From: Candidatus Poribacteria bacterium
GTDB taxonomy: Bacteria; Poribacteria; WGA-4E; GCA-2687025
Reading direction: 5' to 3'
DNA: 64,000 nucleotides
NCBI GenBank assembly: GCA_963665845.2
Contig: OY762492.1
Location: 1,632,001-1,696,000 of the forward strand
The position numbers were made by a program, and so were the translations under genes. Below the pieces are notes generated by a model. That model worked only from the letters and a program-made list of their open reading frames with translations. It did not search any database and had not been told where the DNA came from. Positions 1 to 64,000 of this stretch are shown piece by piece (positions within the stretch are counted from its first letter, which is position 1; each line of letters starts with the position of its first letter).

Positions 1-153
1 CGTTATGATCTGCGTGGATGCGGCGGCGCTGTTTTGAAGCTGCTCCATTCTGGAGGCGGTGACGACAATCGGCTCCAGCGGCTCCTGCGCGGATGCGGAC
101 GCCGCATAAAGCAGCAAAGCGATCCACAGAGCGGGTTTCTTAAGAGGCGTCAT
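1..153 (-). CDS. TonB-dependent receptor, N-terminal part (runs off window edge)
   Basis: Not in ORF track. Manual translation from ATG at 153 gives MTPLKKPALWIALLLYAASASAQEPLEPIVVTASRMEQLQNSAAASTQIIT: a signal peptide plus TonB-box-like EPIVVTASR. GGAGA RBS upstream. Confidence 0.8.
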   Translation of the reverse strand, partial: MTPLKKPALWIALLLYAASASAQEPLEPIVVTASRMEQLQNSAAASTQIIT

Positions 154-502
154 GGCTTTCTCCATGCGCGTTGGCGTCGGGCTTTTCGGTCGGCGTTGAG
201 GAGTCGAAGAGCAGTTCATGGAGCTCCAATTTGTTGGGTTTGGTGAAGGCTTCTTTGGGGAGCGTTCTGGATCGGGCGTGACCTTTTTTGAAAGCGTCGG
301 AGTCGACCCAGTTTTCAAAGTCGCTGCGCGATTTCCAGACCGTGAAGACGATGTAGGGATCCTCTTCTTGTACGGGTCTCATGATGTAGTTGAGAACGAA
401 GCCGGGCATTTCGTCGACCAGCCGAGCGCGGTTTTTGAATCGGTCCTCAAAGGCGCCTCGGTACTTTGGATCGACATAGATTCGGTTGGCGACAGTGAAC
501 AT
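140..502 (-). CDS. ABM-family (IsdG/HmoA-like) heme-degrading monooxygenase, copy 1
   Basis: MFTVANRIYV...FEDRFKNRARLVDEMPGF...WVDSDAFKKGH. Real start at ATG 502 inside ORF 140..730. Confidence 0.85.
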   Translation of the reverse strand: MFTVANRIYVDPKYRGAFEDRFKNRARLVDEMPGFVLNYIMRPVQEEDPYIVFTVWKSRSDFENWVDSDAFKKGHARSRTLPKEAFTKPNKLELHELLFDSSTPTEKPDANAHGESHDAS

Positions 503-515
503 GGTTTGTTTCCTT

Positions 516-1175
516 TCATTGCGTGTTTCGGTCGGGATGGACGCTGGGTTTTTGCCGCGGCGGTTTATGAAAATGAGACTTATTCTCTTTATTCGGGCAG
601 CGTTCGGTTGGCAAACGCAGCCGCTCCGGCAGCAGATCGCCCATGCGCGACTGCAAACGCTTCCGCGCCTTATGGAGCAGCCACCGCGCCGTTCCCACCT
701 TCTTTCCCATCGTTTCCGCAATCTGATCATGCGACATTTTTTCGAAGACGCGAAGTCGAATCACGAGGCGCTCGCTTGGAGGCAGTCGGCGGAATTCATC
801 GCAGAAACGGTTCCAAAGCTCCTCGTATTCAACCATCTCAAGCGGGGACGGGCTGCCGTCCGGCTGCGATTCAAGCCGCTCATCGCCGACCTCTTGACGC
901 GCTTTGCGCCGTCTCAAGAAGTCGAACGCCCCATTTCGCGCAATGACAGCGATCCAGCCATGAAACGATGTCCCGACCTGGTACGACTCGAGCCGGGCGT
1001 ACGCCTTCATAAAAGTATCTTGGGAGAGGTCGCGGGCGTCTTCTATGTTGCGGACGATGCCGTAAATCTGCTGTATTGTGCGGCGCTGGTAGCGGCGCAT
1101 CAACGTTTCAAAGGCGGCATGGTCGCCGCCCCGCGCCCTCTCCACAAGAATGTCGTCATGTTCGATCAAGGACAT
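516..1175 (-). CDS. ECF-type RNA polymerase sigma-70 factor
   Basis: Region 2 (DARDLSQDTFMKAY, FHGWIAVIARN) and region 4 (LPPSERLVIRLR...QIAETMG). Confidence 0.9.
   Translation of the reverse strand: MSLIEHDDILVERARGGDHAAFETLMRRYQRRTIQQIYGIVRNIEDARDLSQDTFMKAYARLESYQVGTSFHGWIAVIARNGAFDFLRRRKARQEVGDERLESQPDGSPSPLEMVEYEELWNRFCDEFRRLPPSERLVIRLRVFEKMSHDQIAETMGKKVGTARWLLHKARKRLQSRMGDLLPERLRLPTERCPNKENKSHFHKPPRQKPSVHPDRNTQ
574..595 (-). promoter_or_regulatory. Fur-box-like operator, copy 1 (upstream of ABM-TBDR)
   Basis: Minus strand reads AAAGAGAATAAGTCTCATT, two mismatches to AATGAGAATnATTCTCATT. The same 22-mer occurs at 1246-1267. Confidence 0.65.
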
Positions 1176-1245
1176 AGAGCATCCTCTCTGTATATGTATA
1201 AACGCAGGCGCGGCGTTTCCGTTGGCAGATTTTCATAAAAGATAT

Positions 1246-1267
1246 TGAGACTTATTCTCTTTATTCG
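1246..1267 (-). promoter_or_regulatory. Fur-box-like operator, copy 2 (upstream of ECF sigma)
   Basis: TGAGACTTATTCTCTTTATTCG, identical to 574-595. Confidence 0.65.
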
Positions 1268-1274
1268 CGTATAG

Positions 1275-1302
1275 AAAACGCTGGGAGGGCGCCCTCCCAG
1301 CG
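1275..1302 (-). terminator. Intrinsic terminator after dnaK-ABM
   Basis: Perfect palindrome CGCTGGGAGGGCGCCCTCCCAGCG followed by TTTT on the minus strand. Confidence 0.65.
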
Positions 1303-1319
1303 CATTTCAATGCAGCCGC

Positions 1320-1640
1320 TCACTCGCCGGCGCGGGACGCGTCCAAAAACACCTCATGGATCTCCAGCTTGTTCGGACCCGAAAAGGCTTCTTTCGGCAG
1401 CGTCCCCGACTTCGCATGCCCCTTGCGGAAGGCGTCCGAATTCACCCAGTTTTCAAACGCCTCCATCGACTCCCACAAGGTGAAGACGATATACGGATCG
1501 CCCTCCTCGGTCGGGCGCAGGACGTAATTCGTGATGAAGCCCGGCATCCCGTCCACCATGCGGGCGCGGTTTTTGAACCGCTCCTCAAACGCCTCCCGGT
1601 ATTCGGCGCTGACAGAGATGCGGTTGGCGACAGAAATCAT
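1320..1640 (-). CDS. ABM-family (IsdG/HmoA-like) monooxygenase, copy 2
   Basis: MISVANRISV...FEERFKNRARMVDGMPGF...AFRKGH. Close paralog of 140..502; GAGGGAG RBS. Confidence 0.85.
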   Translation of the reverse strand: MISVANRISVSAEYREAFEERFKNRARMVDGMPGFITNYVLRPTEEGDPYIVFTLWESMEAFENWVNSDAFRKGHAKSGTLPKEAFSGPNKLEIHEVFLDASRAGE

Positions 1641-1680
1641 ATGTTCTCCCTCATGTGAAGTTGCCTCGCCGTCCGGCGCC

Positions 1681-3657
<1,977 letters not shown>

Positions 3658-3669
3658 ATTCAATTCCTT

Positions 3670-4095
3670 TCAAAAGTCTCGTTTTTTTCGGACGATGCGC
3701 CTCTTCCACCGCAGAATGAAACGCCGGCGCTGAACCGGCGAACGATGCGCCTTCGTCAGCCATTTCTTTAGGCAGTTCAGATCGACAGGCTTTTTGAAAT
3801 AAGCGGACGCCCCCGCCCTGCAAGCTTCGTAAATCGCGTCTTCGGACGGATTGCCGGTGATGAGCGACATCGGAACCCCAGGACGCATCCGCTGGAGAGA
3901 CGCCATCAGCTGCGCCCCGTTGATGTCCGGCAGATCGTAGTCGATAAGGCATGCGTCGATACGGTACTTCCGATACGCCGCCGCCGCTTCGGAGGCGTTT
4001 TGCGCGCACATGGGAGCGTATCCCGCTTGACGCAAGGCGCGTTCAAGGGCGGCTCTGACCGAATCGTTGTCATCTACAATCAATACCGTTCTCAC
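3670..4095 (-). CDS. Single-domain response regulator (receiver)
   Basis: VLIVDD, CLIDYDLPDING, ITG, YFKKP. Confidence 0.85.
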   Translation of the reverse strand: MRTVLIVDDNDSVRAALERALRQAGYAPMCAQNASEAAAAYRKYRIDACLIDYDLPDINGAQLMASLQRMRPGVPMSLITGNPSEDAIYEACRAGASAYFKKPVDLNCLKKWLTKAHRSPVQRRRFILRWKRRIVRKKRDF

Positions 4096-4147
4096 AGCGG
4101 TTCAATCCGCGTTTGGGTTGACAATGCGGCGCCGTCGTCAGCCTATA

Positions 4148-4163
4148 AGCAATTTGAGCGCCA
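4148..4163 (-). promoter_or_regulatory. Possible sigma-54 (-24/-12) promoter for receiver-dnaK operon
   Basis: Minus strand TGGCGC-TCAAA-TTGCT matches TGGCAC-N5-TTGCW with one mismatch, about 50 bp upstream of the start at 4095. Confidence 0.45.
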
Positions 4164-4221
4164 AGCCGCGCGCCGCATGGTTCTTTTATTTTAGCAGATA
4201 ATCTTCTCATAGCATAGGCCA

Positions 4222-4908
4222 TTATGGCGCCGTTGTGTCAGGACGGCACACCCCGACCCACCCTGGATACGGCAGCCAGCGATGCACAGCCCGCGCCTTC
4301 TCCAGCCGCCAGCCCGCCTCTAGAAACGCCGCGCGCCACTCCTCCATCGCGCGGTAGGTCATCGGCTCCGTCTGGCGTATTCCGTAATACTGAACGGCGC
4401 TTTTGAGACGCTCCTCCGCCTGCGTGAACCGCAGTTTCCACCGCGGCGAGGCGGCGGAGTCTTTCACCAACAGAACGGCGTCGGAACGGGCATGTCGGCG
4501 CGCCGCTTTCAGAATATCGATCTGGCTCTCCGGCGAAAAGTACAGCAGCGCGTCCGCAAAAATATAACCGCTCCAAGGCGCGTCGGTTGAGCGCAGCGCG
4601 TCCCGTATGTCGGCATGTTGAAAGCGGGCGTTCGGCGGCGCCGCGCTCCGCATCGCCGTTTCGATCCGTTTTTGAGACAGGTCCGCGCCGACAGCGGTTC
4701 TATCGGGGCAGCGCGCCATCCAATGCGTCAACCCGCCGTGTCCGCAGCCGGCGTCCAGCGCGTTTCCGTCCGCCGGCAAAAACTCCTCCGCCAAACGCAG
4801 CAGCGGGCGCAGCGCTGTCAACCGCGCCCAGATGAGCGCCCGCGTCCAGACCGACGCCCGCGGATACTGCATGCATACCCAGCGGAAGCTCGGATTCTTA
4901 CGGGGCAT
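4222..4908 (-). CDS. Class I SAM-dependent methyltransferase
   Basis: ALDAGCGHGG motif I; VGADLS. Confidence 0.85.
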   Translation of the reverse strand: MPRKNPSFRWVCMQYPRASVWTRALIWARLTALRPLLRLAEEFLPADGNALDAGCGHGGLTHWMARCPDRTAVGADLSQKRIETAMRSAAPPNARFQHADIRDALRSTDAPWSGYIFADALLYFSPESQIDILKAARRHARSDAVLLVKDSAASPRWKLRFTQAEERLKSAVQYYGIRQTEPMTYRAMEEWRAAFLEAGWRLEKARAVHRWLPYPGWVGVCRPDTTAP

Positions 4909-4936
4909 GGAAAACCGCAGACACGCTTATTCCGGT

Positions 4937-5092
4937 AGTACGCTCATATGGGGATATTCGCGGCGCCGCGTCCGATTCCCCCCTTGAAAAGGGGGGCTAG
5001 GGGGGTTTAAAGGACGGGCGCGGCGGCTGCGAAGCCTTAAGATTCCCGCTTGCGCGGGAATGACGGCGGGTTGCGCGAACGCTTTAAGGTCA
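4937..5092 (+). repeat. Composite REP element (type A CCCCCTTGAAAAGGGGGGCTAGGGGGG plus type B GATTCCCGC..GCGGGAATGAC palindromes)
   Basis: Shares left flank AGTACGCTCATA..GATATTCGCGGCGCCGCGTCCGA and right flank GCGGGTTGCGCGAACGCTT..GGTCA with 11290-11547. Confidence 0.85.
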
Positions 5093-5126
5093 AAAAGGGA
5101 ATATCCCCGAGTGGGCGTACAGCCTT

Positions 5127-5690
5127 TCATTCCGCGCCTTTCTCCTCTGAAGGCGATTCCTTCGCGCGCGGGCTGAATTTCAACGCTACAGAGTTGATGC
5201 AGTAGCGCGTTCCAAGCGGCTCCGGTCCGTCGGGAAACACATGCCCTAAATGAGAATCGCAGCGGGCGCATTTCACTTCAAACGTTCCCGGCCATGGCGC
5301 CATCGGGTCGACCGCCTTGACGAGGCTCTTGTCGGCGACCGGCTTTGTGTAGCTTGGCCAGCCGGTTCCCGACCTGTATTTGTCGGTCGAATCGAACAGC
5401 GGCGCCTCGCACGCCCCGCACAGATATTTCCCGTCCTCTTTATGGTTCCAGTACTCGCCTGAAAAGGCGCGTTCGGTGGCGCTTTTGCGAAGCACCTGAT
5501 ACGCCGTCGGAGAGAGCTGGGCGCGCCATTCGGCGTCCGTTTTGACCACCTTCTCCGCTTTAGCCGCCGTTTTGATCTTCGCCGCCGTCTCCGCTTCGGC
5601 TCCCCGCTTCGTTATCGCCATTTCGCTCTGTTCAGCGCCGCCGCACGCGAGCGCGCCGATTAGCGCCAGCGCCGCAAGTGTGTGTTTCAT
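5127..5690 (-). CDS. msrB: Peptide-methionine (R)-S-oxide reductase with lipoprotein-like signal
   Basis: ATERAFSG, CGAC, SGTGWPSY, HLGHVFPDGP, RYCINS. Confidence 0.92.
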   Translation of the reverse strand: MKHTLAALALIGALACGGAEQSEMAITKRGAEAETAAKIKTAAKAEKVVKTDAEWRAQLSPTAYQVLRKSATERAFSGEYWNHKEDGKYLCGACEAPLFDSTDKYRSGTGWPSYTKPVADKSLVKAVDPMAPWPGTFEVKCARCDSHLGHVFPDGPEPLGTRYCINSVALKFSPRAKESPSEEKGAE

Positions 5691-5763
5691 CCTGTACCGC
5701 TCCGTTCAATGTGGCATACTAATAACGTACGAACGCATTTCAACGCTCTCTGGTGGACATGAA

Positions 5764-7035
5764 TTGAAACCGAAAAAGATCGTTTTTGCAACCTTCGGCA
5801 CGATGGGCGACGTCCGCCCCTATCTTGCAGTCGCCGCGGAGCTTCAAAAGCGGGGGCATGAAACCATCCTCGGCGGCATGGCTCCTCATCGAGAGATGAT
5901 CGAATCGGCGGGCGTTTCATACAGGCTCATTCCGCCCGATCTGGAACATGTCAAGGACGATCCAGAGGCGGTGCGCAGCCTGATGAATCCTCGAACTGGC
6001 AGCTTCGTTTTGATGCGAAAGTATGTGATCCCGGCGACGCGCGAGGCGTATGCGAGCCTGTCGGAGTTCGCGTCGGACGCCGATCTGATTGTCGCGCATC
6101 CGATTTCGTTTGCGGCGGCAATGTTTGCCGAAAAACATAGCATTCCGTGGGTATCGACCTCGCTGGCGCCGTTGTCTTTCTTTTCGGTGTACGATCCGCC
6201 TGTCATTCCAACGGCGCCGGAGCTGGCGCGCCTGCGCTCTTTAGGTCCTGGGTTCAATGCGCTTCTGGCGCGTTTCATGCGGCTTTTTACAAGAAGCTGG
6301 TCAGCGGAGCTGCGGAGAATACGGCGAGAGTTCGACCTGCCCGACAAGCGCGGCGACCTGTTTTTCAACGGCCGTTACTCTCCGCTCATGACGCTCGCCA
6401 TGTTCTCGCCGCTGCTGGGAAAACCGCAGCCAGACTGGCCGCCCAACACGGTCATAACGGGTCTGCCGATGGTAGACCTGGAAAAGGAGCCGCCGATGGA
6501 GCCGCGCGTACAGGCGTTCATGGAGGAGGGAGAGCCGCCGATTCTGTTCACGCTCGGATCGGCGGCTTCGCAAGGCGCGGGCGACTATTATCAGGTGAGC
6601 GCGGAAGCGGCGCATCGCGTCGGGCGGCGCGCTCTGCTGGCGGGAACGGCGGGAGAGGGTCCGTACCCTGGCGAGGTCTGCCTAGCGGGGTATATCCCGT
6701 ACGCCGAGGCGTTTGAAAAAGCGGCGGCGGTCGTCCACCATGGCGGCGTCGGGACGACGCAGCTGGGGCTGCGCTCTGGAAAGCCGACGCTCATCGTGCC
6801 GTTTTCGCATGACCAGCCGGACAACGCGGCGCGCGCGAAGCGCCTGGGCGTCTCGTTAACGCTGCCGCGTAAGCGCTATAAGGCAGGTTCCGTTGCGAAG
6901 GCGTTGTCCCGCTTATTGACAGAGCCGAGCTTCGCTCAACGCGCCGCCGAGGCGGGCGAACAGATACGGCAAGAAAACGGCGCCGCAACAGCCGCAGACG
7001 CGCTGGAGACGCTGCTGACAGAGAAACGACCTTGA
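5764..7035 (+). CDS. GT1 (UDP-glycosyltransferase) family protein
   Basis: FGTMGDVRP; HHGGVGTT...PFSHDQPDNA. Probable TTG start at 5764. Confidence 0.88.
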   Translation: MKPKKIVFATFGTMGDVRPYLAVAAELQKRGHETILGGMAPHREMIESAGVSYRLIPPDLEHVKDDPEAVRSLMNPRTGSFVLMRKYVIPATREAYASLSEFASDADLIVAHPISFAAAMFAEKHSIPWVSTSLAPLSFFSVYDPPVIPTAPELARLRSLGPGFNALLARFMRLFTRSWSAELRRIRREFDLPDKRGDLFFNGRYSPLMTLAMFSPLLGKPQPDWPPNTVITGLPMVDLEKEPPMEPRVQAFMEEGEPPILFTLGSAASQGAGDYYQVSAEAAHRVGRRALLAGTAGEGPYPGEVCLAGYIPYAEAFEKAAAVVHHGGVGTTQLGLRSGKPTLIVPFSHDQPDNAARAKRLGVSLTLPRKRYKAGSVAKALSRLLTEPSFAQRAAEAGEQIRQENGAATAADALETLLTEKRP

Positions 7036-7563
7036 CAGCGGCGCCGACTACTCTCCCCCCTTGAAAAGGGGGCAGGGGGGTTTTGAGCGGGCGGGTTGCG
7101 CTTGGTTTTGAACTAGGATTAAAGGATTAGTAAGATTGCCAAGAGAACGGCGCGCGGAATTTTCTTGGCAATCTTTTCAATCTTGGCAATCCTAGTTCAG
7201 ACGACAACAGCGGCGCCGACTACTCTCCCCCTTGAAAAGGGGGCAGGGGGGTTTTGAGCGGGCGGGTTGGGCTTGGTTTTGAACTAGGATTAAAGGATTA
7301 GTAAGATTGCCAAGAGAGCGGAGAGCGGAATTTTCTTGGCAATCTTTTCAATCTTGGCAATCCTAGTTCAGACGACAACAGCGGCTAAGATTCCCGCTTG
7401 CGCGGGAATGACGGCGGGTAGGATGGACGATTGGGTGAACGCGGGCGGTTTTGGCGGCGCCTCTGGATTCCCGCTTGCGCGGGAATGACGGCGGGTAGGA
7501 TGGACGATTGGGGTGAACGCGGACGTTGTCTGTTGGACTCTGGATTCCCGCTTGCGCGGGAAT
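7035..7563 (+). repeat. Two tandem ~172-bp units (REP-A plus 9-mer-repeat hairpin) followed by three REP-B palindromes
   Basis: Units start near 7035 and 7207. Hairpin TGAACTAGGATT...AATCCTAGTTCA. REP-B near 7389, 7466 and 7543. Confidence 0.9.
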
Positions 7564-7625
7564 GCATGTCCTCGCGGAAGCGGGGAACGGTCTGGTCGGC
7601 GGCGCCTTTTTCCCATGAATAATCG

Positions 7626-8852
7626 TCATCCCTCGGCTCTGCAGATTGGCGCCGTCGCTGGGATCATGGCGGGCAGCAGGTTATGCAGCGCATGCGAAAG
7701 CGCCGTCACCCAGAACGCTGTCCAGAACGATTCGGGCAGCCAGAAGGCGTAGCTGAAGGCGAAGTAGTACCCGCCCGGTATGCCTGCCACGATGCCGTTC
7801 ATGGTCGAGTTTCCGAAATGCGCCGCCGCAAACAGAAACGCCGACACAACTGCCTGCGTCCCGAAGCTGGCGTCCATCCAGCTCAATATCCCGATCGGTA
7901 CCGCCTGAAAAAACAGCGTTTCTAATATCGGCGCGCGGATGAGGTCGTCCGCTCTCGTGGTTTTGTCTTTGGCTTTGTCTCGCATCCAGTCGGCTTTCAA
8001 CGCCCGCTCAGCGACGACCACAGCAATGAAGAGCGCAAAGCACACAAGCAAGCGCTCCAGCGTGATGCGCCAGCAGAATGCCCACGGGTCATGCGCTTGA
8101 TACCGCTGGAGCCATTCAAACGCCCATGCAAACGAGTCGGAGCCTTCTAAGACCCCGACCGCCGCGATGCCCGCCGCCGCGATCATCCATGCCCATCTCT
8201 TGACCATGTATTTTGGGACGCGCAGAATCGGTTTTACCAGATGAACGCCGATGGGAATCAGCGCCTGCGAGCCGATCGTCACCGCGGCGGCGAGCCAAAA
8301 AGAGGTCTGGAACCAGAACGCAAACGCGAACCCGAAATAGAGACCGGAGACAAAACGGGAGGGCGCGTACCGCCATTCATCTTTTTTGATCGATATAAAG
8401 ACGCTCCAGTAGGCGGAGACGACCGCCTGCGTTCCCAATCCCGCTCCAAGCGAGCTGAACAGAACGACAGGCGCCGCCCGAAACAGAACCGCCCGGACGG
8501 TCGATCTGACAAGCGTTTTTTCTAAGCTGCCGATGCCGCTCGATCTTTTATTCGATTCCTTTTTGACGGAGCGGAACGCAAAAAACGCCGCGCCCGTGAG
8601 AACCGCTGCGATGAGCGACGCCGCGGCGGCTTCCAGTCCGAGGCGCCAGCAGAACGCCCACGGGTCATGTTTTTCAAACCGCTGAAGCCAGCCGACCGCC
8701 CATTCGTGTTCGTTGGCGACACGCGCGAGCCATGCAATCGATGCGGTCCCGACCGCAAGCGCCGCAAGCGCCAGCAGAAGCCTGCGAACCCACCTGCGTA
8801 TCGCTTCCATCTCTTCTTCGGAGAAAGATTCCGTCTCTTCTTGTTCGCTCAT
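7626..8852 (-). CDS. CPBP/Abi (CAAX protease-like) membrane protein with internal duplication
   Basis: HDPWAFCWR occurs twice. The C-terminal half has APILETLFFQ, FAAAHF and SHALHN motifs. Confidence 0.7.
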   Translation of the reverse strand: MSEQEETESFSEEEMEAIRRWVRRLLLALAALAVGTASIAWLARVANEHEWAVGWLQRFEKHDPWAFCWRLGLEAAAASLIAAVLTGAAFFAFRSVKKESNKRSSGIGSLEKTLVRSTVRAVLFRAAPVVLFSSLGAGLGTQAVVSAYWSVFISIKKDEWRYAPSRFVSGLYFGFAFAFWFQTSFWLAAAVTIGSQALIPIGVHLVKPILRVPKYMVKRWAWMIAAAGIAAVGVLEGSDSFAWAFEWLQRYQAHDPWAFCWRITLERLLVCFALFIAVVVAERALKADWMRDKAKDKTTRADDLIRAPILETLFFQAVPIGILSWMDASFGTQAVVSAFLFAAAHFGNSTMNGIVAGIPGGYYFAFSYAFWLPESFWTAFWVTALSHALHNLLPAMIPATAPICRAEG

Positions 8853-8958
8853 CTGCCGTTTTCTGCTGTTGTTTGAGTCGGCTGCTCATTATTCCGGGCG
8901 AGGTACCAAAACCCCCCCTTTTCAAGGGGGAGTCTAGAAACCCGCGCCCTACCCGCCG

Positions 8959-10062
8959 TCACCAGTCAGCGACGGAGCCGTCCTCCTCCAGATACGCCCG
9001 CGGATTTTTCCAGTCATGATCAATCTTGTCCGCCAGCGCCTCTTCGTCCAGTTCAACGCCCAGCCCCGGCGCGGTCGGCAGCTCCACATACCCGTCCTTG
9101 AAAACGAACGGCGTTTTCAGGTATCCTTCGCCCAGCGTCGTATGCTCCTGCATGACAAAGTTCGGTATGCTCGCGTCCAGCTGAATGCATGCCGCCAGCG
9201 AAATCGGCCCGAGCGGGTTGTGCGGCGCGACGCCGGCATAATACGCCTCGCCCATTCCCGCAATGAGCCGCGTTTCTAAAATGCCCCCCGCGTGGCACAG
9301 GTCGGGCTGAAGAATCGATGCGGCGCCCTTCTCCAGGATCTCCCGAAAACCCCACTTTGTGAAGATGCGCTCGCCCGTCGCAATCGGCAGATGCGTCCCC
9401 CGCGCAATCTCCGCCATCGCGTCCACATTCTGGCACTGAACAGGCTCCTCAATAAACATCGGCTGATACGGCTCCAGCGCCTTGATGAGCAGCTTCGCCG
9501 TCTGCGGACTGATCGCGCCATGGAAGTCGATGGCAAGGTCAATGTCGGGACCCGCCGCTTCGCGCAGGGCGGCGAAGTTGTCGGCGGCGGTGTCGATAAA
9601 ACGCTTATTCTCAACGATGCGCGCGTTCCGTCCGCCCTGAACGCCCACCTTGAACGCGGTGAACCCTTTGGCGATCCAGTCCTGTATCGTGTCGGGGCTG
9701 GCGCCGCCCTTGTATAGACGTATGCGGTCGCGCGTCGGGCCGCCGAGAAGCTGATAGACGGGGACGCCGAGCGCCTTGCCGGCAATGTCCCACATCGCCT
9801 GCTCAACGCCGCTGAGCGCGCTGGTCAAAATGGGACCGCCGCGGTAAAAGGCATGCCGATAAACCGCCTGCCAGTGGTGCGCGACGCGGCGCGGGTCTTG
9901 CCCGATGAGGTAATCTTCCATTTCGGCGACCGCCTGGGCGCACGTCTTGGCGCGCCCTTCCAGTATCGGTTCGCCGAGTCCGACCAGCCCCTCGTCCGTG
10001 TGCATCTTCAGAAAAAGCCAGCGCGGTTTGACAAGGATCGTCTCCAGCTTGGTGATTTTCAT
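8959..10062 (-). CDS. dgoD: Galactonate dehydratase (mandelate racemase/enolase family)
   Basis: MKITKLET..PRWLFLK, GEPILEGRA, HAFYRGGP, IDFHG, ATGER, HNPLGP. Confidence 0.9.
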   Translation of the reverse strand: MKITKLETILVKPRWLFLKMHTDEGLVGLGEPILEGRAKTCAQAVAEMEDYLIGQDPRRVAHHWQAVYRHAFYRGGPILTSALSGVEQAMWDIAGKALGVPVYQLLGGPTRDRIRLYKGGASPDTIQDWIAKGFTAFKVGVQGGRNARIVENKRFIDTAADNFAALREAAGPDIDLAIDFHGAISPQTAKLLIKALEPYQPMFIEEPVQCQNVDAMAEIARGTHLPIATGERIFTKWGFREILEKGAASILQPDLCHAGGILETRLIAGMGEAYYAGVAPHNPLGPISLAACIQLDASIPNFVMQEHTTLGEGYLKTPFVFKDGYVELPTAPGLGVELDEEALADKIDHDWKNPRAYLEEDGSVADW

Positions 10063-11192
10063 CAGTCGATCTCCCAATCCTCCAGCCCTGAAGGCAAAGC
10101 CGCCGGCTGCGGACAGGTCGACTCCAGAACGACATGCCGCCCCTCGCTGGACGATGTATGCAGCGCGTGGATGATCTCAACGACATGCCGCCCCATTTCG
10201 CCGCTGGCGCGGTGCGGACGCCCTGCGCGTATCGCGGAACACATGTCGGCGGCGCCGACGCCTCGGCTGTTGCCGTTGTAGCCGAAGGTCGAGTCGATGT
10301 CGGTCGTTTCGCCGTTCGCTTTTTTGAGGCGAAGCCTGCCGCCAAAGTTGTTCGGGTCGATGCAGCGGAGGGAGCCGTCGCTGCCGTAGATCTCCACATG
10401 CGGAAGCCCGAGTCCGATCACATCGGAGGTGATATGGAACGAAGCGGCGGCGCCGTTCGCAAAGTCGATGACGCCGGTAAAATGCGTCGGCGTGTTGCAT
10501 TCAAACTTGCGCCCGCCGCGGTCGCGTTCGGGCCATGGATTCGTCGCGGAGGCGGCGACGCGCTTGGCGGGTCCCATCAGGTGGATGACAGCGTTCAGAT
10601 AGTAGGGTCCGCGGTCGAACGACCATGTGACGCCGTACTCAAAAAAGTCGGTGGTGTAGAAGTTTTCGTAATGGTCGGGCGCTTCGGCGCCGGGTTCATC
10701 TCCCTTTCTCCAGGGTCCGCCCATGCGCGCTTGGAGGCAGATGAACGCCCCGATCGGCTCTCCGACAGCGCCGTCGTCGATGAGCGAGCGCGCCGTTTGC
10801 CAGGCGCCGCCGAAGAAGGTGTCCGGCGCGGCGCCCGCCCGCAGCCCCTTTTCAGCCGCCAGCTCTACCATGCGGTTCGCGTCGGTCAGCTCCACCGCAA
10901 ACGGCTTCTCAATATACACGTTCTTGCCCGCCTCCAGAACCGAAATGCCGACCTCGCCATGCCACTTGTGCGGCGTCAACACGATGACCGTCTCGATGTC
11001 AGGATCCGCCAGCAGCTGGTCGGGCAGACACGCTTTCGGTATGTTGAACTCCTTGGCGCGCGCCTCCGCCGCTTCAAGGCGCAGATCGGCGACGGCGGTC
11101 ACGTCAAACGCTTTGAACCGCTGCGCATGGTTCAGGTAGGCTCCGCTGATGCGTCCGCATCCGATGATTCCGACATTCGCTGTATCAGGCAT
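10062..11192 (-). CDS. Gfo/Idh/MocA oxidoreductase
   Basis: GIIGCGRIS; YIEKP; APDTFFG; DRGPYY. Confidence 0.9.
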   Translation of the reverse strand: MPDTANVGIIGCGRISGAYLNHAQRFKAFDVTAVADLRLEAAEARAKEFNIPKACLPDQLLADPDIETVIVLTPHKWHGEVGISVLEAGKNVYIEKPFAVELTDANRMVELAAEKGLRAGAAPDTFFGGAWQTARSLIDDGAVGEPIGAFICLQARMGGPWRKGDEPGAEAPDHYENFYTTDFFEYGVTWSFDRGPYYLNAVIHLMGPAKRVAASATNPWPERDRGGRKFECNTPTHFTGVIDFANGAAASFHITSDVIGLGLPHVEIYGSDGSLRCIDPNNFGGRLRLKKANGETTDIDSTFGYNGNSRGVGAADMCSAIRAGRPHRASGEMGRHVVEIIHALHTSSSEGRHVVLESTCPQPAALPSGLEDWEID

Positions 11193-11289
11193 AGATCGCT
11201 CCAGTCGCTGTTTTGTTTAAAACCGCTCCGTCCACGCCGCCTAGTGTATCATGGATTGAACGGAAACGATTCGGACAGCGCCAACCTAC

Positions 11290-11547
11290 AGTACGCTCAT
11301 ACAGAGATATTCGCGGCGCCGCGTCCGATTCCCCCCTTGAAAAGGGGGGCTAGGGGGGTTTTCTAGGCGTGGGCGGCGCGTCCGATTCCCCCCTTGAAAA
11401 GGGAGGCTAGGGGGGTTTTCTAGGCGTGGGCGGCGCGTCCGATTCCCCCCTTGAAAAGGAGGCTAGGGGGGTTTAAGGCGTGGGCGGCGCCTCTGGATTC
11501 CCGCTTGCGCGGGAATGACGGCGGGTTGCGCGAACGCTTAGGGTCAT
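11290..11547 (+). repeat. Composite REP element with three tandem REP-A and one REP-B
   Basis: REP-A near 11330, 11386 and 11444; REP-B near 11496. Same ends as 4937-5092. Confidence 0.85.
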
Positions 11548-11588
11548 AGCGGCTTCCCGCGCGTCATTTTCCCGCATCATTCCCCGTA

Positions 11589-12272
11589 TCAAGGGACAAG
11601 CGGGAACGATCCGTCAGGCGAGACGAGCAGCCGCGCGTCATAGGCGGCTTCGGCGTATCTTGCGGCTCTCTTTCCGCGCGTCCGATCCGCTTCTTTAGAT
11701 CCAGAGCGGCCGCGGTAGATTCCCTTTCCTGCCTCGGTCGCTTCTACCGCCGCTTCAAACGCCGCCCATTCCGCCGGCGCCGCCTGTTTCAGCGCGTCAA
11801 TCGTCTCTTTATACCTTCGCCGCGCCTTCTCCGCCGCGTCCACTAGGTCCGGCGCCTGCGCCTGAACCATCAGCGCCTTTGCCAACTTGATGTACCGCTC
11901 CCTCCCCTCATGGTACCATTCCGCCGCTCTGCCGATCGCCGCGTCCAGCGCCGCCTGCTCCGCCCGTTTCGCGTCCCCGACCAGCTTTTTCACTTCGGCG
12001 TCGTATTTTGCCTTGTGCTTTATATAGTTCTCCCATGTATGGCGGTACATCGTCCACCCGTCTATATAACCAAGATAGGTCGCTCTCCATATCACCGTAT
12101 TCTGCGCCAGTTCATACGAGAACCATTCCGCCGGCGCCGCCTCTTCAAGCGACCTCTGCGCCGTCTTGTATGTTCTCCAATACCCGCCAACGCAGCCCGA
12201 CAGCAGAACCGCCGCGGCTGTCAAGAGCGCCGCCATGACGCCGTATGTTGTCCGCCGTTTTGGTCGATTCAT
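11589..12272 (-). CDS. Hypothetical lipoprotein
   Basis: Signal ending LLSGC; internal repeat AAPAEW; GAGGAG RBS before MNRPK. Confidence 0.6.
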   Translation of the reverse strand: MNRPKRRTTYGVMAALLTAAAVLLSGCVGGYWRTYKTAQRSLEEAAPAEWFSYELAQNTVIWRATYLGYIDGWTMYRHTWENYIKHKAKYDAEVKKLVGDAKRAEQAALDAAIGRAAEWYHEGRERYIKLAKALMVQAQAPDLVDAAEKARRRYKETIDALKQAAPAEWAAFEAAVEATEAGKGIYRGRSGSKEADRTRGKRAARYAEAAYDARLLVSPDGSFPLVP

Positions 12273-12376
12273 GCGCTTCTCCTCGTTTCGCAGTTCGCAA
12301 TACGCCCGCGCTATGATCATAACATCGACATGACAGCGTTAGCGAATCAGCCGCCGCGCCCTTCCTTTAAACCCCC

Positions 12377-13114
12377 CTAGCCCCCCTTTTCAAGCGGGGA
12401 ATCGGACGCGCCGCGGACGACGCGCGCCGCGCCCCAGCGTTGGAGCGGTTCGTCGCCGTTTGCGTCATGGTAGGTCGGTATCCAGACCCACCGGTCCTGT
12501 TTGACCGCGTTCGGATGGCTTGCGTGAAGCGTCAGATCATGAAAAAAGACGGCGCCGCCCGCCTCGATTTCAGCCGTGACCGCGTCCGTTTCGTCAACGC
12601 TTTTCGGGTCAAGCCGATGCCCAAAACCGTGTCCGTCGCTCGCGTCGCCGTCATGCGTCAGATGCAGCTTGTGGGAGCCTGGGAGCAGTTTGAGGCAGCC
12701 GTTCTCGATGGTCGCGTCGTCTAGGGCGACCCAGATGGAGATTTTGTGGTCATTCCCCCAGTAGCTCCAGTCTTGGTGCCATGGGCTGTCGAAGGTCGTA
12801 TCTTCGTTTTTGAAACAGACCTTGTCGCTCAAAAAACGTATATCGGCGCCGAGCAGCGTTTCCAGCGCGTCCAGCAGTCTCGGATCGGCGACCGCTTGAT
12901 GAAACAGCTTGCTGCGCTGCACAAGTCCGACGCAGACGCCGGCGGGGAAAAGCGTTTTCGGGTCGCGCCCCTGCGCCTCCGCCTCGGCGGCGACCTGCTG
13001 GACAATGCGCTTGCATTCGGTTTTGAGCCTGTCCGTTTCGTCTCGGTTGAAAAGATGCGGGATGACAGCGAATCCGTCCCGCTGAAAGTTGTCGGCAAAT
13101 GCGCGGAGGTTCAT
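12377..13114 (-). CDS. Phytanoyl-CoA dioxygenase (PhyH) family Fe/2OG enzyme
   Basis: PWHQD, VALDDATIENGCL..PGSH, LHAS. The C-terminus and stop codon come from a REP-A. Confidence 0.9.
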   Translation of the reverse strand: MNLRAFADNFQRDGFAVIPHLFNRDETDRLKTECKRIVQQVAAEAEAQGRDPKTLFPAGVCVGLVQRSKLFHQAVADPRLLDALETLLGADIRFLSDKVCFKNEDTTFDSPWHQDWSYWGNDHKISIWVALDDATIENGCLKLLPGSHKLHLTHDGDASDGHGFGHRLDPKSVDETDAVTAEIEAGGAVFFHDLTLHASHPNAVKQDRWVWIPTYHDANGDEPLQRWGAARVVRGASDSPLEKGG

Positions 13115-13228
13115 GGTTTTGTCCTAAAGCCTGTGCGGGCATTGTATGCGCTTTTTCGTTTTAAGGCAAACGCCTGCATCCGAGGCGGTCTCTCTATAGG
13201 CGGCGACGCATGCATTCTGGGCGCGGCT

Positions 13229-13331
13229 AAAACCCCCCTAGCCCCCCTTTTCAAGGGGGAATCGGACGCGGCGCCGCAGACGACGTTCGCGTTCGCCAAG
13301 CGGCATGTCCCAACTAAAGACACAAGGTCAG
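13229..13331 (-). repeat. REP-A plus one MITE terminal repeat
   Basis: CCCCCTAGCCCCCTTTTCAAGGGGGAATCGGACGCG...CATGTCCCAACTAAAGACACAAGGTCAG. Confidence 0.75.
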
Positions 13332-13413
13332 TACTGCCGCTTGCCCCGCCCCGCGGTATGCGGTAACGTGTCCGCGCTGCATGTTTAGCCGCAGATTCAG
13401 ATGGGAGAACGGC

Positions 13414-14052
13414 ATGAAGGTACTTGCGTTATTCGGCGTCGATCAAGGTTTTCAGCACACATCGGACAGCATCAAGGAGCTGCTGTCGAACGCGGACGGG
13501 TTGAATGTTGAAGCGGCGGAGGGGCTTGATTCGCTCAACTCGCCGCTCGCGGATGTGGACCTGGTTGTCTTCAGCATCGGCTTCGCCCGCATTGAACAGA
13601 CAGACAGCGGACGCCGCTGGGTTCCGTCGCTGACGGCTAAACAGGAGGAGCGGCTCTTTGCGTATGTGCGCGGCGGCGGAGGGCTTGCCGCCATACACGG
13701 CGCGGCATGGAACATCGCTGGGCGGTATATGGACCTTCTCGGAGGCGCCGCCAACTGGCATCCCCCTGGCTTGACCTTCACCGTCAACATTGCCGACTCT
13801 GACCATCCGGCGCTGGACGGCGTCAACGACTTTGAGGTGGACGATGAAATTTACATGACCGCATGCGACCCCGCCGTAGAAACGCTTGCGACAGCGCGCT
13901 GGGAAAACCGAAACCATCCGGTCGCCTGGGCAAAAACATACGGCGATGGGCGCGTCTTTTACACGGCTCTCGGACATGGTCCCTCCACCTTTGAAAAGCC
14001 CGACATGCAGAAAATGCTGACGCAGGGCTTGCGCTGGGCGGGCGGAGCCTAA
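13414..14052 (+). CDS. ThuA-domain protein
   Basis: GGGLAAIHGA, DEIY, YGDGRVFYTALGH. Confidence 0.85.
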   Translation: MKVLALFGVDQGFQHTSDSIKELLSNADGLNVEAAEGLDSLNSPLADVDLVVFSIGFARIEQTDSGRRWVPSLTAKQEERLFAYVRGGGGLAAIHGAAWNIAGRYMDLLGGAANWHPPGLTFTVNIADSDHPALDGVNDFEVDDEIYMTACDPAVETLATARWENRNHPVAWAKTYGDGRVFYTALGHGPSTFEKPDMQKMLTQGLRWAGGA

Positions 14053-14055
14053 ACG

Positions 14056-14886
14056 ATGCCTGATTTGCCGCGCGTCAACATCGGCGGGCTGTCGGTCAGC
14101 AAACTGATCATCGGCGACAACCCGATGTACGGATATTCCCATTTCAACCAGCTGCTCTCCAGCCATTATGTGGAGTGGCACACGCCCGACCGCGTCATAG
14201 AAGCGCTGCGCCGGGCGGAGCAGGTCGGGATCAACGCCTGGCAAAACTCGCTTACGAACCGCTCCGTATCGGACGCGCAGCGGTATTTAAAAGAGGGCGG
14301 TTCCGTCCACTGGTTCGCGTTGAGCTGGTCGGGCGAATGGTACGACGACCCGTCCAAAACAGCGCGGGACGCCCAGCACGGACCCGCCGCGATGGCGCCC
14401 CACGGCGGCGGAGTCGGCGACCGCTGTTTTCGAGAAGGCAAGCTGGACCTGCTGAAGGACATTCTGAAACGGGTACGGGACGCGGGAACGCTGGTCGGCT
14501 TGTCGGCGCATGACCCGCGCCTCGTCGAGACGGCGGAGGAAGAGGGCTGGGATGTGGACTACTACATGACGGCTCTTTACCATCTCAGCGCCGCCCGAAG
14601 AGAGTTCGTTCAGAAGTTTGGGCATGAGCCGATGGGCGAAATCTACCTGCGCGGGCATCGAGACCGCATGCTAGATGTTGTCAAAAGCGTTTCCAAGCCG
14701 TGCATCGTGTATAAGGTTTTGGCGGCGGGTCGGGCGATTCAATCCAAAGAACGCATACGCAGCGAATTCGCCTATGCGCTGGAACGCATGAAGACGAACG
14801 ACGCGCTGCTGGTCGGGATGTACCAAAAATACGGCGATCAGATTGGGGAGAACGCCGCGCTGGTCGCCGAGCTGTGCGCCGAATAG
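14056..14886 (+). CDS. Aldo/keto-reductase-like hypothetical protein
   Basis: VSKLIIGDNP..GYSH; YKVLAAGR. Confidence 0.6.
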   Translation: MPDLPRVNIGGLSVSKLIIGDNPMYGYSHFNQLLSSHYVEWHTPDRVIEALRRAEQVGINAWQNSLTNRSVSDAQRYLKEGGSVHWFALSWSGEWYDDPSKTARDAQHGPAAMAPHGGGVGDRCFREGKLDLLKDILKRVRDAGTLVGLSAHDPRLVETAEEEGWDVDYYMTALYHLSAARREFVQKFGHEPMGEIYLRGHRDRMLDVVKSVSKPCIVYKVLAAGRAIQSKERIRSEFAYALERMKTNDALLVGMYQKYGDQIGENAALVAELCAE

Positions 14887-14947
14887 ATGCCGAGCGGAAC
14901 ATCGTATGGTATGCTGAACGCGCTTCGATAAATTGCAAGCCAGGAGT

Positions 14948-15850
14948 ATGCAGATGGAGAAGTCAGACTATCGGGTTGGTTTTGTGGGCGTCGGGCGCAT
15001 GGGCGGAAACATGGCGATGCGCCTCAACGATGTCGGGTATGCCGTGACGGCCGTCTACGACGCGGACGAGGCGCGTACCAAATCGGTCGCGTCGAAGGTC
15101 GAATGCGAGGCGGCTTCGTCGCCGGCGGCGGTCGCGGAGCTGTCCAACACGGTCGTCACCGTTGTGACGGACGACGCGGCGATGCGCGCCGTCTACGCCG
15201 AAGAGTCGCCCGCCAGCCTGCTTCAGCATGCGGACGGGCGCGTGTTCATCAACTGCGCCACCCTGTCGCCGCAGATCCATCTGGACGTTGAGCGCCTCGT
15301 GGAGGCGCGCGGCGGCATGAGCGTCGAAGGATGCATGGCGAGCAGCATCACCCAAGCGCGCGAAGGGACGTTGTATTTAATGTGCGGCGGAAAGACGGAG
15401 GCGTTTGAGCGCGTCAAGCCGCTGCTGAACGACTTGAGCGTCAACCTGCGGCATGTCGGCGAAACGGGGCGCGCCGCCCAGGTCAAAGCGCTGGTCAACA
15501 TGGTCATGAACATCAACACGGCGGGGCTGGCGGAAGGTCTCGGCCTCGGCGACGCGCTCGGCTTGGATTTGACGATGCTTCAGGAGATCTTTTCGCAGAC
15601 AGGCGCCAATTCGCGCGTTCTGGAGACGGACGGGGAGGATATGCAGCATCGAGATCATGAATGTTATTTTTCTGCAGCGCATGCCGCCAAAGATTCCGGC
15701 ATTGCGCTGACGCTGGCGGACGAAGAAGGGCTGAACCTTCCGCTGGCGCGCGCGACCTACGATCAGTTTAAGAAGATGACCGACATCGGAAAAGGCGAAC
15801 TGGACAAGTCGGGCGTCGCGGAATTGACCTTCAAAGGTCGAAACAAATAG
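14948..15850 (+). CDS. NAD(P)-dependent oxidoreductase (3-hydroxyisobutyrate/6PGD-like family)
   Basis: GFVGVGRMGGNMA; KALVNM; KDSGIA. GGAG RBS before ATG 14948. Confidence 0.88.
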   Translation: MQMEKSDYRVGFVGVGRMGGNMAMRLNDVGYAVTAVYDADEARTKSVASKVECEAASSPAAVAELSNTVVTVVTDDAAMRAVYAEESPASLLQHADGRVFINCATLSPQIHLDVERLVEARGGMSVEGCMASSITQAREGTLYLMCGGKTEAFERVKPLLNDLSVNLRHVGETGRAAQVKALVNMVMNINTAGLAEGLGLGDALGLDLTMLQEIFSQTGANSRVLETDGEDMQHRDHECYFSAAHAAKDSGIALTLADEEGLNLPLARATYDQFKKMTDIGKGELDKSGVAELTFKGRNK

Positions 15851-16033
15851 CGGCGTCAAGTTTGAAGGAGTGAGCGGTCTCTACAGACGATGGTTTTGAT
15901 TTTAGGATGCCGTTATCGAATGCGTAAGCTGTCTGGGAGAACTCTGGATTCCCGCTTACGCGGGAATGACGGCGTCCGATATAAACAAGATTTTCACATA
16001 TTCTCGTTGTGAAGAATACCGAGGAGTGAGCGC

Positions 16034-17494
16034 GTGAACGAAGAACCGATCCAGGAAATGAACGAAGAAGAGGCGGCGGGTCCGTCCATACCGCTGAAGA
16101 CAGCGGAGATGCCGGAGCGTACGAAGTCGTTTTGGAAGCTGGCGGGTCCGGGGGCGGTGCTGGTCGGCTTGTCCATCGGCAGCGGGGAGCTGGTGCTTTG
16201 GCCGACCATCGCGGCGGAATACGGCAGCTCCATGATGTGGGCGGCGGGCTTGGGTCTGTTTGCGCAGCTCTGGGTCAATTTTGAGGTGGCGCGCTGGTCG
16301 GTCGCGACGGGAGAGAGCTCGTTTTCAGGCTTCGCGCGGGTCTGGCGCGGTTTCGGCTGGGTGTTCATCATCCTCACCGTCATGGCATGGATCGCCCCTG
16401 GCTGGGCGCAGTCGTCCGGTCTAGCGCTCAAGGCGCTCCTCGTTGGACCGGAGGGGTTCGGCTCCAACACCTTCTGGACGGCGGTAACGTTCCTGCTCGC
16501 CGCGGCGCTGCTGTTTGGACCCAAGCTGGTGTACACCGGCGTTGAACGTTCCATTGAGCTGCTGATCATCATCGTTGTGACAGGTTTGATTGCGGTCGCT
16601 TTTGCGGTCGGGACGGCGGAGCATTGGGGTCAATTAGGCAGGGGACTGGTGAACTTCGGCCATGTCGAAGAGGGTATGAAAGTCATAGATCTGTTCAGCG
16701 CCGCGGTCTTCGCCGGCGCCGGCGGCACCGCAAACCTGTTTTACGCCTTCTATCTGCGCGACAAGAAGATCGGAATGAGCGCCCGTCTGCCGAGCCTTGA
16801 GAACCCATTTCGAGGACGCCGAGAAACGGTCCCGGCGGCAGGTTTCATCTACGACGATTCAAACCCTGAAAACGGACGCCGTTTCCGCGACTGGTTTTCC
16901 TATATCCGCAAAGATCAGACGCTGTTCTTCTTCGGCTTGAACGCTCTGACGATGTGCCTCTTTATCTTTGGCTCTCTGGCAACGCTTCATCCGCGGGGAA
17001 TTGTCCCTGAATCGGGCATGCTGGTCTATCGGGAAGCGGAGATGCTTGTCCCTATCTGGGGCGAGCTGGGGCGCAAACTCTTCTTGCTTGTCGGCGTGGC
17101 GACGCTCTTTTCAACGCAGCTCGCGCTCATTGACGGCTGCGCGCGTTCCGTGTCAGACATCCTGTACTTCAATGTGCCGGCGACGCGCAAACGCAGCCTC
17201 TCATGGTGGTATATGCTCATTGCGATCGGATGGATGATCGCCGGGACGCTCATCGTCTGGATCATGGAGCAGTTAGGAACCAGCACCTTGAGCGTCTTTT
17301 TCAAGGCGGCGTTCATGGGCGGAATCGCCATGGCGGTTTATGTGCCGCTGCTGCTGTATATGAACCTCAAAAAACTGCCGAAATCGGCGCGCCCTGGACC
17401 CGTCCATACCGCCTTTACAGCGCTCGTCGGGTTGGCGTATGTCGTGTTTGCCGTCTGGTCAATTGTTGAGTGGATCATGGGCCTTGGCGGATGA
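16034..17494 (+). CDS. Nramp-related multi-pass transporter
   Basis: GPGAVLVGLSIGSGELVLWP; about 11 TM segments. Confidence 0.8.
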   Translation: MNEEPIQEMNEEEAAGPSIPLKTAEMPERTKSFWKLAGPGAVLVGLSIGSGELVLWPTIAAEYGSSMMWAAGLGLFAQLWVNFEVARWSVATGESSFSGFARVWRGFGWVFIILTVMAWIAPGWAQSSGLALKALLVGPEGFGSNTFWTAVTFLLAAALLFGPKLVYTGVERSIELLIIIVVTGLIAVAFAVGTAEHWGQLGRGLVNFGHVEEGMKVIDLFSAAVFAGAGGTANLFYAFYLRDKKIGMSARLPSLENPFRGRRETVPAAGFIYDDSNPENGRRFRDWFSYIRKDQTLFFFGLNALTMCLFIFGSLATLHPRGIVPESGMLVYREAEMLVPIWGELGRKLFLLVGVATLFSTQLALIDGCARSVSDILYFNVPATRKRSLSWWYMLIAIGWMIAGTLIVWIMEQLGTSTLSVFFKAAFMGGIAMAVYVPLLLYMNLKKLPKSARPGPVHTAFTALVGLAYVVFAVWSIVEWIMGLGG

Positions 17495-19149
17495 CGCAGG
17501 AGAGTTCTTCTCCGCCGAAAAGCGCGAACCCGCGGCGGCATGATTTAGACGCCCTGCGCGCCTTTGCGATGCTGATCGGCGTCGGGCTGCATGCGGCGCT
17601 GGCGTTTATACCGGGCGCATGGATCGTCCAGGATACTCAAACAAACGAATGGTTCGGCATCTTTTTAGCGGCGACGCATGGGTTCCGCATGCCGGTCTTC
17701 TTTGTGATGAGCGGCTTTTTTACAGCGATGCTTTGGCGCCGGCGCGGCTTGATCCCGCTTCTACAGCACCGGTTCAAGCGCATTTTCATACCGTTTCTGC
17801 TCGGCTGCATTACCATCGTTCCGCTTTTGTACCTCCTCTACGGAGTCGCCATTGAGCAGTCGATGGAGGACGCAGGCAAAGTCGACACTCTATGGACGGC
17901 CGCCGGCGAAGGAGATGTGGACGCCATTAGGATCTATGCCGAGGCGGGCGCCGACCTGAACGCGCATGAGCCAATCGGCGGGTCGACAGCGTTGACGATC
18001 GCCGCCGTCAGCGGGAAGCCGAACGCGGTGGAGGCGCTGTTGAAAGCGGGCGCCGACCCGAACGCGCGCAACCGCGACACCGGAACGGCGCTCATAGCGG
18101 CATCCTTTTTCGGACGCGCCGAATCGATGAAACTGCTCTTAGAGGCGGGCGGCGACCCCGACCTTCCCAAAAACGACGGATCCACCGCGCGAACGGCGCT
18201 GAAAACGGACCGAAAGACGACCGAGTTCGTCGCCGCCATAATACAGATGAAGATCAACTGGGAGGAAACGGTCGACGGGCGGAAGCGAATCGCGCGCATG
18301 CTGGGCGATACCGCGGCGGAGGAAGAGGCAGCGACGAGCGGAGAAAGCGGCATCGCCCGCGCCGCGTCTTCTATTTATGAAGCGGTAACAAGCATATCGT
18401 TTCATCATCTTTGGTTTCTCTGGTTCCTATGCATTCTGGCGGCGCTCTTTGCCGTTTACGCGCTTCTGTCGGACAAGTACGGCTGGCGCCCCGCCGCCGG
18501 CGCATGGATACTTTCGCCGATGCGGTATCTCTGGCTCCTGCCGCTCACGATGATTCCGCAATGGTGGATGTACGAGTACTCCTACGGGCCGGACACCTCG
18601 GACGGCGTGATTCCAATGCCGCATCTGGTTCTGTATTACGCGGTCTTTTTCGGTTTCGGCGCCGTCTATTACGATTGCGGAGACGAGGAGGGGCGGGTCG
18701 GGAGATGGTGGTTCTTGACCGTTCCGTTCTCGCTGCTGGTTCTGTTTCCGCTCGGCATCGGCGCAACCTATGAGTATAAGGAGATGGGGCTGCCTGAAGA
18801 ATGGGGCAGACCGTTGGCGGACCTGCTCCAGGTCTCTTACACGTGGCTCATGACGTTCGGGTTGATGGGTCTGTTTCGGCGGCTGCTTCAGCGGGAAAAC
18901 AGGGCGGTGCGCTATGTGTCCGATTCCACCTACTGGCTCTATCTGGCGCATCTGCCGCTGACCGTCTGGGCGCAGATCTGGATGAAGCATTGGAACTGGA
19001 ACCCGTTTGTCAAGTTCGCGTTCGTCTGCGTTCTCGTGACGGGCGTTGTGCTGGTCTCGTATGAGGCCTTTATCCGTTATACATGGGTCGGCGCCATGCT
19101 GAACGGGCGGAAGACGCGCCCCCAGCATCCAGAAGCCGCGCCTCTTTGA
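17491..19149 (+). CDS. OpgC/MdoC-like acyltransferase-3 protein with inserted ankyrin repeats
   Basis: RHDLDALRA, FRMPVFFVMSGFF, HHLWFL, YWLYLAH. Ankyrin repeats (STALTIAAVSG..ALLKAGADPN) in the middle. Confidence 0.85.
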   Translation: MTQESSSPPKSANPRRHDLDALRAFAMLIGVGLHAALAFIPGAWIVQDTQTNEWFGIFLAATHGFRMPVFFVMSGFFTAMLWRRRGLIPLLQHRFKRIFIPFLLGCITIVPLLYLLYGVAIEQSMEDAGKVDTLWTAAGEGDVDAIRIYAEAGADLNAHEPIGGSTALTIAAVSGKPNAVEALLKAGADPNARNRDTGTALIAASFFGRAESMKLLLEAGGDPDLPKNDGSTARTALKTDRKTTEFVAAIIQMKINWEETVDGRKRIARMLGDTAAEEEAATSGESGIARAASSIYEAVTSISFHHLWFLWFLCILAALFAVYALLSDKYGWRPAAGAWILSPMRYLWLLPLTMIPQWWMYEYSYGPDTSDGVIPMPHLVLYYAVFFGFGAVYYDCGDEEGRVGRWWFLTVPFSLLVLFPLGIGATYEYKEMGLPEEWGRPLADLLQVSYTWLMTFGLMGLFRRLLQRENRAVRYVSDSTYWLYLAHLPLTVWAQIWMKHWNWNPFVKFAFVCVLVTGVVLVSYEAFIRYTWVGAMLNGRKTRPQHPEAAPL

Positions 19150-19160
19150 GTTGAAAACGT

Positions 19161-19328
19161 CTGACCTTACGTCATTAAGTTGGACATGCCGGCGGGTGGA
19201 CGCGAACGTCCTCTGCGCCGCCTCTGGATTCCCGCTTACGCGGGAATGACGGTCTGGTTGGCGGCGCCTTTTTCCCATGAATAGAGCGATCGTCGGTTCA
19301 AATGTCCCAACTTTCAGCATGAGGTCAG
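19161..19328. mobile_element. ~168-bp MITE with ~27-bp terminal inverted repeats and an internal REP-B
   Basis: CTGACCTTACGTCATTAAGTTGGACAT ... ATGTCCCAACTTTCAGCATGAGGTCAG. An inverted copy lies at 26211-26379. Confidence 0.75.
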
Positions 19329-19412
19329 AAGAACTTCTCTGCACAAAACGGCAAAATATGGTATCATAAGATTGCCTAAACGAATACCGCCGCATTTGGG
19401 AGAATCGCCGCG

Positions 19413-22079
19413 ATGATGACCGCCAACGAAACGCGCGACAGCTTTCTACAATTCTTTAACGAGCGCGGGCATGAGATCGTCCCAAGCGCGCCGCTGATAC
19501 CGCGCAGCGATCCAACGCTGCTGTTCACCAACGCCGGCATGAACCAGTTCAAAGATGTGTTCTTAGGGTCAGGCTCCCGTCCATATGCGCGGGCGGCGGA
19601 CACCCAAAAATGCATCCGCGTCCACGGCAAACACAACGACCTGGACGAGGTCGGCTATTCGCCCAGCCACCATACCCTGTTTGAAATGCTTGGAAACTGG
19701 TCGTTCGGCGACTATTTCAAAAAAGAAGCGATCCTATGGGCATGGGAGCTGCTGACGGAGGTATGGGGGCTGCCGAAGGAGAGGCTTTATGCGACCGTCT
19801 TTGCAGGCGACGAGCAGGACGGCGTCCCCCCCGACAACGAAGCGGCTGACCTATGGACCGCCGTCACCGACATCAGCGAAAACCGCATCGTCCATTTAGG
19901 CAAAAAAGACAACTTCTGGGAAATGGGCGACACCGGCCCCTGCGGCCCGTGTTCAGAGATACTGATCGATCTGAACCCTGAACCTGTCGACCCGAAGCAG
20001 TTTGACCCGGACGGAGACGGGATCGTCGAGATCTGGAATCTCGTCTTTATTCAGTTCAACCGGAAGGCGGACGGATCGCTGGAGCCGCTTCCCGCGCAGC
20101 ATGTGGACACCGGCATGGGCTTTGAGCGTCTCTGCGCCATCTTGCAGAAGAAACCGTCCAACTATGAAACCGACCTGTTCGCCCCGTTGATTGAACGGGT
20201 CGGCGAGCTGTCTGGACATGCCTACGATCCCGGCGGGGACGGCGCGCCGATGCGCGTCATCGCCGACCATGCGCGCATGCTCACCTTTGCTATCGCGGAC
20301 GGCGCCCTTCCAAGCGCCGACGGGCGCGGATATGTGCTGCGCCGAGTGCTGCGGCGCGCCGCGCGTTACGGGCGCTCGCTTGGCATGGAGGAGCCGTTTA
20401 TCTGCCGCTTGACGCCTGTCTTGGCGGAAACGATGGGCGGCAAGTTTCCAGAGATCGCCGAGCGGCAAACCCACATTGAACGGGTGATTCGAGCGGAGGA
20501 GGAGTCGTTCGGACGAACGCTTGACAGGGGCATTGAGCGGTTTGAAGAAGCGGCGCTGAAAAGCGAAGCGGACGGCGCCAAAACGCTCTCCGGCGACGAC
20601 GCTTTTAAACTGTACGACACCTACGGATTTCCGCTGGACCTGACGCAGCTGATGGCGGCGGAGCGCGGCATGTCGGTCGATACGGACGCCTTCAACGAGC
20701 GCATGTCTGAACAGCGGGCGAGGGCTAGGGCGTCTCAAAAATTCACGGTCGATCCGAACGCGGCGGCGGTCTGGCAGACCGTCTCGGAGGGGGAGGACTC
20801 TCTCTTTGTCGGGTATGAGTCGCTGGAGGCGGAGGCGCGCATTCGCCGCATTCGCCTCATGGAAAGCGCCGAGAGCGCGTCCGAGGAGGGCGGTCAAATC
20901 GTTCAGCTGACGCTGGATAAGACGCCGTTTTACGCCGAAGCGGGGGGGCAGGTCGGCGACCGCGGCGTTCTGAATGTGGACGGAGAGGCGGTCAAGGTTC
21001 TCGACACGCAGCGCGGCGAGGACGGCTCCATCGCGCATACGGTTGACCGGCTGCCGGCGAATCCCGACGGCGCCGTTCTGGCGCATGTGGACGTCGACTG
21101 GCGCCGCTCCGTTTCAAGGGCGCATTCGGCGACGCATCTGCTGCATGCGGGTTTGAGGAAGGTTTTGGGGGATCATGTGTCGCAGGCGGGGTCGCTTGTC
21201 GCGCCGGACCGCGTTCGTTTTGACGTCGCGCATTATGAGGCGGTCAGCGCGGACGCGCTGCGCGAAGTGGAGGCGTTTGTCAATGAGCATGCGCTTCAAA
21301 ACTACCCTGTTGAGACCGTACTCATGAACTTGGACGCGGCGCGGGAGGCGGGCGCGCTGGCGCTCTTCGGCGAAAAATATGACGAAATAGCGCGGACGGT
21401 GCGCATGGGAGAGGTCAGCTTTGAGCTGTGCGGCGGCTGCCACGTCGCGGCGGCGGCGGAGATCGGCCTCTTTAAAATACAGCGCGAACAGAGCGTCGCG
21501 GCGGGCGTCCGGCGAGTCGAAGCCTCCACCGGCGAAACGGCGTACCGCCAGGCAGTCGAAGCGGAGGCGCTGCTGAACGCGGCGGCTGACGCTGTCGGCG
21601 CGCGGCAGCGTTCGGAAATCGCCCCGCGCATCGAAAAAGCGGTCGAGAAGGCGGAACGGCTGGAGCGGGAGCTGGCGGAAATGCGCCGTCAATCCGCCCT
21701 CGGCAACGTGGATGAGATCGCGTCGGCGGCGCAGGATGTCGGCGGCGTGAAGGTCGCGTCGGGAGTCGCCCCTGTGGAGGATCGGGACGCCTTGCGGCAG
21801 CTGATGGAAGCGGCGCTGAAGCGCCTGGGCGGCAGAAGCGTCGTCGTCCTCGGCGCCGAGGCGGACGGGAAACCGATCTTCGTTGCGGGCGCGTCCAAAG
21901 CGGCTGTGGAGCAGGACGGCATACACGCGGGAATGCTCATCAAAGAGGTGGCGGCGATCGCAAGCGGAGGCGGCGGCGGACGGCCCGACATGGCGCAAGC
22001 GGGCGGACGCGATCTTTCAAAACTGAAAGAGGCGGTCGAACACGCGCGCGAAGCGGCGGCGCGGCAGCTTTCCAAATGA
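19413..22079 (+). CDS. alaS: Alanine--tRNA ligase
   Basis: FTNAGMNQFK, EMLGNWSFGDYFK, DTGMGFER, HSATHLLH, ELCGGCH, GGGGRPDMAQAGG. Confidence 0.98.
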   Translation: MMTANETRDSFLQFFNERGHEIVPSAPLIPRSDPTLLFTNAGMNQFKDVFLGSGSRPYARAADTQKCIRVHGKHNDLDEVGYSPSHHTLFEMLGNWSFGDYFKKEAILWAWELLTEVWGLPKERLYATVFAGDEQDGVPPDNEAADLWTAVTDISENRIVHLGKKDNFWEMGDTGPCGPCSEILIDLNPEPVDPKQFDPDGDGIVEIWNLVFIQFNRKADGSLEPLPAQHVDTGMGFERLCAILQKKPSNYETDLFAPLIERVGELSGHAYDPGGDGAPMRVIADHARMLTFAIADGALPSADGRGYVLRRVLRRAARYGRSLGMEEPFICRLTPVLAETMGGKFPEIAERQTHIERVIRAEEESFGRTLDRGIERFEEAALKSEADGAKTLSGDDAFKLYDTYGFPLDLTQLMAAERGMSVDTDAFNERMSEQRARARASQKFTVDPNAAAVWQTVSEGEDSLFVGYESLEAEARIRRIRLMESAESASEEGGQIVQLTLDKTPFYAEAGGQVGDRGVLNVDGEAVKVLDTQRGEDGSIAHTVDRLPANPDGAVLAHVDVDWRRSVSRAHSATHLLHAGLRKVLGDHVSQAGSLVAPDRVRFDVAHYEAVSADALREVEAFVNEHALQNYPVETVLMNLDAAREAGALALFGEKYDEIARTVRMGEVSFELCGGCHVAAAAEIGLFKIQREQSVAAGVRRVEASTGETAYRQAVEAEALLNAAADAVGARQRSEIAPRIEKAVEKAERLERELAEMRRQSALGNVDEIASAAQDVGGVKVASGVAPVEDRDALRQLMEAALKRLGGRSVVVLGAEADGKPIFVAGASKAAVEQDGIHAGMLIKEVAAIASGGGGGRPDMAQAGGRDLSKLKEAVEHAREAAARQLSK

Positions 22080-22150
22080 ACGCCGACGGAGCGCAACGGA
22101 CATCAGAACGGGCATCATAACGGACGTCATAACGCACAGGGAGCGGGCGA

Positions 22151-23491
22151 ATGCGTTTTAACATACCTCGCTTGGTGATTGAGGTGTTTCAGTACTCATG
22201 GTACAGGGGGCTGCGCGGCGTCGTCATTGAAGACATACCGGACACGCGCGCCATCGGATTCAACGACAACATCTCCTCCGTCCGAATCTACAAAGGCCCT
22301 GGCTACGCCCCCGGCGCCAGCCAGAAAGCGCTCTTTTTTGAAGACCGCGATTTCAAGGGGCGCCGACTCGCCTTAGGTCCGGGCTACTACCAGTCGCTGC
22401 ATCAGTTCTCGTACAACTTCGGAAATGTGATCTCCTCCATCGCGGTGCGCTCCGAAAGCCGCTCAGACGGACCCGTATGGGGCGGCGCGCCGGCGGTGAT
22501 TGAGCTGTATTCGGAGCTGAACTTTACCGGGCGAAAGACGGTCGTCGTGCGCGATGAACCGCAGATGACGGCGCGGTTCGCCAACGAAGTTCGCTCCATG
22601 CGCATCCTGAAAGGTCCGGACTGCCCCGCCGTCGGCTGCCGCATCCAGCTGTTTCCCGCCGTCGATTTTGAGGGCGAACCGGTCTCGGTGGCGTTGACGC
22701 AGCGCGATTCGGTCTATGAGATACCGGACATGCGCGCCCTTCCGCAAAGCGCCGTACCATCGGTCGGCTCCATGAAAATCGAGGGCTGGACAAGCTCGAC
22801 AGAGTTCACAAGCGTCGTGTTTCAGGACGAATTTGACGGAACGCGCCTGCATGAAAACTGGGAATGGGTTGACCCGCGCGAAGACGGCGAATGGAAAGAA
22901 CGGCAAGGATTTCTCATCCTGGGCGCGAAGGCGGGTCAAGACCTGCGGCGCGGCGAAAACTTTGACGCCCCGCGGCTGATTCAGCCCGTCGCCGGCGACT
23001 TTTCAATTGAAACGCGCATTCAGGTCACCCGCGACAGCCGACCGCATGGGGGGTTGCTTGTCTGGTACGACGAAGGCAACTTTCTAACGCTTGAGCGGAC
23101 GGCGGACGACCATGACTTCAAAGGCGATGTGCGTTTTGAGCAGCATTCGTTTCGCGGCGCCGGACTCATCGGGCGCAGCCAGGGGCTTCGCGGCGCCAGC
23201 CATCTGTATCTGCGCTTGGAGCGCTCCGGCAACGAGTTCACCGCGTCCGCCAGCTCCAACGGGGTCGACTGGATCAGCTGCGGCTCTCGGTTCATGAGCA
23301 TGCCTGAAACGGTCTTTGTCGGCTTGCATGCGCTGTGTCCGGGCAACACGGCTCCCACCATCACGCGCTTCGATTTTTTCAAGATACTGGCGCGCCCTGA
23401 AGACCGAACCATCGAAAATCCGCGCATACCAACCTCGCGCGATTCGCGGCGAATGCGCCGGCGGTTCACCGCTCTGCGCCGCCTTTCATAA
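22151..23491 (+). CDS. Beta/gamma-crystallin-domain plus DUF1349 (ConA-like) protein
   Basis: Crystallin-type motifs FNDNISSVRI, FGNVISSI, FANEVRSMRI. C-terminal NFDAPRL, LRLERSGNEFTASASSNGVDW, VGL. Confidence 0.7.
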   Translation: MRFNIPRLVIEVFQYSWYRGLRGVVIEDIPDTRAIGFNDNISSVRIYKGPGYAPGASQKALFFEDRDFKGRRLALGPGYYQSLHQFSYNFGNVISSIAVRSESRSDGPVWGGAPAVIELYSELNFTGRKTVVVRDEPQMTARFANEVRSMRILKGPDCPAVGCRIQLFPAVDFEGEPVSVALTQRDSVYEIPDMRALPQSAVPSVGSMKIEGWTSSTEFTSVVFQDEFDGTRLHENWEWVDPREDGEWKERQGFLILGAKAGQDLRRGENFDAPRLIQPVAGDFSIETRIQVTRDSRPHGGLLVWYDEGNFLTLERTADDHDFKGDVRFEQHSFRGAGLIGRSQGLRGASHLYLRLERSGNEFTASASSNGVDWISCGSRFMSMPETVFVGLHALCPGNTAPTITRFDFFKILARPEDRTIENPRIPTSRDSRRMRRRFTALRRLS

Positions 23492-23492
23492 C

Positions 23493-24224
23493 CTAACGGT
23501 ATAAACCCCGCCGGCGGATATAGTCCGCTACCATCGGCGTCAGCTCCGCCATCGCCTCGCGCCCGCCCGCATTCAGCCTCGCGGATGTGGAGGACATATC
23601 GGCGTAGTTCTGCGGCAGAAGCATCGTCTGTACGCCGCCGCGAAAGCGCCGGTTCTCCGGGCGGTTGAGCAGCGTTTCCACCGCCTCCACTCCATCGCCC
23701 TGCCGGTTCGCGCATAGAAACGACGCCGCGCTAAAAAGAGCGTCCAGCTCGGCGTCTCGCTTCTCGTAATATTTCTCGTCAAACACGCGGATAAAAGTGT
23801 CGTATCCGACGATGAAGACGATTTCCGAGGCGGGGTAGAGGTCGCGTATGGCGGCGGTTTTGTCGATGAAACGCCCATGCGAGCCGACGCCTATAGACAT
23901 CCATTCCCGCCCCTGCGCGATCAGGTCCAGCATCATGAGACGTTCGTGAAGAGGCGCATGCTCCGTTTTTTTGTCGACGTTCGCCTTTGCCAGCTCCATG
24001 AGGATCTCGCCGCACCCGCCCTGCGTATGCGCAATTTCAGCCATTTTCAAATGCGCCCTGGTGGGCGGGTTGAACGACGCCGCCAAGGCTCCAATCCGCT
24101 TCGGCGGCTCCTTACGGACGCGGCGCGCTAACGCGATGCGCGGCGGCCCCGTCAAATCGACCGCGTGGACGATGTCCGCGAACTCCGCTCTCCGCTTCTG
24201 TTCAGATAATCGGAAGATCGTCAT
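23493..24224 (-). CDS. Nucleotidyltransferase (NadD/NMNAT-like)
   Basis: ASFNPPTRAH; NVDK; FIVGYDT; MSSTSAR. Confidence 0.8.
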   Translation of the reverse strand: MTIFRLSEQKRRAEFADIVHAVDLTGPPRIALARRVRKEPPKRIGALAASFNPPTRAHLKMAEIAHTQGGCGEILMELAKANVDKKTEHAPLHERLMMLDLIAQGREWMSIGVGSHGRFIDKTAAIRDLYPASEIVFIVGYDTFIRVFDEKYYEKRDAELDALFSAASFLCANRQGDGVEAVETLLNRPENRRFRGGVQTMLLPQNYADMSSTSARLNAGGREAMAELTPMVADYIRRRGLYR

Positions 24225-25371
24225 CGATGCGCGACTGCTTCATTTGGCGGATGCGCCGCGTCAGCAGTATCCGCCGCAGCCTGTTCGCCACGATCTGCTC
24301 TTCGCCGATGCGCAGCGTCTGCGGGTTCACATAGACGCCGTTGCCCGGTCCCGCCGCGAGCATGATCGGCGGCGACTCCCCGCGCAGCTCCGCCAAGACC
24401 TCCCGATTCGAAAGACCCAGCGACGCCTGATCAATGCGGATGAGCGCGCGCGGCATCGGCTGACCCGCCTCGGACGGAAAATCGCGCGACGCCTCCACGC
24501 CCTCCACATCCTGAAACGCCTCCACGATCTGCTTCACCATATCCTCGTAATGCCGCTCAAGCAGATCGTGATCGGTCAAGATATACTCGCGCACCGCCGC
24601 CCAGATGCCCGCCAGCTCCTCTTTGCCGACCTTCAGCGTCCGACCGATGCGCGGGTTGGGGTTTGAGTGAAAAGCGCACGCCTGCATGAGTTCAGGTTTG
24701 CCGAGAAGAACGCCGGTCGATTGCGGTCCGCGCAGCCCTTTTCCGCCGCTGAAGATGGCGGCGTCCGCGCCGTAATCGACGGTGAACCGCCACAGGTTCG
24801 CGTACGGCGGAAGCTGCGCCGCGGCGTCCACAATGACCCGTACGCCCGCTTCGTTCGCCGCTTCAATCGCTTCCTTTGCCGACACCGCGCCAGGCGGTCC
24901 CTCTCCTTTCGGCGCGAGGAACAGAGCCGACGTCTTCCGCGTGAAAGCGTTTTGAAGGTCGCGCAGCTCCGCCTTTTCGGGCGTTCCAACATAGACGATG
25001 CTTCCGCCGGCGCGCCGCAATAGATGATCATGCTCCGTGATCGCCGGTCTTTGAACGATGAACTCGTTTTTCATGCCGGACGAATCCGGCAGCCGAGACG
25101 CTTTTTCTGGATCGTCGCCCGCCATGCATGCGGCGGCGGCGAGATAGATGCCCGCGGCGGCGCCGGTCGTCACAAAGGCGGCTTCGTTGCCGGTCATCTT
25201 CGCAATCTGCTCCCCGACGCGCGTCTGCATCTCCTGCAGATCCACATAGGAGCGCGCCGCCTCCATCATCGCGCGGATTACGGACATCGGCATGAGCGAG
25301 CCGCCGAGCGTTGTGAGCGTCGCGTCTCCGTTGATGATCGTTTTCAGTTTAAGGTCGTCGTAAATGCCCAT
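24202..25371 (-). CDS. SelA-like (DgaE-family) PLP-dependent enzyme
   Basis: IINGDATLTTLGGS, VDAAAQ, FSGGKGLRGPQSTG, KVGKEE. Confidence 0.85.
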   Translation of the reverse strand: MGIYDDLKLKTIINGDATLTTLGGSLMPMSVIRAMMEAARSYVDLQEMQTRVGEQIAKMTGNEAAFVTTGAAAGIYLAAAACMAGDDPEKASRLPDSSGMKNEFIVQRPAITEHDHLLRRAGGSIVYVGTPEKAELRDLQNAFTRKTSALFLAPKGEGPPGAVSAKEAIEAANEAGVRVIVDAAAQLPPYANLWRFTVDYGADAAIFSGGKGLRGPQSTGVLLGKPELMQACAFHSNPNPRIGRTLKVGKEELAGIWAAVREYILTDHDLLERHYEDMVKQIVEAFQDVEGVEASRDFPSEAGQPMPRALIRIDQASLGLSNREVLAELRGESPPIMLAAGPGNGVYVNPQTLRIGEEQIVANRLRRILLTRRIRQMKQSRIDDDLPII

Positions 25372-25863
25372 CTATTTTCCGCTCTGAAAGCCGTAGATTT
25401 CGATTTCCGCGGCGATCGGTTTGCCGGGTATAAACTTTCCTGCGCTGAGCCGATCGTCGGCGGTGTTGCTGATACGGAGCCGTATGCGGTCGGCGCTGGA
25501 CGATTTGAATGTCCACTCGATGACGCCGCTGCGGTTCTCATCGACCCTGCCGACCATTTTCCAGTCGCCCTCCCCGCGTCCGCCGATATACAGAACGGCG
25601 TCTTTGTAGTTGGAGCCGAGAACGCGCACTTTATGAATGAAGCGCGGCGAGGGGAGCCGTATCTGTATTTCGCGGGAGGTTTCGCCTTCCGTTTTCAGGT
25701 CGCCGTCGATCAGCGCCGGCGCGGGTTGAACCATCTCTTTCCAATGCCATTCGGCGGCGGTTCCCTTTTCAAGCGCGTAGTTCGCGCTCAACGGCGAGGG
25801 CGCCAACAGGGCGCACCCGTTCAGCAGGCAGGCAAGAACGATGGTCAACACAAGAGCGCGCAT
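25372..25863 (-). CDS. Hypothetical lipoprotein (possible beta-sandwich)
   Basis: LLNGC lipobox; LIDGDLKT; C-terminal EIEIYG. Confidence 0.65.
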   Translation of the reverse strand: MRALVLTIVLACLLNGCALLAPSPLSANYALEKGTAAEWHWKEMVQPAPALIDGDLKTEGETSREIQIRLPSPRFIHKVRVLGSNYKDAVLYIGGRGEGDWKMVGRVDENRSGVIEWTFKSSSADRIRLRISNTADDRLSAGKFIPGKPIAAEIEIYGFQSGK

Positions 25864-25924
25864 GGCTTCTCGTCCGCGCTGAAAAGACGCAAGCGGAGGG
25901 CGTTGTGTAAGGCGGAAAGATGGA

Positions 25925-26006
25925 TGCCCCCGGTTGGATTCGAACCAACACGCTCAAAGAGCACAGGCCCTCAACCTGCCGCGTATGCCAATTCCGCCAC
26001 GGGGGC
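25925..26006 (-). tRNA. tRNA-Leu(GAG)
   Basis: GCCCCCGTGGCGGAATTGGCATACGCGGCAGGTT-GAG-GGCCTGTGCTCTTTGAGCGTGTTGGTTCGAATCCAACCGGGGGCA: cloverleaf with long variable arm. Confidence 0.95.
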
Positions 26007-26210
26007 AGCCGTTACAAGCGGTAATTATCATACGGCATGGCGGCGGGGGAGTCAAGAAAAGATGTTTGCCGGCAGTACCTACAGGCGACGGCATTCATTT
26101 TGCGCGACGGCCGATCCATGCCGTCATTCCCGCGTAAGCGGGAATCTTAAGGCATCGCAGCCGCCGCGCCCGCCCTTTAAACCCCCCTAACCGCCTTTTC
26201 AAGGGGGAAT

Positions 26211-26379
26211 CTGACCTAACGCCTAAAGTTGGGACATTTGAACCGACGATCGCTTTATTCATGGGGAAAAAGGCGCCGCCAACCAGACCGTCATTCCCGC
26301 GTAAGCGGGAATCTAGAGGCGTCGCAGAAGACGTCCGCGTTCGCATGCCGACATGTCCCAACTTAAGACGTAAGGTCAG
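26211..26379. mobile_element. MITE inserted in a REP-A flank with 6-bp target duplication GGGAAT
   Basis: TIRs CTGACCTAACGCCTAAAGTTGGGACAT / ATGTCCCAACTTAAGACGTAAGGTCAG. GGGAAT at 26205-26210 and 26380-26385. Confidence 0.8.
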
Positions 26380-26406
26380 GGGAATCGAATGCGGCGGCGC
26401 GCGTTC

Positions 26407-27354
26407 TTAAGGTTTCAATTCTGCCGCGTTCAAATACACCTCGGATGGATCGACTTTGCAATGCTGGAGCAGCGATGCAGCGTGAGATATTTTATGGATG
26501 GACTCCCCATGCATTGAAACATAAATTCCGTCCGCAATCTGCACTGGATGCGCCATCGGTTTTCCGCCATGCGCAATCGGCTCTGAATTAGCAACGTAGG
26601 TTTTTCTAGACTTTGCCATCGCCGGCATCTGATCGCGCGTCAACCTGCCCTTTGAATGGAGCCACTTGGCGCTTTCTACATGAATATCGTACCAGTTTTT
26701 AATTGGAGCCTCGCTTCCGTCAGGAAATCTGATCGTCGAAGGCATGTTTTTCCTTCCTCCCGGCGCGCGGTACTTCGACAGCGGAACCCATTTGCCGTTG
26801 AGAGGCGGTTCGGGTTCTTCCGGCGGGCTGGTCTCCTCCTCGTCAACGATGATCGGCGTCTGCGCCTTCTTCACTTTGCCGGACGCCAAATTCAGCCGCC
26901 AAAGCGCCAGCAGCTCCAACGCGCATTCATACGGCGGGTCGTCAACGATGGAGATGTAGATGCGGCGGCGCTCTTTGAGCGGCGCCTGTTCAAAGACGCT
27001 GTAAAGTTCCCATCGGTTTCCGTCTGTCAGCCCGGCATACCCAACGCCTTCGCGGTTGGCGTAGTTGAGCGTCTGTATCTGGTGGTCGTCCAGCGATTCG
27101 CCCAGCTTCTTCGCTTCAAGGACGGCGGCGGGCTTGCCGTCCGGTTTCATCAACGCATAATCGGCGCGCTGCTTTCCGACATTGTACTCTAGCTTCACGA
27201 GCGCCGGATCCGAGACGTCCCAGCCCAGCGCATGAAGCAGCGGGTTGATGAGGGCGGCGCGCGTCCGCGTTTCGTTTTCGCTCAATTCCTGTCTATGACG
27301 CTCAATGCGCTTTTTCAGCGTCTCGATCGTTTCGGCGAGGGCGTCTAAGTTCAT
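26407..27354 (-). CDS. HsdR_N-like PD-(D/E)xK nuclease plus variable C-terminal domain, paralog 4
   Basis: ENETRTR..LINP, EY..RADYAL, EAKK, QTLNYA, LTDGNRW; Pro-rich linker. Confidence 0.8.
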   Translation of the reverse strand: MNLDALAETIETLKKRIERHRQELSENETRTRAALINPLLHALGWDVSDPALVKLEYNVGKQRADYALMKPDGKPAAVLEAKKLGESLDDHQIQTLNYANREGVGYAGLTDGNRWELYSVFEQAPLKERRRIYISIVDDPPYECALELLALWRLNLASGKVKKAQTPIIVDEEETSPPEEPEPPLNGKWVPLSKYRAPGGRKNMPSTIRFPDGSEAPIKNWYDIHVESAKWLHSKGRLTRDQMPAMAKSRKTYVANSEPIAHGGKPMAHPVQIADGIYVSMHGESIHKISHAASLLQHCKVDPSEVYLNAAELKP

Positions 27355-27357
27355 GCG

Positions 27358-28338
27358 TCATTTCCCCTTGTCAACGTCTGCCGTTTTCAAAAACACCTCG
27401 GACGGTTTGACCTTACAATGCTCCAGCAAGGTCTTTGCGTTTCTGAATATATGGGCGGTTATTAAGTCTTTTTCGAAATAATATCTGCCGTTGTTGATGG
27501 TCCCTGGTCGTGCCATTTCCCGCCCAGTTCCATGAACGTTTGATGCGCTGACGATATATTTCATACTGCGCGGGCTAACACATACGGGTAATTTGTCGGC
27601 AGTCAGAATGTTTTCTTCGCAAAGCCATTCAGCTGTCGTCATGAGTATAGCGATCCAGCTTGTAATGCTGCGTTCGCTTCCATCGGGTAAACGTATCGCG
27701 GATGGTGATGGAGCTCCTGTTTTCGGGAGATATTCCGACAGCCGAACCCAGTTGCCGTCAGAGGGCGGCTCTGGAGTTGGCGTCGGGATCGGGTGGGGTT
27801 TCGGCTCTGGCGCTATCGGTCCGGACTTGAAAACCGTATCTGCCGCCTTCACTGGTTGATCCGACGCCAAATTCGGCCGCCACAGCGTCAACAGCTTCAG
27901 CGCGCACTCATGCGTCGGCATTTTGGCAATTTCCACGTTCAATCTACATTTCTCTTCGAACGACCCTCGTTCAAAGACGCTGTACAGCTCCCACTTGTTG
28001 CCGTCAGACAAGCAAGCGTATCCGATGTCGGCTCGAATCGCGTAGTTCAACATCTGCGCCAGATGTTTATCGTCAAACGGCGCGCCGAGTTTTTTGGCTT
28101 CGATGACAGCGGACGATTTGCCGTCGGGTTTCATCAACGCATAGTCGGCGCGCTCATTTCCAATGCTGTACTCTAGACGAACGATCGTTGGGTCTTCGAC
28201 CTCCCATCCGAGCGCGCGCAAAAGCGGGTTGATGAGAGAGGAGCGCGTCCGCGTTTCGTTTTCGCTCAGTTCCTGTCGATGCCGCTCAATGCGCTTTTTC
28301 AGCGTCTCGATCGTTTCGGCGAGGGCGTCTAAGTTCAT
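27358..28338 (-). CDS. HsdR_N-like nuclease plus variable C-terminal domain, paralog 3
   Basis: Same motifs (RADYAL, EAKK, QMLNYA, SDGNKW). Confidence 0.8.
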   Translation of the reverse strand: MNLDALAETIETLKKRIERHRQELSENETRTRSSLINPLLRALGWEVEDPTIVRLEYSIGNERADYALMKPDGKSSAVIEAKKLGAPFDDKHLAQMLNYAIRADIGYACLSDGNKWELYSVFERGSFEEKCRLNVEIAKMPTHECALKLLTLWRPNLASDQPVKAADTVFKSGPIAPEPKPHPIPTPTPEPPSDGNWVRLSEYLPKTGAPSPSAIRLPDGSERSITSWIAILMTTAEWLCEENILTADKLPVCVSPRSMKYIVSASNVHGTGREMARPGTINNGRYYFEKDLITAHIFRNAKTLLEHCKVKPSEVFLKTADVDKGK

Positions 28339-29378
28339 GCGTCATCCTCCTCATCAACGGTGGCAAATTTCAAATAAACCTGGGACGGATCCTGGACGCA
28401 ATGCTTCAGCAATGTCCTTGTGCTTTCGCACAAATCGATGGGTCCTAGGTTTTTATCAACATAATATCTGCCGTTGTTGATGGTCCCTGGTCGTCGCATT
28501 TCCCTCCCATTTCCATGAGCGTTTGATTCGCTGACGATATATTTCATACTGCGCGGGCTAACGCGTACGGGTAATTTGTCGGTTGTCAAATGGTTTTTTT
28601 CGCAAAGCCACTCGGCTGTCTTAATGAGTACAGCGGTCCAGCTTGCAATAATGTGTTCGTTTTCACCGGGCAAACATATCGCGGCGGGTTGCGGCGCTTT
28701 TTTCTTCTGCGGATGACACTCCGACAGCCGAATCCAGTTGCCGCCAGGGGGCGGTTCTGGACTTGGCGTCGGGGACGGATTAGGTTCCGGTTCTGGCGTT
28801 ATCGGTTCGGGATTTTCCGGCGAGTTGGTATCCTTCTCCTCCATTTCCTCCTCATGGACGACGATGACCGGCTTCTTGGCATTCTTCACTTTGCCGGACG
28901 CCAAATTCAACCGCCAGAGCGATAGTAGCTCCAGCGCGCACTCATGCGGCTCATCCTTCAGAATCGAAGCGGCGGCGATGCGTTTCTCATGGATTGGTTT
29001 GGGGATATGCACTTCGTAAAGCTGCCACAGGTCGCCGTTGACGATGCCGGCATATTCGATCCCATGCTTTATTGCATAGCCGATCATCTGATCGAGATGG
29101 CCGTCCAGCGGTTCGTCCAGCTTTTTCGCTTCGATGACAGCGGTGGGCTTCTCCTCGGCATTGGCGCCATGGAGCGCATAGTCGGCGCGCAGATTGCCGA
29201 CATTGTATTCCAGCGTGACGAGCGCAGGGTCGGCGGGATCCCAGCCGAGCGCTTTGAGGATCGGATTGATGAGCGCCCCGCGCGTTCGCGTTTCGTTTTC
29301 GCTCAATGTTTGCCGATGTTGCTCGATTCGTTTCTTGACCGTTTCAATCGCTTCGATGAGAGGGTCTAGCATTGGCAT
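28335..29378 (-). CDS. HsdR_N-like nuclease plus variable C-terminal domain, paralog 2
   Basis: Starts MPMLDPLIEAI at 29378; the upstream part of ORF 28335..29609 is a remnant, a REP and a promoter. Confidence 0.8.
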   Translation of the reverse strand: MPMLDPLIEAIETVKKRIEQHRQTLSENETRTRGALINPILKALGWDPADPALVTLEYNVGNLRADYALHGANAEEKPTAVIEAKKLDEPLDGHLDQMIGYAIKHGIEYAGIVNGDLWQLYEVHIPKPIHEKRIAAASILKDEPHECALELLSLWRLNLASGKVKNAKKPVIVVHEEEMEEKDTNSPENPEPITPEPEPNPSPTPSPEPPPGGNWIRLSECHPQKKKAPQPAAICLPGENEHIIASWTAVLIKTAEWLCEKNHLTTDKLPVRVSPRSMKYIVSESNAHGNGREMRRPGTINNGRYYVDKNLGPIDLCESTRTLLKHCVQDPSQVYLKFATVDEEDDA

Positions 29379-29517
29379 CGCTTTCTTTGAAAATGCATGG
29401 CGATTTTGTATGATAGCGCTGTTTTTTGGCGAATGCAAACGCCGTCGAATCCAGCTTGACACATGGGCGCGGCTAAAACCCCCTAGCCCCCTTTTCAAGG
29501 GGGAATCGGACGCGGCG

Positions 29518-29609
29518 GCGCGCGTTTCGTTTTCGCTCAATTCTTGTCGATGGCGCTCAATGCGCTTTTTCAGCGTCTCAATCGTCTCGGCGAGGGCGTC
29601 TAAGATCAT
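29518..29609 (-). pseudogene. Truncated 5' end of another nuclease paralog, cut off by a REP-A
   Basis: MILDALAETIETLKKRIERHRQELSENETR runs directly into GCCGCGTCCGATTCCCCCTTGAAAAGGGG. Confidence 0.75.
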
Positions 29610-30571
29610 CCGTCGCTCTCCTCATCAACGGTGGCAAATTTCAAATAAACCTCGGACGGATCCTGACCGCAATGCTCCAGCAATTTCCTTGCGTTGTTGC
29701 AGATCTGGACGCATCTCAAATCTTTATCGACATAATATCTTCCGTTGTTGATGGCGCCCCAGCTTTTCATTCCTTTCCCATTTTTATCAAAGTTTGAAGT
29801 GTTGACGATATATTTAACGGGACCTGCTGGTACAGGCACATTGCCGTCAGTCAGAAGGTCTTTTTCGCAAAGCCACTCGGCTGTATCCATGAGTACATTG
29901 ATCCAGTACTTAATACTGTGTTCGCTTTTATCGGGCAAACGTATCTCGGAGGGGGGCGGGTCTCCTATCTTCGGGCGGCACTCCGACAGCGGAACCCAGT
30001 TGACGTCAGGGGGCGGTGGCGGTACCCGCTGACCGGATCCGCCTGACGGATTGCCGGACGCCAAATTCGGTCGCCACAGCGCTAGCAGCTCCAGCGCGCA
30101 CTCATGCGGCGGGTCCTCAACGATGGATATTTCAACTCTGGAAATGTAGATGCGGCGGCGCCCCTTAATCGGACCCTGCTCAAAGAGCGGACCCTGTTCA
30201 AAGAAGGTGTAAAGTTCCCATCGATTTCCGTTCGTCAGCCCTGCATATCCGACGTTTGCGAGGTCGGCGTAGTTGAGCGCTTGCATACGGTGTTTCTCCA
30301 GCGGTTCATCTAGCTTTTTCGCTTCGATGACGGCGAAAAGCTTCCCTTTGTCACCGGGGCCGCAGAGCGCGTAGTCAACGCCCTGAGCGCCGAATTTGAA
30401 CTCCGACTTGACGAGCTCTGGATTGGCGAGATCCCAGCCGAGCGCTTTGAGGATCGGATTGATGAGCGCGTCGCACGTCTGCTTTTCGTTTTTTTCCAAA
30501 TCCGGCCGATATCGATCGATTTGTTTCTTGACCGTTTCAATCGCTTCGATGAGGGGGTCTAGCATTGGCAT
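29606..30571 (-). CDS. HsdR_N-like nuclease plus variable C-terminal domain, paralog 1
   Basis: MPMLDPLIEAI..., VDYAL, EAKK, QALNYA, LTNGNRW. Confidence 0.8.
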   Translation of the reverse strand: MPMLDPLIEAIETVKKQIDRYRPDLEKNEKQTCDALINPILKALGWDLANPELVKSEFKFGAQGVDYALCGPGDKGKLFAVIEAKKLDEPLEKHRMQALNYADLANVGYAGLTNGNRWELYTFFEQGPLFEQGPIKGRRRIYISRVEISIVEDPPHECALELLALWRPNLASGNPSGGSGQRVPPPPPDVNWVPLSECRPKIGDPPPSEIRLPDKSEHSIKYWINVLMDTAEWLCEKDLLTDGNVPVPAGPVKYIVNTSNFDKNGKGMKSWGAINNGRYYVDKDLRCVQICNNARKLLEHCGQDPSEVYLKFATVDEESDG

Positions 30572-30602
30572 CGCTTTCTTTGAAAATGCATGGCGATTTT
30601 GT

Positions 30603-30677
30603 ATGATAGCGCTGTTTTTTGGCGATTGCAAACGCCGTCGAATCGAGCTTGACACACGGGCGCGGCGTCTATATAAA
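30603..30677. promoter_or_regulatory. Divergent sigma-70 promoters (nuclease array / DUF5131)
   Basis: Minus strand TTGCAA-17-TATCAT; plus strand TTGACA-17-TATAAA. Most of this region is duplicated at about 29410-29470. Confidence 0.6.
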
Positions 30678-30719
30678 GAGTCAGGCATGAACTTAGGCTT
30701 TTGGATGGAGCGCGCCTTT

Positions 30720-31526
30720 ATGTCGGCGATTGAGTGGACAGACGCGACCTGGAACCCCGTGACCGGATGCAGTCGCGTGTCGCCTGGCTGCGACAACTGC
30801 TATATGTTCGCCATGTATCCGCGCCTGCGCGCGATGAACGTGCGCGGTTATGAAACCCAGCCGGACGATGTCCAGATGATGCGGGAGCGGCTGAACGCGC
30901 CGTTGAGATGGGTGAAGCCGGGCCTTGTGTTTGTCAACAGCATGTCGGACCTGTTTCATCCGAAGGTGGATTTTGAGTTCATTGCCGAGATTTTTCATGT
31001 GATGCGGGAGGCGTCGGAGCGTCGGGGGCATCTGTTTCAGGTGTTGACGAAGCGGCCGGGCCGCGCTGTGGCATGGTGGAAGCGGCATAGCGGCGAGTTT
31101 GACGGCGTGTGGCCGCCGAATGTGTGGATGGGAACCTCGGTTGAGAATCAGAAGTATGCGCCGCGTTTGACGGTGTTGTCGCGCTTGCCGGCGCAAGTGC
31201 GGTTTGTGTCGGCGGAACCGCTGCTGGGTCCGCTGGACTTGACGGAATGGCTGGAGGCGGGGGAGCTTCATTGGGTGATCGCCGGCGGAGAAAGCGGAGC
31301 GGGCGCGCGACCGATGAAATTGGAATGGGCGGCGCAGCTGCGGGATCAGTGTTTAGCGTCGGGCGTTCCGTTCTTTTTGAAGCAGCTGGGGGGCAGGTGG
31401 AATCGGCGTCGGGGCGGCGCGGCTGTATTGGACGGACGGCGCTGGACGGAGACGCCTACTCGTCAAAGCGCTCCCTACATCCATTCATATAACGCTTCAG
31501 AACGCTCCAACGGCATCTTATTTTAA
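30720..31526 (+). CDS. DUF5131 (phage Gp37/Gp68-like) radical-SAM-type protein
   Basis: MSAIEWTDATWNPVTGCSRVSPGCDNCY, FVNSMSDLFH, QVLTKR, SAEPLLG, GGESG, FFLKQLGG. Confidence 0.92.
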   Translation: MSAIEWTDATWNPVTGCSRVSPGCDNCYMFAMYPRLRAMNVRGYETQPDDVQMMRERLNAPLRWVKPGLVFVNSMSDLFHPKVDFEFIAEIFHVMREASERRGHLFQVLTKRPGRAVAWWKRHSGEFDGVWPPNVWMGTSVENQKYAPRLTVLSRLPAQVRFVSAEPLLGPLDLTEWLEAGELHWVIAGGESGAGARPMKLEWAAQLRDQCLASGVPFFLKQLGGRWNRRRGGAAVLDGRRWTETPTRQSAPYIHSYNASERSNGILF

Positions 31527-31553
31527 TTCAGCAACGTCTGCAGGCGCCGTTGC

Positions 31554-31760
31554 CTGATCTTACGTCTTTAGTTGGGACATTCCGTCTGGCGAATGCGGAC
31601 GGTTTCTGCCATGACTCTGGATTCCCGCTTACGCGGGAATGACGTTTTGTGCCGACAGACGCTTGAGGTGAACGCGGACGTCGTCTGCGGCGCCTAAGAT
31701 TCCCGCGCGTTTTACCGCAAGGGCGGGAATGACGGGTCTGGTTGGCGGCGCTTTTTTCCT
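31554..31760. repeat. Partial MITE plus REP-B cluster
   Basis: CTGATCTTACGTCTTTAGTTGGGACAT end; REP-B near 31620 and a variant near 31698. Confidence 0.7.
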
Positions 31761-31762
31761 AA

Positions 31763-32215
31763 TTATCTCAGCCTGCGCTCTCTCTCTTCGCGGTTTCGTT
31801 GGCGCATTTCGATGGCGAGTTGTCGTTTGGCGCGTTCTCGTTCGCGTATTCGGCGCCGTTCCTGCGACCTTTTTTCGATGGCGGACAGCGGTCGGTTTCG
31901 GTTTCGGCGCCACTGAAAACGGACCGGCACGCGCGGCTTCGGCATCGGTATCTTTTGCAGCAGTTCGCGCAGTTTGACGATCCATCCGGGTATGGAGCGC
32001 GCCTTGCGCCCGTGTCCGCACAGCTGGATCGGCAGCCCGCGCGCGCGTTCTTTTTCGCCGAGGTTGAACTCGCATGAGGCGCAGTCGCCGCTGTCGCGCA
32101 GGAAGCCCGACAGCATTGGGCATGCGACGCAGACGCTCGGTCCGACCTGTTTACGGCGTATTTTGCGCGGGCGCGCCTCAAAAAGCTTCTCGATCAAACG
32201 CATTGGAGTGTTCAT
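31763..32215 (-). CDS. Hypothetical basic, Cys-containing protein
   Basis: ORF co-oriented downstream of the dmpA fusion; CxxC...CxxC; no recognisable family. Confidence 0.35.
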   Translation of the reverse strand: MNTPMRLIEKLFEARPRKIRRKQVGPSVCVACPMLSGFLRDSGDCASCEFNLGEKERARGLPIQLCGHGRKARSIPGWIVKLRELLQKIPMPKPRVPVRFQWRRNRNRPLSAIEKRSQERRRIRERERAKRQLAIEMRQRNREERERRLR

Positions 32216-32266
32216 TTCAAATTGCCGATCTGCATGCGCGCTGCGCCATGCCGCGCCCTCAAACGC

Positions 32267-34243
32267 TTAACCTTCGCCGCCGATTTTCACTCGTTGATTC
32301 AAAATTGCCAGCAGACGCTGCAGCGGTATTCCGTGAATGACCCGCCCGTTTCTGCCTTTCATCGTTTTGCCTGCCGCGACCGCGTTCACGATCGCTTCTT
32401 CGGTCGCTTCCACCGCCGCTCGAAACAGGGAGGTCAAATGGGAGTCCGCAAACACAGGGCGCGTATAGGTCGGCTCGTCTGGAAAATGCGGTATCTCCGC
32501 CGCTGTTGAAAACGCGGCGACAAAATCTCCGCTGCCATGCGATCCGACCGCCCCGGTACGCGCCAATCCAAAAGCGGCGCGTTTGCAAACCCGTTTCAAC
32601 TGACGGGATGTCAATGGAGCGTCGGTCGCAAGAACGATCACAAACGACCCTTCCGACGGACCCCATTCAGGCATGAGGTCAGTGATCATTCGACCCACTG
32701 GAACGCCGTCCACGCGAAACTCATGGCGGCGTCCGCCGTTCGCCAAGACCAGCGCGCCCAAAGTGTAGCCGTCGTCGGTCATGCGCGAGGCGGTTCCGAT
32801 CCCCGCCTTGAACGAATACGCCCTCATACCCGTCCCCGCGCCGACGGAGCCTTCCGCCACATGCCCGCCCGCCGCCGATTCAATCGCCTGTATCGTGTGC
32901 GCTTCGGTAACATAGCGCGCTTGCGCGTCGGTCATTCCAGCGTCGTTGCATTCCATGACAAACGGCAAAACGACATCGTCCCATCGCCCCATATCGGGAT
33001 AATGTTTCGCCGTCCAGCTGACAACGCCGTTGGCGACGCGGGGGACGTTCAAGGTTCCTGTCAACAGAATCGGCGTTTCAAGCCATCCCGATTCGTTCAC
33101 CCAGTGGGCGCCGGTCATGGCTCCGTTGCCGTTGATGTTGAAGGTCGCGGCGGCGACTTTTCGGTTCCAGACATCGTCGCGCGGGACGACGGCGGTTACG
33201 CCGGTGCGCGCCGCGTTTTCTCCTTCGCCGAAGTTGACCGTCACATGCCCGACCTTCACGCCCGCCACGTCTGTGATGGCGTTCAAGGGACCTGTCGGCA
33301 TCATGCCGAGCTCTATGCCAAAATCGCGCAGGCGCGGCGCCGCGCCCTCTTCAGTCGGCTCAGTCGGCTTTGAAAGCGGAAGGTCAGGCTTGCCCGCCCG
33401 TTCCCATGCGGTCAGCCAGAACCGCGCGGACGTTTCCGCCGCTTTGCGTATCTGCGACTCCAGCGTCTCTCCGCTCATTTTCCATAGCCGGTTGAAATAC
33501 TCGTCGTTCTTTTCTAGGTTTCCGGTTAAGCCGCTCCGCGCCCTGCGGTCATGGTTCAACAGCAAAAAATGGAGCGCGTATGAATCCATGACCGCCTCAA
33601 AGACGGCGTCATACGGCTTTTCAACCGTCTGCCCCGCTTCAATCTTGGGGGCGGGCGCCGCTTTCAGTTGCACCTCATACCGCTGCACTAGGTTCCATTC
33701 CCACAGCGCGTCGGCGTGGGGCTGCCCCGTTTTTCTGCCGTTGAAGTTCATGACGCAGTGGTAGGGCTGATACGGCTTGGCGGCGTAAAACGCATGCGCT
33801 CCGAGCGCGGCGGCGATCTTCTCCGAATCGCCCGACTTGAACGCCTGCGTCAGAACATCCAGATAGGAGACAATGCGCCACGGCAAACGTCCATACTTGT
33901 CAAACGTCTCCTCGCCAAACTTCTCGACCGCCGCTTCGTATTCGCGCGGCAGCTCATTGAACGGGTAGGGTCCGAATCCTACATAGTCGATGTCGAAATA
34001 GTGGTTGGCGTGTTCGTTTTGATGTTCAAGGTCTTCGCTTTCGCGCCACAGGTACGGGTCGATGGCATGCTGAACGATCTTGTCCTGGTTTTCGACAAAG
34101 AAGGCGCGGACCGGCTCCGGCATCGCCTCGCACGCTTTTTGGGCGATGAGTCGGTGCGCCTCATGCCCCCACCCATGAGCGACGCCCGCCGCCAACAAGA
34201 ACGCCCCAAACGCCGCCCAACACCGAACTTTCCATCGAATCAT
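32267..34243 (-). CDS. Exported fusion: S1/P1-nuclease/Zn-PLC-like domain plus DmpA (S58/P1) aminopeptidase
   Basis: Signal peptide; WGHEAH, HYFDID, QPYH; then NAITDVAGVKVGH, EGSVGAGTGM, EGSFVIVLATDAPL, SGD. Confidence 0.85.
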   Translation of the reverse strand: MIRWKVRCWAAFGAFLLAAGVAHGWGHEAHRLIAQKACEAMPEPVRAFFVENQDKIVQHAIDPYLWRESEDLEHQNEHANHYFDIDYVGFGPYPFNELPREYEAAVEKFGEETFDKYGRLPWRIVSYLDVLTQAFKSGDSEKIAAALGAHAFYAAKPYQPYHCVMNFNGRKTGQPHADALWEWNLVQRYEVQLKAAPAPKIEAGQTVEKPYDAVFEAVMDSYALHFLLLNHDRRARSGLTGNLEKNDEYFNRLWKMSGETLESQIRKAAETSARFWLTAWERAGKPDLPLSKPTEPTEEGAAPRLRDFGIELGMMPTGPLNAITDVAGVKVGHVTVNFGEGENAARTGVTAVVPRDDVWNRKVAAATFNINGNGAMTGAHWVNESGWLETPILLTGTLNVPRVANGVVSWTAKHYPDMGRWDDVVLPFVMECNDAGMTDAQARYVTEAHTIQAIESAAGGHVAEGSVGAGTGMRAYSFKAGIGTASRMTDDGYTLGALVLANGGRRHEFRVDGVPVGRMITDLMPEWGPSEGSFVIVLATDAPLTSRQLKRVCKRAAFGLARTGAVGSHGSGDFVAAFSTAAEIPHFPDEPTYTRPVFADSHLTSLFRAAVEATEEAIVNAVAAGKTMKGRNGRVIHGIPLQRLLAILNQRVKIGGEG

Positions 34244-34406
34244 ACGCGCCCTCTCTCAAACAGCAAACGCCTATCCGCTTCCTGTTTAGTTTATCCAAAA
34301 ACGGCGGCGGGCGCAAACCTTGCGGCGCCGTTTCGTCTGTAACCCGTTCCCGCTGGACTCGTTTATGTAAGCGCGGCTGTTTTATGGATTGCAAGGAGAA
34401 ATGCGC

Positions 34407-34820
34407 ATGGCGAGCGTTTATCTGTATTTCAACGGCAAGTGCCGAGAAGCGTTTGAGTTTTATCAGTCTGTTTTTGGCGGCGAGTTTTCAGCCTTCTCCG
34501 TCTTCCGCGACGCCCCCATTGAGATGCCCGGCGTTCCCGAAGCGGATATGGACAACATCATGCATGTCTGCTTGCCGGTCGGCGGGGGCGAGCTGATGGG
34601 CAGCGATCTTCCGGAGTCGTTCGATCTGCGCCCCGGCAACAACTTCGCCGTCAACGTCATTCTTGACACGCGGGAGGAGACGGAGGCGGTCTTTGCGGCG
34701 CTGTCGGAGGGCGGCATCGTTTATCAGCCGATGGAAGACGCCTTCTGGGGCGGCGTCTTCGGCGCCTGCGCGGATCAGTTCGGCGTCATGTGGCATATCA
34801 ACTGGGGCGGCGGGTCGTGA
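34407..34820 (+). CDS. VOC/PhnB-family protein
   Basis: YLYFNGKCREAFEFY, IMH, LMGSD, FWG..DQFGVMW. Confidence 0.9.
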   Translation: MASVYLYFNGKCREAFEFYQSVFGGEFSAFSVFRDAPIEMPGVPEADMDNIMHVCLPVGGGELMGSDLPESFDLRPGNNFAVNVILDTREETEAVFAALSEGGIVYQPMEDAFWGGVFGACADQFGVMWHINWGGGS

Positions 34821-34896
34821 GGACGGGCGCGCGGCTTTGACATTGGGTTTTTAGCGGCGGCGCGCGCAGATGGATGATGCGCTATGCCGCGTTTTT

Positions 34897-35964
34897 TCAA
34901 GAAAGGGGCCACCGCTGTACGGCGTCGCAATTCGTCGCCGCGGCGAGCGTCTTGCCGTCCGGCGAAAACGCCACATCCAGGATCGTCAGCATCAACCCGT
35001 CCATCTCGCGGAGCAGCTCCCGAAGCTCCACATCCCACAGCCGCGCGGCGTTGCTGTCGCTGCCGGTCGCAAGCGTTTTGCCGTCCGGCGAAAACGCGAG
35101 CGAAATCACCGCGTCTTTGTTGACGCCCCAAGCGACCGTCTTTGGCGACGGATCGGAGCCTGGAAAAGCCGCCAGCCGCTCTCCCGTCTTGACATCCCAC
35201 AACAGCGCGGCGTTGTCGTTCCCGCCGGACGCCAGCAGCGACCCGTCCGGCGAAAACGCAAGCGAGAGGACATCGTCCGTATGCCCCTCCAATGCTGCTG
35301 TCAGCGTTTCCGTTTCAACGTCCCACAACAGGACGGAGCGGTCATATCCGCCGGCGGCGAGCGTCTTGCCGTCCGGCGACAAGGCGGCGGCGCCGTTTCC
35401 TTCAAAGGTTTTCAACATCTCGGCGGTTTCAACATCCCACAGCCGAACAAGGTTGTCGGCGGCGCCTGTGACCAAACTCTTGCCGTCCGGCGAAAACGCG
35501 AGCATACCGACCGCATCCTCATGCGGCAGGCTCTTCATCAGCGTCGGCGTCTCAACGCTCTGTTGTCGAGCGCTTTTTCCGTCCGGCTTTTCGGTCGTCC
35601 AAACGATGACAACAGGCTCATAGAATTCGGAGTCGACGCTCCATAGATGGACGGCATTATTGACCCCGCCGCCGGCGGCGAGCGTTTTGCCGTCGGGAGA
35701 AAAGGCGACCGCCCGCACAGGCGCATCATGCGTCAGCGATCGGAGATGCGCGCCAGTGTCAGCGTCCCAAAGGCGAACCGACCGATCCCATCCGCCTGTC
35801 GCTAAGAGCGTTCCGTCCGGCGAATACGCGACTGAACAGATATAGCTCGTATGTCCATGAACGGCAACCCCCTCAATATAATGGGGTATATGGTATTTAC
35901 TCCGCTCAACCTGTCGATGCCGCATCTTTTCAAATATGATCGGATTCACTGATCTACCATTCAT
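34897..35964 (-). CDS. WD40-repeat protein, copy A (start uncertain)
   Basis: Repeated AFSPDGKTLA..LWDV. Confidence 0.88.
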   Translation of the reverse strand: MNGRSVNPIIFEKMRHRQVERSKYHIPHYIEGVAVHGHTSYICSVAYSPDGTLLATGGWDRSVRLWDADTGAHLRSLTHDAPVRAVAFSPDGKTLAAGGGVNNAVHLWSVDSEFYEPVVIVWTTEKPDGKSARQQSVETPTLMKSLPHEDAVGMLAFSPDGKSLVTGAADNLVRLWDVETAEMLKTFEGNGAAALSPDGKTLAAGGYDRSVLLWDVETETLTAALEGHTDDVLSLAFSPDGSLLASGGNDNAALLWDVKTGERLAAFPGSDPSPKTVAWGVNKDAVISLAFSPDGKTLATGSDSNAARLWDVELRELLREMDGLMLTILDVAFSPDGKTLAAATNCDAVQRWPLS

Positions 35965-36082
35965 TGAGAAATGGGGTCAAAGTATAGAGCCGTCTTATAT
36001 TTAAAATAGAACAAAGGCAAGGGATGGAGTCGTCCTAGGAGGGGCGGGAAAGCGTCCGCAGCTCCCGCCCTTCCGCCGCCTA

Positions 36083-37120
36083 TCAGGAAAGGTCCCAGAG
36101 CTGGACGGTGTCGTAGAAGGTCGCCGCGGCGAGCGTCTTGCCGTCCGGCGAAAACGCGACATCGTAGACCGTCAGCGTCATCCCGTCCAGCTCTCGAAGC
36201 AGCTCCCGGCGCTCCGCATCCCAAAGCCGTATCGTGTCGCCGGCGCCGGTCGCGAGCGTCTTGCTGTCCAGCGAAAACGCAAGCGAGGCGACATAGCCTT
36301 TGTAAGATCCCCATGCGGTTGTTAGCGCCGACGGGTCAGTACCTTCAAAAGACGCCAGCCGTTTGCCCGTCTTGACCTCCCACAACAGCGCGGCGTTGTC
36401 GTTCCCGCCTGACGCCAGCAGCGTTCCGTCCGGCGAAAAGGCGACCGACAGGACATCGTCCGTATGCCCTTCCAAGGTTGCTGTCAATGCTTCCGTTTCA
36501 ACGTCCCACAACAGGACGGAGCGGTCATGTCCGCCGGCTGCGATCGTCTTGCCGTCCGGCGACAAGGCGGCCGCCGCGGTTCCCTCAAAGGTTTTCAACA
36601 GCTCGGCGGTTTCAACATTCCACAGCCGAACAAGATTGTCGGCGGCGCCCGTGACCAGTGTCTTGCCGTCAGAAGAAAAAACGGACGATCTGACCATGCC
36701 CCCATGCGGCAGCATTTCATGACGCTTGATTTCCTCGAAGCTCTTCCGTTCGACGCGCCGTCCATCCGGCTCGGTCGACCATGTAGTGGTGATGGAGCGT
36801 TCAACGGGTTCGTAGTCGACGCTCCATAGCATGACTTCGTTTTCTTCGGAGCCGGCGGCGAGCGTCTTGCTGTCGGGCGAAAAGGCGAGCGTCCAGACGG
36901 AACCTTTCAGCGATGTTGAGCGAATCTGCGCGCCTGTGTCGGCGTCCCACAGCCGAATCGTCTTGTCCCATCCGCCGGTCGCCAACAGCTTCCCGTCCGG
37001 CGAAAAAGCGGCTGAAAAGATGTGGCTGTCATGCCCCAAAATAGCGATGCCGTCTTCATAATGCGGAATCTGGAAGTTGCCCGATTCCAGCTGCCGCGTT
37101 CGCATTTCTTGAAAAGCCAT
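36083..37120 (-). CDS. WD40-repeat protein, copy B
   Basis: Repeated FSPDG..LWD; paralog of copy A; GGAGG RBS. Confidence 0.9.
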   Translation of the reverse strand: MAFQEMRTRQLESGNFQIPHYEDGIAILGHDSHIFSAAFSPDGKLLATGGWDKTIRLWDADTGAQIRSTSLKGSVWTLAFSPDSKTLAAGSEENEVMLWSVDYEPVERSITTTWSTEPDGRRVERKSFEEIKRHEMLPHGGMVRSSVFSSDGKTLVTGAADNLVRLWNVETAELLKTFEGTAAAALSPDGKTIAAGGHDRSVLLWDVETEALTATLEGHTDDVLSVAFSPDGTLLASGGNDNAALLWEVKTGKRLASFEGTDPSALTTAWGSYKGYVASLAFSLDSKTLATGAGDTIRLWDAERRELLRELDGMTLTVYDVAFSPDGKTLAAATFYDTVQLWDLS

Positions 37121-37207
37121 TTCGTTGTCCTCCGTTCATCTGAAAGCGGTCTCATCGCATGATTGTCTGTAGAGAATAACATGAGCGCCGAGCTGAGTCA
37201 AGCGGCG

Positions 37208-37312
37208 CTAAAACCCCCCTAGCCCCCCTTTTCAAGGGGGGAATCGGAGAGCGGCCCTTTTCAAGGGGGAATCGGAGGGGCGCCCTTGAAAAGGGGAATC
37301 GGACGCGGCGGC
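37208..37312. repeat. Cluster of three REP-A palindromes
   Basis: CCCCTTTTCAAGGGG twice and CCCTTGAAAAGGGG. Confidence 0.8.
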
Positions 37313-37406
37313 TTCCCGCCCGGATGTTGACAGATATGCCGAACGGCGCCATAGTGTTTTGAATCCGCGCAGAGACGCGGCATCAACCTTGCAAGGAGCC
37401 TCGCCG

Positions 37407-38447
37407 ATGTGGACAGACCTCTCCAACCTTTACCTTGACCGAGACGCCGAATCGCGTTCGTTGACCGCCGAAAACCCGACCGGAGCCGTCGGAAAAGGCG
37501 CCATGGACGACCCAAACGGACACGGACCCGCCCGCGAACTGGGCGTCGGATGGAAAGTGACCCCCTGCATTCAACTAGGAGCGGGCGAAACCGCGACCAT
37601 CATGAACAACGAAGGGCCGGGCGTCGTCCGCCATATCTGGCTCACCTTCCCCGAATCGCACTACAGGCGTCTCATCCTGCGCGTCTACTGGGACGGCGAC
37701 GACCAGCCCTCCATCGAAGCGCCCCTCGGCGACTTCATGTGCAACGCATGGAACACGCGCCAAAACATCCTCTCCATCCCCATGAACGTCAACCCGTCCG
37801 GCGGCATGAACTGCTACTTCCCGATGCCGTTTCAAAAGCATGCGAAGATCGCGATTGAAAACGACTCGACGGAAGACCTCAGCCACCTCTTTTATACGAT
37901 CAACTACACTCTGGAATCGGTTCCCGACGACGCGCTCTATTTCCACGCGCAGTGGCGGCGAACCAACCCGCTCCCCTACGGCGAGGAATATCTCATGGCG
38001 GACGGCATCCAAGGGCGCGGGCAGTATGTCGGAACCTTCATGGCGTGGCAACAGAACAACGCCGGCTGGTGGGGCGAAGGCGAGATCAAAATGTATCTGG
38101 ACGGCGACGACCCGCACCCGACCATCTGCGGCACCGGGACGGAAGATTACTTCGGCGGCGCATGGTGCTTCGGCGCCAACTTCAGCGCCCCGTATCTCGG
38201 CTTTGACCAAGTCCATGGCAGGTCGGGCGAGGTCGGCGCGCGGATGACGCTCTACAGGTTCCACGCCCTGGACCCCGTCTATTTCAAGAAAAGCCTGCGC
38301 GTGACGATGCAGGCGCTCGGCTGGCGCTCGGAGGGGCGGTTCCTGCCGCTTCAGGACGACATCTCATCCGTCGTCTACTGGTACCAGACGCTGCCGCATG
38401 CGCCGCTCCCGCCGCTGCCGAGCCGCAACGACCGAGAGATCATCTAA
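37407..38447 (+). CDS. DUF2961 / GH172-like protein
   Basis: AENPTG, GPGVVRHIW, YFPMPF, WWGEGE, GTGTEDYF, YRFH. AAGGAG RBS before ATG 37407. Confidence 0.9.
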   Translation: MWTDLSNLYLDRDAESRSLTAENPTGAVGKGAMDDPNGHGPARELGVGWKVTPCIQLGAGETATIMNNEGPGVVRHIWLTFPESHYRRLILRVYWDGDDQPSIEAPLGDFMCNAWNTRQNILSIPMNVNPSGGMNCYFPMPFQKHAKIAIENDSTEDLSHLFYTINYTLESVPDDALYFHAQWRRTNPLPYGEEYLMADGIQGRGQYVGTFMAWQQNNAGWWGEGEIKMYLDGDDPHPTICGTGTEDYFGGAWCFGANFSAPYLGFDQVHGRSGEVGARMTLYRFHALDPVYFKKSLRVTMQALGWRSEGRFLPLQDDISSVVYWYQTLPHAPLPPLPSRNDREII

Positions 38448-38456
38448 CAAAGGAGA

Positions 38457-39272
38457 ATGCCCATGCCGATTCAGGTTGTCATCAACGGAGCCGCCGGGAA
38501 AATGGGGCGCATGATCGCCGCCGGCGTCCATCGCCAGGACGATATGCGGGTTGCCGCCGGCGTAGAGGCGCCCGGCTCCCCGTTTGTTGGACAGGACGCG
38601 GGCGAACTGGCGGGCGTCGGGTCTCTGGACGCGCCCATCGTCGAGTCGCTGGAAACGGTCATCGACAAGGCGGACGTTCTGATCGAGTTCACGCGCCCCG
38701 AACCGACGCTCCAGCATCTGCGCATCGCCGCGCGTACCGAAACGCCGTTTGTGATTGCGACCACCGGCTTTGAAGAGAAGGAGCTGGCGGAAATCAACGC
38801 GCTGGCGAAGCAGACGCCGACCGTCATGGCGGCGAATTACAGCGTCGGCGTCAACACGCTCATCAAGGCGGTCGCCCTCGTCGCCGAGACGCTCGGAGAC
38901 GCCTACGACATTGAAATCGTAGAGGCGCACCACAACGAGAAGGTGGACGCGCCCAGCGGAACTGCCGTCGTTCTGGCGGACGCCGCCGCGGAGGCGGTCG
39001 GACGCGCGATGCGCGACTTCGGCGTCTACGGGCGGCATGGGATCGTCGGCGCGCGGACGCCCAAGGAGATCGGAGTCCATGCCGTGCGCGGCGGAGACAT
39101 CGTCGGCGATCACACCGTCATGTTCGCGGGGAAAGGCGAACGGATCGAACTGACACACCGCGCGCAAAGCCGAGAAGCGTTTGCCAGCGGCGCCATCCGA
39201 GCGGCGCGCTGGATCGTCTCGGCGCCGAAGGGGCTGCACAGCTTCAACGACGTTCTCTTCGGGCAAGATTAA
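38457..39272 (+). CDS. dapB: 4-hydroxy-tetrahydrodipicolinate reductase
   Basis: GAAGKMG, ATTG, EAHHNEKVDAPSGTA, RGGDIVGDH. Confidence 0.97.
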   Translation: MPMPIQVVINGAAGKMGRMIAAGVHRQDDMRVAAGVEAPGSPFVGQDAGELAGVGSLDAPIVESLETVIDKADVLIEFTRPEPTLQHLRIAARTETPFVIATTGFEEKELAEINALAKQTPTVMAANYSVGVNTLIKAVALVAETLGDAYDIEIVEAHHNEKVDAPSGTAVVLADAAAEAVGRAMRDFGVYGRHGIVGARTPKEIGVHAVRGGDIVGDHTVMFAGKGERIELTHRAQSREAFASGAIRAARWIVSAPKGLHSFNDVLFGQD

Positions 39273-39319
39273 CGCTATACTGCGGACGCTGCAAGTTGAA
39301 CGCATGAGAAAGACGGAGC

Positions 39320-42300
39320 ATGCCTGATTTTTTCAAAGAGCCGATACTGAACTCGCCCTATGAGGAGCCGACGCGCCACTGGGAGCTGGACGAAAAAGGG
39401 CAGCCAACGACGGTTATCCAGAAAGGACGTCGAAGAGCGGACTTCATCACGCCGATACCGAAGGCGAGGCGAGAGCAGGCGAGGTTCGCCATTGATGAAG
39501 GGTACGGGCTGACAACCGACGATCAGCATTACCATGCGTCCATCATCAACCGGATACGGGAGAGAGTGGACGAGTGGCGGGCTTTGCCTGACGAGAAGAG
39601 CTGGCGCGTCTCTCCTCATACGGCGGCGCTATTGAAGCATTGGAGGGCGGGACGGTTTATCAGCTTCAGACCCTTCTTCTGTCAAATGGAGGCGGTTGAA
39701 ACGATCATCTGGCTGACGGAGGTTGCGCCAAAGTTTAACAATCGCGCCGTCAAGGAAATACTAGACAATATCAAAAAGGCGAACGAGGAGGCGAATCCGA
39801 ACCTCAACCGCCTCGCGCTCAAAATGGCGACCGGCGCCGGCAAAACGGCCGTCATGGCGATGCTGATCGCATGGCAGACGGTGAACGCTGTTCGGATGTC
39901 TCGAAGCCCCCGGTTCACGAAGGGGTTTTTGGCGGTCGCGCCCGGCATCACCATCAAAGACAGGCTGCGCGTTCTTCTCCCGAACGATCCCGACAACTAC
40001 TATATTCAGCGTCAGCTCGTCCCAGACAGCATGAGAGGCGACATCAAAAAGGCTAAAGTTGTCATCACAAACTACCATGCGTTCAAAAAGAAGGAACGGC
40101 TCGAAATACAAACAGGGGCGCGCAAGCTGCTGGACCGCGGGGCGCGCGTCAACAGGGATGAAACGGACGGGCAGATGCTGCGGCGCATCATGCCTGAACT
40201 CATGAACATGAAAAACATTTTCATCATGAACGACGAGGCGCACCACTGTTACCGAGAAAAGCCTGAAGCGGAAGCGGAACAGAAAGCGCTCAAAGGGGAT
40301 GAAAAGCAGGAAGCGAAGAACAACCGAGAAGCGGCGCGCCTCTGGATCAACGGCCTCGAAGCGGTCGGACGAACGCTCGGTCCGAACCCCGCGCGCGTCA
40401 TCGACCTGTCGGCAACGCCGTTTTTTCTGCGCGGTTCAGGATACGCCGAAGGGACGCTGTTTCCATGGACGATGAGCGACTTCTCGCTCATGGACGCCAT
40501 CGAATGCGGCATTGTGAAGCTGCCGCGCGTTCCCGTTGACGACAACCTGTCTGACGAGATGCCGACGCTGCGAAACCTCTGGGAGCATATCGCCAAGGAT
40601 ATGCCGAAAAAAGGGCGCAGCAGTTCCCAAACTCTTGACCCTCAACGTCTTCCGAACGAACTGCAAACAGCGTTGGAAGCGGTGTACGGGCATTACAGCA
40701 GGACCTTTGATCAGCATAAAGACGCAGAATTCGAGGTTCTGCCATGCTTCATCGTCGTCTGCAGTAACACCGCCTCCTCCAAGCTGGTGTACGACTACAT
40801 CGCGGGGTACTGGCGGGAAGATCAGAACGGCAAGCCTCATTTTACACAGGGCAAGTTCGAACTGCTGCGCAACTACAACGACGAAGGCAGCCCATTTCCG
40901 ACGCCGAATACGCTGCTCATCGACAGCCGCCAGCTGGAGTCGGGCGACGCGCTGACGTCTGAATTCCGCAAAGCAGCCGACGAAGAAATTGAGCGGTTCC
41001 GGCGTGAAATCACGCGCAGAACAGGGCAGCCCGTCTCCAAAAAGAACATCACCGACGCGCAGATACTGCGCGAAGTGATGAACACCGTCGGCAAAAAGGG
41101 GCAGCTCGGCGCCGATATTCGATGCGTCGTCTCCGTCTCCATGCTGACGGAGGGATGGGACGCGAACAACGTCACGCATATTCTGGGCGTCCGCGCCTTC
41201 GGAACGCAGCTGCTCTGCGAGCAGGTGGTCGGGCGCGCCTTGCGAAGGCAGTCGTATGATCTGAACGACAAGGGGCTATTCAACGTTGAATACGCAGACA
41301 TACTGGGCGTGCCGTTCGACTTCACCGCAAAGCCTGTCCCCGCGCCGCTGACTCCCCCGATCAAAACGACGATGATTCAGGCGCAAAGCCCCGAACGAGA
41401 CGCGCTTGAGATACGCTTTCCGCAGGTCATGGGCTACCGCGTCGACAAGCCGAACGACCGGCTAGCGTTTGAGTTCACCGACGAATCGAAGCTGACGCTG
41501 ACGCCTGACATGGTCGGGCCGACCGTCACGCTCAACGAAGGCATTGTCGGCGAGGGAACCGAACTGACCTTGAATCATCTGAAAACGCGCCGCGCGCAGG
41601 AGGTGGAATATAGCTTGACGCACTACATCTTGATGAAGCGATGGCGCGAACAGGGCGAGGACCCTAGAATGCATCTATTCGGGCAGCTGAAGCGGATTGT
41701 GCAAGCATGGATAAACGAATGCTTTGAATGCAAAGGCGGCACGATGCCGGCGCAGTTGATGTGGCGCAGCGTCGCCGACATGGCATACGAGCGCATTGAG
41801 GCGGCCGTCACGCGCGCCAGCGGCGGAGAGAATCAAATCAAGGCGATACTGAACCCTTACAACGCATTCGGCTCCACCGCGGATGTTCAATTCAAGACCG
41901 CCAAAACGGACCTTTACCGGACCGATCCGCGAAAGTGCCATCTGAATTACGCAGTTCTGGATTCGGGTTGGGAGGCGGAGTTTTGCCGCGCCGCCGAGGC
42001 GCATCCGCGCGTCAAAGCGTATGTGAAAAACGCGGGTCTCGGATTTGAAATTCCTTACAGGTCGGGCGGACAGCGGCGCGTCTATCTGCCCGATTATATC
42101 GTCCAGATCGACGACGGGCGGGGAGAAGAGGATCCGCTGAACCTTGTCGTTGAAATCAAAGGGCTGAAACGCGAATCGGACAGAGAGAAGATCGACGCGG
42201 CGAAAACCTACTGGGTTCCGGGCGTCAACAACCGAGGCGGATGCGGACGCTGGGACTTCATTGAGCTGGACGACCTGTTCGAGATAGAAGCGGAGCTGAA

Positions 42301-42328
42301 GCGGTTGATTCAAGAAAAAAGCAGTTGA
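39320..42328 (+). CDS. Type III restriction enzyme Res subunit
   Basis: KMATGAGKT, DEAHH, LSATP, MLTEGWD, EQVVGRALRR; C-terminal PDYIV..VEIKG. Confidence 0.92.
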   Translation: MPDFFKEPILNSPYEEPTRHWELDEKGQPTTVIQKGRRRADFITPIPKARREQARFAIDEGYGLTTDDQHYHASIINRIRERVDEWRALPDEKSWRVSPHTAALLKHWRAGRFISFRPFFCQMEAVETIIWLTEVAPKFNNRAVKEILDNIKKANEEANPNLNRLALKMATGAGKTAVMAMLIAWQTVNAVRMSRSPRFTKGFLAVAPGITIKDRLRVLLPNDPDNYYIQRQLVPDSMRGDIKKAKVVITNYHAFKKKERLEIQTGARKLLDRGARVNRDETDGQMLRRIMPELMNMKNIFIMNDEAHHCYREKPEAEAEQKALKGDEKQEAKNNREAARLWINGLEAVGRTLGPNPARVIDLSATPFFLRGSGYAEGTLFPWTMSDFSLMDAIECGIVKLPRVPVDDNLSDEMPTLRNLWEHIAKDMPKKGRSSSQTLDPQRLPNELQTALEAVYGHYSRTFDQHKDAEFEVLPCFIVVCSNTASSKLVYDYIAGYWREDQNGKPHFTQGKFELLRNYNDEGSPFPTPNTLLIDSRQLESGDALTSEFRKAADEEIERFRREITRRTGQPVSKKNITDAQILREVMNTVGKKGQLGADIRCVVSVSMLTEGWDANNVTHILGVRAFGTQLLCEQVVGRALRRQSYDLNDKGLFNVEYADILGVPFDFTAKPVPAPLTPPIKTTMIQAQSPERDALEIRFPQVMGYRVDKPNDRLAFEFTDESKLTLTPDMVGPTVTLNEGIVGEGTELTLNHLKTRRAQEVEYSLTHYILMKRWREQGEDPRMHLFGQLKRIVQAWINECFECKGGTMPAQLMWRSVADMAYERIEAAVTRASGGENQIKAILNPYNAFGSTADVQFKTAKTDLYRTDPRKCHLNYAVLDSGWEAEFCRAAEAHPRVKAYVKNAGLGFEIPYRSGGQRRVYLPDYIVQIDDGRGEEDPLNLVVEIKGLKRESDREKIDAAKTYWVPGVNNRGGCGRWDFIELDDLFEIEAELKRLIQEKSS

Positions 42329-42389
42329 CAACGCCCAGCGCCGCGTCTCATAATCTAACAGCGCAATAGGGCGGCGATTGGAGGCGGAC

Positions 42390-42926
42390 ATGAGCGAACG
42401 AAGCGGAACGAAACGAAAACAGCATCGAGACCCCTGGCACGAACTGCGCGCCGCGCTGATCCAGGCGCAGGCGCAGCTGGACGCCGAGCATGAATGGCGG
42501 GAAGGATGGGCGGATCTACTCAACGGCGCGTTGGAGGCGGTTGACAGGTTCGAGGCGCGGCAAAAAGACATACGCCGCCTCAACCCCATCGCGGAGCGGC
42601 TGGCGGTGGAGGAATGCCGCGATGTCCGGCTAGAGCTCGCATACGCCTTGAACGAGGCGCTGGATCGATTGAGAGCCTTGACCAAATTTCGGAGCGAAAT
42701 GCGCCGTCATGCGCTCGCTTTAGAATCGTCGGGCAAAGAAAAAAACGGGTTTGCGGCGGCGCTTCTCCGCGTCAGCCGCTCGCTGGAAGCGGCGACGATT
42801 GAAGATGCCTACAAGGTTGTTGATGATATTCAGAGGGAGAATTCGCTCCAAGCCGCCCGCTATCTGGGGACCCAAATCAAAACGGGCGGGCGGACTTTCA
42901 CACGGGATGAAATGAATGAGCGTTGA
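42390..42926 (+). CDS. Putative antitoxin with long helical N-terminus, copy 1
   Basis: Ends GRTFTRDEMNER, a VapB-type tail, and overlaps the PIN gene. TTGACA..CATAAT promoter upstream. Confidence 0.7.
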   Translation: MSERSGTKRKQHRDPWHELRAALIQAQAQLDAEHEWREGWADLLNGALEAVDRFEARQKDIRRLNPIAERLAVEECRDVRLELAYALNEALDRLRALTKFRSEMRRHALALESSGKEKNGFAAALLRVSRSLEAATIEDAYKVVDDIQRENSLQAARYLGTQIKTGGRTFTRDEMNER

Positions 42927-43359
42927 CCATTTTTTGGACTCGAACATCGTCATCTACTACTATGACGATCAAAGTCCCAGAAAGAAAGCAAAAGCGAGGC
43001 GCATGGTGAACAGCGCGCTCGATAATGAAAACGGCTGCGTCAGCTTCCAGGTCGTTCAAGAAACAATGTACGTCATCAGGAAAAAGCTACGGGTGGACGA
43101 TAAGGACGCCGAATTCATGCTGAACAACATACTGCTGCAGCTTTGGGAAGCGAATCCCGTGTGGGAAACCGACCCGACGCCGGAAATGTACCAACGCGCC
43201 TTCGATCTCCATAAACGGCGCGGAATCGCCAACTTCTACGACTGCGTCATCGCCGTAAACGCTCTGGACGCCGGATGCGCCACGATCTACACAGAAGACG
43301 CAGGTCTGCTACACGCCCAGCGGGTTGAGGATGTGGACATCGTCAACCCGTTCAATTAA
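42916..43359 (+). CDS. PIN-domain (VapC-like) toxin
   Basis: FLDSNIVIY, SFQVVQE, FYDCVI, YTED. Confidence 0.88.
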   Translation: MSVDHFLDSNIVIYYYDDQSPRKKAKARRMVNSALDNENGCVSFQVVQETMYVIRKKLRVDDKDAEFMLNNILLQLWEANPVWETDPTPEMYQRAFDLHKRRGIANFYDCVIAVNALDAGCATIYTEDAGLLHAQRVEDVDIVNPFN

Positions 43360-43394
43360 AATAGAGACTGAACTCAAAAAACGGAGAGCGGGGC

Positions 43395-43931
43395 ATGGCT
43401 GAACGAAGCGGAACGGAACGAAAACAGCATCGAGACCCCTGGAACGAACTGCGCGCCGCGCTGATCCAGGCGCAGGCGCAGCTGGACGCCGAGCATGAAT
43501 GGCGGGAAGGATGGGCGGAGCTACTCAACGGCGCGTTGGAGGCGGTCGACAGGCTCGAGGCGCGGCAAAAAGACATACGCCGCCTCAACCCCATCGCGGA
43601 GCGGCTGGCGGTGGAGGAATGCCGCGATGTCCGGCTAGAGCTTGGATACGCCCTGAACGAGGCGCTGGATCGATTGAGAGCCTTGACCAAATTTCGGAGC
43701 GAAATGCGCCGTCATGCCATAGCTCTAGAATCGTCGGGCGGAGAAAAAAACGGGTTTGCGGCGGCGCTGCTGCGCGTCAGTCGGTCGCTGGAAGCGGCGA
43801 AGATGGAAGACGCCTACAAGGTTGTTAGCGAAATTCGGAAGGAGAATTCGCTCCAGAGCCTTCGGTATCTGGAGACCCGAATCAAAACGGGCGGACGCAC
43901 TTTCACACGGGATGAAATGAATGAGCGTTGA
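43395..43931 (+). CDS. Putative antitoxin, copy 2 (orphan)
   Basis: Near-identical to 42390..42926. Confidence 0.7.
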   Translation: MAERSGTERKQHRDPWNELRAALIQAQAQLDAEHEWREGWAELLNGALEAVDRLEARQKDIRRLNPIAERLAVEECRDVRLELGYALNEALDRLRALTKFRSEMRRHAIALESSGGEKNGFAAALLRVSRSLEAAKMEDAYKVVSEIRKENSLQSLRYLETRIKTGGRTFTRDEMNER

Positions 43932-44126
43932 CCATTTTTTGGACTCCAACCCTTTCAATTCCGCCGTCATTCCCGCTTCTCCTCGTCATTCCCGCTTCTC
44001 CTCGTCATTCCCGCGTAAGCGGGAATCTTAAAGCAACGCAGCCGCCGCGCGCGGCGGAAACCCCCCTGCCCCCCTTTTCAAGGGGGGAGTCTGAAGGATG
44101 TTGACATCGTCAACCCGTTCAACTAA
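43921..44126 (+). pseudogene. PIN toxin remnant: both ends kept, middle replaced by a REP block
   Basis: First 30 bp (MSVDHFLDSN) and last ~32 bp (DVDIVNPFN*) flank 144 bp of REP-B/REP-A sequence. Confidence 0.85.
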
Positions 44127-44164
44127 GATAGACCCTGAACTCAAAACGAAGACGGAGAACGAGC

Positions 44165-47100
44165 ATGGCAAAAAAAGCCCGAACGCCCAAAACGGTCGAA
44201 CACACCAAGCACGAGGACGCCAAACGCAAAAACAACCCCACCGCCGAATTCCAAAACCTGGTCTCTGACGAGATCAAGCGGCCCGTGCCTGTCCATATCA
44301 AACGCCCCAACCCCGACCTGGACCCGCAGCTGGTCTGGCACGGAAAAGACGCAAGCAGTCTAGACGAAATGGTCGTCAACGCGCCATCGCTTTACATCCA
44401 AGAAAAAATACAGCCCAAAGCGATCATCGACGGCCTGATGCGCCTCGCCGAGACGAACGCCCCCGACGAAGACCAAGGCGCCCTCTTCGCCGACTTCAAC
44501 GGCGTCCCCGAAAACGCCCAAACCGAGTTCTATCAGCACGACGCAAAATGGTCAAACCGAATGATACTCGGCGACAGCCTGCATGTCATGGCGTCGCTCG
44601 CCGAACGGGAAAACCTGCGCGGACAGGTCCAGTGCGTCTATATCGACCCGCCCTACGGCATCAAGTTCAACTCCAACTTCCAATGGTCAACGCAAACGCG
44701 CGACGTCAAAGACGGCAACGCGGCGCATATCACCCGCGAACCCGAACAGGTGAAAGCGTTCCGCGACACATGGGAAAACGGCGTCCACTCTTACCTCGGA
44801 TACCTGCGCGACAGAATCACCGCCGCCAGAGAGCTTCTGAACGAAACAGGCTCATGCTTCGTTCAGATCGGAGACGAAAACGTTCACCGCGTCCGCGCCA
44901 TCATGGATGAGGTGTTCGGACCTGAAAATTATATTTCATTGATTACATTTACAAAAACATCACCACTTGGCACCAAGCTTATAGCGAATCGCTGCGATTA
45001 CATTGTTTGGTATGCGCGCGATAAAGAAATCGTAAAATATCGTCCTCTTTTTGTTTCAAAAAATGTAGGACGGGGTACCGCATATTCCCACATTGAATTT
45101 CCTGATGGAAGTAAGCGTAGACTATCTTCCAATGACTCGAATCTGCCTAAAAATATAGATTATTTTGTATTAGGAAATTTATTGTCTACAGGATTTACTA
45201 AAACATGCTACTATGACTTTGACTTCGAAGGGCGGACTGTGCCTCAAGGTAGGTATAGCTGGAAAACCACTAAGAACGGCATGGAGCGGCTAATTCGCAT
45301 GGGCAGAGTATATGGTCAAGGATTAAGGCCTGGATACGTACAAAAATTTTCAGACTTTCCTGTCCAAACACTAGATCATTTATGGAACGACACAGGAGGA
45401 GCTCAAAATCGAAGATATGTTGTTGAAACAACCTCCAAGGTAATTCAGCGCTGCATCCTCATGACGACGGACCCAGGCGACCTTGTCCTGGACCCGACCT
45501 GCGGCTCTGGGACGACGGCGTACGTCGCTGAGCAGTGGGGCAGGCGCTGGATCGTTATCGACACGTCGCGCGTCGCGCTGGCTCTGGCGCGTATGCGTCT
45601 CATGGGGGCGCGTTATCCGTATTATCTGCTGTCCGACACGCCTGAAGGTCAACAGAAGGAGGCGGATCTGGAGCGGCGCGCCGTCTCGGAGGCGCCGACC
45701 TACGGCATGATACGGCAGGGGTTCGTCTATGAGCGCGTCCCGCACATCACGCTGAAGGCGATTGCGAACAACCGCGAGATCGACGAGATATGGGAGCGTC
45801 ATGAGGAGCGTTTGCGTCCGCTTCGAGAGGAGCTGTCGTCCGCCGCCGGTTTGGCGGAGCCGCTGGAGGAGTGGGAGGTTCCGCGCGAACTCCCTGACGG
45901 TTGGCATTCGGCGTCGGAGCCGCTGCTGTCCCGCTTTTGGAGGGATCGCGCCGCGCGTCAGAAGGAGATCGACGCGTCCATCGCCGCGGCGGCGGAATAC
46001 GAGCAGCTGTTCGACAAGCCGTTTGAGGACAAGAGGAAGGTTCGGGTCGCGGGTCCGTTCACGGTGGACAGCTTGTCGCCGGTGCGCTCCGTGCCGGTCG
46101 ATTCGAACGGCGATCCGCGTTTGAAGGAGCAGGAAGCGGCGGAAACGAAAGACTTTGCCGAGACGATTTTGGAGGCGCTGCGGGCGTCCGGCGTTCAGCA
46201 GACCGACAAGGCGGACCGCATCAAGTTTGAGTCGCTGGAGCCGTTCGGCGGCAAGTTTATCGCGGCGGAGGGCGTTTATACGGAGGGCGATGAGAAGAAG
46301 ACGGCGGGGGTGTATATCGGGCCGGAGTATAACGCAGTGTCGGACATCGAATTGACGATGGCGGCAAAGGAGGCGGCCGCCGCCATGCATGACGTCCTGA
46401 TTGCATGCGGTTTCAGCTTCGATCCTCAAGCCGCCAAGCGCCTGAATAGAGGGAGGATGCGGATACTTCATGCGCGCATGAACGCCGATCTGCATATGGG
46501 CGCGGATTTGAAGAATACGGGCATCGGAAACCTGTTCATCATCTTCGGCGAGCCGGACATTACAGTGGGCAGTGAAAAGTGGATCGTGGACAGCGAAGGG
46601 AAATGGATCGCGCCTTATGACATCTTTGCGCTCGTATCGGGACTTGATCGTATGGAAGAAGTCAATGGACTTCGCCGTGAAGATTTACACGCTTACGCGC
46701 GGCTTTCCCGCCGACGAGAGATTTGGGATGATCTCGCAGATGCGGCGGGCGTCGTCGTCGATACCGGCGAACATCGCGGAGGGTCAGGCGCGTCGCACAA
46801 CGGGGGAATTTCTACATTCGCTTGGCATTGCGCGGGGGTCTTTAGCGGAGGTCGAGACCTTTCTGATATTGTCGGCGCGATTGGAGATGATCGGCTCCGA
46901 GAGTTTAAAGCGCTTGTTGACCGACTGCGAGGAGATCAGCAAAATGCTTCACGGGCTGATGAAGTCTCTGGCATCCCGCCGATAGACTCTGTCCACTATC
47001 CACTGACGACTGCCCACTTCCACCAGGTAAGGATAAACGGCGTGGACATCTTTGATCCAAGAAAAGGCGAGCCGAAGAGCCATGACATAGACGGCATCGC

Positions 47101-47347
47101 CTGCTGGTTCATCGACACCGATTACAACGGCGAAAGCTTTTTTGTGCGCCATGCCTATTTCATCGGCGCGGACGACCCGTATAAGCAGTTGAAGACGACC
47201 TTGAAAGCGGAGATCAACCAAGAGGCATGGGAGTCCCTGCGCGGCAACCTCTCGCGCCCGTTTCCGCGCCCGTCTTCGGGGATGATCGCCGTCAAGGTCA
47301 TCAACCGCTTCGGCGATGAGGCGATGCGCGAATTCCAGATTGAATAG
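44165..47347 (+). CDS. Type III R-M Mod subunit (amino-methyltransferase, beta class) with in-frame ~150-aa insertion
   Basis: YIDPPYG, LVLDPTCGSGTT; AT-rich TRD at about 44925-45440; C-terminal AVKVINRFGDE. Confidence 0.92.
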   Translation: MAKKARTPKTVEHTKHEDAKRKNNPTAEFQNLVSDEIKRPVPVHIKRPNPDLDPQLVWHGKDASSLDEMVVNAPSLYIQEKIQPKAIIDGLMRLAETNAPDEDQGALFADFNGVPENAQTEFYQHDAKWSNRMILGDSLHVMASLAERENLRGQVQCVYIDPPYGIKFNSNFQWSTQTRDVKDGNAAHITREPEQVKAFRDTWENGVHSYLGYLRDRITAARELLNETGSCFVQIGDENVHRVRAIMDEVFGPENYISLITFTKTSPLGTKLIANRCDYIVWYARDKEIVKYRPLFVSKNVGRGTAYSHIEFPDGSKRRLSSNDSNLPKNIDYFVLGNLLSTGFTKTCYYDFDFEGRTVPQGRYSWKTTKNGMERLIRMGRVYGQGLRPGYVQKFSDFPVQTLDHLWNDTGGAQNRRYVVETTSKVIQRCILMTTDPGDLVLDPTCGSGTTAYVAEQWGRRWIVIDTSRVALALARMRLMGARYPYYLLSDTPEGQQKEADLERRAVSEAPTYGMIRQGFVYERVPHITLKAIANNREIDEIWERHEERLRPLREELSSAAGLAEPLEEWEVPRELPDGWHSASEPLLSRFWRDRAARQKEIDASIAAAAEYEQLFDKPFEDKRKVRVAGPFTVDSLSPVRSVPVDSNGDPRLKEQEAAETKDFAETILEALRASGVQQTDKADRIKFESLEPFGGKFIAAEGVYTEGDEKKTAGVYIGPEYNAVSDIELTMAAKEAAAAMHDVLIACGFSFDPQAAKRLNRGRMRILHARMNADLHMGADLKNTGIGNLFIIFGEPDITVGSEKWIVDSEGKWIAPYDIFALVSGLDRMEEVNGLRREDLHAYARLSRRREIWDDLADAAGVVVDTGEHRGGSGASHNGGISTFAWHCAGVFSGGRDLSDIVGAIGDDRLREFKALVDRLRGDQQNASRADEVSGIPPIDSVHYPLTTAHFHQVRINGVDIFDPRKGEPKSHDIDGIACWFIDTDYNGESFFVRHAYFIGADDPYKQLKTTLKAEINQEAWESLRGNLSRPFPRPSSGMIAVKVINRFGDEAMREFQIE
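46564..47018 (+). mobile_element. Inverted-repeat-bounded IVS-like element inside mod
   Basis: 30-bp IRs built of 7-mers: AGTGGGCAGTGAAAAGTGGATCGTGGACAG (46564-46593) and CTGTCCACTATCCACTGACGACTGCCCACT (46989-47018), 25/30 complementary. Confidence 0.8.
46617..46985 (+). CDS. Four-helix-bundle protein (23S rRNA-IVP/Avd-like family), nested in mod in the +1 frame
   Basis: SYRDLIVWKKSM, FPADERFGMISQMRRASSSIPANIAEG, FLHSLGIARGSLAEVET; full length with ATG and TAG. Confidence 0.9.
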   Translation: MTSLRSYRDLIVWKKSMDFAVKIYTLTRGFPADERFGMISQMRRASSSIPANIAEGQARRTTGEFLHSLGIARGSLAEVETFLILSARLEMIGSESLKRLLTDCEEISKMLHGLMKSLASRR

Positions 47348-47457
47348 CCTCCTCCCGCAGGCGCTGTCCGCGTCCATCGGTTTGACAACCCCGCCATCGT
47401 GTATCATTCTTTAACAGCGCGTCATAAGGGCGTCGTCGGCAGCGATGGGAGGCGGAC

Positions 47458-48003
47458 ATGACCGAACGAAGCGGAACGGAACGAAAACAGCATCGAGACC
47501 CTTGGAACGAACTGCGCGCCGCTCTCATCCAGGCGCAGGCGCAGCTGGCGCAGTTGGACGTCGAGCCTGAACGGCGGGAGAACTGGACTCCTCTTCTCGA
47601 CGGCGCATTGGAGGCGGTCAACAGGTTCAAGGCGCGTCAAAAAGAGATACCCGGTCTCCGCCGCGCCGCGGAGCGTCTGGCGGTGGAGGAATGCCGCGAC
47701 GCTCGGAGGGCGTTCGGACGCGCCCTGAGCGAGTCGCTGGATCAGTTGAGAACCCTGACCAAGTTTCGAGGCGAGATGCGCCGTCATGCCCTCGCTCTAG
47801 AATCGTCGGGCGGAGAAAAAAACGGGTTTGCGGCGGCGCTTCTCCGCGTCAGTCGGTCGCTGGAAGCGGCGGCGCTTGAGGATGACTACGATACTCTTCT
47901 GAAAGTTCGGGGGGAGAATTCGGTTCAAATCGGCCGCTATCTGCAGACCCGAATCAAAACGGGCGGACGTACCTTCACACGGGATGAAATGAATGAGCGT
48001 TGA
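47458..48003 (+). CDS. Putative antitoxin with long helical N-terminus, copy 3
   Basis: Diverged paralog ending FTRDEMNER. Confidence 0.7.
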   Translation: MTERSGTERKQHRDPWNELRAALIQAQAQLAQLDVEPERRENWTPLLDGALEAVNRFKARQKEIPGLRRAAERLAVEECRDARRAFGRALSESLDQLRTLTKFRGEMRRHALALESSGGEKNGFAAALLRVSRSLEAAALEDDYDTLLKVRGENSVQIGRYLQTRIKTGGRTFTRDEMNER

Positions 48004-48436
48004 TCATTTTTTGGACTCCAACATCGTCATTTACTACTATGACGATCGAAGTCCGGAAAAGAAAGCAAAAGCGACGCTTCTGGTTGACAGCGCGCTTAAA
48101 AATCAAAACGGCTGCATCAGCTACCAGGTCGTTCAAGAGACAATGTATGTCGTCAGGAAAAAGCTGCGGGTGGACGATAATGACGCCGAAACCATGCTGA
48201 ATGACAGACTATTGCCGCTTTGGGAAGCGAATCCCGCGCGGGAGATCGACCCGACGCCGGAAATGTACCTACGCGCTTTTGATCTCCAGAAACGGCGCGG
48301 AATCGCCAATTTCTATGATTGCGTCATCGCCGTGAACGCTCTCGACGCTGGATGCTCAACGCTCTATACAGAAGACGCGGGTCTGCTCCATGCCCAGCGG
48401 GTTGAGGATGTGGACATCGTCAACCCGTTCATCTAA
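47993..48436 (+). CDS. PIN-domain (VapC-like) toxin, copy 2
   Basis: Paralog of 42916..43359. Confidence 0.88.
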   Translation: MSVDHFLDSNIVIYYYDDRSPEKKAKATLLVDSALKNQNGCISYQVVQETMYVVRKKLRVDDNDAETMLNDRLLPLWEANPAREIDPTPEMYLRAFDLQKRRGIANFYDCVIAVNALDAGCSTLYTEDAGLLHAQRVEDVDIVNPFI

Positions 48437-48517
48437 AATAGGGCTGGACTTAAAAAACGGAGAGCGGCGCAATTTGACAACGCGTCAAAGGGCGTTGGCG
48501 GTTGAACGGAGAGTAAA

Positions 48518-49033
48518 ATGGCGGCTGTTGCATCCAAGAACGCGGAATTTTATCTCAAACGCGGTCGGCTCTATGCCGACAAGGGCAAACTAGAGCGCGC
48601 CGCTGCGGAATACGCCAAGGCGGTAGAGCTGCAGCCCGACGACCCGACAGCGTATCGTTTCCGCGCAGAAGCGTACCGCGCAGCGGGCGATCTTTGCCGC
48701 GCCCTTGCCGACATCAACAAGGCGGTTGATCTGGACCTTTACGACGCGCAGGCGTTCATGCTCCGCGGGCTGATCTATAAAGACAGGGGCGAGATGGCCG
48801 ATTACGAAGAGGAGTTTCGCGTCGCCGTCCTGCTTGACGGCGAGCTGGTGAACCATGAAACGCATGGGGCGGAATTTGCGCGTATCCTGAAAGCTGACGA
48901 GGAAGAGGAGGCGGAGTGGGACGAACTCGCCAGCCGGCCGGAAGCGAAGGCGCTGTTTGAGGAATGGGAAGCGGAAGCGATGGAGGAGTATCGAGCGGGG
49001 AAAACGAAGCCTTTGGATCCTGAGGATCTATAA
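48518..49033 (+). CDS. TPR protein fused to an acidic antitoxin-like tail (type B)
   Basis: About 3 TPRs, then EEEEAEWDELA..EAMEEYRAGKTKPLDPEDL; TAATG overlap with the toxin. Confidence 0.75.
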   Translation: MAAVASKNAEFYLKRGRLYADKGKLERAAAEYAKAVELQPDDPTAYRFRAEAYRAAGDLCRALADINKAVDLDLYDAQAFMLRGLIYKDRGEMADYEEEFRVAVLLDGELVNHETHGAEFARILKADEEEEAEWDELASRPEAKALFEEWEAEAMEEYRAGKTKPLDPEDL

Positions 49034-49314
49034 TGCGCTCGCGCACATCTTCGCGGTTTCGAAGGCAATTCAGGCGTCTTCCAAAAGAAGTCCGGCAAAA
49101 GGCAAAAGCGGCATACCGCCTATTTGAAACGAACCCCCGCCATCCCGCCTTACAATTTAAAAAATTACGCGGCAGCGACCGCAGATATTCGGTTCGTTTC
49201 TATAAAAAATACCGCGCTCTCGCAAGAAGAACAGATGAGGGCGACCTCGAATGGTATTCTATTGGATCGCATGCGACATACGACCAGGATATAAATAATA
49301 AGAAGTTGGGATAA
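49033..49314 (+). CDS. RelE/ParE-superfamily toxin
   Basis: FRRQFRRLP, NPRHPALQFKKL, SVR...YRAL, WYSIGSHATYD. Confidence 0.85.
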   Translation: MRSRTSSRFRRQFRRLPKEVRQKAKAAYRLFETNPRHPALQFKKLRGSDRRYSVRFYKKYRALARRTDEGDLEWYSIGSHATYDQDINNKKLG

Positions 49315-49377
49315 ATCCGCATGGTTCTCGCGCCCAAAACCGCTATAATGCGCTCAAACCCATCATGAAAGGCGCCC

Positions 49378-52300
49378 ATGCGCAAACCCGTCATCGACAA
49401 CCAGGACAAGAGCGATACGCTTCTCGACCGCCTCAAGCCCCGTCTCAAGGGCGCGGACGCCTTGCGCGTCGTCTCCGCCTATTTCTCCATCTACGGCTTC
49501 GGCGCGCTCGCCGACCAGCTCCGCCCCCTCAAAGAGACCCGCTTCCTCTACGGCGACCCAGGCTCCATCGACGACATCGACCCCGGCGAAAAAACCGACC
49601 GCGCCTTCTACCTGCACGATGAACGGCTCGCGCCGACCGAAGCGCTGCGCCAAAAAGCGCTCGCCGAACAGTGCGAGAAATGGGTGCGGCAGCGCCGTAC
49701 CAAAATACGCGCCATCGCCCGCTCCAATTTCCTCCACGGCAAAATGTGGCATATCGACAAAAAAGACGCGCCGTTCGCCGTCGTCGGAAGCTCCAACTTC
49801 ACCCAGCGCGGACTCGGCGCCGGCGCGGCGCCGAACATTGAGATCAACCTCGCCGCGGACGACCCGCAAACATGCAAAGAACTGCGCGACTGGTTCGACG
49901 ACCTATGGAACGACGAGACGAAGGTCATAGATGTCAAACTGGAGGTTCTGAAAGCGCTGCGCCGCATCGGGCGCGAATGGGGCGCCGAAAGCGTCTATTT
50001 CAAAACGCTCTATGCGCTGTTCAAAGACGACTGGCAGGCGATCCAAGACAGCGACGCGGAACTCAAAAGCCTCAAACTGACCGACGCGCAGATATGGAAC
50101 GCGCTGTACCAGTTTCAAAAAGACGGCGTCCACAGCATTCTCAAAAGCCTAAATAGCCACAACGGATGCCTGCTCGCCGACAGCGTCGGCCTCGGAAAAA
50201 CGTACGCCGCCCTCGCCGTCATCAAGTATCACGAACTGCGCAATGAGCGCGTCCTCGTGCTCTGTCCGCGCAAACTGCGGGAGCAGTGGGCGTTGTATCT
50301 CAGCGCGGCGGGGCAAGAAGGCAACCCGTTTCTAAAAGACAGGTTCAACTACTCGCTGCTCTCCCATACCGACCTCTCCCGCGACAAAGGAATCGTCGGA
50401 AACATCGATCTCGCCAACTTCAACTGGAGCTCCTTCGATCTGGTCGTCATCGACGAATCGCACAACTTCCGCAACCCGGACGGGAAGCGTTACCAAAAAC
50501 TGATCAAAGAGATCATCAAGGAAAGCGTCAACACAAAAGTGCTGATGCTCTCCGCGACCCCCGTCAACACCTCCCTCATCGACCTGCGCAACCAGATCTA
50601 TCTCATGACCGAAGGGCGCGACGACGCCTTCGCGCCAAGCCTCAACATACACAGCCTCAAACGGACCCTCCGAAACGCCCAAGAGCAGTTCAACGCATGG
50701 AGTCCTGAAGACGGCAAACAGGGGCTTCTGGAGACGCTCGGCGCCGACTTCCAAAGCATTCTCGCCGCCGTCACCGTCTCCCGATCTAGAAAGCAGATCG
50801 AGACCTTTTACAGAGCCGACATGGAACGAGTCGGCGCCTTCCCAACACGCGACGACCCTGTCAACCTCTACCCCCCCACCGACACAGAAAAACAGCTCTC
50901 CTATGAGAAGCTGGCGGAGCAGATTGAGCAGTTCCAGCTCTCCATCTACACCCCCACCAACTATCTCATCAGCCTAGCGAGGCGGGCGGAACTGGACGCG
51001 GAAAAGAAACGGCGCAACTTCAACCAGCAAGACCGAGAACGGTTCCTGATCGGAATGATACGGGTCAACTTCCTCAAACGGCTCGAAAGCGCCCCCCACT
51101 CGCTCAAGTTGACGCTGCAGCGGACGGTCAAAAAAATCAGCGATCTCATCGACAAGATCGACCGTTACAGCGGGCGGCCGTCCAGCGACGCGGAGCTGAA
51201 CGAAGAGACGGCGCCTTACGAAACCGATGTGGAGGAAGACGACGATCTCATCGTCAACAAAGGCAAAAATCCGTTCAAGCTAAGCGAACTGGATGTCCAA
51301 ACATGGCGCGAAGACCTTGTCAAAGACAGGGACATCCTGAACGAAGCGCTGCGTCAGGTGGCGGCGGTCGCGCCCGAACGAGACGGCAAACTGGATGAGA
51401 TCAAGCGGCTGATACGCCGGCGCGCCGAGTACCCGTCCCTCGACCAAAACGGCAAGGAATGCCGCAAGCTGATTGTCTACACCACCTTCAAAGACACGGC
51501 GCTGTATCTCTATCGCCAGCTGGAGCCGCTGACGAAGGAGCTGGGGTTGAAGATGGCGATGGTCGCGGGATCGGAAACGCATACGGAGCATGGCGACAAC
51601 AATTTCCACGCCATACTCAACAACTTCGCCCCCTTCGGACGCAAGGGCGAAGGCGCCGCCGCCGACCCCGACATCGACCTGCTCATCGCCACCGACTGCG
51701 TCTCGGAAGGCATGAACCTCCAAGACTGCGACCGCATCGTCAACTACGACATCCACTGGAACCCGGTGCGCATCATTCAGCGGTTCGGGCGCATCGACCG
51801 CATCGGCAGCAAAAGCCGCTCCATAAAGATGACGAACTTTTGGCCGACCGAGGACATGGAGGTATACCTGAAACTGGAAAGCCGCGTCCGGTCGCGCATG
51901 GCGCTGGCGGACATCGCCGCCACAGGCGAAGACGACCCGCTCGACATCCAAGAGGAGCTGCAACTCGCCGAAAAAGAGCTGACCCTCCGATACAAGCAGC
52001 TGCGCAAAATGAAAGAGGAAGGCGCCTACATAGAGGAGCTGGACGACGCGCCCGCCATGAGCGACTTCTCCTTCGCGCGCTTCGTCGGGCAACTGAACGA
52101 ATACCTGCGCCAACGGCAATACGAGCTGGAGAACATGCCGGACGGCGCCTACGCGGTCGTCAAGCGGGACGAGGGCGCGGAGCCGGGCATCCTCTTCTTC
52201 CTGCGCCAAACAAACGCCGACCCTGAAAACCCAGACAAATCCGCAAGCCCCGTCGCCCCGCATTACGCCGTCTATGTCCAAGACGACGGAACGATACGCC

Positions 52301-52635
52301 ACGGATGCGCCAACGCCCAGCAGATACTCGACATCTTTGAAGCCGCCGCCGTCGGCAAAACGGAACCGATACAGGACATGTGCGACCTGTTCAACATGGA
52401 AACGGAAAACGGACAGAAAATGGCGCGGTACGACGATCTGATCCAAGCCGCGGCAGACGACATCAAAACGGCGTACGCCGCCGCCATTGAAAAAAATATA
52501 GCGGGCGGCGACCGCAACTTCATGCTGCCCGTCTACGAGAACGCGCCGCGAGACCTGAACGACTTTACACTGGTCACATGGCTTGTTATACTGGACGCCG
52601 ATCATGAACGTTATGAAACGGGGTACGGCGTATGA
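49378..52635 (+). CDS. PLD-nuclease plus SNF2-type helicase
   Basis: LHGKMW..GSSNFT (PLD); LADSVGLGKT, DESHNFRN, LSATP, SEGMNLQD, QRFGRIDRIG. Confidence 0.9.
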   Translation: MRKPVIDNQDKSDTLLDRLKPRLKGADALRVVSAYFSIYGFGALADQLRPLKETRFLYGDPGSIDDIDPGEKTDRAFYLHDERLAPTEALRQKALAEQCEKWVRQRRTKIRAIARSNFLHGKMWHIDKKDAPFAVVGSSNFTQRGLGAGAAPNIEINLAADDPQTCKELRDWFDDLWNDETKVIDVKLEVLKALRRIGREWGAESVYFKTLYALFKDDWQAIQDSDAELKSLKLTDAQIWNALYQFQKDGVHSILKSLNSHNGCLLADSVGLGKTYAALAVIKYHELRNERVLVLCPRKLREQWALYLSAAGQEGNPFLKDRFNYSLLSHTDLSRDKGIVGNIDLANFNWSSFDLVVIDESHNFRNPDGKRYQKLIKEIIKESVNTKVLMLSATPVNTSLIDLRNQIYLMTEGRDDAFAPSLNIHSLKRTLRNAQEQFNAWSPEDGKQGLLETLGADFQSILAAVTVSRSRKQIETFYRADMERVGAFPTRDDPVNLYPPTDTEKQLSYEKLAEQIEQFQLSIYTPTNYLISLARRAELDAEKKRRNFNQQDRERFLIGMIRVNFLKRLESAPHSLKLTLQRTVKKISDLIDKIDRYSGRPSSDAELNEETAPYETDVEEDDDLIVNKGKNPFKLSELDVQTWREDLVKDRDILNEALRQVAAVAPERDGKLDEIKRLIRRRAEYPSLDQNGKECRKLIVYTTFKDTALYLYRQLEPLTKELGLKMAMVAGSETHTEHGDNNFHAILNNFAPFGRKGEGAAADPDIDLLIATDCVSEGMNLQDCDRIVNYDIHWNPVRIIQRFGRIDRIGSKSRSIKMTNFWPTEDMEVYLKLESRVRSRMALADIAATGEDDPLDIQEELQLAEKELTLRYKQLRKMKEEGAYIEELDDAPAMSDFSFARFVGQLNEYLRQRQYELENMPDGAYAVVKRDEGAEPGILFFLRQTNADPENPDKSASPVAPHYAVYVQDDGTIRHGCANAQQILDIFEAAAVGKTEPIQDMCDLFNMETENGQKMARYDDLIQAAADDIKTAYAAAIEKNIAGGDRNFMLPVYENAPRDLNDFTLVTWLVILDADHERYETGYGV

Positions 52636-55600
52636 TGCGAGCCAGAATCGAGGCGGGACTGGAAAAGGCGGCGGAGGCGGACAACTTCCACGACGGAGCC
52701 AACCAGCTGCTCAAGACGCTCGGATATGAAAGCGGGCGGCGTGGGCTGACAACCTTCAAACCCAAAAAGTTTGTCGAAGAATTTCCAAATCCGCGCGGCG
52801 CCGGAACGCAAACCGAATTGAGATTTCTGAAGGAGGTACAATCGACCCGCATCCTGTTTCAAATGACCGACGACGAGGTGAACCAAGCCGCCCAGAGACG
52901 AACAGGCGAGATGACGCTATTTGAAAGCGGCGGGTCAGAGATGGACGAGTCGGTCGATAGAAGCTTCTTTTTTGCGTCGGTGGAGCTGAACGGCGAGTCG
53001 TATTCGCGCGGAAAATACGCCGAATTCACCCGCGAACTGAATAAACGGCTCCCCATCGCCACCGTCGCCCTCTTTAGAACGCAAAGCCGCCGCATCTCCA
53101 TCGCGCTAGCGGATCGCCGGGAACATAAAGCCGAGAAAGGAAGAGCCGTACTCGGGCGCGTCTCCCTCCTGCGCGAAATCGACCCCGGCAACATGCGCTC
53201 CGACGCCAACATACTGGAAGACCTGACCCTAAACAATCGAATCGAATGGATGCAAGACCTGGCGAAAAACGCCGAAAAGCGCAACTTCGACGGGCTGCGC
53301 AAAGCATGGCTCGACACGCTCGACACCGAATCGCTCAACAAGCGGTTCTATAAAGAACTGAAAGCATGGTTCGACCGCGTCGTTGAGGAGGCGACGTTCC
53401 CGACGACGAAAACGCAAACGCAGCAGGATCATGCTATCCGCCTCATCACCCGCATGCTGTTCATCTGGTTCATGAAAGAAAAGGGGCTGGTGAACAAGAA
53501 CCTGTTTAATCCAAAGCAGGTCGCGCCGCTGCTGCGGAATTGGAACATCGTCAGCGGGGATTCCTACTACCGAGCCGTCCTCCAAAATCTGTTCTTTGCG
53601 ACGCTCAACACGCCCATTGATCTGCGCGACTTCAGCAGGTTAGACAATTCGACGCGTCACATCCCGAATCCGTACAGGTATGCAGATCTGATGACCGACC
53701 CCGTCGAGCTAAGGGATCTCTTTAAGAAAACGCCCTTTATTAACGGCGGCCTCTTCGAGTGTCTTGACGATCTTGAAGGCGTCAATCCAGGCGGAAAACA
53801 GGTCGACTGCTTCACCGACGATACGGATCAACGCAAAGAGATGTCCGTTCCCGACGATACGGATCAACGCAAAGAGATGTCCGTACCCAACAGCCTCTTC
53901 TTCGACAAAAAGAACGGGCTGTTCAATCTGTTTAAAGGGTATAAGTTCACCGTCGAAGAGAACACGCCGATAGAGCAGGAGGTGGCGCTGGACCCCGAAC
54001 TGTTGGGAAACGTGTTTGAAAACCTGCTGGCGGAGATGAACCCTGAAACGCGCGACACCGCCCGTAAAATGACCGGCTCCTACTACACCCCGCGCGACGT
54101 CGTGAACTACATGACGAAAGAAGCGCTGGCGGCGGCGCTCGCCCAAAAGGTTCAGTCCGACCCCAAAAACGCCGATGACTGGGATGAAAACCTGAACGTA
54201 CTTCTAGACGACGAGAAGGCATGGGACGAAGCGGGAGATCTGTTTTCAGACGGGGAAAAGCGGCGGCTGACGGAAGGCATCGCCGACCTGAAAATACTGG
54301 ATCCTGCTGTCGGGTCCGGCGCCTTTCCGATGGCGGCGCTCCTGAAATTGACGATGGCGCTGCGACGCATAGATCCAAAGAACGAATTATGGGAGGATGT
54401 TCTGCTGAAACGCGCACGCGATCAAGCGGAGAAGGTCATCGGCCAGGAGCAAGATAACGAGCGGTACCATAAACAGATGGGGGAGATCAAGAAGACCTTT
54501 GACAGATTACGAGATTCAGATTACGGGCGGAAGCTGTTTCTCATTCAAAACAACATCTTCGGCGTCGACATTCAGCGCATCGCATGCCAGATCGCCAAGC
54601 TGCGCTTCTTCATCACCCTCGCCATCGAACAGGAATCGAACAAGGACGAGGATAATTATGGCATCAAACCGCTGCCAAACTTGGAGACCCGCTTTGTCGC
54701 CGCCGACGCGCTCCTGTCGCTCCATCCGAAATCCGATAAACCTCAGAAACTGAGATCCGAACTGACCGATCAACTTAAACAGGAAATACATGAGAACCGC
54801 CGGCGGTATTTTCTAGCCAACGAGCACGACGAAAAAAATATCCTCAAAGGCGAAAATGAGATTCTGCGGGGAAAGCTGTCGAAACAGCTGAAAACGATGA
54901 AATGGACGGACATAGCGGCGGAGCGAATCGCCAACTGGGATTCGTTCAGCCAAACAGACGACCCCGCCGACTGGTTCGACCCAGAGTATATGTTCGGCGT
55001 CCGATACGGGTTCGACGTCGTCATCGGCAACCCGCCCTATGTCCAGCTGCAGAAAAACGGCGGAGAGCTGGGGGAAAAATACCAAAACACAGGCAAAGAC
55101 CGAAAAACACGTTTTGAGACCTTCGCCCGCACAGGCGACATCTACTGCCTCTTTTATGAGCAGGCGCTGAACCTGGCGGCGGAGGGCGGATGCGCCTGCC
55201 TCATCACCTCCAATAAATGGATGCGCTCCGACTACGGCAAAAAGCTGCGCGACCTGTTCGTTGAAAAGATAAGCCCCGCCCTGCTGATCGATATGGGTCC
55301 GGGCGTTTTTGAGGCGTCGGTCGATACGAACATTCTGCTATTGAGGAAAGCCGCCCCCCTTCCCAACGCTGTCATAAACAGCGTTGAGATGAAGCCCGAC
55401 TTCAGCCGGCAGCAGGGCGGCGTCGGCGAGTATGTCCGGAAGAACGGCGTTGAGATGCCGGTTCCGGACGCTGGATATCCATGGACGATCGCCTCCGCCG
55501 TTGAGCTGAACATTCTGAAGAAGATGCGCGATGTCGGGACGCCGCTAAAGGAATGGGATGTAAACATCAATCGCGGCGTGACCATCGGATGCAATGACGC

Positions 55601-56303
55601 TTTCATCATTGACGCCGACACGCGCAGTCGTTTAGCGTTTGAAGATCCTAGATCAGACGAGATACTGAAGCAGATTCTGCGCGGACGCGACATACAAAGA
55701 TGGGTTCCAGAATGGGCAGGGCTGTGGTTGATAGATTCTCATAATGGCTTTGGCGATACGCCGCCCATCGATATGGACGACTACCCAGCTGTCAAAGCAT
55801 GGCTAGACCATTTCTACCCTAGACTTGAGAAACGTCAAGATAAAGGGAAGACTCCTTACAACCTCCGCAGCTGCGCTTACCATGAGGCTTTTTCCGAAGA
55901 GAAGCTGATGTGGAAAGATATTGCCACAAGCGGATATTTTACCTACGTCAACGTACCCATGTTTTGCAACAATACCAGTTATATTATGACCGGAACTTCG
56001 CTTAAATACCTATGCGCCGTCTTGAATTCTCGATTGGTAACGTGGTTTATGAGAAAAGCCGCTGCTGGGCTGGGACAGAAAGCGATTCGCTGGATCGCAA
56101 CGTATGTTAATCGCCTGCCCATCCCGCGTCCGCCGACGCCGGAAGTGGAGTCCGCGCTGGTTCTTTTAGTGGACGCAATCTTGTCGAAGAAGGCGTCCGA
56201 TCCAGGGGCGGATGTGTCGCGGTTGGAGGAGAAGATTGACGGCATGGTGTATGATCTTTACGGCTTGACGGAGGAGGAGCGCGCTGCCGTTTCCGGCGGC
56301 TAG
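52632..56303 (+). CDS. Eco57I/type IIG-like N6-adenine methyltransferase with TaqI_C-like TRD
   Basis: GSYYTP, LDPAVGSGAF, FGVDI, GNPPY, GRDI, YNLRSCAY, LNS; C-terminal LYGLTEEE. Confidence 0.9.
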   Translation: MMRARIEAGLEKAAEADNFHDGANQLLKTLGYESGRRGLTTFKPKKFVEEFPNPRGAGTQTELRFLKEVQSTRILFQMTDDEVNQAAQRRTGEMTLFESGGSEMDESVDRSFFFASVELNGESYSRGKYAEFTRELNKRLPIATVALFRTQSRRISIALADRREHKAEKGRAVLGRVSLLREIDPGNMRSDANILEDLTLNNRIEWMQDLAKNAEKRNFDGLRKAWLDTLDTESLNKRFYKELKAWFDRVVEEATFPTTKTQTQQDHAIRLITRMLFIWFMKEKGLVNKNLFNPKQVAPLLRNWNIVSGDSYYRAVLQNLFFATLNTPIDLRDFSRLDNSTRHIPNPYRYADLMTDPVELRDLFKKTPFINGGLFECLDDLEGVNPGGKQVDCFTDDTDQRKEMSVPDDTDQRKEMSVPNSLFFDKKNGLFNLFKGYKFTVEENTPIEQEVALDPELLGNVFENLLAEMNPETRDTARKMTGSYYTPRDVVNYMTKEALAAALAQKVQSDPKNADDWDENLNVLLDDEKAWDEAGDLFSDGEKRRLTEGIADLKILDPAVGSGAFPMAALLKLTMALRRIDPKNELWEDVLLKRARDQAEKVIGQEQDNERYHKQMGEIKKTFDRLRDSDYGRKLFLIQNNIFGVDIQRIACQIAKLRFFITLAIEQESNKDEDNYGIKPLPNLETRFVAADALLSLHPKSDKPQKLRSELTDQLKQEIHENRRRYFLANEHDEKNILKGENEILRGKLSKQLKTMKWTDIAAERIANWDSFSQTDDPADWFDPEYMFGVRYGFDVVIGNPPYVQLQKNGGELGEKYQNTGKDRKTRFETFARTGDIYCLFYEQALNLAAEGGCACLITSNKWMRSDYGKKLRDLFVEKISPALLIDMGPGVFEASVDTNILLLRKAAPLPNAVINSVEMKPDFSRQQGGVGEYVRKNGVEMPVPDAGYPWTIASAVELNILKKMRDVGTPLKEWDVNINRGVTIGCNDAFIIDADTRSRLAFEDPRSDEILKQILRGRDIQRWVPEWAGLWLIDSHNGFGDTPPIDMDDYPAVKAWLDHFYPRLEKRQDKGKTPYNLRSCAYHEAFSEEKLMWKDIATSGYFTYVNVPMFCNNTSYIMTGTSLKYLCAVLNSRLVTWFMRKAAAGLGQKAIRWIATYVNRLPIPRPPTPEVESALVLLVDAILSKKASDPGADVSRLEEKIDGMVYDLYGLTEEERAAVSGG
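53815..53886 (+). repeat. In-frame 36-bp tandem duplication (DDTDQRKEMSVP x2)
   Basis: Two copies with one mismatch. Confidence 0.9.
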
Positions 56304-56337
56304 CGCCCTCCCGCGCCCGATTCCCCCCCCTTGAAAA

Positions 56338-57601
56338 GGGTACTACACGTTTGACTAGATAAGCGGATTGCGCTACACTAAAGGGAGATTGAGAAAGGAA
56401 ATTCCAATGCAGTCTACCAGTATCTACGAGATTTTTGAAAAATATCCCGATGAAAAAAGCGCCGCCCGATTCTTTGAAGAAAGCCGATGGACGAATGGCA
56501 TCTGCTGCCCCCGATGCGATTCCAAAAACATCGCCCGAGTGAAAAACGCCAAACCGATGCCGCTCAGATGCCGAACATGCCGCAAGTATTTCAGCGTCCG
56601 CACGGGAACAATCATGGAGAAAAGCAAAATCCCCCTCCATATGTGGCTTCTGGCGCTCTATTTGTTCCTGACGTTTAAGAAGGGCGTATCGAGCGTTACG
56701 ATGGGTAAGCTACTGGGCATAAGGCAGGACTCCGCATGGTCCCTAGGCCACCGCATCCGAGCCTCGATGGTAAGCGACGACGAAATGCTGAGCGGAACCG
56801 TGGAGATAGACGAGGTCTACGTCGGCGGCAAAGAGGGTAGTAAGCATCGCAGAAAAAAGCTGGGCGTCGGAAGCGGAACCCGCGGCAAGCAGACCGTGAT
56901 CGGCATGCGTCAAAGAAACGGCGAAATCCGCGCGTTTCTGCTGGACAATATGAAGATAAAAACGGTTCATGGCGCTGTAAGGGCGAATGTGGCGCCTGGG
57001 TCAACCGTTTATACCGACGCTCTCCCGACCTACAAGGGCATGGAGGAATACGCGCATGCCGCTGTCTCGCATCAGAAAGGCGAGTATGTTCGCGGCGATG
57101 TTCACACCAACAGCATCGAGTCGTTCTGGGCCGTCCTGAAACGCGGGTACCGCGGCGTTTACCATTACATGTCGTTTAAACACCTGGGTTTATACGTCAA
57201 AGAATTCGTCTACCGGTTCAATGTTGGAAACGACAACCGCATCGAAACGCTTGCCAAGATTGTTCCGCGCATGGTCGGTAAACGCCTTACTTACGCGGAT
57301 CTGGTGAAATAAAGCGGTTGCAGTTCTAAAACCTGTGAGGCAGGATACATGCAGGCATCGTGCGTATGGTTGCAGCGGTAGATTGTGCCGAATGCGCCAA
57401 AACAAGCGCGAAAGCGGAAATAACATCGGCAGTTCTAGGAGATGAAATGAAATGGGCTGGCAGTGTTGCGTCCAACGCAACGCCGCCAGCCCGAGATGAG
57501 TCGTAAGCAACGAATTACGGCAAGAAAAAACGTAAAAAAAAACGCAACGCTGAAAACAATGGCGGGGTATATGCCTCTGGCAAATCAAACGTGTAGTTCC
57601 C
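56338..57601 (+). mobile_element. IS1595-family insertion sequence with 8-bp TSD, inserted in a REP-A
   Basis: TIRs GGGTACTACACGTTTGA / TCAAACGTGTAGTTCCC; CTTGAAAA at 56330-56337 and 57602-57609. Confidence 0.92.
56407..57312 (+). CDS. IS1595-family DDE transposase
   Basis: CPRC..CRTC zinc ribbon; VEIDEVYVGG, YTD, HTNSIESFW..KR, EFVYRFN. Confidence 0.93.
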   Translation: MQSTSIYEIFEKYPDEKSAARFFEESRWTNGICCPRCDSKNIARVKNAKPMPLRCRTCRKYFSVRTGTIMEKSKIPLHMWLLALYLFLTFKKGVSSVTMGKLLGIRQDSAWSLGHRIRASMVSDDEMLSGTVEIDEVYVGGKEGSKHRRKKLGVGSGTRGKQTVIGMRQRNGEIRAFLLDNMKIKTVHGAVRANVAPGSTVYTDALPTYKGMEEYAHAAVSHQKGEYVRGDVHTNSIESFWAVLKRGYRGVYHYMSFKHLGLYVKEFVYRFNVGNDNRIETLAKIVPRMVGKRLTYADLVK

Positions 57602-57629
57602 CTTGAAAAGGGGGGCTAGGGGGGTTTAG

Positions 57630-57689
57630 CGCGTCTACAACCCTTACGGCTTGACGCCCGACGAAATCGCCGCCATCTCCGGCGGATAA
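57630..57689 (+). pseudogene. Orphan C-terminal remnant of the type IIG gene (1)
   Basis: RVYNPYGLTPDEIAAISGG* versus MVYDLYGLTEEERAAVSGG* in the intact gene. Confidence 0.75.
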
Positions 57690-57881
57690 GGCTGTCGCGC
57701 CCCATTCCGTCATTCCCGCGTAAGCGGGAATCCAGAGACGCTGCAGAAGCCGTCAGCACTCCCATGCCGACATGTCGCAACTAAACCCTTAAGGTCATCG
57801 CTTTGGAGTTGACACTTTGCCCGATCATACGTTATACTACTGTAGGAGACGATTCCAGAGGATGAATGAAGGAGGTCGAGG

Positions 57882-58274
57882 ATGAAACGGGCACGGTTCG
57901 ATATTCGTAGACTCGAAAACAAAAGGAGATGGCGTCGTCGCCCGGCTGTCAGTGACGTACGACATCTAAATAACAGACAGCGAAGAGGAAGGAAAAGGAG
58001 CATGAGCCGCAATAACAGCAGACAAACCTTGACAATTGAGCGCATTGAGCGCATTGGACGCGTTGAACGCATTGAGCGCATCGAAATCCCCCTTGGTTTC
58101 AACCCCTTTGATGAGATAACCATCAAGGCGCGCGAGGAGCCGATCATACCGTTTAAAAAACGCGAAGAGTGTTCCAAAGGTTCATTCAAAGCATGCAAGC
58201 GGTGCGAAGTCATAACTCAGATTCTCAAACTCTTGCGCTGGCTATTGATATTCTTGGGTTTCCCTTCTTGCTGA
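57882..58274 (+). CDS. Small basic hypothetical protein with IER repeats and a C-terminal hydrophobic stretch
   Basis: TTGACA-18-TATACT promoter near 57810, AAGGAGGT RBS, lower GC; alternative start at 58002. Confidence 0.5.
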   Translation: MKRARFDIRRLENKRRWRRRPAVSDVRHLNNRQRRGRKRSMSRNNSRQTLTIERIERIGRVERIERIEIPLGFNPFDEITIKAREEPIIPFKKREECSKGSFKACKRCEVITQILKLLRWLLIFLGFPSC

Positions 58275-58280
58275 ACAAGA

Positions 58281-58400
58281 TCGAAGAAAGCGTCCGATCC
58301 GTCGGCGAACGTCTCGGCGTTGGAGGCGCAGATCGACGAGCGCGTCTACGCCCTTTACGGCTTGACGGACGCGGAGCGCGCCGTCGTTTCCGTCGGCTAA
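58281..58400 (+). pseudogene. Orphan C-terminal remnant of the type IIG gene (2)
   Basis: SKKASDPSANVSALEAQIDERVYALYGLTDAERAVVSVG*, followed by the same CGCCCTCCCGC flank as the intact gene. Confidence 0.8.
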
Positions 58401-58480
58401 CGCCCTCCCGCTTGACAATGCAGTACGCATCGTCTACACTTTCTGAAAGATTCGCTGGCAGGGTTGAATGGAGCGAGTAA

Positions 58481-59566
58481 ATGGCGGTTGTGGGCGTTGA
58501 GACGCTTAGCGGATGGGATAACCCCGTGGACCTGCGTTCCCTGGTCGATCCCGATCATCTGAGAAGTAAAATGTCGGGCGCCCAAACGGATAGCGCGGCA
58601 ATCGCTCTCATTCGCGGCATCGACAGCTTCGAAAAAGGCGATCTTGACGACGCGCTGGAGAAGGTGAACGCCGCCATAAAGCAGTTGCGCGATTATGCGC
58701 CGGCTTACGTTGTTCGTGGCTGGATCTACTTGTCAAAGGGCGATCTTAAGCGCGCATTGGCGGATTGCGTATCGGCGATAAAGCTGGACCCGAACGATGC
58801 GCATCCTTATTTCACCCGCGCTTGGATTCACTCGCGACAAGGCCGTTTCGACCTTTCCCTGGCAGACCTCTCAAAGGCGATAGAGAAGCAGCCTGATTTT
58901 GCAAAGGCGTATTCTATTCGCGCCGCTCTTCATAGACGCAACGGCGACCATAACGACGCGATCGCCGACCTCGACAAGGCGATAGAGCTGCAGCCTAATT
59001 ATCCGATGGCATATATCTTCCGCGCCATGGTGTGTCGGGAAATGGGCGATCTTGACAGTGGGATCGCCGACCTCAATAGGTCGATAGAGCTGAAGTCCGA
59101 TGATCCGACGGCGTATATGAACAGAGCCGCCCTGTACCGCGCAAAGGGCGACCTTGCTACAGCCCTTGCCGACATGAACAAGGCGGCGGAGCTCAACATG
59201 GACATCCCGCAGATCTTATTGCGGCGAGGGGGTCTTTACGCTGAAATGGGCGATCTCGACAGCTCCATCGCGGACTACACCAAGGCGGTTGAGCTGCAGC
59301 CCGATTTTGCGGAGGCGTATATCCATCGCGCCGAGATCTATCGGGCAATGGGAAACCCAGGGCGCGCCAACGAAGACATGGCAAAAGTCGCGCTGCTGAA
59401 TCCGCCCAACTACGCCCCATCGATCCCGCTGCCCGATCCGTACGGCAAAAAGAAGAAAATGACCATGTCCGCCGCAGGAAGCTGGAAAGGTCTCATTGAC
59501 GGCGAGAAGTTAATACGCGAAATCTATGAAGCGCGGAAAAACAGCCTTCGCGCGTATAAACCGTAG
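58481..59566 (+). CDS. TPR protein (~8 repeats) fused to an antitoxin-like tail (type A)
   Basis: TPRs, then KKKMTMSAAGSWKGLIDGEKLIREIYEARK; 3 bp upstream of vapC. Confidence 0.78.
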   Translation: MAVVGVETLSGWDNPVDLRSLVDPDHLRSKMSGAQTDSAAIALIRGIDSFEKGDLDDALEKVNAAIKQLRDYAPAYVVRGWIYLSKGDLKRALADCVSAIKLDPNDAHPYFTRAWIHSRQGRFDLSLADLSKAIEKQPDFAKAYSIRAALHRRNGDHNDAIADLDKAIELQPNYPMAYIFRAMVCREMGDLDSGIADLNRSIELKSDDPTAYMNRAALYRAKGDLATALADMNKAAELNMDIPQILLRRGGLYAEMGDLDSSIADYTKAVELQPDFAEAYIHRAEIYRAMGNPGRANEDMAKVALLNPPNYAPSIPLPDPYGKKKKMTMSAAGSWKGLIDGEKLIREIYEARKNSLRAYKP

Positions 59567-59569
59567 CCC

Positions 59570-59980
59570 ATGCAGTATCTGATCGATACGGATTGGGCGA
59601 TCCACTATTTAAGGGGCGCGCCGGCTGTGATTGAGCGTGTGAACGAGCTTCTGGACGACGGCATCGGAATCAGCGTCATCGCGCTTGTTGAACTTTACAG
59701 GGGCGTTCCTGCCGCACGCGATCCCCAGAGCGCTAAGCAGCATATTGAGCAGTTTGTTGCGCGCCTTGAGGTCGTCCCGCTAGACAAGCCCGCTTGCGAG
59801 ATATTTGCGAGTGAGTCCGTGAGGTTAAAATCCGCCAACAATCTCATAGACGATTATGACCTGTTGATCGGCGCGACCGCATTGAGCCGCGGCTTGACGC
59901 TGTTGACAAACAACCGCCGACACTTTAAGCGGATAGAGGGCTTGAGTATCGTTTCGGTCGATAAGCCTACCTCCTCTTGA
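59570..59980 (+). CDS. vapC: VapC/PIN toxin
   Basis: YLIDTDW, SVIALVELY, DYDLLIGATAL, LTNNRRHFKRI. Confidence 0.9.
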   Translation: MQYLIDTDWAIHYLRGAPAVIERVNELLDDGIGISVIALVELYRGVPAARDPQSAKQHIEQFVARLEVVPLDKPACEIFASESVRLKSANNLIDDYDLLIGATALSRGLTLLTNNRRHFKRIEGLSIVSVDKPTSS

Positions 59981-60069
59981 ACGGCGCCGCCCCTCCCGCT
60001 TCTTGACAACGCATAGCCGCGTCCGGCACACTTTAGGCAGCGTCGGCAAGGTTGAATGGAGGGAGTACC

Positions 60070-60594
60070 ATGGCGGTGTCAGCATCCAAGGACGCAGAAT
60101 TCTATCTGAAACGCGGTCGGCTCTACGCCGACAAGGGCAAACTGGCGCGCGCCGCCGCAGAATACGCCAAGGCGATAAAGCTGCTACCCGACGACCCGAA
60201 GGCGTATCGTCTCCGCGCAGAGGCGTATCGGGAAAAGGGCGACCTTGACCGCGCCCTTGACGACATGAACAAGGCGGCGGAGCTCAACATCTACGATGCG
60301 CAGACATTTTTACGAAGAGGACTGCTTCACAAGGAAATGGGAAGGACAGCGGACTATGAGGAAGATTTTCGAATCGCCGTTTTGCTCAACCGCGAACTGG
60401 TCAACCATGAAACGCATGGGGCGGAGTTTGCGCGTATCCTGAAAGCTGACGAGGAAGAGGAGGCGAAATGGGAAGAGACGTTCAAGCTGCCCGAATCGCA
60501 AGCCTTCTTGAAAGAGATGGCGGAAGAGGCGTTGGAGGCGCACCGTCAGGGCAAAACGAAGCCGCTTGAGTTAGAGGATTTTGACAACGCCTAG
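60070..60594 (+). CDS. TPR plus type B antitoxin tail (orphan, no toxin)
   Basis: Paralog of 48518..49033. Confidence 0.75.
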   Translation: MAVSASKDAEFYLKRGRLYADKGKLARAAAEYAKAIKLLPDDPKAYRLRAEAYREKGDLDRALDDMNKAAELNIYDAQTFLRRGLLHKEMGRTADYEEDFRIAVLLNRELVNHETHGAEFARILKADEEEEAKWEETFKLPESQAFLKEMAEEALEAHRQGKTKPLELEDFDNA

Positions 60595-60647
60595 GCGCGT
60601 CTGGCATACTTTCGGCAGCGTCGGCAAGGTTGAATGGAGAGAGTACC

Positions 60648-61337
60648 ATGGCGGTGTCGGCATCCAAGGACGCAGAATTCTATCTGAAACGCGGTCGGCT
60701 CTACGCCGACAAGGGCAAACTGGAGCGCGCCCTCGCCGATTTTGACAAGGCGATAGAGCTGCAGCCTAATTATCCGATGGCATATATCTTCCGCGCCATG
60801 GTGTATCGGGAAATGGGCGACCTTGACAGCGGGATCGCCGACCTCGACAGGTCGATAGAGCTGCAGTCCGATGATCCGACGGCGTATATGAACAGAGCCG
60901 CCCTGTACCGCGCAAAGGGCGACCTTGCTACAGCCCTTGCCGACATGAACAAGGCGGCGGAGCTCAACATGGACATCCCGCAGATCTTATTGCGGCGGGG
61001 AGGGCTTTACGCTGAAATGGGCGATCTCGACAGCTCCATCGCGGACTACACCAAGGCGGTTGAGCTGCAGCCCGATTTTGCGGAGGCGTATATCCATCGC
61101 GCCGAGATCTATCGGGCAATGGGAAACCCTGAGCGCGCCAACGAAGACATGGCAAAAGTCGCGCTGCTGAATCCGCCCAACTACGCCCCGTCGATCCCGC
61201 TGCCCGATCCGTACGGCAAAAAGAAGAAAATGACCATGTCCGCCGCAGGAAGCTGGAAAGGTCTCATTGACGGCGAGAAGTTGATACGCGAAATCTACGA
61301 AGCGCGGAAAAACAGCCTTCGCGCGTATAAACCGTAG
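60648..61337 (+). CDS. Chimeric TPR plus type A antitoxin tail
   Basis: 5' end matches the 60070 gene; the remainder is near-identical to the 3' part of the 58481 gene. Confidence 0.8.
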   Translation: MAVSASKDAEFYLKRGRLYADKGKLERALADFDKAIELQPNYPMAYIFRAMVYREMGDLDSGIADLDRSIELQSDDPTAYMNRAALYRAKGDLATALADMNKAAELNMDIPQILLRRGGLYAEMGDLDSSIADYTKAVELQPDFAEAYIHRAEIYRAMGNPERANEDMAKVALLNPPNYAPSIPLPDPYGKKKKMTMSAAGSWKGLIDGEKLIREIYEARKNSLRAYKP

Positions 61338-61340
61338 CCC

Positions 61341-61409
61341 ATGCGCTATCTGATCGATACGGAATATAGACAAGGCAAAACGAAGCCGCTTAAGTTAGAA
61401 GACCTGTAA
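61341..61409 (+). pseudogene. Deletion scar: vapC start fused to type B antitoxin end
   Basis: MRYLIDT joined to EYRQGKTKPLKLEDL*. Confidence 0.8.
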
Positions 61410-61420
61410 AGCGGAACCCG

Positions 61421-62482
61421 TCAAGGCGCATCGGCGAGAATCGTTTCAAACGGGTTTTCTTTGTTTTCAAGCGGAAGCGGCGCGATGCGGCGTATGCGCG
61501 ACGACTCATACGCCGCCATGAGTATCTCCAGCGCCGCCCGCGCGTTCTCGCCGTTCAACGGATGCGCCTCGCCGCTTTCTAGGCACTCCAGCAGATGTAT
61601 CTGCGGAGAAACGCCGCCCCGCCAGCCGCGCTCTATCGGGACAACCTCTCTCTCGGCGCCGCGCGCGATCTGCAGCTGGGGCTGACCCTCCAGCGGCGCG
61701 TCCCCGTAAATGTCCATGCGCCCCGTCTCGCCATGGAGCGCGATGTGATGGTAATTGCCGACCAGAGCCGACCCAAGCGGGCATTTCTCCGACGCAAAGC
61801 CGCCGCCCGATGTCAAACGCGCCTGAACGCCCGTCTCAAAACCGACGCGGTAGAGCGCCGCATCCTCCACCGCATGCCCCCACGCATGCCGCCCCGTGTG
61901 CGTGTCGATCTGTCCAAAAACCCACAGCGCCGCAGGGTCGCCCGCAAAATAACGAACCAGATCGATGGTGTGCGTCCCGTCCGCCAGGAGGTGCGAGCGC
62001 GGATGTCCAGACGCCGCGATCTCGCGCAGCTCCCCGATCTCCCCCGCCAGAAGCCGATCCCGCGCCGCCGCATACAGCTCCTGATACCGCCGCTGATGAC
62101 CGATGATGAGCCGAAGCCCGCGTTCTCGGCAAGCGTCCAGCATCGCGTCCGCCTCGCGCAGACACATCGCCATCGGCTTTTCACAGACGACGGCGCGCGA
62201 CACATGGGACGCCGCCAAAATCGTCATCTCGGCATGCAGCGTCTCGTTTGTACAGACGACCGCGATGTCCAAACCTTCTCGCTGAAGCATCGTCTCAAAG
62301 TCGGCGTACTGCGCGTCGGGCGGAATGCCGAACGCGGCGCCGAAACCGCTCAACGCCTCCGGGACGATGTCGCAGCAGGCGGCGAGGCGGACGCGCGCGT
62401 CTCGGGCGAATTCGCGGGCGTGGTAATACGCAATGCGCATTCCGCCCACGCCCACAAATCCGACGCGCAAGGGGGCGGACAT
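61421..62482 (-). CDS. Gfo/Idh/MocA oxidoreductase
   Basis: GFVGVGG, CEKPMA, HQRRY, GTHTIDL. Confidence 0.9.
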   Translation of the reverse strand: MSAPLRVGFVGVGGMRIAYYHAREFARDARVRLAACCDIVPEALSGFGAAFGIPPDAQYADFETMLQREGLDIAVVCTNETLHAEMTILAASHVSRAVVCEKPMAMCLREADAMLDACRERGLRLIIGHQRRYQELYAAARDRLLAGEIGELREIAASGHPRSHLLADGTHTIDLVRYFAGDPAALWVFGQIDTHTGRHAWGHAVEDAALYRVGFETGVQARLTSGGGFASEKCPLGSALVGNYHHIALHGETGRMDIYGDAPLEGQPQLQIARGAEREVVPIERGWRGGVSPQIHLLECLESGEAHPLNGENARAALEILMAAYESSRIRRIAPLPLENKENPFETILADAP

Positions 62483-62498
62483 CTTCAACCCCCTCGGT

Positions 62499-63608
62499 TC
62501 AGTCTTCTTCAGGCGGCAGCGGATGCGGAATGACCAGCTCACCGCCTTTTTCATGCGACTCGATGGCGGCGAAGGTGTACTCCAGCGCGGCGAGCGCGTC
62601 CCGCCCCGACCCGCGCAGCTGACTCTTCGGAACGCCGTTCGTCACATCTTCCAAAAAGGCATGGATGCGGTTTGGAAAAGTGCTGCCGAAGTCGGTCGTG
62701 CCGGAATGCGACACAACGGGCGCGCCGTTCTCTCCTTCAGCGATCTCCGCCGGACGCCCCGGTCCGCGCGGGTTATGCGCCTTCCAGTAGCTCACCTTTT
62801 CGACGCAGTTTTCCACAAAGAAGGAGCCTTTCGTCCCGCCGACTTCGATGCTCCACCAGCCGCCGGGGCCGTGCGAGGCGTCCCCGCGCTGGCTCAACAG
62901 GTAGCCGACCCCCTTGTTCGCAAAACGAACGTGGATGCTGACCGTTGAGAGGACAGGGTCGTTCACCTCTTCTCTGAAGGTCGGGCGGTCAAGATACGCC
63001 TGAACATGCGTGATGTCGCCGCAGAAGTGCCGCATGACGCTGAACGGATGCGTCATAAACGCCTTCATATGAAAATACGGGAAGCCGCCTGTGTTGCCGC
63101 CTGCCGCGGGCGTGTATTTGCTTTCGCCGCCCTGGAAGCCCATCTTTGCGACGCAGAAGACCAGCTCGCCGACCTCGCCGTCGTCGATATACTGCTTGGC
63201 GCGTTCGCAGGGCTGAGTGAAGAAATGGTTGACGTTGCATGCGAGATAGACGCCTTTTTCGGTCGCTTTGGCGACCATCAAGCGCCCTTCTTCGATCTCG
63301 TTGGAGAGCGGTTTTTCGACAAGGACATGCTTGCCCGCTTCGAGCGCTTCCATTGCAGGTTCAAAGTGCCAGCCGCCGTTTTCGGGTCCGCCTGTGCAGA
63401 CATCGACGATGTCCAGGTCCGGTTCGCCGTCCAGCATGTCCTGAACGGAGTAGTACGCCTTGACGCCGTGCCGTTCGGCGGCGGCGTCGGCGCGGTCTTT
63501 GACGATGTCGCAGACGGCTTGGAGGTTCGCCAGTTCGTTGTTGCTGTGCGCGTTGGCGTGGGAGCCTCCGATGCCCCGCATCCCGACAACGCCTACATTC
63601 AATGCCAT
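62499..63608 (-). CDS. Gfo/Idh/MocA oxidoreductase
   Basis: GVVGMRGIG, VEKPLS. Confidence 0.9.
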   Translation of the reverse strand: MALNVGVVGMRGIGGSHANAHSNNELANLQAVCDIVKDRADAAAERHGVKAYYSVQDMLDGEPDLDIVDVCTGGPENGGWHFEPAMEALEAGKHVLVEKPLSNEIEEGRLMVAKATEKGVYLACNVNHFFTQPCERAKQYIDDGEVGELVFCVAKMGFQGGESKYTPAAGGNTGGFPYFHMKAFMTHPFSVMRHFCGDITHVQAYLDRPTFREEVNDPVLSTVSIHVRFANKGVGYLLSQRGDASHGPGGWWSIEVGGTKGSFFVENCVEKVSYWKAHNPRGPGRPAEIAEGENGAPVVSHSGTTDFGSTFPNRIHAFLEDVTNGVPKSQLRGSGRDALAALEYTFAAIESHEKGGELVIPHPLPPEED

Positions 63609-63704
63609 TCGAATCCTTTCGCGTTGTGATTATTGAGCATATCGTATCGATTTGGGAGCGGCGCGTCAAGTAACCCAATGACGGCGGGTAGGGCGCGAGG
63701 TTTC

Positions 63705-63762
63705 TGGACTCCCCCCTTGAAAAGGGGGGCTGGGGGGGTTTTGGCTCCGCGCCTGGAATGAC
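63705..63762 (+). repeat. REP-A
   Basis: CTCCCCCCTTGAAAAGGGGGGCTGGGGGGGTT. Confidence 0.8.
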
Positions 63763-63893
63763 GAGGCGCCGATTCAAACAGGATTTTCGTACATCATCGC
63801 CTATAGAGACTGTCCGCCGGCGCAACCCCTTGACTTTGCGCCCCATTGTCGATACACTTATGCAACGACATCACACGCGAGAATAATCCATGA

Positions 63894-64000
63894 ATGCAGC
63901 CCGCAATGACGCATGAGGACGCCTGCAAAGTCTTAGGCATACCTGTTGACGCCAATCTCAACACGGCGAGAGCGGCGTATCGGAAACTTGCAAGACAGCA
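63894..64000 (+). CDS. J-domain (DnaJ-like) protein, N-terminal part (runs off window edge)
   Basis: Manual translation MQPAMTHEDACKVLGIPVDANLNTARAAYRKLARQ..; the HPD motif would lie just beyond the edge. Confidence 0.7.
   Translation, partial: MQPAMTHEDACKVLGIPVDANLNTARAAYRKLARQ

Follow-up and report, generated by a model that had tools for sequence, protein, structure and literature searches.

A four-helix-bundle gene nested in a type III mod gene

The window analysed here, a stretch of 64,000 nucleotides from a Candidatus Poribacteria bacterium, contains a type III restriction-modification pair, and its mod gene encloses a second, smaller gene in another frame. We refer to the inserted stretch as the cassette and to its four-helix-bundle gene as FHB. 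The features of the locus are:

39320..42328, + strand: res partner, a BPTD_3080-family type III restriction endonuclease/helicase (1002 aa; ResIII)
44165..47347, + strand: host gene, a type III Mod DNA adenine methyltransferase (1060 aa, open across the cassette; PF01555)
46544..46561, + strand: 5' host junction FGEPDI, where the first strand of the C-terminal beta-sandwich is predicted to begin (junction reading, models, fold search)
46562..47023, + strand: cassette, 462 nt or 154 Mod-frame codons between FGEPDI and QVRING, replacing a 10-codon hairpin turn
46564..46593, + strand: left arm of four to five heptamers sharing an (A)GTG core; in frame with Mod it encodes VGSEKWIVDS, for which a beta-strand is predicted
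46595..46604, + strand: putative RBS-like purine-rich stretch upstream of the FHB start, family consensus GGGAGGA at -19 to -13, weaker here
46617..46985, + strand: FHB gene (TIGR02436/PF05635), 122 aa, from ATG at 46617 to TAG at 46985
46989..47018, + strand: right arm, 7-nt units with CAC(T) cores; together with the next codons SVHYPLTTAHFH in the Mod frame, the last part a predicted beta-strand
47024..47347, + strand: 3' portion of the host gene, encoding the other strands of Mod's predicted Ig/FN3-like beta-sandwich

Mod scored 1103 bits as MTase_III in PADLOC, and with its PF01555 domain and intact DPPY and DPTCGSG motifs it is a beta-class N6-adenine methyltransferase. A model of an empty Mod homologue resembled EcoP15I Mod (4ZCF, E 8e-9). 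The linked res matched NF046055 with 1254 bits (cut-off 800), as expected of a type III system, and a res homologue was present in 40 of the 47 cassette loci long enough to show one. Two public runs contained a 2458-nt contig identical to 44662-47119; these runs may be source data. A promoter and terminator scan gave no signal beyond shuffles.

The initial annotation had described a 122-residue four-helix ORF in the +1 frame inside mod, and the family models agreed over its full length, with 135 bits on PF05635 (cut-off 33.8) and 133 bits on TIGR02436 (cut-off 24). FHB begins at codon position 2 of the Mod frame and carries a net charge of +6; its closest solved relative is 2GSC (E 3e-22, five chains). 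On the Avd HMM it reached 24 bits against a cut-off of 80 and is hence no member of that family. GC at Mod codon positions 1/2/3 was 0.73/0.48/0.47 in the insert and 0.65/0.44/0.79 upstream, and because of this difference we read the insert's codon usage as that of the FHB gene. FHB is the sole member of its family in the genome, and the cassette is single-copy by blastn and family search. It carries no nuclease, transposase or reverse transcriptase; in agreement with the earlier reading that no reverse transcriptase accompanies the element, PF00078 had 0 matches in the genome (90% complete). Rfam (E up to 1) returned one chance-level CRISPR repeat match elsewhere, and no intron and no rRNA in 44000-48000.

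Heptamer-built inverted repeats had also been reported around the ORF. Their pairing was reproduced at 25 of 30 positions (46564-46593 with 46989-47018), the arms being made of the units AGTGGGC, AGTGAAA, AGTGGAT and CGTGGAC, and the stem closes the predicted fold of the region (z = -3.1; 0/100 shuffles equally stable). Such arms were visible by eye in all 20 free FHB copies inspected. We infer that the purine-rich stretch at 46595-46604 is the FHB ribosome-binding site: its duplex with the anti-SD had a mean energy of -8.9 kcal/mol in 51 copies and of -6.3 in the window copy, compared with -4.5 (sd 2.7) in control windows. An IHF-like reading of an invariant AAATCAAT stretch was dropped as a misfit to the consensus.

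That a cassette like an intervening sequence (IVS) has colonised a mod gene could be substantiated by defining the empty site. Among 118 new proteins found for the Mod C-terminal region, 114 had the short loop FGEPD-GVD, two had the cassette and two were unscorable, so that 114 of 116 scorable nearest Mods are without it. The usual empty form has 10 residues from FGEPDI to QV, the window allele 154, and loops up to 55 residues longer are tolerated at this spot in empty alleles. Host residue -3 is T in 71 of 79 filled loci, whereas 111 of the 114 empty alleles have K or R there. The right arm of most carriers continues into the host strand and rewrites its sequence; the window and three other filled loci keep the empty-type QV[KR][VI]N.

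In the model of the empty homologue, the insertion site is a three-residue turn between strands 826-834 and 838-849 (mean pLDDT 58, weak overall). A model of the last 440 residues of the window Mod was similarly weak overall (mean pLDDT 59) and gave most of the loop at low confidence; within it, strands 177-188 and 328-344 run through the arms (block pLDDT 74-78). Structure searches with this model related residues 175-440 to Ig/FN3-like sandwiches (VIA-align, Z 6-8) and residues 44-155 to restriction-endonuclease-like folds (Z up to 10.8). Alignments and models therefore put the insertion within a single predicted domain, between its first two strands and off the methyltransferase motifs. The site is thus predicted to be a beta-hairpin turn of an Ig-like domain, with both flanks belonging to one fold. 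With the Mod C-terminal part itself, a search of solved structures gave no match. The ESM Atlas gave only unnamed clusters, with PKD at 0.81 as a lead.

An open host frame and two kinds of selection

Relatives of the cassette were collected from one-per-species genomes with a DNA pattern for the left junction, which selects on that junction and not on openness of the Mod frame. The pattern matched at least 113 stretches, 80 of them with flanks, and the cassette lies at the identical Mod site in at least 113 genomes of about 15 phyla, as read from the titles. Together with the window and five loci from relatives, the 80 flanked stretches form a set of 86 loci, some of them near-copies. When the insert region was used as a protein query, 33 proteins were obtained, each of them with PF01555. 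The phase is fixed, FHB starting 73 nt downstream of the F codon in nearly all loci. Two cassette subtypes of 474 and 501 nt (F to G) are split by a starred branch of the FHB tree; the window row joined the long-branch row L071 in this tree, a join that we ignored.

The initial annotation had stressed that the Mod frame stays open across the insert. All 154 codons were confirmed as open, but in the window alone this is compatible with chance (P = 0.18 under synonymous shuffling of its own FHB gene), and the case for frame-keeping hence rests on the relatives. There, the Mod frame is open in 67 of 68 intact copies and in 61 of 62 after 90% dereplication, where synonymous shuffles predict 6.4 open genes. 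A single stop was seen at 1229 sites at which a silent T would create one, compared with 182 expected, and the third frame of the cassette genes has 7.7 stops per gene. Of 33 further copies from short loci, 32 were open over the sequence available, which measured 339 nt (in one case 194 nt).

The objection that the overlapping frame of this family is intrinsically poor in stops is correct for GC-rich genes, in which about 10% of frames are expected to be open, yet it cannot yield 61 of 62. Free FHB copies agree with this. AT-rich ones (GC3 0.40) were open in 0 of 19 cases but are a poor match, and they were replaced by 20 copies from the carriers' own genomes, of which three were open; these three close at most 20 codons outside FHB. 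The carriers are related and not independent samples; their silent sites differ at 57-64%, however, so an ancestral open state alone would not have persisted.

Decayed alleles keep the host frame as well. Of the 86 loci, the right junction is absent from three and the frame is shifted in four, which leaves 79 in frame, one of them with a stop. Internal FHB deletions preserve the Mod frame in 12 of 12 alleles (10 distinct), and locus L036 has a stop in FHB and an open Mod; altogether, FHB is lost or broken in 13 loci that kept Mod open.

These data bear on the two options that the initial annotation had left, an overprinted insertion or a bypass of the element. If the cassette were removed or skipped at the level of the RNA or the ribosome, Mod would be made without the insert. 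A long-range stem joining both junctions and the poor conservation of the loop residues in the Mod frame would fit this. However, skipped sequence would show neither purged stops nor exclusively in-frame deletions, and the filled allele does not retain the empty-site turn. Neither an intron family nor an intein domain was found. The sole RNA joint across the site, from 46560 to 47024 in run X7, holds 31 other letters, i.e. it is another organism's empty allele, and joints in DNA runs are of the same kind. We hence consider skipping highly improbable, and excision as a means of restoring Mod is not supported. The data favour the overprinted insertion, with both frames under selection: an IVS-type cassette would have replaced a short Mod loop and left the frame open, Mod would be translated straight through, with the arms predicted to form a two-stranded beta-stalk, and FHB would be produced by initiation at an internal start of its own, offset from the Mod frame by one base. 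Judged from the sequences, the read-through Mod is very likely an active protein, and FHB is quite likely expressed. Four of 83 loci with a frameshift and one with a stop stand against this reading.

The kind of selection differs between the frames. FHB is under purifying selection, with pN of 0.19-0.26 and pS of 0.57-0.64 over 1540 pairs. In the Mod frame, the insert residues are only 37-44% identical, as against 82-92% in the 3' Mod flank among carriers; they are rich in G and S with few hydrophobics. From these comparisons, the overprinted Mod residues are not under purifying selection. Their pN exceeds pS, as expected from the overlap itself, and this is no sign of positive selection.

Two of the frameshifts point to yet another possible role of the repeats. 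Repeat-driven switching is known for type III mod genes (PMC5909438), and heptamer slippage in the arms could turn Mod on and off, since one or two units shift the frame and three keep it. In the left arm, L086 has one extra heptamer (+7) and L004 two fewer (-14), both with Mod truncated and FHB intact, and alleles of 495 and 516 nt correspond to 474 plus 21 and plus 42 nt. Whole-heptamer shifts occur in only 2 of 83 loci, however, the units are few and imperfect, and no arm indel is listed in the public read sets. We therefore regard such a switch as very unlikely and retain read-through of a frame that is kept open.

The arms and RNase III

The arms are conserved where Mod coding leaves them free. 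At Mod-silent positions of the left arm, G occurred in 51 of 51 copies (expected 16) and T in 50 of 51 (expected 5), with columns 23, 28-32 and 37-39 being partly fixed by the search pattern. The right arm is free of this bias and had A in 35 and 39 and C in 50 of 51 copies (expected 5.6, 3.7 and 32). The arms are therefore kept as nucleic acid. In 49 of 51 copies the predicted fold is closed by their stem, with pairing registers differing by multiples of 7. In the covariation analysis 83% of cells pair, and two-sided changes numbered 57 versus 29 in shuffles, whereas the pair-type measures were no better than shuffles (139/500 and 72/500). Of 11 alleles with a deleted FHB, two had clearly decayed arms (core bases, p = 0.03; duplex energy, p = 0.21), which is a weak sign that FHB acts on them.

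The stem might also serve RNA processing in addition to read-through. When translation of Mod lags, it could form and be cut by a double-strand RNase, so that the mod mRNA is destroyed and the FHB message is freed. The closed fold and the two-sided changes would be in line with this. An IVS with a 28-bp stem and heptamer repeats, that of Coxiella burnetii, is cut by RNase III (PMC4990558), and of 37 other carriers, 35 possess the enzyme. In the window genome (90% complete), however, the enzyme was not found with TIGR02191, PF14622 and PF00636 or by tblastn with four relatives' proteins. Three genomes of the same family have the order fabF-rnc-folK, and in the window genome fabF abuts folK, rnc being lost from this syntenic site. 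The congener likewise gave no RNase III, and neither did families f2 (0/6), f6 (0/4) and f8 (0/17), to which carriers G026 and G028 belong; in both of these carriers the two frames are intact. Cleavage of the stem, which the initial annotation had suggested, is hence not supported for RNase III in this host.

Public RNA data give a weak hint of processing by some nuclease, or of a stem artefact. A single study supplied two RNA runs in which the contigs, from a related strain about 98% alike, span the loop only (46596-46937 and 46598-46980), and a DNA run reads across both arms. The RNA contigs have a depth of only 6-9 and say nothing about expression, and a strong stem may end contigs for technical reasons. 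Variation of the register and the pair-type measures also speak against RNA processing, and we consider this addition to read-through improbable.

Spread of the cassette and its relation to known elements

The history of the cassette does not match that of its host gene. In Mantel comparisons of 50 carriers, the two flanks correlated with each other at r = 0.55 and the flanks with FHB at 0.18. Among the 20 closest flank pairs, 8 had different cassette subtypes, where random pairing would give 46%. L062 and P0010 are 98% identical in both flanks and 29% in the insert, and P0108 is 95-98% identical in both flanks to empty alleles. On the flank tree, filled and empty alleles are intermixed with poor support; this quick tree implies 30 filled/empty changes, of which starred branches force only 3, and it is too weak to count gains. 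A free FHB copy in L178 nests within subtype A of the FHB tree.

Empty, intact and decayed alleles thus exist side by side at one Mod site, from which we infer a homing-like cycle. The pattern is what a unit would leave that is acquired, exchanged, degraded and lost at a single site, and the cassette would behave selfishly, passing from mod alleles that have it to those that do not. We know of no mobilising enzyme for it. Spread might proceed through recombination within the highly conserved flanking sequences, with FHB assisting by acting on the cassette arms, a mechanism that we rate at slightly less than even odds. Recombination in these flanks, or between mod alleles, would suffice to produce the patchwork without any role of FHB.

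Mod is not the only overprinted host. A profile of the overprinted frame had 560 matches among 1.84 billion representatives. We examined the best 150 of these; host sequence of 80 residues or more flanks the match on one side in 109 and on both sides in 65, and of the 150, 68 were scanned against Pfam and 58 against PADLOC. The clusters comprised 36 PglX, DrmMI or type IIG proteins with the site near the SAM-binding motif, 29 matches with the Mod site described here, 15 at a site in the C-terminal part of PglX, 6 classical type III Mods, 5 DUF1156/HmaB proteins and 3 type I/IIG fusions, as well as small clusters in Ser/Thr kinases (after HRDLKPANILL) and in histidine kinases. These other hosts are known from protein records alone, and their shared phase follows from the construction of the search.

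Such a preference for methyltransferases could mean that the cassette is a domesticated accessory: Mod would be read through, FHB would serve defence, for example as a co-translated methyltransferase regulator, and the patchwork would reflect ordinary mod recombination. Within the best 150 of 560, 94 of the 109 matches with host sequence fall into DNA methyltransferase clusters, at no fewer than 6 sites, and the nested FHB is under purifying selection. An accessory of Mod should, however, not be missing from nearly all scorable nearest Mods, nor be lost or broken in 13 loci with an open Mod, and it would not be expected in Ser/Thr and histidine kinases or to share its kind of arms with free copies. 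We consider domestication unlikely. As a whole, Mod read-through combined with an internal FHB start and selfish spread of an IVS-type cassette is in our judgement the best explanation, and we hold it with somewhat better than even confidence.

The closest relative in architecture is the IVS in helix 45 of Coxiella burnetii 23S rRNA, which RNase III excises and which combines a stem of 28 bp with heptamer repeats and an S23p ORF (PMC4990558). Both elements measure about 430-460 nt, hold a PF05635 ORF in the loop between terminal inverted repeats with a stem of about 28-30 bp, vary in heptamer number before the start, replace a short host hairpin loop, and occur sporadically with horizontal spread. 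The present host, in contrast, is a mod mRNA and not 23S rRNA, and the loop replaced is a protein turn. The host is kept intact by an open second frame instead of by excision, in an organism where RNase III is missing. The Coxiella ORF is described as decaying and not made in vivo (PMC4990558), whereas the cassette FHB is under purifying selection.

Structured repeats read in frame inside genes are known as Rickettsia palindromic elements, BRE and BOX (PMC3184786). Like these, the cassette is a structured element in coding sequence that is read as part of the host protein. Unlike these short, multicopy and gene-free elements, it is single-copy and holds a conserved gene in another frame, and it is for the same reasons neither a MITE nor an in-frame palindromic element. 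The bundle itself is homologous to Avd of diversity-generating retroelements, a barrel that binds RNA together with reverse transcriptase (PMC10053308; bioRxiv 10.1101/2023.10.23.563531). FHB differs in remaining below the Avd cut-off, in a genome where no reverse transcriptase was found.

The distribution of the cassette is rather that of another class of element, and the resemblance extends to its population of alleles.

Inteins occupy a fixed site in a conserved gene, exist as empty, full and decayed alleles, and have a history decoupled from that of the host gene. All of this holds for the cassette. In contrast to inteins, it has no Hint domain, no splicing residues at its junctions and no endonuclease; its cargo is out of frame, and the insert stays in the protein. 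No Hint family was detected in the Mod scan, and the junctions read DI-TVG and HFH-QV. The cassette is therefore built like an IVS and distributed like an intein, and it fails the defining tests of both. In the literature, with subscription journals mostly outside our coverage, we found no description of a nested four-helix-bundle cassette.

We may tentatively speculate, with less confidence than for any part of the scheme above, that it represents a class of splicing-free homing elements. Such elements would land in surface hairpin loops of proteins, rebuild the host beta-strands from their heptamer arms and use the letters of the host gene in a second frame; an Avd-like ring protein acting on the arms would drive their spread independently of RNase III, and the rRNA IVS would then be just one landing site. 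Fully nested genes with two frames of the same strand under selection are rare in bacteria, and this one is met repeatedly at a single site across about 15 phyla, while the cassette has additional sites in genes of BREX, DISARM and type IIG systems and of kinases. Annotation conceals the small gene, and all that it displays is an unusual insertion of about 150 residues. A host that lacks RNase III separates the cassette from the sole known activity of intervening sequences, and the natural empty, full and decayed alleles make the function of the large TIGR02436 family and the purpose of the heptamer arms testable in one cloneable locus. Beside introns and inteins, the cassette would be a third route by which a mobile gene can reside inside coding sequence.

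Neighborhood of the mod gene

The type III methyltransferase gene mod, which hosts the nested four-helix-bundle gene, lies among repeated sequences and borders a second defence locus at 48518-56303, which comprises a TPR-repeat gene, a ParE-like toxin gene and the last two features listed here.

Features around mod (window positions)
42378-43359, 43395-43931 and 47458-48436: module of two genes, for an unnamed 180-aa protein and a PIN-domain protein; two copies whole, one partial
43965-44100: palindromic repeat, immediately upstream of mod
49378-52635: PLD-SNF2 helicase
52632-56303: 1223-aa protein with methyltransferase motifs

The palindromic repeat consists of a GTCATTCCCGC core followed by a GC-rich hairpin, and blastn returned 1110 matches to it in the genome. 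More copies of the two-gene module were seen near C1:3.61 Mb and 3.50 Mb, and genome-wide, G000:C1 (the window's own genome) holds dozens more N6/N4 methyltransferase-like matches.

Comparison with other genomes

In the window's genome, the fabF-folK interval (G000:C1:3651690-3653462, outside the window) is without an RNase III gene, whereas three genomes of the same family carry one between fabF and folK; RNase III was also not found among 27 genomes from three related families. Free copies of the four-helix gene, i.e., copies outside mod, occur in another genome at locus L178 (G190:C1:3796000-3812000). Both copies there are of subtype A, at 68% to the window's gene, and are surrounded by numerous dispersed heptamer palindromes built from AGTGGAG units. 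The same genome also carries a nested subtype-B copy.

Insertion site and possible constraint within the cassette

Mod residues about 664-775 (46154-46490), within the C-terminal extension of this Mod family, are predicted to adopt a restriction-endonuclease-like fold (Z 10.8 to 2VLD). In P0148, a Mod protein without the cassette, the acidic loop at the cassette site is longer by 55 residues, and the site thus tolerates insertions. The left inverted arm also varies in length: two heptamers are lost in locus L004 and one is gained in L086, and in both cases the Mod frame is shifted while the small gene stays intact. Codon 16 of the four-helix gene (46662-46664), a TCA serine codon that gives Asn in the Mod frame, is invariant across both nested subtypes but variable among free copies. 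The invariant TCA may reflect a constraint from the Mod frame or at the RNA level.

Follow-up and report, generated by a model that had tools for sequence, protein, structure and literature searches.

Fusions of TPR arrays to predicted antitoxin modules upstream of RNase toxin genes in Candidatus Poribacteria

In a 64,000-nt stretch of DNA from Candidatus Poribacteria (the window), TPR genes end in modules homologous to small antitoxins and lie immediately upstream of toxin genes. Across the genome, the tails of such genes derive, as judged from their sequences, from three unrelated families, type B, AF2212/DUF104 and UPF0175, which are predicted antitoxin families as far as the available text of the sources goes, and each fusion gene precedes its family's usual toxin. 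Both the fusion and the predicted cognate pairing are shown by homology. The literature search, in which coverage of subscription papers was thin, returned no description of a TPR-antitoxin fusion, and these fusions are an undescribed variant within the toxin-antitoxin (TA) systems of type II. We propose, with a probability of about 0.4, that they are single-chain proteins in which a TPR input would free the downstream RNase on meeting a foreign protein.

Fusion genes of the window and their setting

All window features described here are on the forward strand. B1 (48518..49033) encodes 171 aa with three TPRs and a type B predicted antitoxin tail ending in W..EYRAGKTKPLDPEDL, and its stop overlaps by 1 nt the start of a 93-aa ORF for a RelE-fold toxin (49033..49314; Pfam ParE_like PF24732, E 5e-10). 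A1 (58481..59566) encodes 361 aa with eight TPRs, followed by a C-terminal portion of the kind found in predicted antitoxins of the AF2212/DUF104 (COG2880) family; its tail is AAGSWKGLIDGEKLIREIY, the antitoxin motif is at 59468-59536, and 3 nt separate the gene from a VapC (PIN) toxin gene (59570..59980; Pfam PIN 1e-13; NCBIfam VapC NF047863 3e-27, under that model's cut-off). The earlier note had placed TPR genes in the antitoxin position, coupled to toxins; the genes are where it put them, and the coupling stands for B1 and A1 but not for B2 and A2, the other two of the four window genes. B2 (60070..60594) also fuses TPRs to a type B tail and shares 70% identity with B1, but has no toxin gene behind it. 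A2 (60648..61337), with five TPRs and a type A tail, is a mosaic: its first TPR is of the B type, and the rest matches the last 611 nt at the 3' end of A1 (96.7% identity). It also lacks a toxin and is directly followed by a deletion scar of 22 codons (61341..61409), in which the first codons of a VapC copy run into the final part of a type B tail. An assembly artefact was ruled out, as contigs from three public runs agree with 0-3 differences; the sequencing depth of the segment shared by A1 and A2 is about twice that of neighbouring sequence.

Pfam gave TPR-type matches only on B1, B2, A1 and A2. The A- and B-type fused genes have a common 5' leader, conserved in seven genes, and tails and repeat numbers have been exchanged on this leader and a common TPR front end. 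A sigma-70-like promoter match, TTGACA-17-TACACT, is found at 58412..58440, and the promoter-like site of A2 (60581-60610) falls at the 3' end of B2; such a match is weak by itself, because two sites were found where 1.5 were expected.

Around the pairs are Type III restriction and methyltransferase genes (39320-47347), a 181-aa helical protein without TPR or Pfam match, here called type D, with a PIN gene (47458..48436), a PLD-SNF2 helicase (49378-52635) and a Type IIG REase-MTase (52632-56303); the genes adjoining the window pairs are RM, PIN or TPR genes. The view that this is a modular system inside a defence island fits this RM-rich setting, and the association holds genome-wide: fusion loci are enriched near DNA methyltransferases, 10 of 14 lying within 5 kb of one against a background of 19%, compared with 11 of 45 other TPR ORFs. 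As TA pairs generally cluster with RM genes, the genomic context does not single out sensing.

Antitoxin families and their toxins

The predicted antitoxin part of B1 comprises approximately residues 93-171, of which residues 119-171 (48872-49030) align with a stand-alone 74-aa protein (51% over 53 aa). The type B tail corresponds to the last 53 residues of stand-alone proteins of about 72 aa that, in other Poribacteria, are encoded upstream of the same RelE-fold toxin family, and our homology claim is restricted to these 53 residues. The first helix of the stand-alone protein is in register by eye with the last TPR helix, but the idea that the whole protein is retained, with that helix serving as the last TPR helix, was rejected (best 1.0 bit, not significant). 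A profile of the tail matched 283 proteins among 1.84 billion searched; among the best 150 of the 283, 129 were no longer than 120 aa and 14 had TPRs, and Pfam, run on 78 of the 150, left 71 without a family. Single matches to DUF2281, HTH, DUF433 and DUF2442 place the module behind other N-terminal domains as well. Short frames with the tail occur in 48 other genomes out of 151, and an intact RelE-like ORF lies directly downstream at 11 of 18 fetched loci. Pfam and NCBIfam assigned no family to the type A and type B tails alone and recognised no DNA-binding domain in type B fusions, and the best ESM Atlas scores for the two tails, 0.82 and 0.84, were under the useful range. The predicted structure of B1 is a single all-helical chain (pLDDT 94.8) for which Foldseek returned TPR proteins only; in this model the antitoxin helices continue from the last TPR without a linker, a junction that would permit direct conformational coupling.

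The solved folds nearest to the B1 toxin in Foldseek are E. coli RelE 4FXE and M. jannaschii RelE 3BPQ (E about 2e-5), with YafQ and YoeB, both mRNases, also near; a sequence search of the PDB found no solved relative. Residues Y60-R61, W74, G78 and H80 are conserved in the RelE-like toxins. The original designation RelE/ParE is thus narrowed to the RelE/YafQ/YoeB mRNase folds and away from the gyrase-inhibiting ParE. The type B pair shares with RelBE-type type II TA systems the toxin fold, size, translational coupling and an acidic helical upstream partner, but its partner family has no Pfam model and is TPR-fused, among the genomes searched, only in one genus (g1). Type B genes without an intact toxin account for 5 of 12 in this genome, which also has two truncated type B tails, each at a broken or missing toxin; full-length B-type fusions are found in several other assemblies and in G001.

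The type A tail corresponds to the C-terminal end of predicted AF2212/DUF104 antitoxins encoded upstream of the nearest VapC homologues. A word-index search with the 58-aa tail gave no candidate, and the homology was found by whole-genome searches: within the phylum, a small ORF precedes each of the nine closest VapC homologues, and six of these ORFs match the tail at E < 1e-5 in this nine-sequence comparison (best match, 17 of 23 identical), and Pfam AF2212-like was confirmed for two of the stand-alone upstream proteins. The C-terminal G.WK..ID......IYE.R segment found upstream of VapC is present in type A, and the VapC at 59570-59980 is 40% identical to one behind a stand-alone AF2212 gene (L033). 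It has the acidic PIN residues D5/D7, E42 and D98 plus N115/N116, which we take to be the PIN-relevant positions. The AbrB-like beta-barrel PF01954, present in stand-alone AF2212 relatives, is absent from A1 and A2 and has no match genome-wide. On sequence grounds, type A is a predicted antitoxin that would work like AF2212/DUF104 but stands outside the Pfam family; a search for fused A-type proteins gave one more, P0163. COG2880/DUF104 (AF2212-like)-PIN pairs were described as a predicted TA family (PMC2701414, Makarova et al. 2009). Those small proteins end in the segment that forms the type A tail, and the type A partner belongs to the same VapC clade as theirs, but five to eight TPRs stand in place of their AbrB-like DNA-binding barrel; "TPR" is absent from the available main text of that paper. 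The type A tail and the type B tail are unrelated to each other, as had been claimed, and their homology to the C-termini of small antitoxins is borne out by stand-alone relatives upstream of the same toxin families.

Outside the window, the same genome encodes TPR-UPF0175 fusions upstream of DUF3368 PIN genes (type C), with PF03683 (UPF0175) and PF11848 (DUF3368) above the Pfam cut-off in adjacent genes. These proteins have 170-1350 aa and 1-30 TPRs and keep UPF0175 nearly whole, HTH included, at their C-terminal end, whereas UPF0175 is normally about 80-100 aa in the known UPF0175 (COG2886)-COG2405/DUF3368 PIN pairs (PMC5499597, PMC2701414), of which the available text yielded no mention of TPRs. 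All 20 long UPF0175 ORFs picked by hand have TPRs, and several of them start with a TIR or FRG domain; of 176 genomes of the phylum, 86 encode a TPR-UPF0175 fusion. E41, E83 and D101 are invariant in 60 DUF3368 sequences. A whole fusion with an intact toxin is found at 54 of 79 type C loci and a whole fusion without one at 23. The type D domain is probably a fourth fused antitoxin family, a reading based on position and on one weak match outside this genome; it is TPR-fused once in this genome (G000:C1:3493623-3495647) and in P0014, where a B1-type front (81% over 125 aa) is combined with a tail of type D (61% over 166 aa). In place of the two fused families first recognised, there are at least three, probably four. 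Replacement of the N-terminal domain by TPRs is shown for type A alone, which has lost the barrel; type B retains 53 or more of the 74 residues that make up its stand-alone relative, and type C has UPF0175 almost complete.

It is very improbable that the antitoxins are translated separately from internal starts, with the TPR fusion incidental. Met93 of B1 is in register with the stand-alone start and has a weak Shine-Dalgarno score (-5.7 kcal/mol), and in all four type C genes here an ATG (score -10.8) immediately precedes the UPF0175 core; the in-register ATG, however, is found in only 3 of 22 type B genes, 10 of the 22 have no ATG, GTG or TTG in the region, and the type C ATG is missing in 20 of 24. 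ATGs in type A tails score -1.5 to -1.7 and would give products of 33-35 aa. Types A, B and C have no conserved internal start, and no stop codon separates TPRs and tail in intact fusion genes; the fusions are single ORFs, in line with the earlier note's reading of tails grafted onto TPR scaffolds.

Distribution and evolution of the fusions

This genome has 65 TPR ORFs, 19 with such tails or partners and 46 without. A TPR ORF lies directly upstream of 5 of 5 Pfam ParE_like matches, and of 7 of 7 RelE-like, 3 of 3 DUF3368 and 1 of 1 VapC ORFs, where part of the sequences behind the RelE and DUF3368 profiles came from these same genes; in other Poribacteria, none of 50 sampled RelE-like genes has one, and chance adjacency of TPR and toxin genes is ruled out by these counts. 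At 12 loci, the gap between fusion and toxin measures -10 to +4 nt. Types A and B seem confined to one genus, and as the partners of the same toxins are TPR-free in most Poribacteria, the TPRs are unnecessary for the existence of the pair. Many fusions have just 1-3 repeats.

TPRs, tails and toxins are under purifying selection throughout: for B1 and its toxin compared with their G001 orthologues, pN/pS is 0.29 in the TPRs, 0.27 in the tail and 0.36 in the toxin, and TPR values in general are about 0.3. No diversifying selection was detected in the TPR groove (positions 2, 5, 6, 9, 12 and 13), with pN/pS of 0.32 (0.26-0.38) against 0.33 at other surface positions in 146 pairs. This counts against a sensor, as a fast arms-race sensor might have shown such selection. 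Repeats of one gene are 56% identical at the median, unlike those of fungal NLRs, which shuffle fast, and neither this identity nor pN/pS supports NLR-like diversifying repeats. The columns that vary most among the repeats of one gene are groove positions 5, 9, 12 and 13, as in ligand-binding TPRs.

Possible roles of the TPR arrays

In the mechanism that we propose, the fusion protein would neutralise the RNase, RelE-fold or VapC, whose gene comes next, the TPR array would serve as a protein-binding input for a foreign, probably phage, protein, and binding of this ligand would displace, expose or destabilise the antitoxin part, so that the freed toxin could cleave RNA and stop translation in the infected cell. 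Homology and gene order make it very likely that the tail binds the toxin. Ligand-triggered release by the TPRs is the weakest step, to which we give somewhat less than an even chance. Besides the selection data, the TPR-free partners of the same toxins, the fusions that persist with no intact toxin, the many short arrays and the ample opportunity for chance fusion speak against it. A broader version, which we hold only tentatively, is that Poribacteria repeatedly built receptor-gated TA immunity from a swappable receptor of 1-30 TPRs, sometimes with a TIR or FRG front, and any of three to four unrelated antitoxins, from which a phage protein or another foreign one would free the RNase. If true, half of the phylum's genomes would contain an NTPase-free counterpart of NLR/Avs receptors.

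Two other explanations, both of which we consider unlikely, bear on the same observations. The TPR protein may have a job of its own, with TIR, with FRG or as a plain adaptor, and the C-terminal antitoxin may make its gene unlosable: the array is prone to recombination, and any frameshift, stop or deletion within it would remove the antitoxin, so that the toxin would kill the cell. The antitoxin is invariably C-terminal and would therefore report the integrity of the whole frame, the large N-terminal cargo varies freely, both truncated type B tails are at broken or missing toxins, and split type C fusions number 0 of 54 with an intact toxin against 2 of 25 without, although two split cases are too few for a test. 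Versions with 1-3 repeats have scant cargo to guard and are unexplained by such protection, which any fusion of this kind would bring about and which does not conflict with the sensor model. Alternatively, deletions may have fused neighbouring TPR and TA genes, the TPRs merely stabilising or solubilising a short antitoxin and providing a promoter, with no ligand-dependent release. TPR genes do adjoin stand-alone TA pairs in other Poribacteria (e.g., L024), and in this genome they are numerous and next to TA pairs, which gave fusions ample opportunity; the scar at 61341-61409 and the mosaic A2 show that deletion-fusion is frequent here, groove and non-groove surface positions evolve alike, type A lacks a DNA-binding domain and uses the leader of the TPR gene, and an isolated Phd-C element needed a SUMO tag as a stabilising fusion partner in order to neutralise (PMC10440598). 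A mere tag, however, would need neither 10-30 conserved repeats nor TIR/FRG domains, and the repeat columns that vary most are in the groove. Four families, with 86 of 176 genomes, have kept the type C junction, and all RelE-like toxins of this genome are behind TPRs, which suggests a benefit.

The trigger logic of the sensor model is that of HigBAC/CmdTAC, in which a phage structural protein is sensed by a protein-binding module linked to the antitoxin, and a toxin that targets translation is set free (bioRxiv 10.1101/2024.02.24.581848), and of fused CapRel, a phage-sensing toxin-antitoxin fusion (10.1101/2023.12.08.570793). Sensing is demonstrated in those systems, but there a SecB-like chaperone, encoded separately, or a portion of the toxin-antitoxin fusion does the sensing, and they have neither a SecB gene nor TPRs in common with the TPR fusions, among whose scanned neighbours SecB had no match. 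PanA antitoxins likewise join one accessory module, the Panacea domain, to several unrelated neutralising modules and different toxins; their neutralisation was tested and sensing by Panacea is a hypothesis (PMC10440598, Ernits et al. 2023). Panacea is a globular domain, whereas the module here is a repeat array of variable length. The TPR fusions would act through an antitoxin and, with TPR-type Pfam matches only on the window genes, lack an NTPase. Avs/STAND-TPR antiphage receptors likewise use TPR arrays to recognise phage proteins and activate an effector, but they depend on a STAND NTPase and have the effector in cis.

Several unrelated antitoxins have each independently acquired one and the same kind of protein-binding scaffold, and the question is whether the repeat array gives a TA pair a trigger or only makes the repeat gene unlosable; either outcome would be new. 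To our knowledge, triggers of type II TA systems are known for few cases only, and sister genomes, where these pairs exist without TPRs, offer natural controls for the effect of the TPRs. Poribacteria TPR proteins are usually taken as host-interaction proteins, and part of their expansion would gain a concrete cytoplasmic, defence-linked role. TA surveys restricted to small antitoxins overlook partners of up to 1350 aa. In its toxin, type C matches PADLOC PDC-S70 (E 2e-44), one member of which lowered the plating of T4, T5 and T7 100-1000-fold (bioRxiv 10.1101/2024.09.26.614923).

Genes for TPR-fused predicted antitoxins in the window

The window holds four TPR genes and two toxin genes at the positions noted earlier, and two of the TPR genes are indeed found in the antitoxin position, closely coupled to a RelE/ParE-like toxin and a VapC. 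B1 (48518-49033), with three TPRs and a type B tail, overlaps a 93-aa ParE_like ORF by 1 base, and VapC begins 3 nt after A1 (58481-59566), which has eight TPRs and a type A tail. Two additional copies, B2 (60070-60594) and A2 (60648-61337), have no toxin gene behind them; A2 combines, as a mosaic, a B-type first repeat with the 3'-terminal 611 nt of A1 (96.7% identical). The 22-codon scar 3' of A2 joins the start of a VapC to the end of a B tail, indicating that deletion there removed a VapC along with most of a B gene. The region is near-exact in contigs of three public runs, the read depth of the duplicated segment is approximately double and close homologues carry the name Candidatus Poribacteria. 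A TTGAC-N5-GTCAA palindrome upstream of B1 (48474-48488) overlaps a -35-like hexamer and is possibly an operator.

Relatives of the tails and their toxins

The earlier note likened both tails to the C-termini of small antitoxins, and their relatives bear this out. The type B tail lies outside every Pfam and NCBIfam model. A profile built from nine tails of the genome under study (G000) matched 283 of 1.84 billion representative proteins, for which the library gives no taxa; among the best 150 matches, 129 are ≤120 aa and 14 contain TPRs. Within the phylum, the tail occurs in 50 of 151 genomes: at 12 places in G000, at 11 in the congeneric G001 and in short frames in the other 48. At 11 of 18 fetched short-frame loci, an ORF of ~72 aa is directly followed by an intact RelE-like ORF. 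The B1 tail corresponds to the last 53 of the 74 residues of one stand-alone protein (51%), and similarity between the first helices of B1-type and stand-alone proteins is not significant. The AlphaFold model of B1 (pLDDT 94.8) is a single helical chain whose third TPR is continuous with the tail helices, and the structure model of the toxin behind it matches RelE, YafQ and YoeB structures. In a reverse survey of 54 RelE-like ORFs from 50 loci (the 30 best and 20 hand-picked of ~490 matches), a TPR gene precedes only four. As all four are in G000 or G001, the type B fusion appears to be recent and limited to this genus among the genomes searched, yet expanded; G000 has 12 type B genes, seven with an intact toxin. 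At L056:2504-5239 of G001, three intact TPR-type B/RelE-like pairs lie in tandem with diverged tails and toxins, which suggests that specificity diverged after duplication. At L197-L203 of other Poribacteria, the RelE-like toxin follows a 100-aa protein whose start looks HicB-like by eye and whose tail is similar to type B. Three TPR genes belonging to the type B front-end family (G000:C1:1112361, 2515846 and 802143) no longer carry the antitoxin tail, and no toxin gene follows them.

For the type A tail, a search of 150 other genomes gave two weak matches, both to small Pfam AF2212-like proteins, one of them upstream of a VapC 40% identical to that of the window. An independent search with the window VapC found nine homologues in six genomes; all nine have a small upstream ORF, and six of these ORFs match the type A tail (best, 17/23 residues). 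AF2212/DUF104 (COG2880) is described as a predicted PIN antitoxin with an AbrB-like barrel (PMC2701414); this barrel is absent from A1 and A2. Only one further fused type A protein, P0163, was found, and none in G001.

Other fusions, module exchange and selection

An iterated TPR profile identified 65 TPR ORFs in G000, 19 of which end in such antitoxin tails. Four are type C genes (C1:1300781-1310269) with 1 to 20 repeats that end in Pfam UPF0175, three of them followed by a DUF3368 PIN gene, a predicted pair already known (PMC5499597). By hand count, ~64 of the 150 Poribacteria UPF0175 matches listed (of 371) are in long frames. All 20 hand-picked long ORFs contain TPRs, 17 are followed by an at least partial DUF3368 gene and some have an N-terminal TIR or FRG domain. 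The three-part TIR-TPR-UPF0175 (L042, L044 and L046) and FRG-TPR-UPF0175 (L040) proteins of other Poribacteria are encoded upstream of DUF3368 PIN genes. Matches to a TPR-UPF0175 junction profile (E ≤ 1e-45) came from 86 of 176 genomes, which span four families and 7 of 31 genera, and the 79 best loci of a GTDB search (121 weaker matches besides) belong to Poribacteria (75) and unnamed bacteria (4); the type C fusion thus appears to be phylum-wide. Repeat number ranges from 1 to 30. At 54 of these 79 loci the fusion is whole and the toxin intact, at 23 the fusion is whole and an intact toxin is missing, and at two the fusion is split and the toxin absent; no locus combines a split fusion with a toxin. 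These tallies are descriptive only and carry no test because the loci include kin and are not independent.

The C-terminal part of the single type D fusion of G000 is a 181-aa helical domain, which is also found without TPRs upstream of PIN genes (e.g., 47458-48003). At 42378-43931, 47458-48436 and G000:C1:3609022-3612255, a gene for a helical protein of 178-182 aa (no Pfam match; C-terminus GGRxFTxxExNER) forms tandem pairs with a PIN gene. The genome has seven such copies, several with a frameshifted PIN gene, and none was found in G001. Because protein P0014 has a front end of the B1 type and a tail of type D, and one 5' leader is common to A- and B-type genes, tails have been exchanged on a common front end.

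Compared with their G001 orthologues, B1 and its toxin have pN/pS values of 0.29 (repeats), 0.27 (tail) and 0.36 (toxin). In 146 reciprocal-best pairs of type C repeats, values are 0.11 for framework, 0.32 for what we take to be groove positions and 0.33 for other surface positions. Repeats of the same gene vary most in the groove columns, where ratios are near 1 (63 pairs). From these results, the repeats are functional and differ among themselves as ligand-binding TPRs do, with no sign of fast diversification between strains. Their variation is mainly in copy number.

Defence context and possible role of the TPR array

The methyltransferase load of G000 is extreme, with 89 matches (69 N6/N4 methyltransferases, PF01555; 20 Eco57I-type, PF07669) in 4.0 Mb, so that proximity required a control. 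A methyltransferase lies within 5 kb of 10 of 14 TPR-antitoxin loci; the corresponding figures are 19% for random positions (binomial P 3e-5) and 11 of 45 for other TPR ORFs. Three TPR-antitoxin loci are surrounded by housekeeping genes. The type C toxin matches PADLOC PDC-S70, and a cold-seep PDC-S70 cluster is reported to lower plating of T4, T5 and T7 100- to 1000-fold in E. coli (bioRxiv 10.1101/2024.09.26.614923).

The genes demonstrate in-frame fusion, cognate pairing, repeated origin, module swapping and purifying selection. The tails would probably neutralise their cognate toxins, and the TPR array might be the input that frees the toxin. We favour this sensor reading, at a probability of about 0.4, because three or four independent fusions all took the same protein-binding scaffold, because arrays contain up to 30 conserved repeats, preceded by immune-type TIR domains, and because the loci track defence genes. 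Against it speak the large number of fusions that have no toxin and the finding that selection is not diversifying. Much of the same data is also accounted for by two alternatives, that fusion to an antitoxin guards the TPR gene from loss, which we consider unlikely, and, no less doubtful, that the TPRs are a passive scaffold without ligand-triggered release; a guard effect would act beside either a sensor or a scaffold. According to the earlier note, separate translation of the tails from internal starts would refute its proposal, and candidate internal starts were scored for Shine-Dalgarno strength in types A, B and C. Three of 22 type B genes, B1 among them, have an ATG in register with the start of the stand-alone protein, and 10 of the 22 lack any start codon in this region; a strongly scoring ATG is found in all four G000 type C genes and in 0 of 20 others, and the type A tail ATGs have no strong score. 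Nested translation therefore cannot be the general rule as judged from these starts, and may be conceivable for B1 and the G000 type C genes.

Literature searches found no description of TPR-fused antitoxins. Each toxin and antitoxin module here can be assigned to a type II TA family that is already known or has been predicted. In concept, multidomain PanA antitoxins come nearest, described as one proposed sensor domain joined to several neutralising modules (PMC10440598), and TAC systems and CapRel are evidence that this kind of sensing exists elsewhere.

Neighbours in the window include a Type III RM pair, a PLD-SNF2 helicase, a Type IIG enzyme, an IS1595 element and other PIN pairs. The IS1595-family element, with terminal inverted repeats, directly follows the Type IIG gene, whose 3' end is found twice more downstream as remnants (56324-57615, 57628-57700, 58281-58411). 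Tandem paralogues at 26407-30796 (- strand) begin MNLDALAETIETLKKRIERHRQELSENETR and are restriction-endonuclease-like by eye; the one scanned had no Pfam match at E 1e-6. An ORF at 46572-46985 with a strong match to 23S_rRNA_IVP/bAvd-like four-helix bundles (E 9e-40) is nested entirely in the Type III methyltransferase ORF (44165-47347), on the same strand in a different frame.
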